DNA from: Psammoneis japonica
Lineage: Eukaryota
Assembly: GCA_008632985.1 (NCBI GenBank)
Contig: QPGO01000023.1
Location: forward strand, 341,266-405,265
Reading direction: 5' to 3'
Length of the DNA: 64,000 nt
A model generated the notes under the pieces. The model had not been told where the DNA came from. It was given only the letters and a program-made list of their open reading frames with translations, and searched no databases. This document shows, in pieces, positions 1-64,000 of the stretch (positions are counted from its first letter, which is position 1; every line of letters begins with the position of its first letter). The position numbers were made by a program, and so were the translations under genes.

Positions 1-83
1 CAACTGTATCCGCTCAACATGATATGGTGTCAACTGTATCCGCCCCACATGATATGGTATCAACTTGAGCCACCACACATGAT
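1..83. repeat. 30-bp tandem repeat (about 2.8 copies, runs off the window start)
   Basis: caactgtatccgctcaacatgatatggtgt / caactgtatccgccccacatgatatggtat / caacttgagccaccacacatgat, at 30-nt period. Confidence 0.8.
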
Positions 84-89
84 GCAACA

Positions 90-3000
90 TTTTCCTTTAG
101 AAATGTGGACAAAGATTAAAGCAAAGAAAGTTGAGAAAAAAAAACATTTAATCAATAGAGAGTCCGTCACTTTCGCAAATACCGTGCTGTGATGCACTCA
201 CTGAGAATGTGACAATGAAGAAACACATTTCGGGTCCAGATAATCTTTTCATTTGTTTTCATTATGAATCGGTTTTTGGTTTGACAACAGCAGGTCCAAT
301 GGCATCAACACAAAATGAATAATGCTCATTTTCGGCGGCGACGGCCATTGGATGCCAAGCGATTGTTGAAACATCCGCGACTTTCGCAGAGAAGACAGTG
401 CCGTGGATCCGAACAATCCACAAGCACCCGCTCAACAAGCGGCACCACCTGCTCAACCTGGAGCACAAGCACCTCAAGTGCCAGTTCCACCAGCACAAGA
501 GCTGCACAATAAGCGCAGCCATCAGCAATCCCAGGTCAAGGAGGCGAGGGAGCAGGAGCACCGCCACCGGTCTGTCCTGTGCCACCGCCTCCGAATCAAC
601 TGGCGCAACAACCTGGAGGAGGTCAACCAGCAGCACAAGTGCTGCCCATTCAACCACCTCCACCAAATCCCACCACGTGTCAAGAATGGATGCTGTGGAA
701 CAGCAAACAAAGACCCGCACAATGGCGATTGCACCGAAGCCGGTCTGGACTTTGCTGCAGCCATCGCAGGAGCCTTGAGATGCACCCCTCAACCACTTGC
801 GGCACAAGTCACAGCCACTTCACACTTCAGGACATGACATGCCAATGGCACAAGTGAAACTTGTGACCAATGCCACTGACCGGATGATCCAGGAGTGATC
901 AGCGTGTTCCACCAAATTGCTGCCTGCCCGCAAACCATCGTTGGAAACGCACCACCCTGGGACAGAAATGCTTGCACCATCCGTGGTGACATCACACAAG
1001 GACAGTGTCATGTCGTGCCTTGGGAGGTTGCCAATCATCACATTGTTGCGGCAGCTGGAACCTGGGTCCCCATGGATGCAGAGATGGAAAATCACCCAGC
1101 GCAAAACCCTGAAGGCCCAATTGGCTGCATGCTGCCCAACAATGCCCGGAGCAGCAGAGGTGCAAACATGCGCCACTGCTTTGCTCCCTTTCAACTGCGT
1201 GAGTTTGCTGCTCCCAGTCACCTTGCCACCCAAAGATGTCTTCTGGCATGCACACGGCACTGCCCAGGTGAACAATCAGGTGCAGCAGCTCCGCCCCTTG
1301 CCAGACTGCCTTGAGGTGGCATGCATGAGGCACGGTGCTCAACAAGCTTCAGCGGCAGCTCAGCCATTGCCCCAACTGCTGCAATCACCCAACAAAGCAC
1401 TCCGCTGATTCTTCAACCACATGGCAGACATGGATCTCCTGGGCCATGCCAGGGAAGCCAACCCAACCTTGCCGCAGATCCTTCCGGTCGTTGGGGCCCT
1501 CGACAACCTTGCTGCAGAACAACATCAAACTTGACTGGATGCGCAGGCAAGGGCCCTGGCTGCTGCTGGGGAAAAGATGCCCACACAAACCTTTGGCATG
1601 TGCGGGGTCCTTAAGCTCATGCGACTGACCCAACTGCTGCACAAAGCACAACTCCTGCCATTTGTGGGTCAACCTTGCCGCTGCGCCCAAAATCACGTGT
1701 GTCAAGGTCATGCAGAGCGCATTCGACACCTTAAAGAGTGCACTGGGGACACACTTCCTGACATGTGCCATGGTGCCACTCGTGTCAAAACTCATGAACC
1801 TTGCACTCTTTTGCTGGTTTGTTTTTAGAATGGCTTCAATCCGTGATGCAGGTGTTCTTTTTTCAATGGTGGCACCTTTCACTCACTTTGGATTGGTTGG
1901 GCACCACATGGAGACTGTTTTTGGAACCAGATTTGGAGCCATTTTGGTTTTGGAGCCAACCTTGCTGTCAGAGTCTTGATGTTTTTTGTGTTGTGGACGT
2001 CTTCAAGAACCTCTGAATGACTCAAAACTCAATCAGCTCATCAAAGGCACGTTCCAGCAGTTCAATGTTTTGGACAGTCGACTGATGCACCATCCTTGCG
2101 GTGCAAGTGACAGCTGACAGCTCATGGCTCAGTTTCCCGCTAGATTCAACTTGCAGTTGATTGGAGGATCACATGGATGTCCTCATTGACCTCTTGGGTC
2201 TGGCAGAGGCTTTCTTGCTGTTGAGCTGCTCTGGTTTCTTCAGATCATCTCGAAAAAGACAACTCTGATTCTGAAGTGCATTTCCTTGGAAGACATGAGC
2301 CAAGAGACGCTTGAAGCACTTTTCAACAGTTCCTTCTTGCTCTTTGGACTCAAGGCTCGTTGATTTGGTCTCAAAAAGAAACTCTCCAACAGTCTCTCCT
2401 TGCACAGTGGGGATGCATTTCTTGGACCTGATTGACTGTGACCTGAAATTCCATCCAACCATGACTTGGTGCAGACATTTCAACAATGCTGTGTGCTTGC
2501 AGAGTCCTTGATCCTGAGTGCTTGAAGTGGATCACATCAGAATGAATCCTCTTGTCTTGTGGATGAAAAACAGGGTTCCATCTTGAGGCACTGCTCAGAT
2601 TGAGCTGCTTCCACTCGGAAATTGATTCCAGCAGAACCAGTGCATTTCACACCTGCTCATGGAAGAATTTACAAAGGCACATTAGTTCAAATTTTCATTT
2701 TCCATGTTTTTGCCTTCTGTGGTGTGCATGCACAATGCACCATGCTCAAAGAACAAGTGCAAACGAAAGCGGAATAAAGTGCAAAAAGTGGAAATTGTGA
2801 GATTAAATTTTGCTCTGTGAATTTTGGTTTCTCCGAATGAGTTCTCAATGGCCCAAAGCTTCTGCACTGCTTCTGCACGCAAGATGTCAACATCGTCAAT
2901 TGATTGCATTTGCAATTTTTGACTTCTGATCAACTCTGTGTGATCGTTCTGTCCTTTGCACACATCCACAACTGTGGTGCAATTGACACACAAATGACAT

Positions 3001-4040
3001 GTAATTGCAGATGTGCGTGCAAACAGCTGCATGCTGCAAAGAGGTGGTCCAAAAAAAGTTGGCTCTGTTTTGAAATGCCAGATGCCACGAACAACGTGTG
3101 CCCACCACATTCTCACAAGACATTCATTTGTTAAAGAGTGTGAGACCAACAATGCTTGTGTCTTGCACATTTTGTGGCTCTGACTGGGGTCAAAGTCTAG
3201 CCAAAACTTCCAAAAAATTTGAGTCGAGTGGGTCACACGGGATTCAAGACACACGCGACTTGCAGTGCGATGAGGTGAAATTGACCCATTCTTGATGCCG
3301 AGATCAGATGACAACATCATCACAAAACCAATTTCATTGCAACACTCTGATTTTTAATTTGTCTTTGACCTCATGACATCTGCATTTGACCTTTTTCATG
3401 CCACAAACGGGCGAAACAATCTGTGAACACTCATTTCCAAGACAAACTTTTCTGTTTTCAGATTTGACATGTTTGTGCCTTTGCGATCAATCTAGAGTGT
3501 GCACAAGCCAGGGAGGAGCTCTGTCCACCACCATTTGTCATTCTACAGAATGACAGCATCAGAACATTTTGTCAACGTTGTTTGACGCTTTTTTCTTGAA
3601 CCACGCACCAACTTTTTTCTTCGTTTTCACTCCCGCCCCCGCCTGACTCTCTCTCCCACCCAAGAGTGCTTGGCTGGGTGCATTGCAGTTGCTTTGTCAG
3701 AGGCTTCAAATGTTTGTCTGGTCAATGCCATTGACAAAATTGGTTTGATGATGTGACGACCATGTTGGATTTGTTGGTGTGTGCTCAAGCCAGGAAAAAC
3801 AGCGCGAGAGTTGGCTGCGGCGGCAAGAAAGTTGAGTGAGACAACAAGTGGTGAGCCTCGGATGCATCGATGACACCATTTTGATTTTCAATTTACTTGC
3901 CTTTTTACAAACTCAGACTTGGACTCTGTGGGTGCCGAAAATCCAGCAAATGGTGAGTTGACGCATCGTCTGCGTGCAACATGGCATCACGAATGAGCGA
4001 AATGGTGTGTTTCAATGTTTCTCACCAAGACGTGCATCTC
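90..4040. mobile_element. Degenerate TpA-depleted repeat/TE-derived block, family unidentified
   Basis: Very few TA dinucleotides and an excess of TG/CA. ORFs in all frames are Cys/His-rich and Tyr-poor. A frameshifted Pro/Gln/Ala-rich ORF relic lies at about 400-1650 (+). Boundaries are approximate. Confidence 0.6.
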
Positions 4041-4371
4041 CAATCGGATGATTACAACAGCGTGTCGATGAGGGTCCAATGGAGCTTCTGTTGCAATGGT
4101 CCAAAAAACGACGAATTTTTGTACACCTTATCTGCCGCGTCAATGTCATCGTCGGCTGCGGCGGTTTTTTGTCAAGTTCTCCGTGTTGTCACCGCGGTGA
4201 TGGTCTGTACGCTCATCAGGAGCGATGCGGCACCTGCTCAACTCCCATCAGCAACCTTACCGATAGCTACTGTGGAGACTAGGGCCCTACAGTATTCTTT
4301 CTGGGCTTCTTCCCTCGGCATTCGATCTCTTTTTCTATCCGTTCTCTCCATTGAACCCCTTTGTCAGCGAC

Positions 4372-5373
4372 ATGGGTTTTCTTCTCTATCTGTCATGTCT
4401 CTCTTTTATATGGCCTCATCTCTTTGAACCCTCAAATGCGATCGGCGCAAAGATTACGGCTCCACGCTCTGACAAAGCCCTCATTGATCTTTCTGACAAG
4501 CATGTTGAATCAGAGCGGCTTTTAGATGCAGCTCGTGTTCTCGAGAAAGTGCGAAACAAAAATCTCCTCGAGGAGCGACACGTCGCCGTTTCCGACAAGG
4601 CTGAGACCATTGAAAAGAATGTAGCCGACCACGAATACCGTTTTTGGAACAAGCAGTATGAGTCTCATCGACGACATGATACCAGAATATCATTTCGCCT
4701 TCACGGAGAGAGGCGCAACCGTCTCTTGACTACTCGCATTGAAACAGCTATTGAACCGTCTCTGCTCGTTCCGCTCTTGTCTGTGTTGGGGGAATCGCAG
4801 CTGTATGAAACGTGGATGCCTCGGTTCGAAAAGCCATTCAAACCCGGTATTTCCAGTGCAGTCAAACTCAAGGATGTTGGTCGTCCGCCGAGTCAAATTC
4901 TTTCGCTGAAAATACAAATGCCCTTTCCAATGTGGACTCGAGAGATGCTTTTGGACGTGCGTGTATGTGACGATATTGATTCGACACGGCAAATCATGGT
5001 GAAAATGGATGGTTTGAAAACCGGATCGGCACCGCCGGTTGAATCAGGTGTGAAGAGGGTGGATCTTGACGGCGGATTGCTCTTTCGAAAGTGCCCTCCC
5101 AATCACCCAACCCTTCTCAAATCTAGAATACCGCAGTCTGCCAGACAGAATCTGGTGCTAGTCTCCATGACGATCACCTACGTCCCAAGTAGGCTTGCCA
5201 CCTGGACTGTATATCGTGTGGCGTGGGGTCGCATGTGGTCCAAGCTACTGCAAGTAGCGGAGGGTGTGCGAGATGGGAAGCGTGTCGGACACACACAGGC
5301 TATTCGGAATAAGCAAGACATGTACGACTGGGTTGAAAGGCGAGTCGGAGCCATGCTACAAAGCAGGAATTGA
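4372..5373 (+). CDS. START/SRPBCC-like lipid-binding domain protein
   Basis: Long ORF with LLSVLGESQLYETWMP and QILSLKIQMPFPMWTRE motifs typical of START-like folds. First ATG is at 4372; an upstream exon is possible. Confidence 0.6.
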   Translation: MGFLLYLSCLSFIWPHLFEPSNAIGAKITAPRSDKALIDLSDKHVESERLLDAARVLEKVRNKNLLEERHVAVSDKAETIEKNVADHEYRFWNKQYESHRRHDTRISFRLHGERRNRLLTTRIETAIEPSLLVPLLSVLGESQLYETWMPRFEKPFKPGISSAVKLKDVGRPPSQILSLKIQMPFPMWTREMLLDVRVCDDIDSTRQIMVKMDGLKTGSAPPVESGVKRVDLDGGLLFRKCPPNHPTLLKSRIPQSARQNLVLVSMTITYVPSRLATWTVYRVAWGRMWSKLLQVAEGVRDGKRVGHTQAIRNKQDMYDWVERRVGAMLQSRN

Positions 5374-5721
5374 AATTAAGATATGCCAGTGAAGAAGAGT
5401 TCCAGAGACACCAAAAGCATTAGCGAGTAGAGTGTTCTCTTTGGAAACGTTTCATCGTTTGATATGCTTTCATAAGCCAACACATCTTTTCAAAATTGGA
5501 AAATAAAGAACCAAGGCTGACTTTCTCTTGTTCTCAATGAGACTCGTCGAGAGTGGCTACTACCGTATACTCGGAGTGAACCACTCCCGAGAACGAAGCT
5601 ATATGTTTATTTTTTGATAATTTTGCGTAATTGCAAAATACTCCGATTCTTCTATTATATATTTCGAAACGTCGACCGCCAAGCGAATCAAGATGCCAAT
5701 TGAATTGGATCAATCCGATCG

Positions 5722-6268
5722 TCATGAGATGCTATTCTTCATTTTCAACAATTCAGATTCCAACTCGGCAGCCTTCTTTGTTGCTTCTTGCGTAACAGAA
5801 TGTGCGTCTAGACATTGCAACTCCTCTTCTGCTTCCATTGTGTCCTCATCCATGAGTAATACAGATAATCTCAAGGTCCGAATGAGATCCAGCAAGTTTG
5901 TGGACGCCACGCAGAGATTTTGAGCCGCGAGCTGAGCTTGGAGGGAGCTCATTGCGGCATCCGCAGCAAGAGGAGGTGGTGGATCTTGAGGCGAAGTCAT
6001 TTCACCACCTCCAGCTTTTTTTTGTTAATCCATTGTTGATAAAAAGCTCAGCAAAATGAGTGCACAAATATTCGACAAACTGTGATGCCGCAAAAGCAAC
6101 GTTGTACTTACAACGTGGATCTTGTCGTCCTCCCATTCCTTCAAGAGCAGAAACGGATGATGCCGCTCTCAGGAGACTTTGATATTGCGTGGAAAGACGA
6201 TTACACGTCGCATTCAGAGAAGCTTGCCACTCTTCTGCCGGCGTCGCATCTGCCTCGACGCGGTCCAT
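5722..6268 (-). CDS. MED22: Mediator subunit Med22-like protein (2 exons: 6268-6112, 6014-5722)
   Basis: A GTAAG...AG intron joins two ORFs in frame (QDPR-SGGGEMTSP). The C-terminus LAAQNLCVASTNLLDLIRTLRLSVLLMD resembles Med22/Srb6. Confidence 0.6.
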
Positions 6269-6559
6269 GGTTGCGGCCAAAAAGGAGAATGAGAGAGATT
6301 GGAAGATGATGGATCGAAGCGGATCGCGAGTGAGCTACAGTAGTGGCGCGCGCGTCGCGCGTGAACGCTGCTCGTCCGTCCGTCAGCCCCGAAGAAAATA
6401 TGACGTAGTCGCTGACGTTCAAATTTTCCAAACTGAAAACGGACGACCCCACGCACTACCGTAACTCCTCAAACTTCTTGTTGAATGATGTCTGGAATTT
6501 CGGATTTTAGATAATACCTCGGCAGATGGTGTAACAACGAATTGAGAAAAGCATTCATT

Positions 6560-8230
6560 ATGGTGCGGTTGTTGCTGTTGCTCTCTCAGCGGAACAAGCT
6601 GTTCCACCTTGTTGCTGTCGCTCCTCTTCCTTTTCCAGCCTCCACTCATTGCTGCCAACGGCAATTTTGAGTCGTTTGATGATTTGCCATCGCACTACGA
6701 GAGAAGCGTTGAGCTGGAGGGACAGGGCTGTCAGAGGATCGAGTGGACGGTCGATCGACAAGCGGCAGAACTAACGGTTCGCTGGAAGAGCAGCATTCCG
6801 GACGTTGAATGGATGGGCTTTGGACTGTCTGAGAATGGTGGGATGCATGGAGCAGACATTGTTACCATCCGGCAAAAGGGGGGTAGTCGAGACAAGTTTG
6901 AGCATCAGGATCGCTTCGCTGTTCGCAAGGAGAAACCCGTCGTTGACTATCTGCAGAGCTATGACTTGCTCGACGCTCATTATGACGATGAGGGCTACCT
7001 TACTGCAGTCATCCGCCGATCTTTTGGTACCTGCGATGCGCAAGATCTCGAGATTTTTGCCCACAAGCAATACCTCATTTGCGCGTGTGGTTATTTGGAT
7101 TCTTCGACTGGCGACATTTCCTTTCATGGACCCTACTATTCCACCGGCTCGGCCAATCTCCTGATTGACGAGGATCTCCTCGTTCAAATGGATCTCGATG
7201 AACCGCAAGACGGTGTCATGGAAACACTGTCACCTGGAGTCACGGCCCGAGCCATCGTCAACTCGACTCTGTCACATTTTGCCGTCGATTTTCAACTCGA
7301 CAATGTCACCCTTGATCCGGGAACCGTCACGCACTACCGCTGCCAAGCATTTCAGACGCCTTTTGACATGCGTTACACAGGCTTCGAACAAGTCTGGAGT
7401 CGAGGCGGTGTCGAGAATCCGAGTACGGGCGCTAATTTGCCCGAATACATACACCACGTGACCATGTATCGGGTAAAAGATCCCATGACAGAGCTCGACA
7501 ACGCGAAACGATCGGGGATCGTCTTTGACTGTTTAGATGTCATGCCTGATAGCGAAGCCATTTTCTCAACAGCTCGTGGCAGTGGATTGACGCAGACACC
7601 CCCCAATGTGCATTTTCCGCTGGATGCCGGTTACTACATGATCCAGGTGCATTTCGAAAATCCATACGGACGCGCCATTCGAGACGATTACGCTGGTGTG
7701 CGCTTATGGATGCAATCAACGCAATACCCGCCGAGTACCGTTGCAGGACAAGTTGTGATTCACGACGCCTTGCTCCAATCCATTTTGATCCGCGCCGACA
7801 CCAAAGAACGTGAAGTAACCTTGCAGTATCAAATCTCTGGCGAGATGACTCGTTCCGTGTTGCCTTTTAATGGTATTCAAGTGTTTGCGTCTTTTGTACA
7901 CATGCATCGACAAGGTGTCAAGGCTCGCGTCGAATTGATACGAGACGGGGTGAATATTTTGAATCCAATTGACAACAAAGCTTATGACTTTGACCGTCAA
8001 ACGGCAAGTCACGCAGTTTGGCGGTTACTCCCCGGCGATGCATTGCTGGTTTCCTGTACCTACCAGGCCCAGGTGGACCGAGACGTTGTGGGAGAGAAAT
8101 GTGCCTCTTCATCATGGCCTTTGCCCCGGCCGTCCGTGGCTACACGCGCTCCCATTTGAGAAGACCATCTTCACGTGTCGCTTTTTCCCAAATTTATCCT
8201 CATACACCACGGCAGAGCATTAAACATTGA
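6560..8230 (+). pseudogene. DOMON + copper type II ascorbate-dependent monooxygenase (DBH/MOXD1-like), apparently frameshifted
   Basis: DOMON motif WMGFGLSENGGMHGADIV, and Cu ligands IHHV, VHFEN and HMH, in the 6609 frame. The conserved EMC motif (EMCLFIMAFAP) lies in a different frame from about 8096. The nearest upstream ATG (6560) is out of frame. Confidence 0.65.
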
Positions 8231-8678
8231 TCTAAATCTTATTGTTGTTTTCATTTTTGGTAAAGTACCGTACTTTACATGGCTGAACTCACTGATTCGT
8301 TGTTGTACTTCTCGCTTCTGTAATATCTTCCCAAAAAGAAATCATCAATACCCACTTTCAAGCTAGAAAATTCGAGCTTCATGTGCCGTGAGACATGATG
8401 GCTGTTCAGTAATCTATGAAAACTGCTCTTTCAGCGTCCAAAGATTCTGAAAAGTAACAGCACAGGGGGGCTTTTGCTGCCGTTTTGTACTGGAGCTTTC
8501 ATTGATGACTACAGTATGTACCAAACTCCTCTGCGAGCGCTTTGGGTGTCGATGATGCAGGTAGGCTATCGAGAGTGAGCGATTCATTTAGATAATGTGC
8601 GCATCCTACTAGCTACTAGTTAGGGAGATGAACACTCTCCCGATCGACTCTCCTGATTGACATACATTGTTGTAGCAA

Positions 8679-9614
8679 CTAATTCTCGAAAACATTCTTG
8701 ACTTTTTGTAGCGGCGCATCGTCAAGCTTACTATCTCGCATGGCCTTGTACTGCTTGCACAAGCCCTTGTGCGATTTCCAATCCGCCAATTGACACTCGC
8801 GGCTACAGTATTTCGTGGACTTGCACCCACGGCACACTTTCAAATTCTCCAGCGCACCACAATACTCGCAAATAGGCTTGGCCCGGAACATGACCTTGGC
8901 AAGCATACGAAAGTACTTGGTGTGATCCTTGACGAACTGAATCTGCTGGTCATTGAGATTCTTGTCCCAGTCGACCTTCCAATCGTCCATGCGTTTGAGA
9001 GCATTGGCCAAATCGACCGGCTTGTGGCGCGGAAGGAGGACGTTGTCGAGTTCGCTCCTCCAGTCGGAAAATAAATGATCCATGGCCGTGGCAAAGACCT
9101 CTCCAAGTTCGGATACTTCACAGAGAACTTCCAACGTGAACACTTGCTGTTTCTCCCACTCCACAAGAATTTGATCCGCAATTGCATCTTCTTGCTCGTT
9201 GGGAAGAGGCGGACGACCGCCCCACCACGGATCGGTGACTTTACAGTCGAAACAGGGACGAAGCTCGTAGATGGGCGCTCCCGGACTATAGTGGTTGATA
9301 AAGAAACACTTTTCAGCCAAGAGACGTTTTCTTTCTTCGCCTACGACGAGATGGAGCCAGAAGAGAAGACTGTTGTAGCCGCGGATGGAATGGCGGTCGC
9401 CAACGTCGTCAATCGTAGCCAAGTGATTGATGGTACGGGCCACCGCCTCTGCCTTGTCCGAGGGAACGTCGGCCACATAATACTCGGGACGACCATTCCC
9501 ATGATTGTAACTGTATGTAAATCCTACGCCTCCTTTTTCTCCGACAGTCAGAATCTGAATGCCTTTGTTCCTACGGCTCTTGGAAAACTTCATGGCATCC
9601 GCGAGAGCCGACAT
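8679..9614 (-). CDS. MYND zinc-finger domain protein
   Basis: C-terminal CEYCG...CRGCKSTKYCSRECQLADWKSHKGLC is a zf-MYND; start codon uncertain. Confidence 0.8.
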   Translation of the reverse strand: MSALADAMKFSKSRRNKGIQILTVGEKGGVGFTYSYNHGNGRPEYYVADVPSDKAEAVARTINHLATIDDVGDRHSIRGYNSLLFWLHLVVGEERKRLLAEKCFFINHYSPGAPIYELRPCFDCKVTDPWWGGRPPLPNEQEDAIADQILVEWEKQQVFTLEVLCEVSELGEVFATAMDHLFSDWRSELDNVLLPRHKPVDLANALKRMDDWKVDWDKNLNDQQIQFVKDHTKYFRMLAKVMFRAKPICEYCGALENLKVCRGCKSTKYCSRECQLADWKSHKGLCKQYKAMRDSKLDDAPLQKVKNVFEN

Positions 9615-9789
9615 TGTCTGGGCCTTTGAGCACACTTTGTTTCCAACGTGGACGGACGCACCTCAGCGAGGTGATGCTTCGCAGGATAAGAGCTGCTGCA
9701 GCCCGAGACGCCGCCGCTCGAGCTCTTCATCGTCGGGCTAATATTTTTGAAAAAAAAAAGACGAAACTCCATCGGGTCTGTCATGTGTG

Positions 9790-12700
9790 CGGGAACATGC
9801 ACACCCCTTCGTCACAGATCTAGATCAACTCCAGGCATCCCCAGTGGGAAGATGGTGCTGGTCTCTGTCCCTTTGCAGACAGCACACCAAGCCAAGATGC
9901 CAGTGATGGCAACCTCCCAAGATGACCAATGCCCTGTTGCAACTGTGGTTGTGGTGCCAGACTCCACTCAAACCGCACATGCACATGATGGCACCACAAG
10001 TGCACATGAAAACACAATCCCTTCACGTGGTGGCTGTGCTGGCTGCGCAAAGCCCACTTGTTTGCAGTTGTGAGCAAAGTGTTCATTTGCTTGGGCATGT
10101 GATCTCTTTTGCAAACAATCTTTCTTCCCTCTGAGGTGCCGCAATGAGAGATGATGATGATGATGAGAGATGAGAGGCTGGTGCATGCAATGAGGCAGAG
10201 GGCTGCCTTGATGCACTGCAGTGCTTCAACAGCTCTTCCTGTGCAATCTTGCTTCAGTCTTTTTCTCTCTTCTGGTGGTGTGTTGAGCAAAAGGATGAAC
10301 AACTGTTTTGCAGCATGTGGGCCATGGGCAGGGGGCTTGTGCCACACAACATGGCTGCAGGAACTTTGTGGCATTTCAAGTTGGCATGCAGACAACACCT
10401 TGGCAATGAGGTGCTGTGGGCTGCTTGGTCTGCATGCTTGTCATGTGAACCAACTTGCAAAGAGCAATCTTGCCTGCTGCTGCCATGGGCTGAACAAGGG
10501 TGTGCTCTTGGAAGCTGTGCTGCTGCTGTGATGCACAGAGATGGTGAAGTCAAAGCAAAAGCATTTTTTGCTTTCTGGTGTGCGAGCAGCATCTTCTTTA
10601 AAAGGGGCTCTTTTCCAGCTGCTGCATGGGAAACAAATTGCTGCTGAGTCATGGATGTGACTTTCACCAACACATGCTCATGAGCCAGCACAATGAGTTG
10701 AGTGATGCTGCAGGTTGTTGTTGCAGCCAGGTCTGGTGGGTGGCGCACTCAACTGAAGAATGAGAACCTGCTCCTGCACCCACATTCAGTGCAATGACAT
10801 GAATGATGCCTTCTTGGTTGGTCGTTCAAGGAAGAAAGCAAGACCAAACATGTTCAAAAACTTGGAGAGCCACCACCTGTTTTGATGCACATCATCTTCT
10901 TGTTCTTGAGCTCAATGAAGCTCCAAAACAGAGTCTCCAGTCACCACCTGCTCTGATCCTTCCAACAACCTGAAGCACAATCTTGAGTTTCAGGCTTTGC
11001 ACACACCCGCCATTCCATTTTGTGTGTGGAAGAGCAGCTGCCAAAGCTGCTTCTTGCACACAAAAGCAGCAGCACTCAGTGACAACATGACCCACACCAC
11101 ATCATGGCATTTTGTCTCAGTGAACTTGACAAGAAAAATTTGGATTGACTTGTGGCAACAAGAGCCACAATCTCACAGGAGCAACTTGATGAATGAAACA
11201 TGTTTGGCAGCATTTTGTGGAGTTTGGAGAGGTGCGCCACTTTGCAGGAGCTTCAAACAAGGCCAGATGAAGAAGGAAGCTCTCCAAGTGGTGGGGCATC
11301 TTGATGGGGCAAATGTGGGTGCAATTTGTGACAAGAAGAGCTGCAATCTCAATGGAGTGTCTCAAGCAAAACTTGCTCAGTGGCATTTCAGGGGGCATCC
11401 CACCATGAAAAAACTGGTGCATCAGAAGGTGGCAAAAACACAAGCACCAAGCTTGAGCTTTTTGGCAATGATGAGGATGATGCAGAAGAGGAAAAGGAAA
11501 AGACCATGAAGAAGAAGACAGATCAAGTGAAGATGAGACAGCAGCACAAAACACCACAGCAGTCTGGCAAAGGAGTTGCACCTCTTGGATGTGATGCATC
11601 CAACTGCAACAATTCAAAACAGCACACAGCAGAGCAGCAAACCAGCAATCATTGACAGTTGTGTGCACCATGCATTGCATTGTTTTAGTTGAGTGCAAAC
11701 AACAAGACAAAATGTTGTGATGCAAATGATTTTAATTTGCAGGTTTGTGGGAACAGAGCACTGGCACTCTCACAGGAAAATGGGTGGCTGTTTCACAGCA
11801 AACCTTGCTTTCTTCATTGGAGTGGGGTCAGACCCCTGGCACAAAAATGTTTGTCTGTCACAGTCAACAAATGATGTTCACCATGTGCAAAACTTGCCAT
11901 CTGTCACAGCACAAAAACATTGCCCGTGAAAAGGTTAAAAATTGTTGTGAGACAGGCAGCCTTGATCACTGCAACACACACTCTGATGTGCAGCCCTCCA
12001 TCACTTTGTTCATCCTTTGCCCCTTCCTGGGGAAACAACCCAAAGGATGGGACAGATGGTGACAAAAAGGGCTGTCTGAACCTCAAATGACAGCTGCACA
12101 GTGAATTCCACACAGAAAAAGCACATGAGGAAGGAGAGTTGCACTCGAAGGGGGAGGGGGCATGCCCGGGCTGTTGTGGGCACCCAAAGAAAGACCAGAG
12201 CAACCAACACAGACCATTTTCAAAAAGACAGTTTGTGATCGTTGCACATCTTGATTTTTTAAAATGTTTGTTTGCCACATGGCAGCAGCTGAGACCACAC
12301 AAAAATGACTGCTGGTGAGCACAGCACATGCCTTTTTGCCAACAACAAGCAGCGTGTTGAGTGAAGAAGGCCAGGCCTGCATGACACCACAATTGCATCA
12401 AATGTTGCCCAAAACATTCCTTGTGTGCACTGTGCACCTCCTTTTGCAACACAAAAATTGACAACTGACCATGACAAGAAGCTGACAGGTGCCAAACCTT
12501 GCCCCCACATGACAAGCACAGCTTTTTTGTTGGCCACAAGCTCTCTCTCTCACACATCCGGCTGGGGAGAAACTTGGGAGAACAAACCATGTGACAGCAC
12601 AGCTTGCTCCAGGATGATGAGAGTTGCTCATTTTTAAGAACATCATTTTGTGGCATGCAAAGGACTGGCTGCCAGCTTGAGGCAAACAAAGGTGTTTTTT

Positions 12701-14200
12701 TTTTGTGACAGCATGAAGAAAAAGCTGTTGGCGCAAGAACGTTGTCCAGCTTCTGAGAAAGGCAAGACACTTGTTGACAAGAGAGAGAGCAAGCAGCTGC
12801 TTCAGTGACTTTTAACTTTTGAGGAGCACAGCCAGCAGCAGAAGAGGCACACAGGTGGTTAAAAGGACAGCGAGGAGAGAGCCCAGCAGCTGCAAAGGGA
12901 GAAAGAGGAGCTGCAGACTGTGGCGAGTGTCAGCAAGAAGGGAGCTCCTGAAAGCAGCTTTGAAAACACACCAGCACAGAGGCAAAAAAGTTTTCAGCTG
13001 CAAGAGCAAGCAAAACAACAAGGTGGGCTCCAAGACAAAGGTGCAGAGGGTGGCTGTGGACACATTGTCATGAGAAATGATCCAGATCAGTCTGCAAAAA
13101 AACACTTTTTTGGGAAGAAGATGCACAAGCAGAAAACAAACTGGCATTTCCAGTGCTGCAAGTGTGGGCACTCTGAGCCAAAGGTGGGCAGTGGAGAACC
13201 AAGAGGTTGCAAAGTTGGCTGAGCAAGAAGGAGAAAAAAACAGAAAAGGTTGTCCACAGTCTTGCACAGATCCACATTGCCCCTGGTCCAAGGAGCTGAA
13301 GACATGATGAAAGGAGCAAGACTGGTGGCAGAGTGGTGGTCTGGTCATTGAGAGGACCTCCAAGGAGGTGCAGTCAGACTGCCTGGCATGTTGTTGGGAT
13401 CTTCTTCCTGCATGTGTGGCAGGGTGTGCTTTGCTTGACACCTGGGTGCCTTGGCTGCTCAACTGTGGCTGCATTTTGGGCACCATTGAAAAACAGTGGT
13501 TTTGCAAACCAGCCAGCTGCACACCAAATGCACGCATGATGCACACAAAGCTGTGAGCATGACAGACCAAGGTCAGCCAGAGGGGGCAAGGGCATGTGGG
13601 GAAGATCACAAGTCAGCTTTTGTGGTGGCACCAAACACAGCAAGGTTTTGGTTGGCCTTGAAGCACCCAACTGCAATCTTTTTGTCAAAAAAAAGAAATG
13701 CCAAAAATGCAGCAAAATCATGACTGTCAAAACAAAAACTCTGTGCTCCGCTGATGCTCAGACTTGCTTGTCATTGACACGATCTCTGGACTGGCAGCAG
13801 ATGGTGCTCAGGACAGGCCTTCCTTCCAGCAGCTCAGCATGCTGCCACTTGTTGTTCCACAGAAACAACAAAAAAGAGCTTCACTTCTGAGGAGCTGTGT
13901 TGTCAAGTGTGGCACCCAATTTTGGTTGGCTTCAAGCTGGAAAGCTGCATTGTGGTGTGCGATGGAGTGAACCTGCCCCTACACTGACAAATCTCCCCCC
14001 TCTGGATTTGACAGATGAAGGCAGCAGTGAAGAGCATCCAAGGGGACAGCTTCCACCTGCAATGGCTCTTGTCAAAAGACAATGGCTTCAGCCACCGGAT
14101 CAATCGGCGGACGAGTTTTGGGTCACAGCAAGAGTCATTTTGGTTGCTCTGAGAGAGTTGCTTCTGTGGCGATTCAGACCACAACGATTCTCCTGGTCAA
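9790..14200. mobile_element. Old, heavily mutated repeat/TE block depleted of both TpA and CpG
   Basis: About 9 TA in about 4.2 kb by manual count, very few CG, TG/CA-rich, no intact recognisable protein. Confidence 0.65.
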
Positions 14201-14423
14201 CAATGTTGCAAGAGCTCGAGCGAACTAACTGCTGGCATGAGACGAGGCAAACTGAAACTAGCTACTACACTGGAGGTATACGTATTCCAGCTCTAACAGC
14301 GGTGGCCTCTAAGATTATTAGTTTCACACTGCAGCAGTTAAGGCCTCAAAACGCTTCCAAAATCACTGTCGTTGTGTCATAAGAGTACGAAAAGTATGGG
14401 CACCAACTCCACGTCGCGAACAT

Positions 14424-15188
14424 TCAGACGCCGTCTGTAGACATGAATGTTCCTATTCCTTCCCAAAAGATTGGTGACGAAGGATTAGCCAGCCATTCAG
14501 ATGTTGGTGTGCGATCAATAGTACGAGAAGCATCGTGACTTGTTCTCCCAGTGCCATTCCGCCATTCCGACCAAGCTTCGAAAGACTTCCACAGAGTACA
14601 GGTTGAATAATTGAATGGATCATCACATGAATGGTCTAGAATTTGATGCTGCTTTCGAAGAAGAGAAAATCCAAGGAACCCTGGTTGCCATGGAAGCTTC
14701 GTTTCTCGCTCAGCCCATCGTTTCTCGAAAAGTTTCTCACATCCAGGCTTGACTGAAAAGCGATTCATCGCCACAAAGCAGGTATCAATGGGACTACCGA
14801 AACTGTCGTTTGGAGTCAAAAGAAGCGTAGCTTCCCACACCCGATTCTCGTTAGGGGTGTTAACGAGATCCCTTTCACCAGGTAATGGGGTGATGGTTAA
14901 CGTGGCATAGTTCCCTTCTTCCGCCCCGTGCACAATTTTTCTTCCGTACAATTCGATCCCATCTCTTCTTTTCAGCAGTGTCCCAAAACGCACGTTGCTG
15001 TCAGCTTTAGGATTACAATGCAGCCCTTCAAACTCAGTTTTGTCCTTTTGGTCAACACGATAAAGCTTGAGGTCGACAAGACGCGAAGCGGGGAATAATG
15101 TTGGTCTTGTTTGATGTGTCGTTGATGCAATTGCCGCTACGGACCACACGCTGGCCGTCACAATCAAGATTTTCAGTGATAAAATCAT
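14424..15188 (-). CDS. Antibiotic biosynthesis monooxygenase (ABM/IsdG-like) domain protein with N-terminal signal peptide
   Basis: FVAMNRFSVKPGCEKLFEKRWAERETKL..PGFLGFSLLRK...TLWKSFEAWSEW is an ABM fold; hydrophobic N-terminus. Confidence 0.75.
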   Translation of the reverse strand: MILSLKILIVTASVWSVAAIASTTHQTRPTLFPASRLVDLKLYRVDQKDKTEFEGLHCNPKADSNVRFGTLLKRRDGIELYGRKIVHGAEEGNYATLTITPLPGERDLVNTPNENRVWEATLLLTPNDSFGSPIDTCFVAMNRFSVKPGCEKLFEKRWAERETKLPWQPGFLGFSLLRKQHQILDHSCDDPFNYSTCTLWKSFEAWSEWRNGTGRTSHDASRTIDRTPTSEWLANPSSPIFWEGIGTFMSTDGV

Positions 15189-15599
15189 CGCGTATACTAC
15201 GACACTTCACCTATGATAGAGTAGGGACTGCGAATCTTGCACAAGTCGAGGATGCTGCTTTTGTTATGAAGGGCTCGATACTCGATACCGTCATCTGCCA
15301 GAAGTTCGATGATGGTCTCGGCATCAAGGAATGCAAATGCGAAGCATCATCGCGAGATACTGTATTATGAGTCGCGAGTCGTCGCGATCGATCGCGGACA
15401 TCATCGATCGACGGGCGGACGCATCCCATGAGGAGCTTCTTTTCTCTTTTCTATCTTCCTCTCTACTTTTAGAGAGCAAGCAAGTGAGTATGGCTGGAAT
15501 TGATTTTTTGAAATTTGGAGTAGATTTCTACGTAAGTAGCACAACACGTCACCAAGTTGAAGTTCATTTTATTGGCGGGAAAACAAAAAGCACGAGAAT

Positions 15600-17200
15600 T
15601 GTCACGTGCCCGGTCTCTCGACGATGGTGCTCACAGCTTCTTGAAAATCCATGGCTTTTTGCACTACGACCTGTGCCCACCTTACCAACCCACTTGTGAA
15701 GCTCCCTGAGGGCCGAAGTGCAAAAACCCATCATGTCTGATGTCAGAAAATCGTTCGCATCAAAACACATGCATCGGCTGTTCTTGGATTCTCGCGTTCA
15801 GAATCAATGGATGCCAGCAGGCCTGTGGGCAGAGTGCTGCAATACAAAATTCAACATCAATGATGAGAGAGTCGAAACCATGGTTGGACAGTTGAAGAAG
15901 CCGTGTGGCAGCATCAACGGGGTTTCGAGTTTGACGGAAGAGAACAACATTGTTGATGACGGGGTGAATTTGTGCGAAACGGAACACCAACATGGCAGTC
16001 AAGCCCAACCCCTTTTCCCTCTTTGCAAATTACTTGAAGCTGCTCAAGGACGATGACAAAGCCCATGCATCCCGGTTCTGCACCTGCCTGCAAGACTGTT
16101 TTTTGGGATTGCAAACTCCCGAACCTCCGTTTGGACACGAGAATCTCAGTCACTTTGTCGGATCCAAGTCTTTGGCAAAAACCGTTGACACGTGCCATCA
16201 TCTTGCAAACCCAAGTCGTTCTTTGCCGCAGAGCATCAGCAAGGGCATCGTGGGTTCACTTTCAATGGGTGCAATTTAGGATGAGACGATTTTCAGGATT
16301 GCAGCTGCCTGCCAATCAACTGGCATCATGCTTTTGAATCACCAACAACGATGGCTCGTTGTTGTGCTGCTAGAGGCTTGTCTGCACTGCCATCTGCACG
16401 CTTCAAGAACGAATTGGCTGCTTGTGCCTTCTCTGCCAATGGATGTGTGTTTGGGTTGAGCAGTTGGCAGATGGGAACGGGCACAAGTTCCGTCTCTGAG
16501 TGCACAACCTAAACAACACTGCCAAACTGATCAAAGGAGTGCAAGCACTGCTGTCATAGCTCTAGAACAGTTTTTTAAATTCAAGAACGAGTGGGTCTAC
16601 CTGCCCCCGTGGCATCGGTAGAAGAGAGCAAAGCCAAGGGTGGCATCAAGCAACGACGGCATTTGAGGCACCAGCAACTGTCGACAATCATTTCACAATT
16701 CAAAGATGTGACAGTGCTTCATTGCACACTCTTCCTGTGGAGATACTTGCCTCTTGTGAAGATTTCTCGAAAGGAACTACGCTACTTCAGCATCACGCAC
16801 ATCGCATGGGAGCACCGGTGCGCGTGATCTTGACTCCAAAATGTCACTCTGAATTCTGAATTGGCGTGGGAAGGTGCAGAACATCTTTGGGCTTGTGCAA
16901 AAGGTGAGTGTCAAAAACTTTTCCTGTCACAGAAATAGGAAAAGAGAATTTCAAGAAATCTGTTAGGCACTGCTTGTTGGATGAGGTGTAGAGAAGCGCA
17001 CACGTAAGTTTGCAAAGAGAGCACCACGGCACATCCAGGCTTGCCATGCAACTGACAATGGACATGTTGAGGACACCAAGAGGGTCCATGAATTTGGACC
17101 CACTCCCAACTGAGAGGTCTGTAAGATTTGGACCCGTTGCACTCGACAAGACGCACCGGTGTGCTGTTGCTTTTGGTTTAAAGTTTGCATCAACAGCGTC
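15600..17200. mobile_element. Partially TpA-depleted intergenic block, probable repeat relic
   Basis: About 8 TA in 15601-16550 versus about 28 per kb in the adjacent ABM gene; CpG largely retained; broken ORFs. Confidence 0.4.
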
Positions 17201-17535
17201 GCCGAAGGCGATGTTATAATGCTTCGAAGCGTTGCGATCAGGCATGAATTTTCGAAATCACGTAGCCGCGGTAGAATTTGTACGGGGACAAAGATATAAC
17301 GGTTGATCTTGCTCACTATCAACATTTGAGAGCTAATTACATTTTATACCAGATTACGTAGAATGCTACTCCACAAAGCGGCAGCAAAATTCCAGCCATA
17401 GCTCTACTCTAGAGTAGAAGTCGCTAAGAAGTTAGAAAGTAGGGAAGGCAGTTAATTGGAGTGGCTTGTCTATGTTCCAGCTACTAGAAGTAGGTCCTTG
17501 TGCCACCTCGTCGCACATGTCGTTTTTATGTCCTA

Positions 17536-19735
17536 TTATTTATCAGTTTCTTTCCCAACGCACAATGAATCTGCCGCAGCTCTAAGTCTTTCGGAAGCAA
17601 CTCGTACCTGCTCTTCTGCAAGACCGTTATCTTTTTCATCGATAGCTTGTTGAATGCCCGGAAATGCTTGCGCTGCATACCCGAGGAACACACCAGGAGC
17701 CTGCAGCACATGTCGGAACCACGGCCTCTTTGGCAGCCCTACTTCTATTAAAAACTTGCGCTCGGTCAATCCAATTTTCTCATTGCATGCTATTGAATCA
17801 AGGGCGTTGCTGTCACACGCCTCGTGCAAAGAACTCGCGGCCAGCCGATACTGCTGGACAGCCTCATCGAGCTCCTTAAGATCCAACCCAAACTCATGCT
17901 CGCGAATGGTGTCTCTATAGTGTAGTAGAGCCGTTCCCTGAACCATGTGGTCTAATGGCAATACGGGTGAATCAGCCAGTCGTAATGCCAAGAGTCCCCA
18001 TATTTTGGAAGCAAACGCCATTAAAGGGAACGCAGATCCGGCCTCCGTATCAACACCTCCATAAGCTTCCATCCAAGAAAACGAGTCATAAATGGAATGG
18101 TATTGCCCATACGTCGTTCTCTTCCCGAACTGGAAATCAAGACTTGCAATGCCAAAATGATCAAGAAATGCTGTGTAGTCGCTGCCAGATCCGAGCATTT
18201 TGATCCGGGGATGATTCATGACCCAATTCGCATTGGCATCAATAATGTCACCTCGAGGTGCATTTTGAAAGGGCGTTGAGTGCGTGGCGGATGCATTCAA
18301 ATCGTCCAGGACCCCTTCCCAAAGAGTCGCAAGCGCAGGCGTCGCCGAGACCGTCAAGATATCACCCGAGACCACAGTGTCAACATTTAAATAGGCGACG
18401 GCCCGTTCGATACGATCTTGATTCAGCTCAGCCCAACCCGTGCTTCCAAGAAGGCCATACTCTTCCCCTGACCACGATAACAAGTAAATGGATCGAAGGG
18501 GCGTCCATCCGGTCTGAAGGAGCTTTCCGAGTCCTCTCGCCACCTCAATAAGGGACGCTGTTCCGCTGTTTGGATCTGCCGCGCCATAAACCCTGAACAA
18601 GCAATGCGCATGGAATAATGAGAACTGCACAGTATCTAGCTTCAAAGAAAACCAGAGGACAGCCACCACGCTCTTACCAGGCATCGCGATGATTTCCCAA
18701 AAGCACAGGCATGTCCAAGTCTGCTTTCAGTGATCCGGGAATATACCCTACAACGTTTGGAATGCTGCTGATCTGTTCCTTGTTGTTAACAACCAACTGA
18801 ATCACAGAGTCTTCAGAAGGACCAACTCGGTAGGTAATGTTCAATCCGCCGACAAAGGCTGTTCCTCCGACCTGCACAGCTGGTTTTCCTCCCAATCTAC
18901 TCAACAACGGTTTGGCATCACCGTAGCTCATGGGGACGCTGGGAATCCTTGGAATCAAGTCAGTGTAATCCTCCACACCACACAGGCTTTGTACTGTTTG
19001 TGAACCATATCGAGGGTCCGCACGCATGGGATCACCTGCACACTTTGAATTAAACTGGACAGATCCCCGCTGTACACCGGACGGAGGACGCCACGGCCCG
19101 TCGGGGTACACTTTTCCTTGTCCCGTTCCATCATCTGCGGGATCACTGTAGATAATGACAGCCAAGGCTCCACGTTCCTGAGCATTCATGACTTTTAACC
19201 CACGAAAGCACTGTCCATACCGAACAATCACAATCTTGCCTTCAACGTCGACTCCTGCACGTTTCAAGGCATCAAAATCCTGAGGACGTCCGTAATTGGC
19301 GTATACAAGTGGAGCAGTTACATTGCCACTCGGACTGTAGCCATGAAAGGTATGATTGCGCCAGTCAGTGTCGCTCGTATCATCAAAGTCCATCGTTTCT
19401 TCGCTTAGATTGGCCTTGTACAACACATCGTTTGATAGAGACAACATGTTGACTTGAGGAGCCGACTGCGGATAATTCAAAAACACATCCATGTGAAAGA
19501 TAGTAACATTTGGAATTCCAGCATCCTCAAACTGCTTCATGACAAATTCAGCCATTGTGTGGTCCCCTGCAGTGCCTGCAACGTGTGGCATGGACGTGAT
19601 GAAGCGCAGATTTCGCCTCGCCGTCTCTGCGTCGGGAACATTGAGAAAGGTACTTTCTGTGGGACTAATGGATCCCTTTACATTCGAGAAAAGTTGAAGA
19701 ACTGCCAAGAAGGCGAATGCTGATCGTTTCGTCAT
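17536..19735 (-). CDS. Glutamate carboxypeptidase II-like peptidase (M28B; PA, M28 and TFR-dimer domains), exons 19735-18678 and 18592-17536
   Basis: PHVAGT, LVYANYGRPQDF, GNHRDAW|VYGAADPNSGTA (across a GT-AG intron), SWSGEEYGLLGS, GSGSDY, YHSIYD, RPWFRHVLQAP; signal peptide. Confidence 0.92.
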
Positions 19736-20122
19736 CTTTACGGCCGGCGTTGTTGACTTCCAACAAGGTACCTGCCTAAAAATGTTCATCGTCGTTCGTC
19801 ATCGTTGAGCTCTGTGCACTGTGCACAAAATTTTCAATTTCGCTCAACCCACGCGGACGCCGTACGAACCTCATTTTTGATGACGTAATCTATCGCGCCT
19901 TGCGTGCGTGCATCTTTTAACGGTCGCGTCTGCCCATCCCACCAAACCACGCACGTGTTTTTCGCCGCACATTTCTAACGTGAATTCTACGTGGATCCTG
20001 GTACTCAAGAGTCGGTGAGTTGTCAGAAACGCGGAATTGATGGTTCTTGTGATGTGCCAGTGAACGAAGACAACACATCCGTTGGTTGTTGCTGGCGGTG
20101 TTGTGATTAGTCAATCGACAGG

Positions 20123-21563
20123 ATGAGATTCTCCATCAATACCGTGAGCGTTTGGTTGGCTACAGTAGGCGCTGTGGCCTTTACTGCTTCGGGTAAGAAA
20201 AATCTGTGGCGACAGAAAATGTTCTTGAAAAAGTACCGTTCAGAAAGTCGAGCATCTTTTGATGGGTGAAATTTGAGCTGTAGTTATTGTTGACAGAGTT
20301 ATTTGCATTTTATCTAACTTAGTCGCTTTTCTTGTATCTTTATTCTGCAGCTTTTACCACTCCTTGTCCAGCTTTTGTCGCACGCTCGGTTTCCAAATCT
20401 GCTGGTACAACTTCCGTATCACACCCTGCCGGATGTTCTTGCTCGGGATGCACCGGAATTCACCAGCCAGGCTGCGCCTGTCCTTCTTGCATGAGTGCTT
20501 CCCACCCGGTAAGCAACGTGCCATTGATTTCGTATGGCTTCTGTATTTTAGAAGTTTGCAGTGTCTCTTACAGATGCTCTTGTTGACTCCTTAATGTTCT
20601 TTGATGATGTAGACCTCATGCTCATGCGCCTCCTGCTCGTCCCGTGTTCAGACTCGCCTCTTTGCAGATGCCACTGATGAAGCCGTAACTGAAGCGTTTG
20701 CTACACAAGATGATGTTCCCGTGGAAGTGGAAGCTATGGATGGAATCGAGTCTCGGGATGAAGCACACAATGCCGAACGCAATTCTCGTGGATCCCTAAA
20801 GAAGCACAAGCGAGAACCCAAGGGTACGGCACTAGCTGACCTTGAGGTGGGTGCCCAAGTGACGGGTACCGTCAAGAAGATTGCAACCTATGGTGCCTTT
20901 GTGGACATTGGAGCCCAGTCTGACGGACTCTTGCATATTTCACGCATGGCGGAGGATTTTGTGAGTGATGTGAATGATATCCTCAAGGAGGGCGAGTCTG
21001 TGGATGTTCGTATTGCTGCCGTGGATACCAACAAGAACCAAATCTCCCTCAGTATGATAACGGAAGAAGCAGAGAACCGTGCCAAGGAATCTCAGGCCAA
21101 GCAGCAAAAGAGGGGTGGTGGCGGTGGCCGTCGTGACTACAGTGCTGTCTTGGGACAGTTGCAGGAGAAGGGATGGGACAGCGACGCTTTTGTTGAGGGT
21201 GAAGTTGAAAGGACTCTTGACTTTGGTGCCTTTGTGAAGATTGACTCGAGTCTCTTAAACTCGGAAGTTGAGGGTGACATGGACGGTCTTGTGCACATTT
21301 CGGCGCTTTCGGTTGGACGCGTCGACTCTGTTACTGACGTTGTCAAGCCTGGAGATAAGGTGCAGGTCCGCGTCAAGAGCATTGCAGATGGCAAGGTTTC
21401 TCTCAGTATGGTCAGTGCCGAGGATGAGAGGCCGCGCCGTGGACGCCCTGATCGGGAGCCCGTCTTTGAGGGCGCCAAGGACTGGAAGGAATCGTTAGAA
21501 AAGGTGCAGGGATCAATGCCCTCCTTCCAGAACTTGCCACTTGTGATAGATAACCGCAAGTGA
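20123..21563 (+). CDS. Plastid-targeted protein with two S1 RNA-binding domains (exons 20123-20192, 20351-20508, 20613-21563)
   Basis: The spliced N-terminus MRFSINTVSVWLATVGAVAFTAS-AFTT is a signal peptide plus ASAF motif. S1 motifs are YGAFVDIGAQSDGLLHIS and FGAFVKID...DGLVHIS. Both introns keep frame. Confidence 0.85.
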
Positions 21564-22013
21564 GCATGCCGCCGAATACGCCGCGTAGAGTAAACGCATT
21601 GTCGTTTGGTCGAGATTGGGATACAGTAGGAACCTTTTCCAGCGCGTAATGCATTTCAGTGAACCTTTTATACTGTAGCACGTGAATCCCTGGTTTTCTA
21701 CAGTAGTGCACAACCTGCATCTGTGCTACTGCAAGCTTTGCTCTCTAACAATCTTGTTCGCATTATAGGAAGGACTTGCTTTTGTTTGAAGTTTTGTGGT
21801 CAAGCAATCATAATCTCCCGCGCTCCAAGGCCGTTTTCGCTCGCTACGCTCGAGGGCCATACTACTGCGAAGATTATTCTGCGTGCACACATTCGATGTT
21901 GGCGCGGAGCGGTTAGATCTTTTTGTGAATCATCGACCTGCAATGCTATACTGGCCTTACTGTACTTTGTTTTCTCATTGACACTGCCCATCTAGATTCG
22001 ACCAAAAGCGGAC

Positions 22014-23786
22014 ATGATTCAACGTGTTTGGATCCGTTTTGCATCCTCGTTTCTTATATCGACGGCGTCTGCACTAAGTATGAGTGCCAACCGAGTGACT
22101 TATGATTTGGTGGTGATTGGTGGTGGGGCTGCGGGGTTAACAGCCGCAAAGTTCGCAGCAACTTTCAAAAAGAAAGTGGTGCTGATCGAAAAGGAAAAAC
22201 TGGGGGGAGACTGCACGTGGACGGGATGCGTACCGTCAAAGTCTTTGATTGCTAGTGCCAAGGCCGCCCATACAGCAAGAAATGCCAAAAAGTATGGCAT
22301 TACAACATCTAATGTCAAGGCGGACATGAAGGCTGTACGAGACCGATTGCGAGCAAACATTGACAAGATTTATCAAGAAGATGATTCGCCAGAAGCCATG
22401 GTAAGCCTAGGAATTGACACAATCATTGGTAATGCTGAATTCTCGTCGAAAGATACAGTTCGTGTGCAAGATCAAACCGGACGGGAAACCGTTGTCGAAG
22501 CTAAGCAGGGTATTGTCTTGGCGACTGGCGCCAAACCTCGGCGACCAACCGATACGATTCCTGGATTGGATTCCACAAACTATGTTACCTATGAAGAAAT
22601 TTTTGATTTGGATAAACTGCCCAAGACACTTACAGTAGTAGGTGGTGGTCCGGTAGGTGAAACGAAGGATGGTCCGAATGTAACAATGCGATGACAAATT
22701 TTCGTCACTCACCATGTTGCCTGACTTTGGATGCGTTTCCATAGATTGGTTGTGAACTAGCGCAATGCTTTGCTCGATTTGGGTCAAAAGTGACTCAAGT
22801 CGCAAACCGGTAAGAAGTCAAGGTTTTCAGTCGCTTCATTTTCATTTTGGTAGAGGCGACTTCTCTCACTCTAGATCTTGCCGTAGACTAGTTCCAAAAG
22901 AAGACATGGCCGTTAGTCGGATACTTGAAGAGGTCTTCGAGGACGAGGGAATAAAATTAGTACGGGGAAGTCTTACAGAGGTAGCTGCTGACGGAGAAGG
23001 CCACGTTGCCAAGTGCTCTCTTGAGGATGGCACATCGACAACCGTCAAAGGTGATTTGATGCTTGTGGCAGTGGGAAGAATACCCAATGTCAATGGAATG
23101 AGGTTGAAAGAAATTGGTATCAAGATTAACGACCGCGGCGGTATCTGTGTTGACAAAAAGCTGCAGACTAGCGTCGCCAAAGTCTATGCCGCGGGTGACT
23201 GCACAGGAGACAAACAGTTTACTCATTATGCCGGATATCAAGGTGCGATCGCTGCAAGAAACATTCTCCTTCCACTGAGCGACGCAGGGATCATGGAATG
23301 TGTACCAGCCGCGACTTTCACGAGTCCAGAGGTGGGTAAAATTTGGTTCGATCCGCCTTTTCCTCATCAATCTAATGCATCTTTTGATTTGTATTTGCCG
23401 TGCGCTAGATTGCTTCTGTAGGCTTGCTAGAAGACGCAGCAAAAGCGGAGTTTGGTGATGAGGCGGTACGAGTGTCTGTTACGCATCTTTCCGATGTGGA
23501 CAGAGCTGTATGTGATGGAGAAGAACGAGGTCTCCTTAAAATTGTGTATCTCAAGAAGAATTTGAGGATAGTCGGGGCAACAATAATGTGTCCGTCGGCT
23601 GGAGAAATGATATCCCAAATCAGTCTCGCCATGAAGGCAAGCTTAACCTTCGATCAGTTGGCGACAGTAATGCTGGCGTATCCAGCATACAGTGTTGCCG
23701 TGCAACTTATGGCAGCCGATGTTTACTACAAGAAGACTGTGAAAAGCAAGCCACTGTACGAGTTTTTGAAGCGGTTAGGACTGTAA
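22014..23786 (+). CDS. Class I pyridine nucleotide-disulfide oxidoreductase (mercuric reductase/dihydrolipoyl dehydrogenase-like), exons 22014-22652, 22745-22809, 22887-23331, 23409-23786
   Basis: GGGAAG FAD motif, GGDCTWTGCVPSK redox disulfide, GGGP|IGCELAQ, YAAGDC, FTSPE|IASVG; three frame-preserving GT-AG introns. Confidence 0.9.
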
Positions 23787-23813
23787 CACCAGACTCTGTT
23801 ACTGTAACGGGAC

Positions 23814-26800
23814 CTACGTTAACAGATCTAGCATTAGTGTCGCTCCGGCCAGTGCCATCATCAGCAACAATAGTCTATTTTCTTTCGACTCTTCGAGCAA
23901 CAGCGATTCTTCATAGTCAGCGGAGCTGTTCGATGGCTTCGACCTCGACGAACGGGAATCGATCGTCGGTCGATTGAACGACAAAGAACAAATCCTATCA
24001 GCTGCATAGCATCCGGCAAAATCAGTGAGTAACAACAAGACGAGACGTAACCTGCAACTCTTGGTGGGAGTGAGTCGCAATTCTAGGCCTTGATTCAGCG
24101 CAGGGAATGCTTCAGAAATGCACGAAATGACAAACAATATGCTTCCGCCGGTGAACAAACAGAAGTTCCGACTCTCGCTGGCACCAAGGCAAAAAGGCTT
24201 GCCCTTGTGGTTGACGATATAAGTAACCGCGTTCTGAAAAACAGAAAGCAAGAACACCACGTTGGTAGTGTAATTTGGCCGAAATGGGGGGCGACCAAAA
24301 ATGTTCAATACGCTGTGGTTTGTTTCTTCTTCCTCTTCTTCGGCAGTGGACGGGGCACTGAGAGATTGCAAAAGCATAGCTATTGGCGATGTAGGCGCCA
24401 TACCTGAATTCTCCGGGCCGCGCCATCGAACTCTTGCTTTCTTCTTTTGTGCAACACTGTCTTGCGAGTCAAGAACGCGCGCCCACTTTACACCAGCATT
24501 CAACGTGATTAGATGTATTGCAGCTTGTGCACAGACAGCGAGCGCGCTTGATGGGTGAAACAAGGAAGGACATGGCCGAGAACTGGAAATCCTCGGACGC
24601 GGCTGGCACGAAGCAGAGTAGCTCGCACTGTCGACAAGTGCGAAGAACAAAATCTCAATAGGCCACATCTTGTTGCCATATCGAAAACCATCCCGATACA
24701 AAGTTGCAAGGTTGTATGATGACATGAGGCAATTCAGCGCGATTGTTTGCTGAACCTTAATGCAACATGCAGCTGCGGCGATACCCTCCCGCAATATGGC
24801 ATCTACCCCATCAATGGCAGGACGGAGGCATGAGAAAGCAGCAGCAAGAGACGCCTCTCCTGGTTTGATGATAGATGTATCAGTCATTTTGTCACTGACG
24901 CAACCCGAGGCAGTCAAACCTTTTCTAGACTTTTTGAGAAGCGCCTTTCTGAGTTTGTCGTCATCTGCGAAGACACGAGCAGCTGCTGCGCCGCCTTTTT
25001 TAATGGCAGATTTTCGTTTCCTTTCATTTCGAATGGCCACACGGACTGCCGCTAAAGTCTGTTTGATGCTGGAGCCTTCATTTGTTTGTAGTGCTTCAGC
25101 AATATGAGCTCTTACACGCGCCATAGAGGCACCTGGAGTATCTCCAATACCAGCGTCTTCAATCGCATTTGCGCCAGAAGTGCCTTTAGATCGCTTCATA
25201 CGATTCCGCCCAATTCGCAGGTTTACAAGCTTTTCGCGACGTCTTTCGTCTTCGATATCCAAATCAATATCAGTAAGTACAGTCTCATCTCCATATCCAT
25301 TCAGAAGCGCTACGGAGACGTCGGCTGATTTCATTGCAGCTACATCGTTAACCCCATCACCTAAAAGAATGTAGGATGCAGATCCGTTAGAGCGGCCGCA
25401 GGTTCAGACACTTTTCACTGAATGTAACGTGATTGACTTACCACACATGAGAACTGCATTGCTACTTCTGTTCTTAAGGCAGCTAACGACCTGTCGCTTG
25501 GTTTTCGGTGAAGCCCTTGCTATTATCGACACTGCAGATAAATTCTGAAGCAGAATGGGGCTAATGGGATCCTTTTGTTGCTCTCGATTCAATGTGTCAA
25601 ATGCCTTTCCAGTAAGAACTATTGACGCGCCTTTGCTTTGAACTTGGCGAATGATCCGATCTAACCTCTTTCTTGTCAATTTGCCCCTATACTCTGTCAA
25701 CGGTCCAAGGCCAAGCTTCAACTTCTTATTGGATGGCATTTTCAGTTCTTCCAAAACAAGTCTCGAGCCTTCAACGTCAACCAGAGATATCGAGGGACAT
25801 TCAATCAGACCGGCCTTTCTTCCTACAGAGATCGCGGCGTCAACGCTGTCGCCGGTAAGCATTAACACTTTCACTCCAGCGTTTCGGAGTTCGCCAATGA
25901 TACGCTTTGTGCTTGGCCTTACTGATGCGCCAAATGCGGCAAAACCAACAAACTCCAATTTACCATCTGGGTTATTGCCGGTGTCAAATCCTTCGATTTC
26001 ATCTCTGTGGAGGTGTCTTGCAAAATCTCGAGCCTTCTCAACAGCTTTCAGCACATTTTCATACGACATATTCTGATCGCCATTGACAACTGAGGATGTC
26101 GCAGGCTCTGGAAGTCCCGCTGTAAAGAGCATTTCTGTATAAGCTGGAACATCTGTGATATCTTTTGCAGCTAGTACGATGTTTCGCATGCCCTGCCCCT
26201 CGAGGATTCGATTCTCCTTTAAGTACCAATCAGAGAAGGATAATGCTTCAGCTCCATATGACGCCACAGCACTACTCAACACATCAGGAGACCCTTTCAC
26301 GACCTGCCATAATCTGTAACCCTTGTCTTGATGAAGCACCAAAATTACAGCGGAAGAAGTTCTTCTCCTTGGGTCAAACGGGAAGGTCTTAATCTGCCAC
26401 AGCATTTGAGGAGGAGACACACTAGATTCGCTTCTGCTACTCTGCTCGCTGGCAACATAGCAATCGTGCGTGCTATCGTAAGACCACCCAGAGAACTTAA
26501 ACGATGCTAGGTCGAGTGGGTCACCTACTAGCTGCTCCTTTACAGTTTGTCCGTCTCGATCGTCAGATTCGACGTTTACAAGAGAATGACAGCCGGCAAG
26601 AACTGCATCAGTCATTGGGTGCATCTGCGTTGCTTTGAATTGATGTGGTGGTGAAATAATGCGAGAGAGGGATTGAGTATCAGCGGTGAGTGTACCCGTC
26701 TTATCAAAGACCACGACGTCCACTTGAGCGGACGTCAGTAGCGACCCTGGCTCGGAGCACGCTACATCCGCATCAGTGCGGACTTTGCGTGAACATGACT

Positions 26801-28853
26801 GCGCAATTGTAGAAAGACAAAGGGAAATATCCGAAGGGATAGATGACACCATTATACGCGTGCATTGAACAACCCGTCGAAATGTCGAGGCTTTTCTTGG
26901 CTTTGCAAAATCCGAGTTTGGAAAAGGCATTGGAACAAAGAGGGATACGCACGCAATAGCTGCAAACACCGACAGGGCTGCAATGAGCCGAACGGCGTCT
27001 CGTTCTGTCTGTGGATTGGAGATAGATCCTGCATGACCACGACTTTTGGCAAGGGCGCGCATCATTTCGCCACGGGAAGAGTAAGAGCCGGTTCTGAGGG
27101 CTAGAAGCTTCGCGGGGCTTGCACCCTCCGTTTGAAGGATTGAAGGAAATGGCGGATGCAAACCATTGTCGTCGTGTTGCCTCTCAGAATGATGAGTGCA
27201 ATGAATCAGGGAAGTCCCAGCAAACAAAACAGAGTTGCGGTGCTTGCTCATAATGTCCAGTCTGTCTGTCGAAGAAGAGGCCTCGTCGTTGTCCAACGGG
27301 GTCTTGGATTGCGGCACAGTCTCTCCGGTGAGTACGGCTTCGTTTGCTACACAGTTCCCTTCCAACAAGAGCGCATCTACTGGCATTACAAGGCCTCTCT
27401 CTACGTTTCCAAGGACAAAAACGTCCCCTGGCAGAAGGCCGGAAGCCGGTATTTCAACCCAGTCGCTCCCCCAGCGCTTCTTCTTCTTCCTGCCCTTTTC
27501 CGTTGGTCGCACTGCCCAAACCTTCATGGCGGCTCCGTCTTCAACATTACCCTTGACTTCTTTTGCCAATTCGTTCGCAGATACAATGCTCTCCTTGGCA
27601 TGCCAATAGTGATTTGCTAGTGTCTGAGCCAAGTTTGCAATAGATCCAAAGAGACTCTCTTCCAAGGCATTCAAGATTCGTCCAAGAATTTGCAATGAGA
27701 CCAGAGGAGTCGATATTCGTTCAATGAAGGCCAATTTCACTGTAGGAGTAGGTAATGCAAGCCTTTTATAAGGTCCAAACCGCTCGGTCGCAGCCTTCAG
27801 CCTTGATCTGGAAGACAGTCCTGATGATACCGATGGAGACACGAGCTGAGAAAGAGGTGTATCAGTGTGAAGCACTGGACTGCCATTTATGACTGGCGAA
27901 TCCTGGTGATGAAATGGATCGCAGTAGAATCTTTGTTGGTTCAATTCAAAATAAAAGGGGAGTGGATGCCCATGCAGCGTGGACTGGCTCTTGGTCGGTT
28001 CACTCTCGGATATGTGTAGAGGTCGAATGATTGATGATTTTCCTTCAGTCTCAGAATCCCGTAGCTCCCGAGGCACCAGAACCAAAAGATGTACACTAGC
28101 AGATACAATCTTGTTCAAGAGGTCCTTTGCAGTAGCACCGCCGAGACTCTTTTGTTTATAATTCAAAAACACATTCACCGAGACAAACCATCGAGGAAAG
28201 AGCACCGAACAGCACACCCATGTACCTAATGAGAAAAGTACACCCAACAACGGTACTGGTAGCGGTAAATGACGCGGAGGTATAACTTCGTTCTTGCTGG
28301 AAGCTATACGCCGCGCAAGAACTTCATGGATTGGCTTGAGGTTTGTTGCGTCGCACTGGTTCACAAGCTTTGCGACCGCCCGAGCGTGCGGGATGCCAGC
28401 GGTTCGCTTGCAAAATACTACCGACACGGAAAGAGTAGCAAGACAAATCCATTTGATCAACATTGTAATACTGATCAGTCGTGGTACAAGAATGGCCTTT
28501 ATAGTCGGAAGTGGTTCGTGGGTTTCTTCATTATGCAATAATGATGTACTCTCCTGAGGCGTAGCTGTTGCTTGCTTCTTTTTCTTCTTCTTGGACTTTT
28601 TCCTCTGCTTGATATTGGCAGTCTTGCTACTCCCACCTCTTATTGAAAGCACTTCAATCATTGATACATGCCTACCAGTATGTGGCCATGGCGAAGACAG
28701 CTTGATCACGCTTGAGCCGGGTCTGACTGGGTGCGGCACATCAACACTGTTGGCAGCAATGATGAGGCAACTCAGGAGCATCAACCGCCTCGTTTCGTTC
28801 CCATGGCGCATACATGACCTCTTATGGCTTGTCATTGGCAATTTCAGAGACAT
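23814..28853 (-). CDS. P-type ATPase, P5(A)-like (intron 25361-25441)
   Basis: LLPGD, NEAVLTGETVPQSK, FDKTGTLT phosphorylation site, MLTGD, ARASPKTK, MCG|DGVNDVAAMK, GEASLAAAFS, NHKGKPF; start uncertain. Confidence 0.88.
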
Positions 28854-29266
28854 TCCATCAAGAAATCCCCGTAGTTGGAGTTGTGAGTGTTGAGTTTTGA
28901 GGCGATGAACGCCATGGCACGGCGTGAAGAGTGAAGACGAGCTTTTGAGATCGCGCGGAGCCTTTTGCGGCTTGCCGATGTCTGACAACGGACAGACTTG
29001 AACTGTCAGTCTGTCTGCCTGTTCGTTGTCAAACGTAACCCGGAACTTGAACTCGGAGAACCACGCAAAATTCCCGCCGAGAACTAACGCACGCACGTGG
29101 CGCCACAAAGCACGTGACAACACCAAACACCAACAAAAAAGAACAGAACGAGGACAGCAACAGGCTTTCGTATTTGAGCATCAACAGCACACAATCAAAG
29201 TAGAGTGGCTTGTTTCTAGAAAAGAGAATTGAAAAATTACCACGAACAACTCAGAAAGAAGAAAAA

Positions 29267-30037
29267 ATGAAAGTGATCTCGTCATTTGTCGTTGCCGCCC
29301 TGGTTTCGGGCTCGTCTGCTTTTGTGGCACCCTCAACAACGAGTAAAACGTCCAGAGCATCCGCACTTTGCATGGCAGATGCACCTCCGTCTCCTGTACA
29401 AAATAGACAACCACAGTACGGCGAATCATTAGAGCTGCCAGATACCTATGTTCGGTGTGGCCGATGCCAAACAAGTTATGCCATTACACCAGATGATTTG
29501 GGGAGAGGAAAGGGACGGTGCGTTGATATTATTTTCCCTCTGCGGAAGGACACATACTTGGAGTTGCTCATTCAATCCGTGTAAGTTTTCCTGACTGACA
29601 CTTCTGCTCATACAATTTTCCGTCTTTTCGTTGTTCATAGTCGTTTGGAATGCGGCGTGTGTCAACATTCTTGGTTTCAATCGCGCGATCGTGTTTTAAA
29701 AATTCGAGAGGAATTCGAAATGGTGCCTCTGTCGACTGGAGATAAAGATCGTATTGCTCTGAATCTAGAAGAGGGGCGCCCCGCTGATTTTATTGGGGAA
29801 TCGAAACTCTATGTAGGAAACATTGCGTTTGAGTGTGAAGAGGACGACCTGATGGATGTCTTTGGAGAGATTGGTACTGTTGGCGATATCAATATGGTGA
29901 AAGACGACATGGGAAGAAATCGTGGGTTTGGATTCGTGACAATGAGGTTGAAAGCGGATGGAGAAAAAGCAATTGAAAAGTTGGATGGAACCAGTTTGCG
30001 TGGTCGAAACATTGCTGTCCGCCAGTCAACGAGCTAG
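29267..30037 (+). CDS. Plastid-targeted zinc-ribbon (CxxC...CxxC) + RRM protein (exons 29267-29517, 29641-30037)
   Basis: Signal peptide plus SSAFVAP; CGRCQTSY...GRRLECGVCQHSWFQ zinc ribbon across the intron; RNP2 LYVGNI and RNP1 RGFGFVTM. Confidence 0.85.
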
Positions 30038-30726
30038 AGAAGAAATTTCGGTGGATGAAATAGATCAATACAAAAAATACTGTGGACTTAGGTGCTTAGT
30101 TGTGGACGTTCTTGTGGAGATTGATGGGATTTTGTGCCTCGGTACTTTGAACCTTTTGTACCATAGTAACAGTCCATCATGTTTTAGGGTTTACGAGTAC
30201 GTCGTCCTCTTTCCAACACTTGAAAACATCCACTGAAAAAGGAACAGTGTGAATTAGCTGTCATTTGATTGCCGAGCGTCTAAGGCGGCTGTAGGAACGA
30301 ATCATCGGCAAAAAGGACGGAAACGCGTGGTGCGGATTCTTTCCAATGCCGCTAGCTTGGTACTCGCAGCTTCGACGAGGTAAAATAACGATCATGCTGT
30401 AGCCCGATAACTAAGATATGAGACTAGGCCCTACGTTGGTCGTCGGACGACCACAAATCAGCCTTCCTGCACCAAAACTACATACCGGTAGCTTTTCATC
30501 CTGAAGAATGCAACACACGAATCATAGGTATGCATCTAGAGCTAGAGAGTACATCCGAATATTCGAACTCTTTTTCTGGCCGGACCTCGTATTTTCTGTC
30601 CATCTCCCGTCATAATCGCACAATTCAAATGCAGAGATTTCCAGATTCAAAAAAATTCTGCCAACGAAAATAAGACGATCAACGACAACGCGACCCATCA
30701 TCCGTGTGCTCTGTATTCGAAGAACG

Positions 30727-31677
30727 ATGGCTATGTCCACTGCTCTCTTGAGAAAATATCGACATCGAGTGGCTGTTGTCTACTTTCTCGCCGGTTCCGT
30801 CTTTGGCTCGTGTATTTCTTTCTTTATCAATAGTGCAGCAACATCTGTGCAAGAATACTCAAATCTGATAGTCTCGACCAGCTCCATGCTTCGTCCGCGA
30901 GACCAAGAGCATAGTAACGATGATGGCTGGAAGTTGATACATGTTTTCTACGGAAATGACCGTCACTTACCCCAAGTCAGTACCATATCGACCAGTTATT
31001 TTACAGAAAAGCAGCCGAAATGGTTTTCGCAACTCCGTCAAGACGAGGTTGTAAGCAGATTGCTTCACAACAAACGAAACGGATTCTTTGTCGACTTGGC
31101 TGCCAACGACGCCTTAAAGATATCGAACACTTATGCTCTTGAACACAACTTTGGATGGGATGGACTTTGTTTGGAACCAAACCCAATCTATTGGTCTTCC
31201 CTCAGTTATCGGAAATGTCAGGTTGCGGGAGTCGTTGTCGGTCCAGAGCCGATGCGAGAAATCTACTTCAAGTTTCCAAATCGGCAGCCGGCTCAGGGTG
31301 GCATTGTGGGAAAGGACTTTGACAATAAGGAGAAGAGCCACTTTCATGAAGACCAGCCGAGGTATACGAATACGCTGAGCCAAGTGTTTCAACGTTTCAG
31401 TGTACCTTCCGTCATTGACTACTTGAGTTTGGACGTGGAAGGGGCTGAAGATTTCATTATGGAAAGCTTTCCCTTTTATAAGTATCAAATTAATGTCTTG
31501 ACTGTGGAACGGCCAAGTGATGCACTGCAATCGATACTGAAACAGAATGGATACGTATTACTGAAGCAACTTAAGAAATGGGGAGAGACATTGTGGATTC
31601 ACCAGTCGATTGCAACGCTTGTTGATCGGAGCGCCTTGGATATCGATACAGAAAATTACAAGTACCGAGAAAAGTGA
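30727..31677 (+). CDS. FkbM-family (Methyltransf_21) SAM-dependent methyltransferase, type II membrane protein
   Basis: SQLRQD, GFFVDLAAND..ISNTYALE...WDGLCLEPN, IDYLSLDVEGAE; N-terminal TM helix. Confidence 0.85.
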   Translation: MAMSTALLRKYRHRVAVVYFLAGSVFGSCISFFINSAATSVQEYSNLIVSTSSMLRPRDQEHSNDDGWKLIHVFYGNDRHLPQVSTISTSYFTEKQPKWFSQLRQDEVVSRLLHNKRNGFFVDLAANDALKISNTYALEHNFGWDGLCLEPNPIYWSSLSYRKCQVAGVVVGPEPMREIYFKFPNRQPAQGGIVGKDFDNKEKSHFHEDQPRYTNTLSQVFQRFSVPSVIDYLSLDVEGAEDFIMESFPFYKYQINVLTVERPSDALQSILKQNGYVLLKQLKKWGETLWIHQSIATLVDRSALDIDTENYKYREK

Positions 31678-31812
31678 TTGTTTAGAAACAAAATGAGGTC
31701 ACGTTGTTGCGTTTATAACTGATAATGCTTGTGTAACACTTGTTGAGATGCCGCGTGTGTACTGTGCACTTGCAGAGCCAACACGAGGATAAGAAAAAGA
31801 CAACACCCCATA

Positions 31813-31860
31813 TCGATTTTAAAGAATGAGACTCCATTTCGATTTTTAAAGAATGAGACT
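31813..31860. repeat. Short direct duplication (about 21 bp) between convergent genes
   Basis: tcgattttaaagaatgagact repeated as tcgatttttaaagaatgagact. Confidence 0.7.
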
Positions 31861-31966
31861 TACAAGTTATACTTTAACGTTGACATTTGTCTCCACCAAC
31901 CAAAGCAACAAGCGACAAAATAAATGCAAAGCGCGAAAGCAGCTCGCGACCTAGGCTACTCCCTGC

Positions 31967-34617
31967 CTACTCCTGCGAACCTGTGAACAAGTTATTCAAC
32001 ATGGACTCCACCTTGTTGGGTGGATACTTAAGGTACTGCTCCATGTTCTTCTTAGAGAACTGAATACGAGAGAACTTGTCGTAAAACCGCTTGTACCGAG
32101 ACAAGAAGGAAGCCTTCACTTCCTTGATTAACGATTCCCGGAGGCGTCTGTCAATGACAGAGAAGCGCTTGTGAAGCTCGTATGCCTTTTCAAAGTCCTC
32201 GTTGAATCCGGTGAAACGAGACTTGATAAGGCGACCACTTTCTTGGGATAGAACCCTTTCCTTTTGATAGTGCAAGTCGCTGTCGTCCACGGACGTGATG
32301 TGCCTGTTGATCTCCTCCCAATGACCGAGATACTTGCGTTTCTCAGATTCACTCATTTTGTTCAACTTGTCTGTAAACCAGGAGCTTTCGATCCTGTACT
32401 CGTCGCTGCTCTCTTCTTTCTTTTTTGACGATTTTTCAATCGGACCCATTTCCCTTTTGAGGTAATGAAGATTGTTGAGCATGAAAATGTTGCTCTTGGC
32501 CTGTAGGAGACGAGATGACAAATTGGAAAAGTGAGTTGACATCTTTCAAGTTTTTGCATATTCTAGCCTTTTCAACCTACCTGGGCATCATCGCTATTGT
32601 CTCTGGTGTAGCACAACGCTTTGCCCTGCAGACTATTCAAAAGCCTCATGATGAGAAAGCGAACAAAGGCGTCCATTTCACCAGCTTCTTCACCAATGTT
32701 TGGATCCCAAGGCAACGCCCTGCCAACGACAGAATTGGAGAATAATTTTAGATAAATCGCATTGCTCCACTGCAAGAAAGGTCACAAAAAATCAAACCAA
32801 AAACTTACCGGCGTTTCGTGACGCTCTTGTAGGCACTGTTAAAGGGGCAAAGGACGCGAATTGCACGAATCACTTCCGAGGTGACGGGAGCAACGCCCGC
32901 ATCCCTCGGTCGATGAGCCTCACCGTCAAGCGGGTCTTCTTGAATAGCTTTCGACAGGTTCTCCAGCGTACGAGCGGTATTCTTGACGGTAGTTCTGTGA
33001 ATATTAATGCACAAGGTGGCTGCAATACTCATGTTTTCCTGAGACTGGGACGGCTTCTTACTCCCAGATTGTTGAACATCACAGAGCTTTGCCAGAGAAG
33101 GACCCAACATGCGGACGCCATCGAGCATACGGAGTCCTGCAGCTGCACCTGCTGCAGCGGGTCGGACACTCAGACCAGCCTTTCCTTCATCCTTCGCGCC
33201 AGAGTTGTGGCCAATCCCTCCTTCCTTTAGAAAGACGGTCTCGAGAATATCCAACGTCCGATCCACAACAGTGGCCGTCACATGAGAATATGCCGCAACG
33301 CATGCTCTCTTGTAAAGCGGGGCCATTTCATTATCCTCGTCGTCGTCTGCAGCTGTCATGGACGGGCCCACAACCGTCTTGTACACCGACTGAAACAACA
33401 AAAGTAGGTACAACACAAGAACTTGTAAGTACGACACACTGTAATGAAAAAAGAAGTGCAATAGCAAACAAGCTCTGACCCACCTTTTCTCCTGCGACTA
33501 GAACCATGGCATGTTCCAAGCAGCGCACAGCATCCCTCGCAGCAGCATCTGCATTGTTCTCAACGTCTGTCGGCTTGATGTTCTTCTTCCGTTCCGACTT
33601 GTTACGCCTATAGTAGGAATCAATCGAGCTAAACGCGACGTTTCTCCGTGCTTCACCGTAGGTATCTAAATGAGGATATCCTGTTTTTAGCTTTGACTGG
33701 AGGAGGTTGGTGTAATTACCCGATCCAACCTTTTCAGTCCGTACGACCTTGTTGGCTGGGGGAGTCAGTGAATCGAGCAGCTTCACGGTCTGGGACGTCC
33801 GGCTTGGACCCAAGAACCACCCGTCTCCTGAAAGGCATTCAAAGACAGACCTCAACTCTCGTACAGTCCTTGCATCGACGGGTTGTACTTCTTCGTACTC
33901 TCCAATCGAATGGAGCAAATCCCGATTCAACAACGCGTCATTCAATCGCTCGCGTGTTTCATCAGCAGTTTCCTTGTTTTGAGGCGTAACTTGCTTACCC
34001 TTCTTCTTTCCAATGCGCTTGAGTTTGACTGCAGGTCCAGCTGACTTTAAATGCAACTGGATCATGCGACAAAATCCTTGAGTACCCATTTTATGAATAC
34101 GTTCCAATCCACCTAGAGCAGAAGGTGTCGCCCTCCATTCTTCGTGGCGGACAAAGTATGCATACGCATCGCGAATAATCTCCATCGAATCAGCTGCGGC
34201 ATAAATGTCTTGTTCCGTCAACTTATTGCTCTTATCACTTCGTCGAATCCGCTTATCCGTCTTGTTCGACGCATCCTCTTCCAGATACTTGATGCCCTGA
34301 GCCAGTCTCTCCATGGGCGGTTCACAATCAGAAATAGTGTCGAACTTTTCACAAGCATCCTTCATCAAGGCCAACGCAAGAGTCAAGTTGGCACCTGCGC
34401 GAGACAAAGTAGACGACGCATCGGATGCCGGGCTTGTCAATGAATCCAAGTGAGTGGCACGCTTTGCAACCTGCTCGCAGCAGCGACTCGCGTCAGCCGT
34501 TGTGCTTTGCATGCGAGATAACGCCGTCGACAAAGCATTGATACGGCGCTGTGATTCCGACACAAAGGGAGCTTTTGTGCCGCTTGCCTCCGAGGCAGAA
34601 GCAACGGCAGCCGACAT
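31967..34617 (-). CDS. EXO70: Exocyst subunit Exo70 (exons 34617-33484, 33389-32809, 32719-32581, 32500-31967)
   Basis: PRDAGVAPVTSEVI, AKSNIFMLNNLHY, IKSRFTGFNEDFEKAYELHKRFSVIDRRLR, FSKKNMEQYLKYPP match the Exo70 C-terminus; three GT-AG introns. Confidence 0.85.
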
Positions 34618-35134
34618 GGTCTCGTGATTGCAGCACCGCAACGCACGCTTCTTCACAGCATCATGGTCTCGCTCGTCGCGGCTAGTCGGTCGGAGGTAGG
34701 GCCCTAGGTGAACATTCCGTTCTTCATGTTGGAATATTTCAAATGTAGTTGCCGTTGAGCCGACAAACAACTTGAGAGGGACCCATAACCTCTTTTATAA
34801 TTAAATACAGATTTTATAACGATACATATTTGACTAGTATAATTATGCATATTATTTATATTTCTTAAGTAATTTATGTCAAGATTTTGTCCAAGGCCTG
34901 TCCTGTCGGTCTTTCTCCGGTAATTCTCCGAGACCGCACGTTGAAGCTTGACGAAGCATCACGTTTCAGGTTGTGTGGACTGTGTGAAGGCAGATGGCAG
35001 ATTGAAGATGGCAGAGTGAGCCTTTTTGTGGTTTTCAGCGGCGGGCTGAGCTAGGTTGCCATTTGCAATTGGCCATTTCATCCACGACATTTCTCAACAA
35101 AAAACGTCCCCAAGGTGCGCTTTCTAATTTCAAA

Positions 35135-38100
35135 ATGGCAGAGGGAATGATGGAACAGGAGCGAGAGTCATCTGATTTATCTCTCTTCAACGAGTCGAGA
35201 AACGATTGGGTACCCCACGAAGGAACAAGCACAATTTCTTCTTGTACGGGAGGAACGGATGACTCTTCAAGTGATGCAAATCATAACCCCTCCTCCTTGT
35301 CCTTGTTGAGCGACCAGTCAGATAGACGTTCAAGTGAGACGGATCTCCTATTCTCCAAGAGATTGAGTGGCGACCTATCTGATGAAGGGCAGCAACTGGC
35401 CCTTAAACCGGCAAAGTTTTTCTCAACAAAGCGCAAGAGCGAACGGATTTTGCCCGTTAGCAGATTGCGCTTTTCATCCGTGGGTCTTGTGGGTCGCGAC
35501 AAGGAGAAAGAAATTTTAAAGGCGTGTCTTAAAAGAGTCGCAGGTAATCAAGATGAAAAACAAAAGGGAAGCAGAGAACTAGTTCTCATATCAGGCCTCG
35601 CAGGGACGGGCAAGACCGCTCTTGCTTCTGCCGTTATGAAGCCTGTCGAGAAATTAGGAGGGTTGTTTGTGAAGGGGAAGTTTGATCTGTACCTACGAGA
35701 CGAGCCTTATTCGGGTATTGCAGCTGCGTGTCGAGAAATTTGTGGGAGCATTTTGCTTCTAAGGAACGACGAGTCCTTTGAGAAGATTCGCACCGAGCTG
35801 ATCGACAAGTTGGGTTCTGAGAACCTTCATCTTTTAATCAATATTGTTCCAGAGCTATCCGAAGTTGTCGGTGACGAACTCTTCACGGATGAAACAATGA
35901 AGACACAGAGCAGTGAAGAGACAAAGGCCCGATTGAATTACGCTTTCCGTATTCTCTTGCGAGTCGTTACCACACATTTCTCATCCTTGGTGATTTTGCT
36001 CGACGATATCCAATGGTCCGACGCTGCCACACTCAGCTTGCTGCAAGTTCTCATCGCGGATCGTGATAACCCAAGCCTCATGGTGATGGGTGTCTACAGG
36101 TCGAATGAAGTGGATGAAAGCCACCCATTGTATCGAGTCATTACCGAGTTGAAGCGAGCCGAAGAACAAGGTGATTTCAACCTATCAACAATCGAAGTTG
36201 GTAATCTGAATGTGTCACAGGTCAACGAGATCATTATGCTTGTCCTATCCATTGACGAGCCTGCCAAAACTCTCGGGTTAGCGGACGTATGCCACAAGAG
36301 AAGTCACGGGAATGTCTACTCTCTCCTTGTCTTTTTGGAGATGCTCCACGAAGAGGGACTACTGCGATATAGCATCGGAAGCTTCAGCTGGAGCTGGGAT
36401 GAGCAGACTATTCTCTCTGAAACGGCTGCTACTGCAAATGTTGTTGACCTGATGAAACAAAAGATTGAAAAGCTGCCCTCTTCTGTCAGCCAGCGCTTGT
36501 CCATTGCAGCTTGCCTGGGGTTTTCATTCGAGCCAAGAATATTGAAAAGTGTCTGGGACAGCATTGCTGGACAACAAGAGCAACTCCAAGAGGGACCTTC
36601 CGATGGAAATAGTGAAGAAGAGAATAGGTTGTGGTTTGCTCGTGTCGAAGAAGAGGGCTTTTTGGAAAAAGACGAAGACGGCACAGCTTACCGATGGGTG
36701 CATGATAAGGTACAGGAGGCTGCAATGTCACTTGTGCCAGATGTCGAGTTGCAAAGCTTGAAAGTGCATGTTGGAAAGATTCTAGTAAATGAGCTCGACG
36801 ACAAAGACGTGGATTCATACATTTTCACCATTGTGAATTTGTTGGAGGGAGAGGCCAAAGATGACGACGCTGAACGAATCCAGCTCGCCAAGCTCAGTTT
36901 GCTGGCATCGAAAAAGGCTAGTGAGTTGTCAGCATTCGAAAGTAGTGGGAGATACGCCACGATTGGTATTTTGGTGTTACCAAAGGATATGTGGTCGAAT
37001 CACTACGAATTGACCTTGGATTTGTATTCCACAGCTGCCGAGGCAGCCTGCTATCTCGGAAGCACGGAAGAACTACAAAAATGTTACGACGAAGTTTTGA
37101 ATCAGAAGGATCGCCCTTTGATCGATAAGCTGCGAGTCTGTCATGCAATGATCAGCTACCTAGGTGGTGCGCTGGGGAGGCCGAGCGATGCCATTGATCT
37201 ATTAGTGAAGATTCTTTCGCAATTTGGGATACGGTTTCCAAAACGAAAAGGTTCGAGGTTGGCGTCGACCATGTTAGGGATTCTCAAGGCTAAGAGAAAA
37301 ATGAATTCTCTTCAGCCAGAAGATATTACGAATTTGCCTGCAATGACTGATCCCGTGCACTTGGAAATTATGCGGCTTCTTGATCAACTCTTTCTTGCTG
37401 CGTATCTTGCGAAGAGTGACCTTATGCCTTTGGCAATTTTTGAAAGCACCAAGTTGACGTTAGAGAATGGTCTGAGTGAATACTCAGCGCCTACCTTTGC
37501 TTGCTTGGCGTTACTTATAGGTGCTGCCTTGGGGGACATGGAATTATCATCAAAAACCGGGAATTTCGCATCGTTGGCGATGCGCAACGTTGCGAGTCGT
37601 AATTTGGATGCGCGTGCAATCCTCTTTCTCGACGCTTTCGTCTTTTGCTGGACAGATCGCATCACAAGTATGGAGGCGCCATTACTGAAGGCATATGAGA
37701 CCGGGCTGGCTGTCGGCGACAACGAAAATGCATGCTGGGTAAGTTCGTTTCTTGTTTCATAGTCCCCGTACCCTATTCGTCAAAGCTCACTTCATCACCC
37801 CTTACGTGCTTGTATACAGTCTATTGCCCAATATATTGTTATTGGTTTTCAATCGGGTAGGGCACTTGAAACGGTCGAGGCTGATTGCAAGATCTATTTG
37901 GTCCAAATGCTCGAGTTTAAACGAGAGACGGTCCACACTGACATTTGCATCTATTCAGAAATGATCCAAAACTTGATGGGCTATTCGAATGGTGACCCAA
38001 CCAAAATGAAAAGTGAGCAATGCTTTGTCTCCCAAACCGATCATACAGTTCTCGGTGTCTTCTACAGCTGCCAATGCATTCTCTACATGTACTTTGGTGA

Positions 38101-38638
38101 ATACAAGAAGGCAGCAAACCTTGCATTGAAGAGAGGCGACACATATGCAAAGGGTGTTCCGGGTCACGTGTGGATCATGATTGAAACCTTTACCCGAGCA
38201 ATGGTGCTCTATGCCGCGGCGCGAATGACGGGCAAGCGCGTGTATGCGAAGCACGCCAAGAAGGTGCACAAGACCATCAAGACATGGTTACAAAAGGGTA
38301 ACCCAAACGTCAAACACTACGATTTGCTGCTAAATGCGGAATCTTCTGCGCTAAAGGGCAACCTAGATGAAGCTGAAGGATGGTATCAGAGTGCCATTGT
38401 GTCTGCCACTCGCCAAGGGTCTGTTCATGAAAGTGCATTTGCGTCCGAACGATACGGGGAGTTCTTGCTGAATGAGAGGCAGGACCCTGAAGAGGCGAGG
38501 CACAAGTTTGACGATGCCATACGGCGATATGGTGAATGGGGAGCTGCAAGGAAAGTTCGCATGCTGACTGATGCACACCAAAATGTATGGCAAAAGCCCA
38601 GTCACGTCTTCTGTGCTCCCAATCGCGTTCACGCATGA
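35135..38638 (+). CDS. STAND-class 'predicted ATPase' (AAA_16-like NTPase + TPR-like helical region), intron 37739-37819
   Basis: LVGRDKE, Walker A GLAGTGKT, GKFD, Walker B ILLDDIQWSD, GVYRSNEV, WVHDKVQEAA, C-terminal YGEWGAARKV. Confidence 0.85.
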
Positions 38639-38814
38639 ATTTTGTTCGACACAGCGGGGTGTCGGATGTAAGAATCTTTGCTTGCATCTAACATACAATA
38701 AAATATAAGAGAGAACGTAGCAGTAGTCTATGTCTCATTTTCTCGTACACACGCTTGCAATACTTAGGACCGTTTCATGATCGGCAACACGACTACGGTA
38801 GCCCTCTCGACGTT

Positions 38815-38990
38815 AGACTCTAGCTAGAGAGAGTAAAATGTGCGTGGGACACATCTCACAATTGTGGTCGTGACGATGACAGGGCTGCCCAAAGTCACCG
38901 CAGGATAGAATAGATCGCCATCTTACTCTCTTAGAGTAGAGAGTAGAGAGAGCTGTACTCTCTAGCTCTAGATTGTGTAGAGAGCAGAGA
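38815..38990. repeat. TAG/AG-rich low-complexity tract
   Basis: ctctagctagagagagta...tagagtagagagtagagagagctgtactctctagctctaga. Confidence 0.55.
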
Positions 38991-39126
38991 GCGAGCGAGT
39001 TGGTCCCCAATCGGTACGTCAGTCGTCCCATCCACTTGCCACTCGCAGCGCGTGCTGTCGCATTCACAGGCCATGGCCTGAGGCCGGCAGCCGGCAGTGC
39101 TTCTGACAACCAACATTACTGTCACC

Positions 39127-40899
39127 ATGGACTTGCCAGATCCCTCTTCTTGGAACCCCTCTGACATTTCTACGCCGGCCATTGCTGCCGCCGCTCTGCA
39201 AGCCAGTACTAGTAGCAGTGCATCGTCACGTAAGCGCCCTCGTTCCACGTCGCCCGCACCTCCACGTTCTCGCAAAGCCAAGCAGTTGTTGAATCTCCCA
39301 GAGGCCTCCGAGTTGGCTGTGAAATTAAGACAGCCAGAGAACCAAATTGAAGCTCTCAATTCACTCCTTATCGCCTCGTCGAGCCATGATGCGAATTATG
39401 CCTTTGGAGAAAGCGCTGAAGATGTCATGGCGGCTCTTGTAGACATGGTACACGAGTGCTTGAATTGGAGTCCGAGCCAGAAAAAGGAGAAGGATGGCAA
39501 GACTAACGATGCGGATGAAACAGAACCATCCTCTCCTCACGTTTTTTTGGCATCGACCGCTTGGTTGAGCCCTCCCACCAAAGAGGGCGCAGCGTGGTTC
39601 AAGCACTGCTTTCGTCGGTTAGCGGAAGAAAAAGCGGCCGAGCAACTCAAAATCATCAATGTCGTTGTAGTCATTTTCCGAAACATGAGCTATGTGGCTG
39701 CCAATTTGAGGCTCTTGGCTCACTCACCATCCGTTATGGATATCCTGATTGCCTGTCTCTACGATACAGGAAGTGCTCTACAGTTTGGCGTATCGACAAC
39801 TAGCACTTCTTCTGGAGGCGAAGATGGCATGACAAGCACCACTAACCGTGGTAATCTTGCTCTTCATGCCTTACAGACCTTGGTTCATTTGGCTCCATAC
39901 CTGGACATTACGGGTCAGAAACTATACGCCGACAAGATGTTTCTGGATCCGACCAAGTTGGATGAGAAGGGACTGCTTCCAAAGGAAGCAGAGTATGGAC
40001 AAGCACTTGTAGGAATGAATGGATGGGGTGGATTGCATTTGGCCCGAAAGCTGGATACTAAGGAGGATCTTGTCGTGGATGTTGATCCCAAACACTTGCT
40101 GGAACTCACTGGTGACTATTTGGCAAGCGTGTGGTCCATCTTTTCTGCGATTGCCCGAGTCCTGACGGATACCAAGACCCCTCGCACCATACTCATGGTG
40201 ACGTTGGATTTACTCAAGGAACTGCTGGATCAAGCAAGTAGCGTGGCTGATGTTCCACACGAAGAGGATACCAAGGGAGAAAAGGACGACGACAAGGAGG
40301 ATTACACTATTCCTACTGCACGTGATGTCATGTTGTACATTCCATCCGGAGTGTTGGATCGGCTGGTAGACTTCTTGTGGGTTCCGAGGCTGGGTCCAGA
40401 CAGTATGGAATACGTGAATCCGGTCAATAACATTGTGTCCAGAGTTTCTACCTTGAAACTCATGATGGGCTACGATGCAACGGTAGACACAGACTTGCGT
40501 GACAGATCTCTGGATGTCTTGGTGCCGCTGCTGGAACTACAGTCAAATCCTGAAACTGAGAATGGTGCGGAATCCCTAGCCAGACGCCTGGGTTGCAGCA
40601 AGAACATGACGACAAGGACGCGGCTCTTCGATGCCTTGTTGCCCGTCTTGACCACTTCGGTAGGTCGCAACGACGCGCCCAACTCAGCCAGTGAGCTCTT
40701 GGTTCTACTGGCAAAATGCAAGGACAACCAAAACGGGCTTGCCTACATCCAAGATCGCATGCTATTAATGGCCAGTCAGGGTCACGTTCGTGTCGCCCAA
40801 TTGGCATGTAATCATTTGTACAATAACAAGGACACCCCCATGGTCGAAGAAGAAGAAACGCCGCAAGGTGCTGGTGACGCCATTCAGCGGGAATCGTAA
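39127..40899 (+). CDS. ARM-like helical protein resembling the ARID1/ARID2 (BAF250_C-like) region of SWI/SNF subunits
   Basis: 590-aa intronless ORF; QIEALNSLLIAS and VVIFRNMSYVAANLRLLA resemble ARID1/2 ARM segments; NLS-like RKRPR. Confidence 0.5.
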   Translation: MDLPDPSSWNPSDISTPAIAAAALQASTSSSASSRKRPRSTSPAPPRSRKAKQLLNLPEASELAVKLRQPENQIEALNSLLIASSSHDANYAFGESAEDVMAALVDMVHECLNWSPSQKKEKDGKTNDADETEPSSPHVFLASTAWLSPPTKEGAAWFKHCFRRLAEEKAAEQLKIINVVVVIFRNMSYVAANLRLLAHSPSVMDILIACLYDTGSALQFGVSTTSTSSGGEDGMTSTTNRGNLALHALQTLVHLAPYLDITGQKLYADKMFLDPTKLDEKGLLPKEAEYGQALVGMNGWGGLHLARKLDTKEDLVVDVDPKHLLELTGDYLASVWSIFSAIARVLTDTKTPRTILMVTLDLLKELLDQASSVADVPHEEDTKGEKDDDKEDYTIPTARDVMLYIPSGVLDRLVDFLWVPRLGPDSMEYVNPVNNIVSRVSTLKLMMGYDATVDTDLRDRSLDVLVPLLELQSNPETENGAESLARRLGCSKNMTTRTRLFDALLPVLTTSVGRNDAPNSASELLVLLAKCKDNQNGLAYIQDRMLLMASQGHVRVAQLACNHLYNNKDTPMVEEEETPQGAGDAIQRES

Positions 40900-40973
40900 T
40901 TCTATGGTGTTGTATTTGAGAATACCTAATCAGCGGGAATCGTAATTCTATGGGTGTTGTAGTTTGAGAATAC
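40884..40973. repeat. Tandem duplication (about 42 bp) spanning the stop codon of the upstream gene
   Basis: tcagcgggaatcgtaattctatggtgttgtatttgagaatac and tcagcgggaatcgtaattctatgggtgttgtagtttgagaatac. Confidence 0.85.
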
Positions 40974-41072
40974 TACTCTCTAGAGAAACGTTGACCAACG
41001 CCATGGATTGATGTAAGCTACGATGCTATTGACTTTTAGAAACTGAATCATTGAAATGCGACCCTAGTCTAT

Positions 41073-42090
41073 CTAACTGCTTTCTTCCACCTGATCCTTC
41101 TTCACTAGGCGTAGGTATGGGATCTTGGAAGGCACGTCACAAGTGTGATAGCCGGGATAATGCTTGTCGGCTTCTTCCTCGCTCACAGTCGGGAGCAAAA
41201 AGACGGATCCCTTGAATTCATCGGTTCGTCCACCTTTGCCATCGGGAATGTCTTGGTGATTGTACGGCCAGTTGGCCGGAGTGGCAATGGACTTTTCGTA
41301 CGAAAGCTGCAACGCCTTGACGCAACGAACAATCTCATCCATGTTTCGACCAACGCAAGCGGGGTAGTTGAGGGCCAACATCAACTTGTTCTCCGGGTTG
41401 ATGATGAACACGGCGCGAATGGTGAGAGGTAGGTCTTGGTCGTCCGAAGTTCCCGGGTCAATCATGCCGTACGCAGTGGAAATCGAGCGGTCAGCATCCC
41501 CAATGATGGGAAACTTAACTTCGATTTCATTCTCGCAGTGGGCAACAACGTCATCAAGCCATTCTTCGTGACTCTTGACGGGATCCACAGACAGAGTCGC
41601 CACAAGGCAATCCATATCCGTGAGTTCGTCGTACTTCAACGCCAGTCTGCCGATCTCAGTGGTACACACAGGCGTGAAGTCGGCAGGGTGGCTAAAGAGA
41701 ATAGCCCACTTTCCTTTTTTCCACTCGTGGAAAGAATCCCAGCTGCCGTGAGTTGTTTCGGCACTAAAATCTGGGACAATGTTCCCAAGGCGAAGCCTAC
41801 GCAGATCAAAATGATTGGAACGAAATTGAATTAAAAGATGCCGTCTCAACTAAGTGCCTATGGCGCAAGCTCGTATCTTACCCTCCATCAGTGGAATTTT
41901 CTGGGTACAAGCTCATGTACGTTTCCGTTCCGCTCTTGATATCTTGGTCCATGGTAGAAAACGTCCGATTCGTAACTGGAGCGGTTGAGCATTTCACCGC
42001 CTGACGTCCAACGCTGCTTGAGGCAACGGATCGAACCGCCAAGGAACGAAGGGAGCGCGAGGCAGTAGCGGAAAAGGCACGAAGAATCAT
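41073..42090 (-). CDS. PRDX6: 1-Cys peroxiredoxin (Prx6 family), probably mitochondrial (exons 42090-41882, 41796-41073)
   Basis: LFSHPADFTPVCTTE active site, YPACVGRNMDEI, ATPANW; Arg/Ser-rich N-terminus MILRAFSATASRSLRS. Confidence 0.92.
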
Positions 42091-42347
42091 CTTGCAATTG
42101 GAATTGTGATGATTCACCTTCGTGCAATGTTGGCGACCCGAGAGAAAAGTGAGCGTTGTCGCACTGCTGCCGAATTGTCGGAGGGAACTTTTGGATCATA
42201 AAAGCCTTGAAATATGGATAAATTTCAATGTTGAAATGAACACGTACTTGTCTCGCGCCACAATTTGGAATTTGCGATGGAAGAACGCAGCAGAACGCGA
42301 TTTAGATTGTTACCATACATCATCATCCTTCCTTGAAGACAACCACC

Positions 42348-43217
42348 ATGTCAGATTCTACCAAGAAGAGTCGACGCGAAATGGCTCGAGCGACTAAACC
42401 CATTGTTTGCTATGCGGTAGAGAACCTACCGAAAAAGTCTGGATCTCCGGGATTGTACAAGGACCTCCGAACAGCGGTCAAAGATGGCCGGGGCACTCTT
42501 ATTGAGGAATTAGAGATTCCTGCCTACGACGCTCGTTCCTGGAAGGTACCAGCCGGTTGTTTGTGGCGAATTATTTGTACAAAGGGCCCACAAGTGGCTG
42601 ATATGAATTGCTGGTCCTTGACAAACCCAAAGGAGCATTTTTATTCCAGCAAAACGCGTCAAATCCACGCGACGCATCTAACAACCGGCGATCGACTGTG
42701 GTCCAACATGCCCTACATGAGACCATTAGCTACCATTGTCGAGGATACCATTGCCTATGGATTTGATGACGATGGTGCCGGAGTTCACGATGTTATCGGA
42801 AGTCGCTGCGATCCCTACACGCATTACATGCTAAGCTCCGAAACAAAGAATGATTGCTGCCATTCAAATCTTTGTCGACAAGCCATTCGGGATGAAATCT
42901 CCACGGATCACGTGCATGACGTGCTGAATGTGTTTATGTGTACTGGTTTTACGAAAGATACGCACCAGTACTTTACAAAACCAAGTCCAGTCGAGGTTGG
43001 AGATTATATCGAGTTCTTGGCAGAGACGGACCTGCTGGTGAGTGCTAGTACTTGCCCCCAGGGAGATGTGAGCACAGCATGTGCCGGAGAAGGAGAGCCT
43101 GTCGTATATCCTCTTGGAGTGGAAGTTTACAAGCTGGAGGAAGGTTGGTTGGAGAACGAAGGATGGGAACCATCAAAGGTGAACGCTTACAGTGGGAATC
43201 ATGGTCTCCCGCCGTAA
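42348..43217 (+). CDS. DUF1989 / urea-carboxylase-associated family protein
   Basis: GPQVADMNCW, TRQIHATHLTTGDRLWS, HDVIGSRCDPY, CCHSNL, HDVLNVFMCTG, STCPQGD. Confidence 0.85.
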   Translation: MSDSTKKSRREMARATKPIVCYAVENLPKKSGSPGLYKDLRTAVKDGRGTLIEELEIPAYDARSWKVPAGCLWRIICTKGPQVADMNCWSLTNPKEHFYSSKTRQIHATHLTTGDRLWSNMPYMRPLATIVEDTIAYGFDDDGAGVHDVIGSRCDPYTHYMLSSETKNDCCHSNLCRQAIRDEISTDHVHDVLNVFMCTGFTKDTHQYFTKPSPVEVGDYIEFLAETDLLVSASTCPQGDVSTACAGEGEPVVYPLGVEVYKLEEGWLENEGWEPSKVNAYSGNHGLPP

Positions 43218-43635
43218 AATGAAAAAAGAGCGATGCCGCATCACCTGTTATCGGTTTGATAAACACTGAATATAAACACGTATTGATTGGAATGCATCGA
43301 TAGAATCATCCGCTTTTCAGAGGACGACTGTTCCAGGTCGTTGAGGCATTGACAACGATGCTACAGATTGAAGATCACCACCATGTAGTGCTATAGAAAA
43401 AGACTAAGACCACAGAGAAAAGTTCACAATCTTCAATCTGATATAGTGCTTGTTCTATCATCAACTCGACCTTTGCTGCTTCATCTCTGTAAACCAACGA
43501 ATCCTGACATGAAAACTGTGCATCATTCTTCCGGTCCCCTAAATTTAGTCATGAATTGTTCAAAGACAAAGTATCCCGCTAGAATCCCAGCTCCCAGAGC
43601 TTCCATTTTCCGCAATAGCCATTAATGTTCTTGTT

Positions 43636-43785
43636 TTAATGTATTTTTTCTTTCCTTGATTTCTTCATTTCGCGTTGCATCGACCGTAACCAGAACAGCA
43701 ATGCTCCACCTTGTAAAGCAAGTACCGCAACAATCAATAACTTGATTGGCATGGAAATTTCAGAGAGCGTCGTGTATGAAACCAT
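43636..43785 (-). CDS. Possible small single-pass membrane protein (49 aa)
   Basis: MVSYTTLSEISMPIKLLIVAVLALQGGALLFWLRSMQREMKKSRKEKIH has one TM helix followed by a basic tail; no homology recognised. Confidence 0.3.
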   Translation of the reverse strand: MVSYTTLSEISMPIKLLIVAVLALQGGALLFWLRSMQREMKKSRKEKIH

Positions 43786-44141
43786 CGTAACGCGTACTTG
43801 TATGACTTGTTCAATAGCAACAATCCCACAATTCCAAATTGCACCACCAACGCTCAACAACAGCAACAACTTGTCGACGCTCGTCGCGGGGATGGGCGGG
43901 CGGATGCGTGATGCGGGATGCGGAGATCTTTGCGTGTCATGGTGTCTGTTTGTCAGCTTTGGGAGCTCCCGTCCCGCGCGGAAAGTTTAGAGCTCGACGT
44001 ATGTGCGCGACTGCGACGTCGGCGGTCGGCGGAGAAAAAAAAAAAAAACGCAATATCAGACGCGTGGTGTTGTTGCTACTGCAGCCATCAATCGAAAATC
44101 GAAAGCAAAGAAACAACAAGCACGAAGCACAAGAAGGATCA

Positions 44142-45254
44142 ATGATGTCTCTGATTGTAAAGATATATGTGGTATTCTTCACCAGTTCCTTGAGAATGCT
44201 CGCTTGGGCGTATGTTTATCCATGGGCGTTGTCGGAGGGAAGTTTGTCGCGTAAAACACGTCATCGCCTGTTTTTGGCACCACAACAACTGGGGTCCTTT
44301 GAAGAATTGTCATTTTCGAGAGAAGAACGAAATATTGCACTCTATGATTGGACGGAGAGTGATCCATTGCCGTTTACGGATGTTTGGGATTTTCAAAAGT
44401 CTCTCGTTCAATCTCACTTGGATCGATTGTCGAAAGATTTGAGTTCCAAAGACAACCAGTCTGGAACATCATCAAGTCAGTTTATCTGTGTCGACGAACA
44501 GAAGTCTAGATCGATAATAGATCAAGGCGACAAAAGTGGATTGGATTCTGTTATAATGCTTCAGCATGAGCCTGTTTATACGTTGGGCACAGGATCGGAT
44601 CCTAGTTTCATTCGCGATACAGAAAATGTTGATATTGTTCGTATGGACCGAGGCGGCGAAGTAACGTACCACGGTCCAGGACAGCTTGTGGCGTATCCAA
44701 TTTTAGACCTTAGGTCTTATCAAAAAGATATCCATTGGTATATGAGAGCTCTGGAGGAATCAATTTTGTTGGCGCTAGATTATGCTGGAGTGCAAAAGGT
44801 ACTTATCAACTTAACAGAGAGACTACCGACTACAATATGAGATTTAGAAAGCTGCGTTTCTGTGGATTCTCACCTCATTTTTCACCGTGTTTTGCTCTAC
44901 ATTATATAATAGGCGACACGGGAAGATGATGTGACGGGGGTTTGGATCGATGATGCCAAGGTTGCAGCAATTGGAATCAAAGCACGGCGTTGGGTGACAA
45001 TGCATGGTCTAGCTGTCAATATAGAAGAATCATCGTTGGAGAACTTTGTTGGCATTGTCCCCTGTGGACTAGAAGGGCGTCGTGTCACGTGCGTCAATCA
45101 TCACTTGGAAAACCCCATCACAGTGTCTGAGTTTGCACTTCACCTTCAAGCAGCGTTGGAGGAAGTATTCAAAGTTCGACTGCAGGCCGCGCCCGATTCT
45201 CCAGGAGTGGTTCTCGATTCTACATTAGAAAAGACAATCACTCAGAACGCTTAG
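44142..45254 (+). CDS. lipB: Lipoyl(octanoyl) transferase LipB/LIP2 (intron 44799-44912)
   Basis: LQHEPVYTLG, DRGGEVTYHGPGQLVAYPILDL, TGVWIDDAKVAAIGI, TMHGLAVN, IVPCGL. Confidence 0.93.
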
Positions 45255-45429
45255 TTTTGAGACAATGCGGTATGTTACAATTACTTCTATTCTCAACCAT
45301 AGTCAGTGGATACTCCCCCCTAACCCTTGTATAATGTTTCCCATTCTTGTTCTGTTCCCGCAGATCAGCGGGTTCCCAGTCGGATTCTCTCTTCATCGTA
45401 TAGCACCTGATACTATCTCTAATTGTATC

Positions 45430-46458
45430 TCATGGATATGGACGACCAAGGAGCCTAAAGAAGCGATCGTTCTGCTCTGCTTGGCGTCTCCGTAAGAGAA
45501 GAGCCTGCAACTCCAACCGAGTAGCAACATCTCGATCACTTTGAAGCGAGAGCAACGGATGTGAACTGACTCCCCTTAGATCGTCAATTCTCCCCAATGC
45601 CTGCGTTTGCAGAGCTGTCGGTACCCCTACTGGTGCCTGAAGGAGAGCCGCGGCACGACGTCTCGCATCAATCTCCACCATCCTTAGAGCTTCGACTTCT
45701 TCAAGACGACGTCTCGCACTTCCAAGAAGTACAGAATCTGGAGTCTCGTAGTTTGACAACATTGGTCGACCCACCAAGTCACTATCAGTACGTATTGAGC
45801 TCGCTTGAAAAGGAAGTGAGAGCTGGAGAAGCCGGGGATCAGATTGAATAACGGGACCAAGAGTATGGCGACCAACGGTAGCGCTGTACGTGTTGCCGGG
45901 GTGCGGCACTGTAGACCTTTCCCTACCCTGATCCCTAGCTCCACTCATGCCATCGCATAGACTAGGATCATCCCTCACAAACAAACGATGGAAGAAGACA
46001 ATCTCGTTGGGATAAATGTCACTGACGGTTCTTTTGAAGCCCCATCGATTTAGTTTCCGAGTAAAGGATAAGTACTTGGACTCTTTGAAGTAGCGAGGAA
46101 GTGCCTCCTTTACGAGACGTTCCCGCGACATGATGACAAAAGAATCGCCATCGGGGAGCCATCTTATTATATGTTGAAAGTCTTTGTCCGCAAGAAGCTC
46201 GTGGAGCAGAATCGGAAACGTTTTTGGTAGATGGTGTTTCCGTTCAATTTTTGGCTTCTCCTTCTCTACTAGACTGTCTTGGTCGTCCTTTTCGTTTGTT
46301 TTCTTGGTATCTTCTTCTCGATAATCATTCATAGCAGAACCCTTGGTTTCAGTGATTTTCTCGTCAGACACCGCCCACTGATCAGAGCAAGATGATACAG
46401 GGCTACACATCACAACTCCTGCGGCTTTTTCGGCGTTGTTGCGAAAGCCGGAAGACAT
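45430..46458 (-). CDS. Heat-shock-factor-type DNA-binding domain protein
   Basis: TFPILLHELL..IIRWLPDGDSFVI..LPRYFKESKYLSFTRKLNRWGFKR..FFHRLFVRD; start uncertain. Confidence 0.88.
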   Translation of the reverse strand: MSSGFRNNAEKAAGVVMCSPVSSCSDQWAVSDEKITETKGSAMNDYREEDTKKTNEKDDQDSLVEKEKPKIERKHHLPKTFPILLHELLADKDFQHIIRWLPDGDSFVIMSRERLVKEALPRYFKESKYLSFTRKLNRWGFKRTVSDIYPNEIVFFHRLFVRDDPSLCDGMSGARDQGRERSTVPHPGNTYSATVGRHTLGPVIQSDPRLLQLSLPFQASSIRTDSDLVGRPMLSNYETPDSVLLGSARRRLEEVEALRMVEIDARRRAAALLQAPVGVPTALQTQALGRIDDLRGVSSHPLLSLQSDRDVATRLELQALLLRRRQAEQNDRFFRLLGRPYP

Positions 46459-46929
46459 GTGTGCTTTCCAAGTTGCTTCGAGAACAACAAAATCAACAGA
46501 CTTTTCTCCACTAAATTTTGGAATGTCGTTTTTGGATTTGTGGGAGGAGGAAAGCAAATGACGGCGAGGCGCAAATCACATGGTGGTCGCGGATATTTTG
46601 CAAGATTGAGATGGTGATGACGAGAGGGGTTTCGTGGTCGCGAGTCTTGGACACTAATTGCAATCCCGTTTTCTATCTTATTTATGGTGTGAGGACAGAA
46701 AAGCTTGTCCAAATGACTGGTTTGACAATAATTAAGGGAACCCGCTCGTATCGTTTATAATATGAAAGTACGGTACAGTACAGGATGATTCCCAAAACGT
46801 CCAACAGATGACCAAGACATCCTGTCAACAGCCCTATTTCTGAACTTGAATGTTGAAGTTAGAATTGAACTGGCGCGAATCAATCGTACGAAAAATGTTT
46901 GGCCGCTTTATCGGCTTGTATTTGTCTTG

Positions 46930-47150
46930 CTAGTAGAGAGTAGCTACTCTAGAGTAGCTATATACTCTAGTAGTAGTAGCTAGCTAGCTAGAGTAGTAGC
47001 TAGCTACTACAGTACTCTCTAGAGTAGAGAGTAGCTAGAGTAGCTACTACTACTAGCTAGTAGAGTAGTAGTCTCTCTCTACTCTAAGAGTAGCTCTAGT
47101 GAGTGAGTGGCTTCGCGGCGCTTCGCCACCTGGTCCTAGTAGTAGCTAGC
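46930..47150. repeat. TAG/CTA-rich low-complexity tract
   Basis: About 200 bp built from tagtag, tagctagc, agagtag and tactct units. Confidence 0.8.
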
Positions 47151-47287
47151 TTTTCTAATATACCGTGAGGAAGATGCCTCCGATTGCCCTTTGAACACAG
47201 AGGGAGTACCATAGTAACCAAGACACCAAGGGATTTAGCAACATTATTCAAAGATAACCCCCTGTCATTCTATAGTACTTAGCATTT

Positions 47288-48538
47288 TTAACGATGACCC
47301 CGTGACTGCCATGGTCTGAAGTGGTCCTCGGATTGACTTCTATCCGAAGGTGGTGGTTCCTGAGCGTCAGGATCAGACTGTCCGAGAAAGCTCAAAAAAT
47401 GGCTATCTGCTTCCATTTGATGCTGGCGTAGTAGTAGTGCTTGCGCATCAGCCTCCTCCAGCATGCGTTGCCTTTGTTGAAGCTGTGCAAAAACGGCAGC
47501 ATCAGTTGACAAGCCCGCATAGAGCCCTCCTAACAAAGTTGGATTTGTCAATGCCGGAGAGCGCAGTGGAGGCTGAAGTAATGCAAGGGCGCGCTGTCTT
47601 GCTTCCAGTTCAGCATTGAGAGACTGAACGCGTCGCATTCTGTCTGCTTCTTGCCCGGCGATGATTTCTCGTTCAAACAGGCGTCTGTCAAGTATTGGCG
47701 CTTGTGGCATCATCATGGCCTGTTGGGGAACTCGGAGGTGAGAGGGATGCGAAACACCACCAGCATGCGTCGCCGTTGGGAGGCCTGCAATGCCAGGAGC
47801 TTGTATTGGAACACCCCCTAGAGCTGTATCGGGGTTCTGCGAGCCGATAGACGGGGTTCGCTTTTTCGCTGCCTTCTTCGCCCCACTCATTTGCTTGCAT
47901 AGCTCTGGAGAGTCCCTCTTAAACAGAGGATTGTAGTATACCGTATCATCGGGGAAGACATTGGAAGAAATGCGTCGAAAACGCCATCTGTTCAACTTGC
48001 GAGTGAAGGATTCGAACTTACTCTCCTTGTAGTACTGCGGTAGCACTTCTTCCACGAACCGTATTCTTGATTTTATCGCGAAAGATTCTCCATCAGGCGC
48101 CCAACAAACAATGTCTTGAAAGCGTTTGTTGCGAAGAAGGTGGTGAAGTCTACCAGGGAAGTTGTTGGGCAAATCGATCTCCTTGTCTGTGCCTCCTTTC
48201 CTCTGCGTCTGCTCCTCGTCACCCTTTTCTTCCGACCTAGGTTCAGAAGCCCTGGCTCTTTCGGGAGGACTTACGCCTGAGCTGTGACTTGCTGATTTAG
48301 CTTCATCGTCAAAATGTGCCTTCTCTGAAAGCATTTCCCCAGACGAGCCCCATCCTGCAGCTACGCCAGGTAAATTCGAAATTGCCCGCCTGTACGACGC
48401 AGACACGTCCGATTCTCGGAAGGATGGCGAAACTCGGAGTCGCTTGTTCGGTCGGCTTTCATTGTCATCGTTCGATTCTGGCGACGAGTTCATATCAAAA
48501 CAACCCAGCCCAGTGTTTCTGCTCAGGGCCAATGCCAT
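47288..48538 (-). CDS. Heat-shock-factor-type DNA-binding domain protein (tandem paralog)
   Basis: NFPGRLHHLL..IVCWAPDGESFAI..LPQYYKESKFESFTRKLNRWRFRR..YYNPLFKRD. Confidence 0.88.
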   Translation of the reverse strand: MALALSRNTGLGCFDMNSSPESNDDNESRPNKRLRVSPSFRESDVSASYRRAISNLPGVAAGWGSSGEMLSEKAHFDDEAKSASHSSGVSPPERARASEPRSEEKGDEEQTQRKGGTDKEIDLPNNFPGRLHHLLRNKRFQDIVCWAPDGESFAIKSRIRFVEEVLPQYYKESKFESFTRKLNRWRFRRISSNVFPDDTVYYNPLFKRDSPELCKQMSGAKKAAKKRTPSIGSQNPDTALGGVPIQAPGIAGLPTATHAGGVSHPSHLRVPQQAMMMPQAPILDRRLFEREIIAGQEADRMRRVQSLNAELEARQRALALLQPPLRSPALTNPTLLGGLYAGLSTDAAVFAQLQQRQRMLEEADAQALLLRQHQMEADSHFLSFLGQSDPDAQEPPPSDRSQSEDHFRPWQSRGHR

Positions 48539-49189
48539 GGAGATTGGAAGGTTGTGCGTTTGTACTCTTTCTGTAGAGCTGAAGCAATGACTTTACCGGT
48601 CGTACGATGTGTCCGTCACATACACTGCGTCGCGTGTGGGCGGGGACAAAACAACTAAGATGAGGCAACGATAAATGTCGCACTCACGCGTGACCAAAAA
48701 ATAAAAAATTGGGAGACAGTTCTGTCCGTAAAAAGGGTAGTGCAACAGACAATTTTATTCGTCGTGAATCACGAATATAAATCGGTTGGGCCTTTTCATA
48801 CTTAGGAACAGAAAATTAACGTATGTTCGTATTATAAGGTTTATATGAAAAATTTCGGAGTAACCTATTTCATATCACTCTAAGTCCCGTTTTTTGCTTT
48901 ACTTAGGATATCGGAGAAATTGGACAAAATTGTGCACCTTAAATTTTATCAAGACTTGCTTATCGTTAAAAGTCGATTTCTATTTGACACACAACATCGC
49001 ACTCGTACGTTTTACGACTAGCGGCCTACGATCACGTGCTACGGTAGCACGGTACAGTGCTCCATGCACGACGACGTTGTGGTGTTCTTCGCTCGCTTCG
49101 CGATCGTCGGAAAAGTACGGAGAAGAAAAACGGAGTAATGATGACGTGAGCTGATATCTCCATAAGTAAACACGGAGAAGTCGGTGAAA

Positions 49190-49492
49190 TGCACATGCTG
49201 TTCGCAGTGTGTTGGGTGCTGTTGCTCAATTTCTGTGTTTTTTTCTGTGCCTGACATGACTGCAAATGTTTCAAACAAGGTTTTGCGTGAGGTGTGTCAT
49301 GCAGGCGCGCCCATGACTTGCTGGCAACACACTTGCCAAAGATGGCCCAAGCTCTTTCACACTGGCAGTGTTTTCTGCATCAAAAACAAAGCAAGCACAG
49401 CTTTCCTTGCTTGTCAGGATCATTTGCAACAATCAAGAAATTGACCCGATGTCTGCTTCAATCCATCCAAAAGTTTCAACCACAATGGCCCA
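49190..49492. mobile_element. Left part of an older TpA-depleted repeat interrupted by the copia insertion
   Basis: TA-free. Removing the element and one TSD copy joins ...FQPQWP to TCNAICDQ... in frame. Confidence 0.5.
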
Positions 49493-49737
49493 TGACAGGA
49501 TTTGAACAAGATTGTGGTTTGTCGCGCACAATTGTGTGTGCTCTCAGTTCCGCGCGCGTCGCGCGATGTGGCTTGCTTTCGAGCCACAGAGCTCACAAGA
49601 ATGATGACAGCAGTGCCGACATCACGACACCAGTCTTTCGGCTCCTGTGACGGTCTCTGCATGGAGACTCATCTGCCATTTAGACAGCAGTGAGGAGTCA
49701 TTGTTTTCTTCCACCCAGTCATCTTCATTTTCTGTCA
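49493..49737 (+). repeat. 5' LTR
   Basis: 245 bp, TG...CA with 6-bp inverted termini; 223/245 identical to 56102-56346 by manual alignment. Confidence 0.95.
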
Positions 49738-50549
49738 GATTGACAGTCTTGCTCTTCATTGTCCATTGAGCGTTCATCATCGTCATCGAGAAATTTTCGA
49801 CGACGCGCACCATTGGCAGTGGAAGCACACATCTACCTTCTTCACTGCTGAGCACTGGATTAAATCTGCATGTTTGGATTCATCCGACACCTCCCATCGT
49901 TGGAAGTGTTTGTTCAACGGACATTTGTTTGGCCAGGAACTCCTGAATTCTCAGACATCCGAGATTCTGGATTCCTTGCAGCGGATCCTGCCAACACATC
50001 CGCGCGCGTTCACGCGCACATGATGCAAATCCCTGACTCTGGCTCTGCTCCACGCACGCCAAGTCTACCGCCTCACATCTGCGCCGGATTGCTGGTCTTC
50101 TGCAGTCCTGCAGGGTCCACGAGGACAACTGTGAGAGGAAGCAATTCGTGATCACAGCCTGCGTTGGTGCGAGGGTGCATTTCCCACATTTGTTCATCCC
50201 TCCACAGCACCAAATTTGGCCAGTCTGATCGGGTTGTCCAACCGACATAAAATGAGATCGGCTCAGAGGTCTTGTCCACCTCTGGCTGGCTTGTCAGCAG
50301 GGGTTTTTAACCCGTTGCTCTGCTCTCAAGCAACCCAAAGTGTCGCCAGCTGCGGGTTCAGACGTGCCGGCACAACTCTGTGGACCGGATGGGAAGCTCA
50401 GCACTCAACTGCGAACAGGGTGTCACAGCCCGGTGCCTTCTGACTCTTGAGATAGTCCCAGACATCAAGTCAAGATTCAAGTCAAGTTTCAAGTCATTTC
50501 AAGCTCACCCTCCGACTCCAGCTGGTTCCGACATCCACCCAGTTGCAAC

Positions 50550-53500
50550 ATGGTTCTCACCAGGCAACAACAAATCAATGGCCTCGAGCACATCCTGGGC
50601 ACTGTTCTGAATCAAGCTGCCGACAGTCCATTGCGCTCCGCTCTCAACATTGATGGAACTGACTCGCATCAGGACCTTTTCACTTTTGCTCCGATGCAAT
50701 TGGATGCCCTTGTGTGCAACGACAGAACCAATCAAATGCCTTTGCCACGCTGCGTTGATCAGCCTGCACACAGCAAAAGCGCACGGCAGCACGGATGTTG
50801 GCAATGACCCTCAATTGTTCACACAAGAGGAGTTCACCAACTGTCGTCTTGGTCCTGAGCATGTGGCGTCCCTCTCCATGGGTGCAGCACCATCTGCTCC
50901 CACTCCTGGCTCATTGCCACCCAAACCATGTGATCCCGTGCATGACTTTAAACAAGGCATCAAACGTGACCCACTTGCCTTCATGCTTCTCAAGTCCAAC
51001 AAACAGTGGCACATGTGGCACACCTCCATCATCGCACAGGCCCACTCACAAGACATCGCACGCATTCTTGACCCGACGTACAAGCCCTCTGCAGCTGAGG
51101 ACAAGGCCCTGTTTGCTGAACAACAGAAGCACATGTTCGCTGCATTCAAACGGATTTTGCAGAATGACAAAGGCAAGGCTCTTGTTCGTCAACATGTCGG
51201 CTCCTCTGATGCTCAAGCAGTGTGTCATGACCTTTCCAAGCATGCCCTTGCTTCCACTCGCGCATCCCTGGAGTCCTCGACCCTTCTCACGTACCTCGCC
51301 ACTGCTCGCCTTGGTGATGGCACCTGGAAAGTTTCCACTCATGCCTTCATGCTCCACTGGCAGGACCAGCTCCGCAAGTGTGAAGCTCTCATTCCGGGTG
51401 CGGACCATTTTTCTGCTGGGCAGAAATGTGTCATGCTTGAGAATGCCGCACATCCCATCGAGGAACTCTGTTTGGTGAAGAATCAGGCCGATCAGTTCCG
51501 CGTGCAGAATGGAAAGGGACTCTCTTACAAAGAGCACTGTGGACTCCTGCTTTCTGCTGCAGCACAGTGCGACAGCACGTTCGCCCCCAAGATGGCTCCT
51601 TGCGCTCCGCGCCGTGCCATCTGTGAGCATGACCTGGTCCCTGACGACCCTGACGATGATGCATTCTTCGACATCGACAGTGATGTTGACGTCATGCAAG
51701 CTTGTGCTGCACAGACCCGCGGCAACTCCCTCACCAGGGAACAATGGTGTCGCATTCCGACGGACCACCAGTGCATTTGGGACACCTCACCCCAGTCCAC
51801 TGGGGCCATCATTCTTGGCTTGCGCACCGCCCACACGGGCAACTGCCATGACTCGATGGCAGTCAACCTGCATGACCTCCGCATTGGCAGTGATGGCGAT
51901 GTCAACTTGTCCGCCAACACTCATGATCTTGCATCAGCCTTGGCACAATCCGATGCTGCAGCCAGTGCCAACCCCATTCTGGCCCATCTCACCAGGCACA
52001 AGCCTCTGCCACCCGGCGACTTGCAACGTCTCCTGGCACCTGAGCGGCCTCCTTCCGCCCGTTCTGGCGAAAAACCACCCGGCTCTGCACCTTCGGTCCG
52101 CTCCGACATGAAGCCCCATGACACTGACATTGAGATCAACGGCCACAAATGCCGTTGCGTCAACAACCACAATGTCATCTGCTCTGCCTCGACCCACAAG
52201 TCAACTCGCAAAGGCGCTCTCGTGGATCGTGGTGCAAACGGTGGCATTGCTGGTGATGGTGTTTGTGTCATTGCCCGCACTGGTTGCCAGGTTGACGTCC
52301 AAGGCATCAACAATCATCAACCAGTCGACATCCCCATTGTCACTGCCGGTGGTGTCATCCACACGCAACGCGGCCCTGCCATTGCCATCCTTCACCAGCA
52401 CGCCTGCACTGGAAAGGGGAAGATGACACACTCTTGCAGCCAACTCGAGTGGTGCAAACACGATGTCAATGATCGGTCCATCAAGGTCCCCAACGGTCTG
52501 CAGTGCATCACCACCATTGATGGATGCGTCATTCCCATTGACACCAAAGCTGGCCTCCCATGCATCGCCATGCGCCCGCACACCGACACCGAATGGGACA
52601 CTCTGCCGCATGTCATTCTCACTGGTGATGACACATGGGATCCATCTGTCCTTGACCACCAGTTCACGGACAATGAGACGTGGCATGACGCCGTGTCTGA
52701 CCTCCAAGACAACCCGACTGCCAACCTCTTCGATGAGTTCGGCAACTGTCATCACCGCCATGTCATCAACAACGCCATGCTCACCGACTCCGTCCTTGAT
52801 GATCATCTGCTCCCGACGTCTGATTTCTTCTACAAATGCCATGAGCATGAAGTCAATCCCAAGGATCCTGACTTTGAGTCCCTCCGCCCCTGCTTTGGCT
52901 TTCTCCCAAAGGACACTGTCCGCCGCACTTTCAATTGCACGATGCAGTGCGCCCGCATGCCAGCCAGCACACACCTGAAAAAGGCACACAAATTGCCCAA
53001 CCCAGCTCTCAATGTCCACCAACACAATGAACCCGTTGCCACCGACACGGTCCACTCCGACACCCCTGCCATTGACTCTGGCTGCACCAGCGCTCAGCTC
53101 TTTGTCGGCATGGAATCTCTCATCACTGATGTGTGTGGCACCAAAACTGACAAAGAATTTGTCAACACCCTCGAAGACAACATTCGCAATTGCGGTGCCC
53201 CGTCCAAGCTCATCAGCGACCGTGCCCAGGTTGAGATCAGCAACAAGGTTCTTGGCATCCTTCGTGCCCTCTTCATCTCTAGTTGGCAAAGCAAGCCCCA
53301 TCACCAGCATCAGAATTTTGCTGAATGCCGCTGCCAAACTGTGAAGACCATGGCCAACACCATCATGGATCGCTTCGGGTCCCCGGCTTGCACCTGGCTG
53401 CTTGCCCTGATGCACATGTGTTTTGTGCTCAACCACACGGCGTCCGCCAAGCTCCACTGGCGCACCCCCACCGAGGTGCTGTCCGGCTCTGCTCCTGACA

Positions 53501-56114
53501 TCAGCCCGCTCCTCCACTTTCAATGGTGGGAACCCGTGTGCTGCCACCTGGATGATTCCGACTGGCCGTCAGAATCCTGTGAATTACGTGGTTGCTTCGC
53601 TGGCATCGCCGAACACGTTGGTCACCAAATGACGTTTAAGATTCTTTCTGACGACACTCAGAAGATTCTCCACTGTTCCAACGTGCACTCCGCCCGTGAT
53701 CCGTCTGCTCCAAACCTGCGTCTTGATCCTCCTGATGAGGAATCTGCTGACTCTGTCAATGAATCCCGCCACAACTCCAAGAATTCGCCAGATTCACCAG
53801 ATTGGGAGGCGATCAGGATGCCAAAATGCCGGTCTTTGACCCCAAGGACATCGTGGGACGCACATTCCTCATGAAGCCACAAGAGGATGGACAACGCCAC
53901 AGAGCCCGCATTGTCAAAGCTGTTGAGGACCACGACTGAACAATTGGAGGCAATCCTGAACTGGTCAAGTTCATTTGCTCCGTCAACAATGACGAACACG
54001 AGGAAGTCCCAGCCTGCAATGACATCATGCACCACATTGAGCAAGAAGACGAGGACACAACTCTCTGGAAGTTCCGACGCATCACATCCCACGAAGGACC
54101 ATTGCAACCCCATGATCCCTCTTGGAAAGGCTCAAGCTACAACATCATGCTTGAATGGGAGAATGGGGAGATCACGTCCGAACCCCTTGCCATCATTGCC
54201 AAGGACGACCCTGTCACCTGCACCATCTACACGCATGAGCATGGCCTTCTGGAAACCGAAGGATGGAGACGTTTTTGCAAGACAGCACTTCGTCAGAAGA
54301 AGTTGTTCCGCATGGCCAACCAAGCCAAGTTGCTCTCCTTTCGTGCCGCGCCATGATGCAAGTGCGGGCACGAAGCACCACGGAACTGCAAGCATGCCAT
54401 GGCCCTTGATGAGCGCAATGACAACCGCAAGTGGGGAGACGCCACGGACCTCAAGATGACCCAACTTGATGAGCACGAGGTCTTCCATGACTGCGGACAC
54501 CACAAGGACTCCAGTGCTCCATCAGGACACAAGAAGATCCGGGTGCATCTCGTCTGCGACGTCAAACATGACGGACGGCACAAAGCAAGGCTTGTCGCCG
54601 ATGGACACCTCACAGACGTGCCCATCGACAGTGTCTGCTCTGGAGTGGTGTCCCTCCGTGGCCTGCGAATGATGATCTTCCTGGCCGAACTCAATGAACT
54701 AGAGACCTGGGCCACTGACATTGGGAATGCCTGCCTTGAAGCTGCAACCAAGGAGAAACTGCACATCGCAGCAGGCCCCAAGTTTGGCAACCTGGAAGGA
54801 CGCATCCTCGTCATCCACAAGGCCTTGTGCGGACTCCGCAGCTCCGGTCTCAGATGGCATGAACGCTTTGCCGATTGCTTGCGTGCCGAAGGCTTCTTCC
54901 CATGCAAGGCCGAACCCGACATCTGGCTGCGCAGGAATGGTGACCACTGCGAATGCGTGGCAGTGTGTGTGGACGACCCAGCCTTTGCCATGAAGGACCC
55001 CCAGGTTTTTGCAGACACCCTCGTGGAGAAGTGCAAGTTCAAGCTCAAGGGCACTGGACCATTGGAGTTCCATCTTGGCTGCGACTTCACCCGTGACCCA
55101 GACGGCACCCTGTGCCTTGCTCCCCGCAAGCACATTGAGCGCATGGTTGACAACTGCGCACGCCTCTTTGGGGAGAAGCCCCGCACTGATGTGCTTTCAC
55201 CCCTTGACAAGGGTGACCACCCTGAACTCGACACCTCAGAATTGCTCAAACCAGATGGCATCCACCAACTCCAATCCTTGATTGGATCCCTGCAATGGGC
55301 CGCATCTCCAGGCCGCATTGACATCACTGCGGCTGTCATGTCCCTGTCCAGCTTCCGTGCAGCGCCCCGTCAAGGCCACCCAGACCGCGCCAAATGCATC
55401 TGCGGATTCCTCTCCAAGATGCATCATGGTGCCCTTCGAGTGCGCACCGAGGAGCCTGACCATTCAGACCTTCCCAAGCCCGTGTGCGATTGGGCTCAAT
55501 CTGTGTGTGGGGAGGTAGAAGAGCTTCTCCCACAAGATGCACCCGAGCCGCTCGGCAAGTTCGTCACCACCATGCACTGCGTCAATGCGAACTTGTTCCA
55601 TTGCATGCTCACTGGACGCTCTGTCACTGGCATCCTCCATTTCCTCAACAAGTTTCCGGCTGATTGGTTCTCTAAGAAACAAGCAACAGTCAAGACTGCT
55701 GCGCATGGATCCGATTTTGTTGCCGCAAGGACATGTGTCGAGCAGATCATTGATCTGCACATCACTTTGCATCACCTTGGCGTTCCCATTCGTGAAACAT
55801 GTCACATGTTTGGGGACAACAAGTCGGTTGTGGACAGTGCCACCATCCCGCACTCCAAGTTACACAAGCGACACACCACCCTCTCATTCCATCATGTGTG
55901 CGAGGCGATTGCCTCGGGATTCCTCAAGTTTCACTTTGTCGAAGGTTCCCGCAACCCGGCTGACATCCTCAGCAAGCATTGGGGTTGCTCCCAAATCTGG
56001 AACCTCCTTCGTCCTCCAATGTTTTGGAGCTTCAACCCCGAGGCTTTCAACCAATCCAACTTCGAATCTGTTGCTGTTGACCCCTCAAGCAAACTGGGGA
56101 GTGACAGGACTTGA
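50550..56114 (+). pseudogene. copia gag-pol pseudogene (gag, protease, integrase, RT, RNase H)
   Basis: gag MVLTRQQ...FKQGIKRD; protease ALVDRGANGGIAG; integrase VATDTVHSD, LISDRAQVE, QNFAE; RT HKARLVADG, TDIGNAC, KALCGL, CVDD; RNase H FGDNKSVV, NPADILSK. Several frameshifts and a TGA at 54354. Confidence 0.93.
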
Positions 56115-56346
56115 ACAAGATTTTGGCTCATCACACACAATTGTGTGTGCTCTTAGTTCCGCGTGCGTCAAGCGATGCAGTTTGCTTTCAAGCCACAGAG
56201 CTCACAAGAATGACAACAGCAGTGCCGACATCACGACACCAGTCTTTCGGCTCCTGCAACGGTCTCTGCATGGAGACTCATCTGCCATTTAGACAGCAGC
56301 AAGGAGTCATTGTTTTCTTTCACCCAGTCATCTTCATTTTCTGTCA
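56102..56346 (+). repeat. 3' LTR
   Basis: 245 bp, preceded by the PPT and followed by TSD GCCCA. Confidence 0.95.
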
Positions 56347-57976
56347 GCCCACGTGCAACGCCATCTGCGACCAAGCATGTGATCTTGAGTGGTTGTCAAG
56401 GAAGTGTCAAAATTTTGTGTGAGTTGTTGAGAAGCCACAAGCAGGTGGATTGCAGATCCTGTGACCACACACATCACAGCAGCTCCAACTGAGCTCAGAG
56501 CATGGCTTGAACAGCTGCTCACATTGTCTGGAAAGAGATGAGTGTTTTCAAGAAGCAGCCAGTGCTTCTAAAATCAAAGTCAAATTGTTTTGAAATGGTG
56601 CTGCCAGCGGCTGACAGGTGAAGTGACAATCATGGATCATGGCTGACATGAGCCTCTCATCTGGTGCAGATTGAACACTGTTCATCAAAAGGCAGCAGCC
56701 CAAGAAACACTGTCATCTGCCACATGGAAGAATGTCCAACATGAGCAACAGAAAAAGTTGACAAACACCAACCAGCAACATTGAAGCCCAAAACCAGGTT
56801 TTCATCCAGAGCTTGTTGTGTGCCGGTGGTGGCTCTCTCTGCAGTGCTCTGAACAGTGAAAATCCTTGCTGCTTCAGGCAAACAGCTTTGTCAAAGAGCA
56901 ATGTGTCAAAACAGCATGGGCCAAGAAGCTTTCAACAGCCAATTGCAGCTGGACACCACAAGCTCAAAGAGCTGGGCTGTGTGCACAGACAGATTTGTTG
57001 GCAGCGGCAACTTCCAAACCTTTTGGACCTTTCCAGTCATCAAAGCATGCATCTTGCACACTTGCAACTTGCAGAACGGCACTGAGAGTTTTGCAGCAGG
57101 TGGCAATGATGCCAAGAGTCCAGAGCACCAGACTGGCAAGCTGCAAGACTGCAATGAGTCCAATGAGCATGGGTCATGTGAATGGTGGAACATCGTTGCA
57201 AGCATCAGGAGTGTGTTGGAGCATCTGGAGCATGTGGGAAATGCAAGAAACCCAGAGGTCAAATTGTCAAAGAGAAAATGCTTTGACTGCCAATGTGGTG
57301 GATCTGGCGACACCTTGGAAATGAAAACACATTTGTTGCCAATCTCCTCGCTGACCTTCTTTTGTCTCACTCTTTGGAGTGAATCATCTGGTTTGCACAA
57401 ATTGTTGCATTGTGGCATCATCAGGTGCCTGTTGTGTCACAAAATTGAAGCTCATTGAGGACTTCCAGGGAAAACCACAACCACCACAAAAAAAGGACAA
57501 GTGTGAAGAGCAGCGCAAGAAACCTCTCAGAGGATTCCTTTTTGGCAACTTTGACTTGTTGGCTCAACAATCCGTCATCCAGCCATCTGGTGAACACGCA
57601 GTGCTGATGGAGCAGGGTTGTGCACAGTGTGTTTTTGTTGGCACATGCTCTGTTGGACAGCTTGCATTGCGGTGCTTTTCATTTGGCTTCATTTTGGACA
57701 TGGTGGCCTCTTTGTTCATGGCCTTCGAACAGTTGAGAAATCCTCCTTTTTGCCAACAATGATGGGAGAGGGAGAAACTTTTCTCTTGCTCTTGGCCACT
57801 TGTTGTCATCAAAATGGCAGGCAGTTGGGGCAGAAAACAAGCTGGAGCTCCTGTGTTGTGGCTGTTTGCTGCAAGGTGCCAGCACCGAGCTCCAATGTTT
57901 TGACAAAGTGTTTCATTCTCATCAACAATGATGACACAACTGCAGCATGCATGCAGACAAAAGGTTGTTTTGTCAC

Positions 57977-58373
57977 GCCCTTTGTGACATTTAAAGGCTG
58001 TGACACGTCGCCGTGACACATTGGCTCTTGTCAGCAGCTGTGTGTTGCACTCCTCCCCATGTGTCACGCGTCCATGCGGCTCTTTACTAACGTGCACTGA
58101 CACTGCACGGTTTTGGCGGAACAGTGTGGGTGCGTGCGAAGGAACACACAGAACTGCACAGAGTTTTGCGCGTTCGACAGTGATCAACGTTGCTGCAGAC
58201 AACTCCCACACAGGTTTCGAACCCCTGGCCTCCTGCCCAATGGTCATACGATGAACCACTCCGCCATGAATTCACAGTGCAGCACGCATGCAGACAAACG
58301 CCCTTTGTGACATTTAAAGGCTGCAACACGTCGCCGTGACACATTGACTCTCATCAGCAGCTGTGTGTTGCAC
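57977..58373. repeat. Direct repeat pair (about 74 bp; about 57977-58050 and 58300-58373)
   Basis: ccctttgtgacatttaaaggctg(tg/ca)acacgtcgccgtgacacattg(g/a)ctct(tg/ca)tcagcagctgtgtgttgcac. Confidence 0.85.
58203..58272 (-). mobile_element. tRNA-derived (Pol III A/B box) sequence; SINE head or tRNA pseudogene
   Basis: The minus strand reads TGGCGGAGTGGT (A box) ... GGGGTTCGAAACC (B box) at tRNA-like spacing; no convincing acceptor or anticodon stems. Confidence 0.6.
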
Positions 58374-60519
58374 AACAGCTGCAGCAACAAGAATGATGAC
58401 AACAACAGCGCACTGCTGCAACAGAGGAGCAGGCCAATGTTGGTGCCACTGGTGACCCAGCTCAAAGCAGTGTTGATGCACGTGGGGGATTGCAGAGCAG
58501 CAGCAGCAACGATGACAAAGAAAGTCAAGCATCAGAAACTGAGGCTCAAAATCCACAGCCATGGTGGATGCAGCAAAACAACATCATCTCAAATCAATTG
58601 GAAGAAAATGATGGGAACAACTTCAAGTTTTCTGGAATGTTGCATGAGCGTGTAAAAAATTGACCAGAGTCAAGCAATCAGAGAGGTCAGGAAAGGTTTC
58701 CTGCAATTGAGAGGAAAAGATTTCATGTGTCGGCATGACATGATGCCTGACACTGCAAAAGACATGCGGAAGTGGTTTTGCAAGTGCCATGTCTTCATGT
58801 GATGACTGGACATTGTGACACCAGGGTGGAAACCAAAACAAATGTCAGGGTGCAATGGGAAGAGCTGCGCTGGTGTCCACATCCAAGATTGCGACCCTTT
58901 GCTTGTGCACTCTGTGCCAAAAAATGCACTTTGAACTCACCAATTTAACGAATCTGCCATGGATGTAAAAACATCAACACACAAATGAGGCTGCTGGTGG
59001 TGTTCCTTGAGATTGGTGGTGACAGCACATGCTCAGCTCTCATCATCTGCAAGTGCTTGCTCAAGGGCTGGAGGCCAGCTTTCCTGGGGAGTTCTGTTTG
59101 TTCCCCTGCCACCTTGGCTGGAGAAGTGGAGCACAGACAAAATGGTCATGGAGTGGATGTTTGAATGCACTGATGGGGCTGTGAGCCCTTCTGCAGTTCA
59201 AGGTGTCGCTGAAATCCTTCAACGGCATCATCGTGCTTGTCACAAGCCGCCACAGTTTGACAAACAGTTTCTTAACTGCCAAAGCCAGCCTCTGTCTGCA
59301 GACAAGGATGCAAGCTGGGTGGCCTGGTGAACAAGGAAGAATCTCAAAGCATTCCCCATTTGCAACTCAGAAGACAGGTGTGGCCCCATGTTCCAGGTGA
59401 CAAGCTGCCAGCCAAAATGTGCTGCAAGAACACTGCTGTCAACTGCAGCCAAACAGATTCAATGTGCATGCACGACAGCTGCACTTGAATGAGATCACAT
59501 CTGTTGATTCATCACACAACAAGATGCTGAAGTGGCTGGCCAATTAGAAAGGACAGCAATTGCGTGAGCTGCTGATCACCACATGGAACAAGTGCTTTGA
59601 ATTGTTGATGGCCTTTTTTGCTCTGTGTCCAAAAACCATGTTGAGGTGCAAGCAGCATTTTTGCAGCTGGCATTGAAAGGCTTCAATCCCAATTTTGTTT
59701 TCTTGGATGTGCCATTGTGAGGTTGCAGGAAACAGCAGAGCCCCTGCACAACTGAGGTGTTTTCCAGCATTGCTGAGTCTTCAATCACTGCTGAAAACGG
59801 CAATCTTCCAGCTCTTGAGCTGCAAAGCAAGCCAGAGTGCCTTTCTGCAAGTGAGAGCACAATTGTGGCAATCAATGTCCTCAAAAATTCCATGCATGAA
59901 AGTGGCGCAACTCACACCACATCTCTCTTGAGACGCTGAGCATGGTGTCTTTGGTGATGACACAAGGGAGAAAACTTGCATCATCACACTTGGGTTGCTT
60001 GCTTGTCCAAACATCCTTGTGATTCATTTGAACAAAATGAAAGACAAACAAGAGATTGCGCTGCATTTGCAGAGACTTTTGTCTCAGGAAGACACCGCAT
60101 TTGTTGGCGGCAACATCAGAAATGACCTTGCCAAAGTGTGCTGTTGGCCGCTGAAGCACAACAAGTGCGCCTGAGCTCCCGATCCTCTTGAGCCCAAACC
60201 ACTGCACAGAGCAGCAGTCAACAGAACCAGCAACCAACTCAGATGAATTGCCACATCAATCATGCGAGATGAGCCACCTTGCCCCACATGAGTCACACCC
60301 GCACAAAAAGAATCCAACGGCAATGATGGCAACCATCAGACCATTGGCCACATTTCAGCATGCACAGTGTTTGTTGTTTCCATTGTTGCACAATCAAAAC
60401 CTGCAATTTGGGCTGTTCCCACCAGTGCCCATTGTTCGTGCCAAGAAACAACAAAAAATGGTGTGCCGGAAGTGTCGCTGACAGACATCCGAGATGGGGA
60501 GTGCACTCCCTTGTGTCAG

Positions 60520-63500
60520 ACAGACTGGCATGGACAGCACAGAGAGATCCGATGATCTCTCCTTTGCTCACTTTCTTTCTCATCTAGCACACGATTGTCA
60601 TCTGTCCCAGACATCCATTGGATTGTCCCAACACTGCCAGTCTGCAAGGTTGTGAGCAGCAGTGCACTGTTCCTCTTCCTCTGTGCTCCTCTGTTGCAAC
60701 GCCCACTGCGCGACTTGGCAATTTTTCTTTGTTGAAATTGTTGTCATTGTCACAGCTGTTTTTTTTGCCTCTCAATTTGTGATCGGATGATGACCACCAT
60801 AGAACACATGCCAGAGCTCTGCATGGGAATTTTGATTTTTTCCCGTGCAACCACAGTGAACAAAGCTGCAAATGCCATCGATTTGACCAAGATCAAGTCG
60901 GTGCGGGTTGAATTCTTCAAACTGCACAACCTCCCACCCGATGCCCATTGTCACCTGAATGCTCTGTGCTCTGACAAGATGCCTGTCCCTGAAGATCTTC
61001 TGGATGGATTTGCTTTTCAAGGACTCAAGAGCAATGCTGTCGCTGTTCCCCCCGTCACAAGATTGTTCAGAACCTTGTCATCCCTCAAGCTGTGCTTGCC
61101 AAAGATCTCACATGGATTGGACCGATCATTGAAAAGGCTCCTCTCTTTGTGACCACTCCCCAAGGCTCTCTGGTTCATCTGAACCTCAGCACTCTTCAGA
61201 AGACCATGATCAAAGCAATTTCTGAGAACTGGGATGCCATGATGATGTGTGTTGAGACCCTGCGTCTCCACATTTCTCCTGGTTTTCGACACTGTGATTG
61301 TTGGGACGATGTCTCTGATGTTCCGTGCCCAGACTTGCAGCCCACTTCAAGCCCTGCACCTCCATTGGCTGCTGCTCCAGGTGCTGCCCCTGAAGACTTT
61401 GCCAAGGCCTTGGCCACTCATCTGCCTGGTCCAAAACAATTTGAGCAAGCTGCGGCCAACGCGTTGAACACGTCTGCTCCTCCTGTGCCATCTCCCACAC
61501 CATCTGCCTTGACCACCACTGCTGCAGCTTCTTCCTCAACCACTGCCAGTGCCACACACACCTTCAATCCGAAAGGACTTCCCAAGGATGTGCTGGCTTG
61601 CTGTCAATGCAAGGAAGCCGGGAAGGCAGTGTCAGGGAAGTCACCAGTGCCCCACAAGTCTGGCAACCTGCATCATGAAGATGGTGCTGAGCGCCCAATC
61701 CTCACTGATGGTTCTCCATTTGTCCATTGCATTGATTGGGATGCCAAGTCCTTCCTTCATGATCCTCTCACTTGTGACGACATCTCTCCTCAAGGAATCC
61801 GTGCATGGCACACTGCTGCAACCCAACAGGCCTCCGCTTGTGGCACCCACATGCACCCTCTGTGGTGTTTTGTCAAGGACAGTGGAAACTGGGGTTTCAC
61901 CTGTGGCAATGATCCAACAGATGATCTCCCACTCTGGATGACAGCACCACTTGACAGAATGAAGTTGACTGTCTTCCAGCACATTCAGAAGGTTGGAATT
62001 TTTCTGGCGGACTCTGAGCACCCTGACATCATTCATCAATGCTGTGGAGATGGACATGCTGCCATCAAGATGATCTTCTTTGACATCTCACCAATTTGGA
62101 TGAAGCATCCACATGAGTTGATCAAGAGCCATCTGCACCAAAACAATCTTGCAATTCTTGGATGCTGTGCTCTGTTCAGAGACCACCTCCAGCTGCGGGC
62201 AATTGTCTCCAACGTTGATGCTTCTCTTGATGACCCTGGAGAGCCAGACATTTTTCTTGGCAATGCTTGCTGTGGAGAATGCCTTCACCGTAAAACAGTG
62301 GACGCCTGGGAAGACAAGAACAAGCAACACAAGTTCGCCCAGAAGAAGATTGTTGAAACCATCAGTGTGATTCTCAAGGAACAGGATGGCCCTGCTCTTT
62401 GTGTCAAGGATCCTCCCAAATGCCCTCCACATTGTCTCCATGACTCGCCCAACCCTTCTCTTGCAGCTCCTGTTCGAGGTCTTGACTTGCTTCCTGCAGA
62501 TGAGGTGTCTGCTCCACCTCCAGTTGTTGAGGAGACTCCAATCATGGAACCTGACCCTCCTGCTGCAGAAGAACCCATGGATGCCATGGAGCATTTTGTG
62601 AATGAACTTGGTGCTGTGGACATTCCTGCTGGATGATGAAGCACATGCACCACATGGCATCTGCAAGGCGCGCATCTACAGGACCAAGTTTTCACCTGCC
62701 ATTGCACAGACTCATCCGTGTGTGTTCCATGAGTGCCCTGCATTGAATGATGCTGAGCACCTGCACACCCACCCCACTTGGTTCTCCCAGTTTCTTCAAC
62801 GTGATCGGCATGCTCGCAATGCACTCAAGTCTGACATGGCCAAGAAGGATTTTTCCTGGGGCCATTGTTGCGTTCGGGCAAACAATGCCACCCATCTTCA
62901 TCCCATCCAAAACCTCATGCAAGTGGGGCAACTGTGAAAGAGGGTCCATCCGACTTGTTGCCTTCCACTGAAGCACCTCTTTCCCGTGTGTCATTGGGTG
63001 GGGAATTGCACAAGAATCCCAAAGTTTGTGACCTCTTTGAACAAGAATTCCAGCATGACATCTGTCCTTCTGGCGCTGGTGCATCCAGCCAATGTGGGCC
63101 TGTTGAACACTCACACTCAACTGTTGAGAACGCGATTCGTGCGATTTTAATTGGCGCCAACCTCCCGATTCGATTCTGGCCCTGTGCCTTTTGCCATTGC
63201 CTCCGCATCAAGAGTGCCACTCCTGTGAAAGATCAAGATGCAGCACCCATCACTCTTGCCACCAGAAAGGTCAAAGATTTTAGCACCCTGAAGACTTTTG
63301 GATGTCCAGCATGGTCCAAATGTTCCACTGCTTGTTCTGCTCCTTTCCGGACCAACTCGAAGAAAGGTGTCTTCCTTGGCCACCTCCCGAACACCCTGAA
63401 GAATGTCATGTGGAGGGATCCTGAGACTGACAAAGTCAAGACGGCCAAACATGTGCGCTGCAATGAAGGTGTGAATGATCTATTTTTTGGATCAACTTCC

Positions 63501-64000
63501 TCCAAATGCCATCCATTTGCAATGTGTGGAGAGAATGGTCAGCCTTTTCCGGCTGAAACACAGGACACAACTGTGCCCATGTTTGCTTCTTCATCAAATC
63601 CTTTTGCTGCGACCATTGCATGCACCATGAAACATCCTCACAGGGATCCTGCCTGTGGTTTTGGATTTTCCCAGTGCACCCTCATGGGCCGTGTCTGTGT
63701 TTCGGAAATCAAGCAGTGCAGTCCTGCGGCTTCCTTGTTCTCCTCTCTCCATGCTGCTTGCAACAAGATCATGGGTGCATGTGTCATCTTCATCAATGAG
63801 CGTGAAGTTTTTGCTCCACAGGATGCTGAGGAAGCCTCATCTCAGGTCTTCCATGTGACAAAATTCTGACCTTCGAGATTGCCTTTGCACCGGAACGACA
63901 TCTGGACTCCCGCACTCTCAACAAAGCATTTGAGGAAGCAGAGCTGTTTGAACCTGATTCCATGGAGGATGACTCTCACGCACCTGAACTTGCCTTGGAG
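60520..64000 (+). mobile_element. Second, different Ty1/copia element (gag-like region + integrase core/C-terminus), hypermutated, runs off the window end
   Basis: Integrase GASSQCGPVEHSHSTVENAIRAILIGANLPIRFWPCAFCHCLRI...LKTFGCPAW...SKKGVFLGHLPN...KHVRCNEG; Tyr-free 514-aa gag-like ORF at 61092-62636; PBS-like GGTTGTGAGC at 60648. The 5' boundary is tentative. Confidence 0.8.

Follow-up and report, generated by a model that had tools for sequence, protein, structure and literature searches.

Sequence context of surviving TpA sites in TA-poor DNA of Psammoneis japonica

The closest described parallel to the DNA analysed here is the TpA-restricted hypermutation of integrated giant-virus and virophage DNA in Bigelowiella natans (Mettrop et al., bioRxiv 10.64898/2026.01.13.699255), an ongoing and episodic process with a rate raised about 1000-fold in mutation-accumulation lines. 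The main text of that preprint describes no context beyond TpA, and the words 'context', 'TTAA', 'trinucleotide', 'tetranucleotide' and 'diatom' do not occur in it. A repeat-directed A:T-to-G:C mutator would be the mirror image of fungal repeat-induced point mutation (RIP), and the one 2026 preprint, on an unrelated alga, is where such a mutator has so far been reported. In ascomycete fungi RIP changes C:G into T:A, predominantly at CpA sites, and so gives rise to TpA (PMC2621366, PMC7296669). For engineered adenine deaminases a short motif has been described, the TadA-8e variant ABE10 preferring A in YAC, where a pyrimidine precedes the A and a C follows it (PMC13109818). Full-text searching of the literature brought up no work on the erasure of TpA from diatom transposons and nothing relevant on TpA, A-tracts and adenine deaminases together. 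Here we analysed a window of 64,000 nt of Psammoneis japonica (assembly GCA_008632985.1, contig QPGO01000023.1, positions 341,266-405,265, forward strand) for the sequence context in which TpA survives.

TA-poor blocks and their dinucleotide balance

Four TA-poor blocks, 23,750 bp together, were delimited in the window with an HMM. Besides the focal block at 9790..14200, these are a second block at 351..4050 (17 TA, observed/expected (o/e) 0.07; CG o/e 0.45; five TTAA, four of them extended by a further T or A), a small block at 15701..16500 (4 TA, o/e 0.08; CG o/e 0.65) and a large block from 49201 to the window end at 64000 (41 TA, o/e 0.05; CG o/e 0.50; nine TTAA, eight of them extended). 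The blocks contain one Copia element and a second retroelement remnant, and the flanking genes have normal TA.

The focal block is a gene-free island of 4411 bp which, by dinucleotide counts, is stripped of both TA (n = 10, o/e 0.03) and CG (n = 31, o/e 0.12), with TG and CA at o/e 1.88 and 1.80. Its balance per kb against window control was -38 for TA, -47 for CG and +84 for TG+CA, positions 17001-49000 serving as control DNA for the dinucleotide ratios. ApA is not depleted (AA o/e 1.19 in the block vs 1.13 in the control), which bears out the view of an earlier sequence-only reading that the target is not generic WA. At the left border TA is normal up to about 9742 and CG up to about 9810; at the right margin (14096..14225) CpG density is normal again and TA still absent. 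The neighbouring genes, both on the minus strand, are unmutated and encode a zf-MYND protein (8679..9635) and a protein with an ABM domain (14424..15188). UV photoproducts at TpA were rejected by inference, the borders being sharp where genes begin.

No Pfam domain reached the curated cut-off in any of the 21 scanned ORFs of the focal block (DUF3492 was sub-threshold, E = 0.008); across the TA-poor blocks, the scan covered the longer 108 of the 187 ORFs with 70 aa or more. A paralogue of the block was found in the window neither by blastn self-comparison nor with the sequence reduced to a purine/pyrimidine alphabet, in which transitions vanish. We read the block as old DNA free of genes, probably derived from a transposon. 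A single public run of those listed (X1, DNA, contigs) contains it, and no RNA run among them does; X1 is probably the source sample and thus not independent support. Its contigs showed no listed difference from the block at any of the seven TTAA sites described below, and among the 15 differences examined none was TA vs TG/CA and five were CG vs TG/CA.

The direction of change was read from a young Copia-type LTR retrotransposon on the plus strand (49492..56347), recognised by its RVT_2 domain, its LTR pair (49492-49738 and 56101-56347) and homologs that are 49-67% identical in protein, some of them named from Phaeodactylum and Nitzschia. The polyprotein is encoded at 50641-53771 and 53772-56111, with a frame change near 53770. 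Its ORF holds 2.6 TA per kb compared with 46.7 in 23 homolog ORFs, with TG up by 19 and CA by 26. At least 60% of 40 full-length homologs share Tyr in 54 columns, of which 30 have become Cys and 13 His in this element, the remainder being four Phe, one Trp, one Leu and five retained Tyr; changes from Tyr to Ser, Asn or Asp (0/54), from Lys to Glu (0/63) and from Asn to Asp (0/31) were absent. The two LTRs are 91% identical, rising to 99.2% in the purine/pyrimidine alphabet, and 20 of their 22 base differences are transitions. At five sites TG in one LTR stands against CA in the other, and at one site TA stands against CA; the process therefore acted on DNA after integration. The TA-free zone also extends beyond the element (49168-49491). 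Pairwise comparison further identified a 76-bp repeat in two copies (57975-58050 and 58298-58373, within 57975..58373), which differ by TG versus CA at two sites and share a surviving TTTAAA.

The loss of CpG is a separate and slower process than the conversion of TpA. The sequence-only reading had taken the near-absence of CpG in the focal block for the end state of the same process, a view that the Copia element contradicts, having lost its TA and kept CG unchanged (49.7 vs 47.1 per kb in homologs over 49492-56347). Conversely, homologous elements of other organisms (L002, L006, L017, L028 and L038) have CG o/e of 0.05-0.16 with TA o/e of 0.65-0.85. To judge from these sequences, CpG loss probably reflects decay of 5-methylcytosine and would mark age rather than the TpA mutator.

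Context of the surviving TpA sites

Expected TA counts were derived from two proxies for the ancestor, the flanking unmutated DNA and the homologs. The homolog baseline comprised 56 unmutated Copia loci with 12,162 TA, of which 4.3% lie in TTAA (0 to 14% per locus). The metagenome homologs (57 loci, 246 kb) served as baseline only, and none had any 1-kb window with TA o/e below 0.25.

TTAA accounts for 21 of the 72 surviving TA in the four blocks, compared with 67 of 1593 in the remaining window DNA (p = 1.2e-12) and with the 4.3% share in the homologous loci (p = 1.8e-12). The focal block alone has 7/10 (p = 2.9e-8 against the homolog share), and the bias is present in three separate blocks. 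When TA was modelled as remade by transitions from the blocks' own TG/CA, giving a TTAA share of 7.25%, the excess persisted (p = 2.4e-8), also after removal of the two sites shared between copies (20/70, p = 7.5e-8). The seven TTAA sites that the sequence-only reading had noticed in the focal block are thus confirmed, among ten TA rather than about nine, and the sites that it had pointed to elsewhere (1612, 1732, 3132, 57992 and 58315) are all TTAA. TTAA was strongly enriched against every proxy for its ancestral frequency.

The seven sites of the focal block all lie in longer runs: 10598..10601 (cTTTAAAa), 11732..11735 (TTTAAt), 11935..11938 (gTTAAAAA), 12259..12262 (TTTTTTAAAA), 12634..12637 (TTTTTAAg), 12812..12815 (TTTTAAc) and 12859..12862 (gTTAAAA). 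The other three survivors are a TTAG after a T-run (11685..11688, gTTTTAg), a CTAC (13979..13982) and, at the left block edge, a CTAG (9820..9823, its TA at 9821) absent from the earlier list.

Survival over the tetranucleotide classes was 0.55 for TTAA, 0.16 for CTAA/TTAG, 0.15 for CTAG, 0.10 for GTAA/TTAC, 0.06 for CTAC/GTAG and at most 0.03 for the remaining classes, including ATAA/TTAT (0.02) and ATAC/GTAT (0.01). Not one ATAT was seen where about 64 were expected, and survival in the alternating RTAY contexts was about 1%. The earlier proposal that TpA inside A/T tracts is refractory therefore holds where a T-run meets an A-run and fails for ATAT, ATAA/TTAT and ATAC/GTAT, which are the most efficiently erased.

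Within TTAA, survival depends on run length. Bare TTAA, with no further T or A, was seen twice against 18.7 expected (survival about 0.11), compared with 19 against 19.3 for TTTAA/TTAAA, a survival of about 1.0. Arranged by the lengths of the T-run and the A-run, survival was 0.04 at (1,1), 0.11 at (2,2), 0.8 at (2,3), 1.17 at (2,4+) and 1.2 at (3,3). Counted as pentamers, TTTAA/TTAAA occur 24 times against 24.3 expected, and their conversion products show no excess. The extended form makes up 19 of the 21 surviving TTAA, compared with 31/61 in control DNA (p = 0.0015) and 240/522 in the homologous loci (p = 5.5e-5). The predominance of TTAA among the survivors follows from its place at the core of the T-run/A-run junction. 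Neither half-site alone protects, since the As in XTAA and in TTAY are convertible, as the LTR and repeat pairs show. Mixed junctions of a pyrimidine run with a purine run that are not pure T and A, such as CTAG, are intermediate (20 seen vs 106 expected, 0.19) and differ from other contexts (33 vs 811, 0.04; p = 4e-8).

This run-length rule is a new observation. It emerged post hoc, and its replication is confined to the two halves of one window, which agree on extended TTAA (11/12 and 8/9). In the focal block seven extended TTAA stand against 3.6 expected, and the ancestor of that block may have been run-rich; leaving it out, the TnAm class numbers 12 against 15.7 expected.

Compared with a uniform rate, a flank model with four parameters (A 2.9 > G 1.8 > C 1.1 > T 0.4) described the data better (chi2(3) = 85-95). 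For the tetranucleotides, an additive model with one flank per strand had only a small advantage over a multiplicative model (nll 18.9 vs 22.2), and it predicts too little survival at (2,3) and (2,4+). Further comparisons addressed whether each strand reads base -2 or base +1 of the A. Split by preceding base, Tyr to Cys:His was 5:1 after A, 13:2 after C, 11:8 after G and 1:2 after T (Fisher p = 0.13). Sites in which T and A fall on either side of a codon boundary mostly changed silently from T to C, and codon usage and past selection there are inseparable from mechanism. The trinucleotide balance against 16 CpG-intact homolog ORFs left several classes unclosed, with decisive z-scores below 2, and CpG decay and composition are confounders for any excess among tetranucleotide products.

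A candidate mechanism and its rivals

We consider it probable that a context-dependent TpA mutator acted at the DNA level and that the survivors are its slow sites. Two separate transition processes would have acted on the focal block, a repeat-directed TpA hypermutation that turns TpA in DNA into TpG or CpA (A:T to G:C) and ordinary CpG decay. Reactivity would be maximal in the alternating purine-pyrimidine context R-T-A-Y, above all in ATAT, lower where pyrimidines precede the T and purines follow the A (Y-T-A-R), and near zero at TnAm with n and m of at least 2 and n+m of at least 5, that is, at TTTAA/TTAAA. The agent may be an adenine-deaminase-like enzyme that needs to unstack or flip the A of the TpA step, which a purine stack 3' of the A on both strands would resist. 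We put forward this combination of enzyme and stacking only tentatively. More speculative still, the mutator would be a naturally occurring adenine deaminase active on duplex DNA, its access set by DNA shape and stacking, not by a short motif; it would hit nearly every alternating RTAY step and leave T-run/A-run junctions untouched. A TadA/ADAT-like DNA adenine deaminase would be expected to show as a gene with the HxE-PCxxC motif and as activity on DNA. Outside the TA-poor blocks, a scan of 32 ORFs of the window found no deaminase domain.

Among the alternatives, the one that fares best supposes that TnAm junctions were masked by a bound protein, by modification of adenine or thymine or by a nucleosome-free position, with no preference of the mutator itself. 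The near-complete survival of TnAm, which is not merely graded, and a joint protection by both flanks that exceeds the prediction of the additive model would suit such masking. Protection is nevertheless graded over all ten tetranucleotide classes and over the mixed pyrimidine/purine runs, as suits an intrinsic rate better, and runs that exclude nucleosomes are generally longer than 5-8 bp; we therefore regard masking as unlikely. Slightly less likely again is that the T of TpA is the modified base, for instance through oxidation or hypermodification followed by pairing with G, the context rule then being that of a T-directed enzyme. T:A to C:G at TpA is symmetric and all counts presented here fit this equally well, and what speaks against it is that the only published parallel, the Bigelowiella preprint, proposes adenine deamination, likewise unproven.

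Error-prone repair synthesis of the polymerase eta type, mutating A at WA motifs, is very improbable. A to G is a common outcome of this polymerase, which counts in its favour, and TA holds a WA hotspot on both strands (PMC7884765). It would however be expected to target AA together with TA and to leave a sizeable share of transversions, and neither was found: ApA is intact, 43 Tyr changed to Cys or His vs four to Phe, the LTR differences are nearly all transitions, and Lys to Glu and Asn to Asp are absent from the Copia protein.

RNA editing of an ADAR-like kind, acting on transposon transcripts that are afterwards reverse transcribed and integrated, can be set aside almost entirely. ADAR does favour a 5' U, with 5'-UAN triplets (PMC11994451) and UAG (PMC2532740) as described targets. 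Editing before integration would place the same change in both LTRs, which are identical at insertion, whereas those of the Copia element are discordant at their TG/CA sites; moreover, the TA-free zone spills outside that element and, at the focal block, past the CpG-poor core, and TAG-type contexts are relatively spared here although ADAR prefers UAG. Chance, ancestral composition or regeneration of TA after erasure, for which the mere ten TA of the focal block and its possibly run-rich ancestor might be cited, hardly deserves consideration in view of the recurrence of the TTAA bias in separate blocks and of its p values against window DNA, homologous loci and TA remade from TG/CA.

Under the preferred reading of a DNA-level mutator, the quantitative rule, with RTAY surviving at about 1%, YTAR at intermediate levels and TnAm at about 100%, offers the most direct route to the enzyme. 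It predicts the oligonucleotides that are to be edited or spared by a candidate deaminase, sets the process apart from ADAR, polymerase eta and RIP, and allows mutated DNA to be dated and modelled. Should the enzyme work on duplex DNA, it would be relevant to base-editing research, and if a duplex-DNA deaminase is indeed responsible, TTTAA/TTAAA would give transposons an escape route written into their sequence and would also provide a direct biochemical test by which to identify the enzyme.

Comparison with known systems

The change of CG to TG/CA in the focal block would be accounted for by the CpG decay of methylated transposons, which differs from the TpA mutator in its dinucleotide and its slower pace and is not seen in the young Copia element, already without TA. 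RIP resembles the present case in its dense transitions confined to repeats and transposons, in having a dinucleotide as target, and in sharp borders with some spread into the flanks. Its C:G to T:A changes that create TpA are not seen here, where TA o/e is 0.03-0.08 and TG/CA about 1.8.

For TadA/ADAT-type deaminases and the base editors derived from them, A-to-I chemistry would yield A to G as seen here, and the YAC preference of ABE10 is compatible with T-A-Y as the best target. The substrates of these enzymes are single strands or loops, of which they read one or two neighbouring bases, whereas here protection increases as the runs on both sides of the step lengthen.

The Bigelowiella process, as described in the preprint, is the most similar. 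There, as here, changes are almost only A to G or T to C, all at TpA and giving TpG or CpA, a pattern borne out at this locus by the mass balance, by the 43/54 Tyr columns and by the discordant LTRs. Both processes are restricted to foreign or selfish DNA, seen in Bigelowiella as TpA-poor, CpA- and TpG-rich genome clusters and here as a Copia element and a retroelement remnant, alongside a focal block without a recognisable domain. The host there is a chlorarachniophyte and the targets are integrated viruses, compared with a diatom-like genome here, and the depletion reported in the preprint is far milder (Rho TpA 0.45 in the giant-virus region vs 0.03-0.08 in the TA-poor blocks).

TA-poor blocks and the excess of TTAA among surviving TA

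A two-state HMM on TA density called four TA-poor blocks in the window (351-4050, 9751-14200, 15701-16500 and 49201-64000; together 23,750 bp). Their observed/expected ratio (o/e) of TA was 0.03-0.08 compared with 0.60 in control DNA of the window (17001-49000), and TG and CA were both almost double. The focal block (9790-14200) lies between a zf-MYND gene on its left (8679-9635, - strand) and an ABM-domain gene on its right (14424-15188, - strand), in both of which TA and CG density is normal up to the block borders. None of the 21 ORFs scanned in the focal block had a Pfam match that reached the curated cut-off (DUF3492 was a single sub-threshold match, E 0.008), and no paralogue of the block was observed in the window, even when transitions were masked by recoding to a purine/pyrimidine alphabet. 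The analogy of the other TA-poor blocks leads us to infer that it is transposon-derived.

The sequence-only reading had reported that the TA left in this block is biased towards TTAA, and this was borne out. Seven of the 10 TA are TTAA (10599, 11733, 11936, 12260, 12635, 12813 and 12860), the others being TTAG (11686), CTAC (13980) and CTAG (9821), the last absent from that reading's list; the five sites it named elsewhere in the window are likewise all TTAA. Across all TA-poor blocks TTAA accounted for 21 of 72 surviving TA, compared with 67 of 1593 in the remaining window (p=1.2e-12). Ancestral TTAA frequency, named beforehand as the decisive comparison, was proxied by 57 homologous Copia loci from metagenomes. 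TA o/e was at least 0.5 in 55 of them (L020, 0.49; L044, 0.31), with no 1-kb window of TA o/e <0.25 in any of the 57. L044, which has the lowest TA o/e and no clear TTAA bias (4/49), was excluded. In the 56 baseline loci TTAA made up 4.3% of 12,162 TA (range by locus 0-14%), and the excess over this baseline held for all blocks (p=1.8e-12), for the focal block (7/10, p=2.9e-8) and for the Copia element alone (4/23, p=0.016). The TTAA observation is real and highly significant. Regeneration of the surviving TA from the blocks' own TG/CA by transitions predicts 7.25% TTAA and was rejected (p=2.4e-8). Contigs of a public sequencing run (X1), which is probably the source sample, have no difference from the focal block listed at 7/7 TTAA sites.

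Several other features of the window were also recorded. The loss of TAA and TAG leaves all TA-poor blocks with spurious ORFs (200-450 aa), some in other frames and some on the opposite strand. A second retroelement remnant, unrelated to the Copia element, was found at 60993-63866 (+), with a Pfam SH3_retrovirus (integrase C-terminal) domain in ORF 62835-63866 (+) beside a 547-aa ORF (60993-62633, +) without a Pfam match. On the right-hand side of the focal block normal CpG density resumes at 14096, yet the first TA occurs only at 14226; equally, the stretch 49168-49491, which leads up to the Copia 5' LTR at 49492, has 0 TA immediately after very dense TA (48800-49167). These TA-free margins (14096-14225 and 49168-49491) look like mutator spill into the flanks, or older fragments. 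The mutator left untouched a locally TA-rich region at 46501-47500 (44 TA vs 34.5 expected in 47001-47500), which contains an imperfect 135-bp palindrome (46926-47060, 77% self-complementary) between two HSF-type genes. The host genes are long ORFs almost without introns (P-type ATPase, DOMON/Cu-monooxygenase, M28 peptidase, peroxiredoxin and two HSF-type factors). At 35063-38638 (+) an 899-aa ORF that matches AAA_16 and, weakly, NB-ARC precedes an ORF with MalT-like TPR, which is the architecture of a STAND-type ATPase, and adjacent ORFs carrying the halves of a Pyr_redox_2 oxidoreductase (22014-22694 and 22765-23421, within 22014-23421, +) are probably one gene split by a short intron.

Conversion of TA to TG/CA and the loss of CpG

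The mass balance closes in both regions analysed. In the focal block the changes per kb were -38 for TA, -47 for CG and +84 for TG+CA; the Copia polyprotein region has 2.6 TA/kb vs 46.7/kb in 23 homolog ORFs, and gained 19 TG and 26 CA per kb relative to them. The polyprotein was aligned with 40 full-length homologs, and the 54 columns with Tyr conserved in at least 60% now hold 30 Cys, 13 His, 4 Phe, 1 Trp and 1 Leu, with Tyr kept in 5. Together with the absence of K to E (0/63) and N to D (0/31) changes, this outcome shows TA changing to TG/CA by transitions rather than an indiscriminate attack on A.

The window is eukaryotic, and the genome is termed diatom-like because the closest named relatives of this Copia-type element are from Phaeodactylum and Nitzschia. 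The LTRs of the element (49492-49738 and 56101-56347) share 91% identity, rising to 99.2% in the purine/pyrimidine alphabet; among their differences are five sites that are TG in one and CA in the other, one site of TA vs CA and about five sites of CG vs TG/CA. Because many CpG are still common to both LTRs, double hits at one CpG should be rare, and the best reading of the TG/CA pairs is therefore one ancestral TA with a different strand converted in each LTR. Such strand discordance means that the process acted on DNA, once the element had integrated. The two copies of a 76-bp repeat (57975 and 58298) differ as TG vs CA at two further sites and have one surviving TTTAAA in common. The polyprotein also shows a frame change near 53770 and an in-frame TGA near 54354. 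The base before its conserved A-starting codons (50641-56111, +) is C in 63-80%, compared with 32-45% in 33 unmutated homolog ORFs, and amino-acid-changing A to G at these boundaries is rare. Either silent T to C was favoured while the family was active, or the ancestor had more C-ending codons; the boundary counts are mostly silent T to C, which may also reflect codon usage or past selection.

The sequence-only reading had regarded the disappearance of CpG as the final state of the TpA process. This is not supported, as the young Copia element has little TA left and has kept its CpG (49.7 CG/kb in the polyprotein region vs 47.1/kb in the 23 homolog ORFs). CG o/e ranges from 0.13 to 0.65 across the TA-poor blocks at similar TA o/e, and five Copia homologs from other organisms (L002, L006, L017, L028 and L038) have CG o/e of 0.05-0.16 with normal TA o/e (0.65-0.85). 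Among 15 examined differences between the focal block and the X1 contigs, 5 were CG vs TG/CA and 0 were TA vs TG/CA. The evidence points to CpG loss as a clock separate from TA loss. Non-TTAA survivors numbered 35 vs 442 expected in CpG-retaining blocks and 16 vs 456 in CpG-poor blocks; TTAA survivors, at 9 vs 18.7 and 12 vs 19.3, respectively, showed no drop, which is the behaviour that would be expected of a truly refractory class.

Flanking bases and run length at surviving TA

Survival relative to control density was tabulated by strand-symmetric tetranucleotide class. It was 0.55 for TTAA, 0.16 for CTAA/TTAG, 0.15 for CTAG, 0.10 for GTAA/TTAC, 0.06 for CTAC/GTAG, 0.03 for both ATAG/CTAT and GTAC, 0.02 for ATAA/TTAT, 0.01 for ATAC/GTAT and 0 for ATAT. 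All ten classes were fitted by a model that gives each flanking base a single dose (A 2.9, G 1.8, C 1.1, T 0.4; chi2(3)=85 over a uniform rate with the window baseline, 95 with the homolog baseline). The flanking base here is the one 5' of T, which is equivalent to taking the complement of the base on the 3' side of A. Since As in ATAA, GTAA and TTAT/TTAC contexts were converted in the LTR and repeat pairs, neither half-site is sufficient to protect. As a guide to which flank the A of each strand reads, the ratios of Tyr to Cys:His by preceding base were 5:1 (A), 13:2 (C), 11:8 (G) and 1:2 (T), with p=0.13 across the four bases, and noise dominated the trinucleotide balance. An additive model had a small advantage over a multiplicative one (nll 18.9 vs 22.2) but predicts too little survival where both flanks are runs, a shortfall that may point to an effect at the level of the duplex.

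T occupies the second upstream position in 56% of survivors vs 26% in control DNA, and 19 of 21 surviving TTAA are TTTAA or TTAAA, compared with 31/61 in control DNA (p=0.0015) and 240/522 in the homolog loci (p=5.5e-5); the two window halves agree (11/12 and 8/9). With survival tabulated by the length of the T-run (n) and A-run (m), values were 0.04 for (1,1), 0.05 for (1,2), 0.11 for (1,3), 0.33 for (1,4+), 0.11 for (2,2), 0.8 for (2,3), 1.17 for (2,4+) and 1.2 for (3,3). Pooled TnAm junctions (n,m>=2, n+m>=5) were seen 19 times vs 19.3 expected (23.4 with the homolog baseline; 12 vs 15.7 without the focal block). Similarly, the pentamers TTTAA/TTAAA were seen 24 times vs 24.3 expected, with no excess of their conversion products in pentamer counts. 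Junctions of mixed pyrimidine and purine runs survived at 0.19 (20 vs 106 expected) and all other contexts at 0.04 (33 vs 811; p=4e-8 vs mixed-run junctions), with strictly alternating R-T-A-Y at 0.01.

These run-length and mixed-run counts identify the protected feature as the junction, at the TpA step, of a homopyrimidine run with a homopurine run. Protection is strongest where one run is all T and the other all A, and is captured neither by 'A/T-rich' nor by the word TTAA. The core of the earlier interpretation, that TTAA is refractory and hence constrains the enzyme, was therefore right; its wording that TpA inside A/T tracts is refractory applies to TnAm junctions and not as a general A/T-tract rule, as no ATAT survives. 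The new, sharper result is a graded reactivity, RTAY >> YTAR >> TnAm, obtained post hoc and on proxy ancestors.

Candidate mechanism and comparison with known systems

Only transitions occur, the 5' T is strict and both strands are hit, all of which would fit an enzyme that modifies bases, the simplest case being an adenine deaminase. Reactivity drops with a longer purine stack on the 3' side of the target A, on both strands, and peaks in alternating, poorly stacked contexts. This dependence suggests that unstacking or flipping A out of duplex DNA may be rate-limiting. Sensing of run length is not known for TadA-type enzymes. Neither ApA nor the share of transversions agrees with polymerase-eta WA mutagenesis, and ADAR-type editing fails the LTR test. 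The direction of RIP is opposite to the TA to TG/CA change in these blocks.

A full-text literature search returned no account of TpA erasure in diatom transposons. The closest work in print is a preprint on Bigelowiella natans (Mettrop et al., bioRxiv 10.64898/2026.01.13.699255), which describes TpA-only A to G / T to C changes in integrated viral DNA and also proposes, without proof, an adenine deaminase; the words 'context', 'TTAA', 'trinucleotide', 'tetranucleotide' and 'diatom' are absent from that main text. A TadA variant is described as preferring YAC (PMC13109818), a preference that is compatible with T-A-Y as the best target here.

Follow-up and report, generated by a model that had tools for sequence, protein, structure and literature searches.

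Post-integration loss of TpA from a copia retrotransposon, and TpA depletion of neighboring gene-free DNA, in a probable diatom

The copia element and its surroundings

The window analyzed here, a stretch of 64,000 nucleotides, contains a complete Ty1/copia LTR retrotransposon at positions 49493–56346. These coordinates, proposed in an initial annotation for a full-length element, coincide with the element ends as defined by its long terminal repeats and target-site duplication. Both LTRs (49493–49737 and 56102–56346, forward strand) are 245 bp long, begin with TG, end with CA and are identical at 223 of 245 positions (91%). A single TA remains in the 5′ LTR, at 49681, and the 3′ LTR retains those at 56154 and 56290. 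The 5-bp target-site duplication GCCCA is evident from sequence and alignment on the left (49488–49492) and is repeated after the 3′ LTR (56347–56351).

The gag-protease-integrase reading frame (50650–53874, forward strand) spans 1074 amino acids, looks open and carries heavy missense mutation. It has 9224 homologues at E ≤ 0.001, and a Pfam profile search at E ≤ 0.001 returned no family for it, integrase included. The reverse transcriptase/RNase H frame (54399–56114, forward strand; 571 amino acids) matches Pfam RVT_2 (E = 4.8e-21); its homologues show identities of 60–67%, and the sole named close match is a protein from Cylindrotheca fusiformis (63% identity). In agreement with earlier counts, the former frame holds 4 tyrosines and the latter none. 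Gene order is of the copia type, with the N-terminal integrase-side part of longer relatives aligning to 53119–53802 and their reverse transcriptase part to 53808–56030. Between the two frames, tblastn places a frameshift at approximately 53802–53823 on the forward strand, where longer relatives such as P0006 are unbroken and the window changes frame. Hypermutation is therefore not the sole lesion of the element, this frameshift and CpG decay being found as well.

To the left of the insertion site lies a host gene for an HSF-type transcription factor (47288–48538, reverse strand; Pfam HSF_DNA-bind, E = 1.3e-21), which provides an unaffected control beside the repeat island. Observed/expected (o/e) ratios for TA across 46001–49000 are normal (0.65–0.94). 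The HSF promoter (48539–49167) has 45 TA in 629 bp, the final one at 49167; from 49168 on, there is none in the 320 bp that constitute the end of an older repeat and the left flank of the insertion (49168–49487, CG o/e 0.42). The right flank (56352–60900), part of the insertion target, is older repeat DNA poor in both TA (o/e 0.01–0.05) and CpG (o/e 0.16–0.35) and without a Pfam match. A second, unrelated copia-like element follows (60993–63866, forward strand); its ORFs of 547 and 344 amino acids feature an SH3_retrovirus match (E = 3.9e-8) and not one tyrosine in 891 residues, and it may extend beyond the window.

Throughout the window, TA o/e values of 0.04–0.10 are restricted to gene-free blocks at approximately 251–2750, 3401–4100, 9751–14250, 15701–16550 and 49168–63950, while TA-normal DNA carries ordinary host genes. 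The first two blocks (within 251–4100) are separated by a less depleted stretch; the third, sharp-edged and located between host genes, combines a TA o/e of 0.04 with a CG o/e of 0.14 and gave no Pfam match; the fourth is short (TA o/e 0.09). All 36 TA-free gaps of at least 200 bp fall within these blocks. The copia family is abundant, with a summed contig depth of 5,000–75,000 versus 57 for unique DNA. Some of the TA-free flanking DNA is present today in one or few copies (contig depth 57–222), e.g., 56542–57275 in the right flank with a summed depth of 105–222. The description "repeat-targeted" is accordingly retained only in the sense of confinement, within the 64-kb window, to gene-free, transposon-derived DNA with sharp borders.

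Extent, direction and timing of TpA loss

In complete agreement with the previous estimate of about two dozen, we counted 23 TA in the 6854 bp of the element (o/e 0.07). Host-gene DNA of the same window contains 39.7 TA per kb and 62 intact metagenomic relatives contain 50.2 per kb, from which about 270–340 would be expected; approximately 93% of these are gone, such that near saturation is an apt description. TG (o/e 1.68) and CA (1.54) are in excess, CG stands at 0.68 and TC at 1.12, and AA, AT and TT range from 1.03 to 1.08. The loss is specific to the TpA step and leaves A or T in general unaffected.

The direction of change is apparent from conserved protein motifs. All eight motifs singled out in the initial annotation, i.e., CVDD (54966), KALCGL, DIGNACL, AHGSDF, CHMFGDN, KHWGC, DDPAF and GHPDR, were found where they had been placed, and a consensus of 20 relatives reads YVDD, KALYGL, DIGNAYL, TATYGSEF, SYMFGDN, KHWGY and GHLER in the same places. 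Among 33 conserved tyrosine columns, 27 are now occupied by cysteine or histidine and only two by tyrosine, as anticipated for a change of TA to TG or CA. The 18 columns in the reverse transcriptase frame comprise 10 Cys, 6 His, 1 Leu and 1 Phe, with no Tyr left, and the 15 in the gag-integrase frame comprise 8 Cys, 3 His, 2 Phe and 2 Tyr. As cysteine and histidine outcomes both occur (18 and 9, respectively), both strands were targeted, just as had been suggested. The expected TpA bias is likewise present in the substitution spectrum: 108 differing conserved columns, with ambiguous changes assigned by preference to TA and CG, include 38 transitions in TA context, 27 in CpG context and only six other A>G/T>C changes.

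The CpG component, to which Arg>Cys/His changes in the element belong, constitutes a separate and slower process. Deamination of 5-methylcytosine is incapable of converting TpA and was correctly excluded as a source of the TpA changes. Moreover, CpG loss varies by block (CG o/e 0.14–0.69) and TA loss is near complete throughout: it is saturated in the young element, in which CpG loss is mild, and no different in older blocks with a CG o/e of 0.14, so the two processes are uncoupled.

The two LTRs of an element are identical at integration and thus allow the changes to be timed. They differ here at 22 of 245 positions, corresponding to 17 events. Five of these are adjacent doubles in which the 5′ LTR has TG and the 3′ LTR has CA, meaning that an ancestral TA was changed on opposite strands, after integration and at the DNA level. 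The remainder consists of one TA versus CA difference, five CpG transitions and six events outside TA and CpG contexts. The TpA changes hence took place in DNA following integration. Six background events in 245 bp amount to about 1.2% per lineage; set against a TA loss of about 93%, rough arithmetic based on LTR divergence yields a roughly 100-fold excess per site.

Survival of TA depends on the neighboring bases, reaching 0.47 for TTAA, 0.13 for CTAG and 0.027 for GTAC, while ATAT has vanished (0 of 102). Fitted hits per A decrease with the 3′ neighbor in the order T (2.43), C (1.78), G (1.02) and A (0.55; chi-square p = 9e-15). TA contexts of host genes or relatives stood in for the ancestral sequence in these calculations, and taking the 62 intact relatives as the baseline leaves the order T>C>G>A unchanged. 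The preference is enzyme-like. TpA being self-complementary, the sequence fits A>G on one strand and T>C on the other equally well, so that adenine deamination is only a candidate. TG and CA outcomes are intermixed: a runs test returned z = +2.3 in the copia element and values from −0.9 to +0.9 in the six other TA-poor segments, which gives no indication of the processive, single-strand bursts left by RIP or APOBEC.

The signature also occurs outside the window. Four of 66 metagenomic relatives combine graded Tyr>Cys/His replacement with the lowest TA o/e values: L065 (15 of 18 tyrosine columns), L062 (7 of 17), L050 (6 of 20) and L052 (2 of 20). These partial loci together exhibit 19 His versus 11 Cys. 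L065 has the same 3′ neighbor order, T>C>G>A, which is reproduced only in part by the partly mutated L062, L050 and L052. In the remaining 62 relatives, Tyr>Cys/His replacement is absent and TA o/e lies between 0.46 and 1.07.

Candidate mechanisms

Taken together, these observations lead us to propose, with a probability of roughly 0.8, that a process of the host, operating on DNA in the chromosome, rewrote nearly all TpA to TpG or CpA after integration, and that this process is confined to transposable elements and specific for TpA. At integration, the copia element would have possessed an ordinary TA content and presumably been active. The host process would then have changed A:T to G:C at either strand of the palindromic TpA, with a preference for T-A-T, followed by T-A-C, T-A-G and T-A-A, and far faster than background mutation or CpG decay. 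It would be limited to transposon-derived DNA and end abruptly at the host promoter. Every tyrosine codon would be destroyed along with many codons for leucine, valine and isoleucine, and as TAA and TAG stops would be removed too, the dead element would keep long open frames. A role in genome defense appears plausible, with homology, small RNA or chromatin marks as possible guides to the targets.

With regard to the agent, the foremost candidate among the mechanisms, at a little below even odds, is a TadA/ADAT-type polynucleotide adenine deaminase that would act on DNA and whose product, inosine, would be read as G. More tentative, and in our estimation rather to be doubted than accepted, is the broader proposal of an old defense common to stramenopile and rhizarian algae. 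Its agent would be an adenine deaminase descended from the tRNA A34 deaminases, whose substrate always lies beside U33, and would work on DNA in the nucleus, guided by sequence. Such an enzyme would convert T-A-Y to T-G-Y in transposons and integrated viruses alike, on either strand and with borders sharp to the base pair, and would kill its targets soon after insertion.

Among the alternatives, modification of thymine survives best, although we consider it unlikely. A dioxygenase of the TET/JBP type would mark T in R-T-A of silenced transposons as 5-hydroxymethyluracil (5hmU) or a derivative, and mispairing with G or faulty repair would result in T>C. The context data are fitted by T>C in [A>G>C>T]-T-A just as well as by A>G in T-A-[T>C>G>A], and 5hmU, made by TET/JBP homologues, is described to mark and silence transposable elements in dinoflagellates, where T in TA and TC is preferred (PMC11572971). 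However, TC is not depleted in the element (o/e 1.12), and that 5hmU is mutagenic enough for saturating T>C is an assumption.

Far less probable is error-prone repair, in which deamination of 5-methylcytosine or other lesions in methylated transposons would recruit mismatch or long-patch repair and a polymerase similar to Pol eta would err at WA by placing G opposite T. WA is the A:T mutation hotspot of Pol eta in somatic hypermutation, and CpG decay as a possible trigger is present in the element (CG o/e 0.68, 27 conserved-column changes, 5 of 17 LTR events). On the other hand, WA covers AA, which is not depleted (o/e 1.03), A>G/T>C changes outside TA number six versus 38 within it, and loss of TA and of CpG is uncoupled between the young element and older blocks.

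Still less weight, very little indeed, attaches to an artefact caused by miscalls of modified bases or to a native avoidance of TA, e.g., by selection against UpA in RNA. In some long-read assemblies, modified bases can give rise to consensus errors at particular motifs. Miscalls of a systematic kind would not, however, render the identical context as TG in the 5′ LTR and as CA in the 3′ LTR. The recurrence of the signature in 4 of 66 environmental relatives, on contigs named in three different series including one in the style of a short-read assembler (NODE_..._cov), in effect excludes an assembly artefact. The TA-free stretches are also reproduced by k-mer contigs of run X1, with no differences in 47000–49556 and 57375–57966 and one in 56317–57224, a run that is weak as independent support in that it is possibly the sample behind the window's assembly. 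A native composition is contradicted by the 62 relatives with normal tyrosine content and TA, and an active element cannot be selected for loss of the catalytic YVDD tyrosine. Finally, ADAR-type hyper-editing of double-stranded transposon RNA, with A>G fixed by reverse transcription, is rejected as next to impossible even though ADARs prefer a 5′ U and act on repeat-derived double-stranded RNA (10.64898/2026.01.13.699255), for three reasons. First, the LTRs disagree at five sites derived from TA, a pattern that cannot arise before integration. Second, only sense RNA is reverse-transcribed, yet sense-strand T>C, seen as histidine, is as common as A>G (9 His and 18 Cys in the window, 19 and 11 in the four partial loci). 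Third, non-coding, non-copia flanks are just as TA-free.

The preference for T-A-Y, the sparing of TTAA and the sharp borders narrow the search for the agent behind the proposed host process. Should it be an adenine deaminase, it would represent a natural A-to-G editor of DNA, and if the reading as a shared deaminase is true, it would parallel in nature the adenine base editors of the laboratory and mirror fungal RIP. Dead elements retain long frames on both strands and reach protein databases as seemingly intact, tyrosine-free proteins (e.g., P0022). TA-free blocks with an excess of CA and TG could serve as a screen for this putative defense in any genome.

Comparison with known systems

CpG decay by deamination of 5-methylcytosine affects the same element and has the same products, TpG and CpA, but differs in that TpA is not convertible by it and in its varying extent among blocks. 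Fungal RIP, known from Neurospora and others, resembles the process described here in acting on DNA after integration by dinucleotide-specific transitions and in leaving transposons riddled with missense changes, confined to repeats and bounded by fairly sharp edges. Its direction is the opposite, as had been recognized: RIP changes CpA to TpA and thereby enriches TpA (RIPCAL, PMC2621366), whereas TpA is erased and CpA/TpG gained here. RIP, i.e., C:G>T:A mostly at CpA, is thus contradicted as an explanation. Furthermore, RIP creates stop codons and the present process removes them. In fungi, RIP is triggered by sequence duplication, belongs to a premeiotic stage and depends on a RID-type methyltransferase.

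Dinoflagellate 5hmU likewise is a DNA-level transposon mark with TA preference in a SAR alga. It differs in being an epigenetic mark, for which TpA erosion is not reported in the available parts of the publication (PMC11572971), and in its additional preference for TC, untouched here. In animals, APOBEC and ADAR exemplify deaminase-driven, context-specific hypermutation of retroelements that became fixed in genomes (PMC4866542). APOBEC causes C>U, seen as single-strand G>A, during reverse transcription, and the substrate of ADAR is RNA. Both precede integration and leave LTRs identical, while in our case LTRs differ and A:T>G:C affects both strands.

The closest parallel is found in the chlorarachniophyte Bigelowiella natans, in which mutation-accumulation lines revealed hypermutation of integrated viruses, A>G/T>C at TpA only and about 1000-fold elevated (Mettrop et al., bioRxiv 2026, 10.64898/2026.01.13.699255). 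The literature searched yielded no report of TpA-erasing hypermutation before this preprint. The initial annotation was aware of no pathway described in diatoms; the preprint supplies a parallel from another lineage, and its accessible text does not mention diatoms. According to the same source, the process is active in some lines only, its main target is single-copy, reverse transcriptase and DDE domains are overrepresented among TpA-poor coding sequences, and an ADAT2-type adenine deaminase is proposed as the agent. Common to both systems are an almost exclusive A>G/T>C change at TpA, whose product is TpG or CpA according to the strand affected, a restriction to foreign or selfish DNA that leaves host genes untouched (here, in the 64-kb window) and long-term TpA depletion with gain of CpA and TpG. 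They differ in host, a rhizarian versus a probable diatom and thus a stramenopile, and in targets, a single-copy giant-virus insert and a virophage with about 1.8-fold TpA depletion versus LTR retrotransposons and older repeats with losses of about 93–98%. The copia element also has the second, separate component of CpG>TpG/CpA change. Rates were measured directly in Bigelowiella and are inferred from LTR divergence here, and the 3′ neighbor order T>C>G>A has no counterpart in the accessible preprint text, where neither "trinucleotide" nor "context" was found. The signature now appears in a second major algal lineage, probably the diatoms, which are key primary producers, and it affects retrotransposons rather than viral inserts and reaches saturation. 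Many SAR algae may therefore possess this process, and both the base composition and the repeat landscapes of their genomes may be shaped by it.

Structure and composition of the copia element

A complete Ty1/copia LTR retrotransposon occupies 49493-56346. The two LTRs (49493-49737 and 56102-56346) are 245 bp each, start with TG and end with CA, and are flanked by the 5-bp target-site duplication GCCCA (49488-49492 and 56347-56351). In a library of 1.84 billion proteins, 9224 are homologous to the gag-protease-integrase ORF (50650-53874, 1074 aa) at E ≤ 0.001, while the RT/RNase H ORF (54399-56114, 571 aa; Pfam RVT_2, E 4.8e-21) matched 1973 of 8000 scored candidate proteins at the same threshold, with top identities of 60-67% and Cylindrotheca fusiformis as the sole named match among those listed. 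Integrase and RT are continuous in longer relatives, whereas the frame switches near 53802-53823 in the window, and the element therefore carries a frameshift as well. A blastn search of the window against itself returned the LTR pair and one 110-nt repeat only, with no paralogue pairs among the other TA-poor blocks, and a scan of a viral contig collection yielded no relatives of the element.

The initial annotation had described a near absence of TA dinucleotides and of tyrosine from this element. This is confirmed and far exceeds chance, as 23 TA remain in 6854 bp (observed/expected ratio, o/e, 0.07), compared with about 270-340 expected from the densities in host-gene DNA of the window (39.7/kb) and in 62 intact metagenome relatives (50.2/kb). 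Tyrosine accounts for 0 of 571 residues in the RT/RNase H ORF and for 4 of 1074 in the gag-IN ORF, versus 2.4% in host ORFs of the window and a mean of 4.6% in 120 listed RT homologues. All eight sequence motifs quoted in support of the depletion are present where stated, and the consensus of the relatives has Tyr or Leu at the affected positions. TG (o/e 1.68) and CA (1.54) are in excess, CG stands at 0.68, and AA, AT and TT range from 1.03 to 1.08. GC-biased gene conversion is rejected, because the loss is confined to the TpA step and A/T in general is kept.

The stop codons TAA and TAG have nearly gone along with the dinucleotide (6 and 7 vs. 139 TGA on the plus strand, 10 and 8 vs. 181 TGA on the minus strand), and for this reason long overlapping open frames are found on either strand in more than one reading frame. 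Twelve stop-free stretches of at least 150 aa were counted on both strands of the 6.85 kb, i.e., 1.75/kb as compared with 0.84/kb in genic DNA. Dead elements thus come to resemble intact genes, and gene callers would mistake the open frames of the copia element for genes.

Direction, sequence context and timing of TA loss

The direction of change was read from conserved RT columns, defined by at least 70% agreement among 60 RT homologues. The 18 conserved Tyr columns read Cys (10), His (6), Leu (1) and Phe (1) in the window and never Tyr; of 15 such columns in gag-IN, eight have Cys, three His and two Phe, and two keep Tyr. When all 108 differing conserved columns were grouped according to the single-base change accounting for each, ambiguous ones being assigned to TA and CpG contexts first, 38 fell to TA>TG or TA>CA, 27 to CpG>TpG or CpG>CpA, six to other A>G/T>C, one to other G>A/C>T and 21 to transversions, while 15 required more than one step. 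The ratio of 38 TA-context to six other A>G/T>C columns ties the A:T>G:C change to the TpA step and bears out the TA>TG/CA direction proposed earlier. A separate, ordinary CpG decay runs alongside.

The bases flanking TA strongly influenced its survival, which was calculated from the 71 TA left in TA-poor blocks against a baseline of 1482 TA in host-gene DNA. Survival was highest for TTAA (0.47), followed by CTAA/TTAG (0.19), CTAG (0.13), GTAA/TTAC (0.10), CTAC/GTAG (0.06), ATAA/TTAT and ATAG/CTAT (0.03 each), GTAC (0.027) and ATAC/GTAT (0.014), and was nil for ATAT (0 of 102). An additive fit gave cumulative hits per A of 2.43, 1.78, 1.02 and 0.55 for the 3' neighbours T, C, G and A, respectively (chi-square p 9e-15), an order that was unchanged when the 62 intact relatives replaced host-gene DNA in the comparison. 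Judged from these contexts, the preference looks enzyme-like. As TpA is self-complementary, sequence does not decide whether A or T is the attacked base, and the preference can equivalently be expressed as T>C in [A>G>C>T]-T-A. Along the blocks, TG sites are mixed with CA sites, and runs tests on the copia element (z +2.3) and six other TA-poor segments (z -0.9 to +0.9) gave no sign of long single-strand bursts or of long-range phasing of TG vs. CA. Within the older TA-poor repeat, a 76-nt direct repeat (57975-58050 and 58298-58373, 93% identical) retains TTTAAA, a resistant context, in both copies.

The two LTRs of an LTR element are identical upon integration, and differences between them have arisen in place. 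The present pair differs at 22 of 245 positions, corresponding to 17 events: five adjacent doubles in which one LTR has TG and the other CA, one TA vs. CA, five CpG transitions, four other C/T differences and two transversions. If an ancestral TA is struck on one strand in one copy and on the other strand in the second, a TG/CA double is the outcome. The five doubles thus indicate that TA was present in the LTRs when the copia element arrived and was lost in place, which by implication suggests intact Tyr codons on arrival. These doubles, together with frequent sense-strand T>C (His), rule out RNA editing before integration. At all five discordant sites (49520, 49569, 49605, 49648 and 49691) TG is found in the 5' LTR and CA at the partner position in the 3' LTR; this one-way pattern might point to a local strand bias within each copy, its chance probability of 1/16 not being significant.

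Six LTR events lie outside TA and CpG contexts, which amounts to about 1.2% per lineage over 245 bp, while about 93% of TA sites have been lost; by our own arithmetic, TA loss would exceed the LTR background roughly 100-fold per site. CpG loss is mild in the copia element (o/e 0.68) and advanced in older blocks (o/e 0.14) at equal residual TA. TA loss thus proceeds independently of CpG decay and at a higher rate.

Targets of TA loss and related sequences elsewhere

Five TA-poor blocks (about 251-2750, 3401-4100, 9751-14250, 15701-16550 and 49168-63950) with TA o/e of 0.04-0.10 contain all 36 TA-free gaps of at least 200 bp in the window. Host genes sit in TA-normal DNA, and no host-type Pfam domain was detected in the TA-poor blocks. 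Among 50 stop-free stretches from blocks other than the copia element, a single Pfam match (SH3_retrovirus) was obtained, and there was none in 251-4100, 9751-14250, 15701-16550 and 56352-60900. The SH3_retrovirus domain belongs to a second copia-like element (60993-63866), whose two ORFs (547 and 344 aa) contain no Tyr in 891 aa. It gave no tblastn match to the gag-IN ORF at E 1e-3; the process has thus struck at least two unrelated families.

The copia element has ordinary eukaryotic genes of the host as neighbours, two HSF-type factors among them. The promoter of the nearer HSF gene (48539-49167) holds 45 TA in 629 bp at a CG o/e of 1.65, and the 320 bp that follow, as far as the LTR, hold none at a CG o/e of 0.42. 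The right flank is similar (TA o/e 0.01-0.05, CG o/e 0.16-0.35), from which it follows that an older repeat had already been eroded when the copia element inserted into it, and that the element later met the same fate; the process has thus acted repeatedly over time. Borders between TA-normal and TA-free DNA (49167/49168, 14226/14259, 15683/15843 and 16510/16557) are sharp within tens of bases, which suggests sequence targeting and not spreading chromatin. Contigs at least 80% alike reach a summed depth of 5,000-75,000 over the copia element vs. 57 at the unique flank, which marks an abundant family with, judged by depth, hundreds of copies; the TA-free flanks include sequence now present in one or few copies (contig depth 57-222).

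Some further features of the window were recorded. The interval 2683-3544, between two nearly TA-free blocks, has an intermediate TA density of about 9/kb, which could reflect partial mutation or a mixed origin. Two genes for HSF-type DNA-binding proteins (45433-46458 and 47288-48538, both on the minus strand) lie in tandem beside the repeat island. The halves of a pyridine nucleotide-disulphide oxidoreductase form separate plus-strand ORFs (22014-22691 and 22765-23418) with 73 bp between them, most simply explained as one gene with a short intron. The host is probably a diatom: the best named matches of a DUF1989 protein stem from Skeletonema marinoi (77%) and other diatoms (68-70%), though two haptophytes reach 71-73%. 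A search with a P-type ATPase yielded no named match.

Contigs from a public sequencing run (X1) match TA-free sequence at 47000-49556 and 57375-57966 with no differences and at 56317-57224 with one. A fraction of 0.53 of the 31-mers sampled from the copia element occurs in this run, the one listed as containing them (no RNA run was listed), although the assembly may have been made from the same sample and the library type is unrecorded. The interior of the element is covered solely by many short, diverged contigs. Differences among copia-family contigs are mainly transitions (C>T 492, G>A 415, T>C 324 and A>G 246 places, vs. 18-44 for each transversion type), and 40 listed of 1752 places with another letter are mixed, comprising 10 transversions, six TG>CG and a few TA-related changes.

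Stronger support comes from metagenomes. A contig scan found 396 relatives, the best 80 of which were kept and gave 66 loci. The four with the lowest TA o/e, L065 (0.27), L062 (0.31), L050 (0.33) and L052 (0.35), read Cys or His at 15 of 18, 7 of 17, 6 of 20 and 2 of 20 conserved Tyr columns, respectively, and the remaining 62 (TA o/e 0.46-1.07) show no Tyr to Cys/His change. The order of 3' neighbours is seen again in L065, the most mutated environmental locus, and only partly in the other three. The four contigs belong to three naming series, one name being in short-read assembler style. TA loss is therefore no artefact and not peculiar to one assembly. Two database RT homologues, P0022 and P0073, with Tyr shares of 0.9% and 2.3%, look like further cases. 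Partly Tyr-depleted copia RTs are thus already present in public protein and metagenome collections, and the signature could be mined at scale.

Candidate mechanisms and comparison with known systems

Among the mechanisms considered, we prefer a DNA adenine deaminase of the TadA/ADAT type, which would attack TpA and generate inosine that is then read as G, and tentatively assign it a probability of 0.4-0.5. tRNA A34 deaminases always act adjacent to U33, and such an agent would fit because a 5' T is absolutely required here. The main rival is a modification of thymine at R-T-A in place of adenine deamination. Transposons of dinoflagellates are marked by 5hmU with TA and TC as preferred sites, according to the available text of PMC11572971, but TC is unaffected in the copia element (o/e 1.12). 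Error-prone repair at WA motifs fits poorly, as AA is undepleted and the losses of TA and CpG are uncoupled.

The overall interpretation as TA-erasing hypermutation of the copia element is supported. Our full-text literature searches (main texts) found no report of it in diatoms. In the available text of a study on diatom retrotransposons (PMC2806351), RIP, dinucleotide, hypermutation and deamination do not occur and "transitions" and "mutation" appear only in unrelated senses, while that of a paper on diatom DNA methyltransferases (PMC9998398) mentions RIP only as a process of fungi. A parallel exists outside the diatoms, and TA loss is thus a kind of process known from one recent preprint and not an undescribed one.

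This closest known case is the chlorarachniophyte Bigelowiella natans (2026 preprint, 10.64898/2026.01.13.699255). According to the preprint, mutation in its mutation-accumulation lines runs about 1000-fold faster in a single-copy integrated giant-virus region and in a virophage region than in the rest of the genome, nearly all changes are A>G/T>C, every one on TpA, TpA-poor CDSs are enriched in reverse transcriptase and DDE domains, and an ADAT2-type adenine deaminase is proposed by its authors; diatoms, trinucleotides and context are not mentioned in it. The process in the window is of the same kind in another lineage, to which it adds retrotransposon targets, saturation, a flanking-base preference and sharp borders. 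It is akin to a mirror image of fungal RIP and, running in the opposite direction, is not RIP, and it also differs from retroelement editing of the APOBEC/ADAR type, which acts before integration. The finding extends the B. natans-type process to a major algal group, and the context preference provides a sequence fingerprint for finding the enzyme.

Follow-up and report, generated by a model that had tools for sequence, protein, structure and literature searches.

The two long terminal repeats (LTRs) of a dead Ty1/copia retrotransposon in a diatom-like genome differ at five places by a reciprocal exchange, TG in the 5' LTR against CA in the 3' LTR, and these swaps prove that the LTRs changed independently, at the DNA level and once two copies of the LTR sequence existed. 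Across the element the conversion of TA to TG or CA is nearly complete, and that of CG to TG or CA forms a weaker second layer. We propose that a TpA-specific process changing A:T to G:C converted the integrated DNA copy, independently in each LTR, a reading that we hold to be probable; action on the chromosome rather than on reverse-transcription intermediates is likely to much the same degree. The first-pass annotation had taken the LTR pair as a sign of mutation after integration. The independent change of the LTRs as DNA is upheld here; the timing after integration is likely but goes further than the swaps themselves.

The element and its LTR pair

The window, i.e. the whole stretch of 64,000 nucleotides that was analysed, contains two 245-nt sequences at 49493..49737 and 56102..56346 (both forward strand) that align without gaps at 91.0% identity. 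They are regarded as the 5' and 3' LTRs of one insertion because of their TG...CA ends and because the same pentamer, GCCCA, flanks each. The left copy of this target-site duplication (49488..49492, forward strand), read directly, is identical to the right copy (56347..56351, forward strand); a 5-bp match has a chance of 1 in 1024. As the duplication is intact, the element was inserted once. A sensitive self-comparison found no further copy of the LTR or the element within the 64-kb window, and searches for the exact LTR patterns gave no match in metagenome, genome and viral contig collections.

The internal region (49738..56101, forward strand) contains 20 TA, an observed/expected ratio (o/e) of 0.06, with ratios of 0.67 for CG, 1.71 for TG and 1.50 for CA and a GC content of 55%, against 47-49% in the flanks. 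Comparison with 240 homologues by tblastn showed the element to be co-linear over 50550-56111 with homologue residues 1-1885; the homologue polyproteins are approximately 1850-1900 aa long and carry RVT_2 in their C-terminal part. Two large frames remain on the forward strand. The 1087-codon open frame at 50611..53874 corresponds to the gag-protease-integrase part, matched no Pfam family and is no longer functional because most of its conserved Tyr residues have been replaced. The Pfam search found no rve domain in this frame upstream of the reverse transcriptase (RT), for which the loss of Tyr and Arg residues is the probable reason. The 585-codon reverse transcriptase/RNase H frame at 54357..56114 contains zero Tyr and was recognised as RVT_2 (PF07727; residues 53-266, about 54513-55154; E 5e-21; 75.8 bits, the cut-off being 31.6), and its catalytic YVDD motif reads CVDD. 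A purine run, GGGGAG, lies directly upstream of the 3' LTR; inspection by eye recognised no primer-binding site 3' of the 5' LTR. The family is highly abundant, with 11,198 contigs of run X1 matching at 80% likeness or more and a summed depth on the LTR of 66,000-94,000, compared to about 57 for the unique contig.

The LTRs differ at 22 positions, comprising 20 transitions and 2 transversions. Each of the five swaps is an adjacent double change with TG in the 5' LTR and CA in the 3' LTR, located at LTR positions 28-29 (window 49520-49521/56129-56130), 77-78 (49569-49570/56178-56179), 113-114 (49605-49606/56214-56215), 156-157 (49648-49649/56257-56258) and 199-200 (49691-49692/56300-56301). Both letters differ every time, and the hybrids TA or CG never occur at these sites. 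Five differences at LTR positions 32, 34, 63, 69 and 89 are CG in the 5' LTR against CA (4) or TG (1) in the 3' LTR, one at position 53 is CA in the 5' LTR against TA in the 3' LTR, and the remaining six are at positions 9, 22, 26, 70, 80 and 219. On realignment, all of the counts given in the first-pass annotation (22 of 245 differences, five swaps, five CG differences, one CA versus TA and six others) proved correct. The 5' LTR has 14 CG and 1 TA and the 3' LTR has 8 CG and 2 TA; classed by site (5'/3'), there are 8 CG/CG, 4 CG/CA, 1 CG/TG, 5 TG/CA, 0 CA/TG, 1 TA/TA and 1 CA/TA. The loose end of another copy reads TA at position 53. When 22 changes (20 transitions and 2 transversions) were scattered randomly over the LTR, five swaps arose in 1 of 200,000 trials and three or more in 489.

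The swaps run in the same orientation in 5/5 cases (two-sided p=0.06), an aspect absent from the first-pass annotation. All nine G/A differences between the LTRs have G in the 5' LTR (two-sided binomial p 0.004), and among the TA- or CG-type changes of the 3' LTR 9/10 are antisense (binomial p 0.02).

A contig of the public run (record 1, 7263 nt) leads from the unique left flank into the 5' LTR as far as its 64th nucleotide, with 0 differences, and covers swap 1 and the differing positions 32, 34 and 53; this check concerns the 5' LTR only, and the assembly may have been built from this very run. No LTR site occurs among the 40 of 1685 variable places listed for the read contigs.

The Kimura two-parameter (K2P) distance between the LTRs is 0.098 for all differences and 0.030 for the six other differences. 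LTR dating is thus inflated about 3.3-fold in this element, as had been anticipated in the first-pass annotation, which held that it would overestimate the age.

Loss of TpA in codons, blocks and relatives

Ordinary 1-kb segments of the window have o/e ratios of about 0.4-0.9 for TA, 1.0-1.4 for TG and CA and 0.7-1.3 for CG, and a GC content of 44-53%. TA- and CG-depleted blocks occupy about 600-3800, 9822-14225 and 49168-64000, and the host-gene regions beside them (TA o/e about 0.4-0.9) are spared. The signature is confined to these discrete repeat blocks. Their edges can be placed to within a few bases and fall together with the borders of repeats. On the left of the element there are 12 TA in 49001-49167 and none in 49168-49680. 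The 325 nt to the left of the 5' LTR (49168..49492) are the remnant of an older TA-free repeat that resumes to the right of the 3' LTR, and the element is therefore nested within it. More run contigs, with indels, match 49200-49492, which indicates that the left flank is itself repeated. The older repeat DNA on the right (56352..64000) has a TA o/e of 0.04 and a CG o/e of 0.31 (0.06-0.31 over the older depleted blocks) and includes the remains of another copia-like element (60993-63866, forward strand; SH3_retrovirus domain, E 3.9e-8). It also contains a short internal duplicate (57941..58373, forward strand), the two copies of which (57941-58050 and 58278-58373, 82% identical) show two further TG/CA swaps and both keep TTTAAA.

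Genes in the depleted DNA are hard to recognise. Loss of TA removes the stop codons TAA and TAG, and the depleted DNA is consequently full of spurious long open reading frames (ORFs) in six frames; 46 ORFs of at least 80 aa overlap 7.8 kb of it. A Pfam search of 50 ORFs matched one (the SH3_retrovirus domain right of the element) and none in 600-3800 or 9822-14225, a phmmer search with a 341-aa frame of a depleted block against 1.84 billion proteins returned 0 hits, and no terminal repeats were found in the other depleted blocks. These other blocks lack recognisable genes, and no non-retroelement carrying the signature was identified in the window. The host genes have a diatom-like character. 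They are long and contain few introns, the best of the named relatives of a P-type ATPase among them come without exception from diatoms (36-40% identity), and there is a tandem pair of HSF-type genes, a family expanded in diatoms.

The polarity of the change can be read from codons. Columns with a Tyr consensus were taken over the whole polyprotein wherever 30 or more of the 240 homologues could be aligned and agreement was 60% or more. Codons at the 51 Tyr-consensus columns are now 5 TAC, 27 TGY, 1 TGG, 13 CAY, 4 Phe and 1 Leu; among the 46 that read TAY, TGN or CAY, 41 have become TGY/TGG or CAY. Arg-consensus codons comprise 43 retained CGN, 4 AGR and 18 TGN/CAN, giving a CGN decay (Arg-to-Cys/His/Gln) of 18/61. 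The RT part has kept none of its 22 conserved Tyr, and the RT frame has 0% Tyr, compared to 4.56% in 120 homologues. The Tyr conversions divide into 28 TG (sense strand) and 13 CA (antisense strand; p=0.03), and the two kinds are interspersed along the element (21 runs versus 18.8 expected). A runs test and a 500-bp dispersion test revealed no long strand-coherent TG/CA tracts, the depleted blocks being similar to ordinary DNA in this respect. A neighbour-base rule for the choice of strand was tried and failed, as the sense strand is preferred in ATAC as well as in its reverse complement GTAT. Surviving TpA is 8-fold enriched in TTAA and absent in ATAT.

TA o/e lies at 0.52-1.02 in 47 of 50 metagenomic relatives. 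Among the 49 relatives that were scored, three show Tyr replaced by Cys/His with few or no Arg-to-Cys/His changes: L001 (12/23 Tyr kept; sense:antisense 7:4), L029 (1/19 kept; 7:9) and L032 (2/17 kept; 7:6). In relatives with strong CpG decay (L035 and L046-L049) most Tyr are retained, and no more than one has become His. TpA loss and CpG decay are hence separable, because the CpG-decayed relatives keep most Tyr and because L029 and L032 lose TpA without CpG loss.

L029 and L032, two copies of one family, align gaplessly over 1722 nt at 94% identity. The 99 differences between them include 20 TG/CA swaps (10 per orientation), 25 TA-versus-TG/CA and 8 CG-versus-TG/CA differences and 12 transversions; 65/99 are located at TA-derived sites, and contexts other than TpA and CpG account for only 8 A/G differences. 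Intact CG number 103 in L029 and 102 in L032. Where TA survives in this pair, the ancestral letters are still visible. Two unmutated relatives, whose LTR pairs differ at 20 and 4 sites, show 0 swaps.

Origin of the swaps and competing explanations

A swap could descend from TA or from CG, and its ancestor was judged here from quantities rather than read from a family consensus. The first-pass annotation had explained each swap as one ancestral TA (or CG) resolved on opposite strands in the two copies, an explanation that now has the support of codon polarity, of the swap number expected under CpG decay and of the fit of an independent-conversion model. Likely the swap ancestors were TA, because 41/46 Tyr codons were converted compared to 18/61 Arg CGN codons; per site, TA is estimated to be favoured several-fold to more than ten-fold over CG, and one swap of CG origin is possible. 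A model in which every TA was converted independently in each LTR fits the pair with 11-12 ancestral TA and a conversion of 82-92%, implying an ancestral TA o/e of 0.6-0.7 for the LTR, which falls in the range of the 47 relatives at 0.52-1.02. The same model applied to L029 and L032 (N=68) predicts 18.3 swaps, 20.6 and 7.0 single conversions and 3.9 intact sites; the observed numbers are 20, 19 and 6, and 5, and the implied ancestral TA o/e is 0.68. Conversion was therefore independent both in the two LTRs and in the two paralogous environmental copies. Had 68% of the conversions preceded LTR duplication, a condition that RNA editing would impose, only 1.6 swaps would be expected.

In the mechanism that we propose, the element would have arrived with a normal TpA content, after which a TpA-specific A:T-to-G:C process would have converted nearly every TpA of the DNA copy. 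Conversion on one strand would yield TpG and on the other CpA, and with every site converted on its own and each LTR independently of the other, the same ancestral TA resolved on opposite strands would appear as a TG/CA swap. A separate and slower decay of CpG would be superimposed and could account for most of the CG-versus-CA/TG differences. Action on the integrated chromosomal copy is argued from these quantities and from the precedent of Bigelowiella natans, because the window yielded no non-retroelement with the signature. The chemistry may be adenine deamination to hypoxanthine, and the process may be targeted and defence-like, by analogy with the one reported for B. natans. Several observations stand against this best explanation. 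The 5/5 swap orientation has a two-sided p of 0.06 under a site-independent chromosomal process and is unexplained, as is the 28:13 sense excess, which a strictly symmetric process on double-stranded DNA does not predict; the sharp block edges would also fit elements that arrived already mutated.

Changes made before the LTR sequence was duplicated explain the data poorly. The first-pass annotation argued against ADAR-type RNA editing and reverse-transcriptase error, and rightly so, as such changes would be common to both LTRs and cannot yield swaps. ADAR editing at the RNA level, fixed by retrotransposition, was rejected on two counts, namely that 13/41 Tyr conversions are antisense and that five sites were resolved in opposite ways in the LTRs; the swap count fits essentially all TA conversions being independent per LTR, and RNA editing is therefore excluded as the main cause. 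Decay of methylated CpG, with each swap derived from an ancestral CG, would account for the reduced CG of the element (o/e 0.67) and of the older blocks (0.06-0.31), for the five CG-versus-CA/TG differences between the LTRs and for Arg-to-Cys/His/Gln at 18/61 CGN codons. However, a CpG-only model (8 intact and 5 singly hit CG) predicts 0.39 swaps, with P(>=5)=5.5e-5, and CpG decay cannot make Cys or His from Tyr codons, of which 41/46 were converted. Relatives with decayed CpG keep their Tyr, and L029 and L032 combine 20 swaps with only 8 CG-versus-TG/CA sites and about 100 intact CG. This reading is close to refuted and we give it hardly any credence. An artefact of assembly or polishing in a repeat of very high copy number, or of base-calling at modified bases, is very improbable. 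Polishing could mix copies of so abundant a family and the read-contig check reached the 5' LTR only, but that contig runs from the unique flank through swap 1 with 0 differences over the first 64 nt, the swap sites are never TA or CG hybrids, the signature is also present in independent metagenome assemblies, and the sharp borders of the blocks coincide with those of the repeats.

The remaining alternatives accept specificity for TpA. In the retroviral strand-transfer scheme, each LTR can be assigned to particular reverse-transcription intermediates. Editing of single-stranded DNA intermediates before integration, APOBEC3-like but by a TpA-specific adenine deaminase, would leave the 5' LTR, derived from plus-strand strong-stop DNA, edited in the sense direction (TG) and the 3' LTR, derived from the minus-strand LTR template, edited in the antisense direction (CA). 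It predicts exactly the orientation that is seen in all five swaps and in the nine G/A differences with G in the 5' LTR, agrees with the antisense excess among the 3' LTR changes (9/10, p 0.02) and would explain why the depleted blocks stop at repeat borders. Nevertheless, we consider it improbable. It requires almost exclusively minus-strand edits internally, yet sense changes predominate or are about equal in all four elements (28:13, 7:4, 7:9 and 7:6), and if RNA editing is added to explain the internal sense changes, conversions common to the LTRs follow and about 1.6 swaps are expected. At position 53 the rule is broken by a TA-to-CA change specific to the 5' LTR, the 3' LTR and the loose copy end both being TA. 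Furthermore, about 90% conversion on both strands in one cycle far exceeds known cDNA editing, and the intermediate states of L001 (about half converted) and L029 (patchy) fit gradual accumulation rather than editing in a single cycle. The equal orientation of the swaps between L029 and L032 (10:10), the interspersion of conversions along the element (21 runs versus 18.8 expected) and, as far as it is described in the preprint cited below, the action of the B. natans process on non-retroviral integrated DNA also speak against editing of intermediates. A different chemistry on the chromosome, which is nested within our preferred explanation, would be a symmetric modification at the palindromic TpA with T-to-C/A-to-G mispairing as a by-product, similar to 5mC at CpG, with TET/JBP-type thymine modification or an adenine methyl mark as candidates. 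TpA is palindromic and the two outcomes are about equal over the four elements (49:32), T-to-C on one strand is indistinguishable from A-to-G on the other, and in the window TpA loss and CpG loss share the same blocks; the TTAA/ATAT context dependence could arise from any enzyme that reads sequence. Against it, L029 and L032 lose TpA without CpG loss, so that the processes are separable, and the only published account, in the text available, proposes an ADAT2-like deaminase, without proof. We regard a modification of this kind as unlikely.

Significance and comparison with known systems

A natural process that changes A:T to G:C at one particular dinucleotide and is limited to invading DNA is so far on record once, in a 2026 preprint on one rhizarian alga. 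The same footprint, at saturation on retrotransposons of the diatom-like genome and also present in 3/49 environmental relatives, suggests that this is no curiosity of a single species; whether protists in general defend their genomes in this way can be tested directly with the genomes that exist. Both the LTR pair and the L029/L032 pair provide a clock-free, quantitative test of per-copy independence, which the main text of the preprint lacks. It is tentatively possible that diatoms carry an active, transposon-directed TpA mutator of the B. natans kind, a genome defence resembling repeat-induced point mutation (RIP) with the opposite polarity (A:T to G:C). If true, the system would be old and widespread in SAR, or a heritable symmetric TpA mark would act as a second 'CpG', and the strand pattern of the LTRs (sense in the 5', antisense in the 3') would reflect how the machinery is loaded on the element. 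In practical terms, domain searches miss genes decayed in this way, and a natural DNA A-to-G editor would interest the base-editing field.

A search of the full-text literature, diatoms included, found no account of a TpA-only signature besides the B. natans preprint. In the diatom CoDi paper (PMC2806351), a search by terms led to unrelated passages only, and the passages found in PMC4504042 hold only nucleosome-related remarks on dinucleotides. The phenomenon was already described in the 2026 preprint and so is not categorically new. What is new here is the different eukaryotic lineage, the retrotransposon, the saturation, the internal quantitative test of independence and the matching environmental copies.

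Fungal RIP resembles the present case in being a hypermutation of repeat or foreign DNA that inactivates transposons by transitions, on both strands and independently in DNA copies. In RIP, however, as treated in the RIPCAL account, C changes to T mostly at CpA, TpA is the product and AT content rises, whereas in the present element TpA serves as substrate and GC has gone up to 55%. RIP itself was rejected as a candidate on the grounds that TpA is lost rather than gained and that GC content is raised. APOBEC3 is likewise a deaminase-type hypermutation that kills retroelements, and LTR-specific differences are possible with it; in the source material available, its product is G-to-A on the plus strand only, via deamination of minus-strand C, unlike the A-to-G and T-to-C at TpA on both strands described here. 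ADAR hyper-editing of double-stranded RNA shares the A-to-G change, but RNA edits carried into cDNA would be sense-only and would be the same in the two LTRs. Decay of CpG in methylated transposons also generates TG and CA from a palindromic dinucleotide and is present here as the slower second layer; it differs in that it cannot remove TpA or Tyr codons and in that the two processes occur separately among the relatives.

The closest likeness is to B. natans. In mutation-accumulation lines of this alga, 231 mutations were seen in an integrated NCLDV and a virophage, of which 230 were A-to-G/T-to-C, all at TpA; RT and DDE domains are over-represented in its TpA-depleted clusters, which have gained CpA and TpG (bioRxiv 10.64898/2026.01.13.699255). 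The same source advances an ADAT2-like deaminase as a hypothesis without proof and notes that ADAR prefers a 5' U; in its main text, CpG and LTRs do not appear and strand is used only for product assignment (bioRxiv 10.64898/2026.01.13.699255). As far as that account goes (Mettrop et al. 2026), the two cases agree in that only TpA is targeted, that TpG or CpA results according to the strand, that the bias is towards GC and that the change is confined to foreign or repeat DNA. They differ in the host, which looks like a diatom here and is a chlorarachniophyte (Rhizaria) there, and in the target, here an LTR retrotransposon. Depletion is near saturation in the present case (TA o/e 0.02-0.06), compared to 0.45 in the B. 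natans NCLDV region described there. Unlike in that account, the same blocks here also lose CpG, and the LTR pair shows independent conversion.

Strand asymmetry and sequence context of the TpA losses

At all five of the swaps, here defined as LTR sites with TG in one copy and CA in the other and read as ancestral TA, the 5' LTR (49493-49737) of the dead Ty1/copia retrotransposon carries TG and the 3' LTR (56102-56346) carries CA. The G/A differences between the two LTRs place G on the 5' LTR side in nine of nine cases, and where CG in one copy is matched by CA or TG in the other, it is the 5' LTR that has retained CG (5/5). A site-independent process does not account for this strand asymmetry. 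As a predictor of the strand chosen by the mutator, i.e. the proposed process converting TpA to TpG or CpA, a simple neighbour-base rule failed.

A total of 64 TpA survive over the TpA-depleted repeat blocks of the window (600-3800, 9822-14225 and 49168-64000). Among these survivors, the TTAA context is enriched 8-fold and the CTAA/TTAG contexts 2-fold, and none of the 64 lies in an ATAT context. The same TTTAGA is retained in the 5' LTR and in the 3' LTR. The contexts of the surviving TpA suggest a mutator with a preference for particular neighbouring bases.

Incomplete conversion in related copies and in a block between host genes

Partial conversion was seen in metagenomic relatives of the element. 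In L001, a metagenome locus (1029-2712) holding an approximately half-converted copy, 12 of the 23 Tyr codons are kept, seven have become Cys and four His, with kept and converted sites interspersed; the kept codons are TAT in eight of 12 cases, and TAC has mostly become TGC. TpA loss is patchy along L029, which has 5, 5, 6, 1, 1, 0, 6 and 2 TA in successive 250 nt intervals, and 19 of the 25 TA that differ between L029 and L032, two copies of one family, are retained in L029. These observations hint that the exposure of L029 to TpA loss was regional and not uniform.

A partly depleted block of approximately 1.6 kb (15600-17200) is located between host genes, and has 1-5 TA per 200 nt compared to the ~12-15 expected from base composition and the ~5-9 of ordinary DNA in the window. 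Its CpG loss is mild, its edges are fuzzy and a gene search of the block found none recognisable. Possible readings of the block are an insert that is young or short, and spreading.

Two adjacent genes with HSF-type DNA-binding domains (45430-46575, minus strand, E 6.5e-20; 47288-48592, minus strand, E 1.4e-21) have a repeat block directly to their right, and their TA content is normal as far as its edge. A 918-codon plus-strand frame (35006-37762) with a domain match to AAA_16 / NB-ARC-like STAND ATPases may encode an immune-type NTPase in a protist genome.

Spurious reading frames and abundance of the superfamily

Because TA has been lost, the TAA and TAG stops are gone from 49000-56800 and the other depleted blocks, and 46 ORFs of at least 80 aa therefore overlap within 7.8 kb in all six frames. 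All 11 long frames checked in the depleted blocks lack Tyr entirely, and their Cys and His contents are high. Gene callers would predict too many genes in such blocks.

In X1, a public sequencing run that is possibly the assembly's own data, 11,198 contigs match the element (49200-56101) at 80% or above, and transitions are seen at 1422 variable places and transversions at 217. The superfamily of the element is a large share of the genome sequenced in this run.
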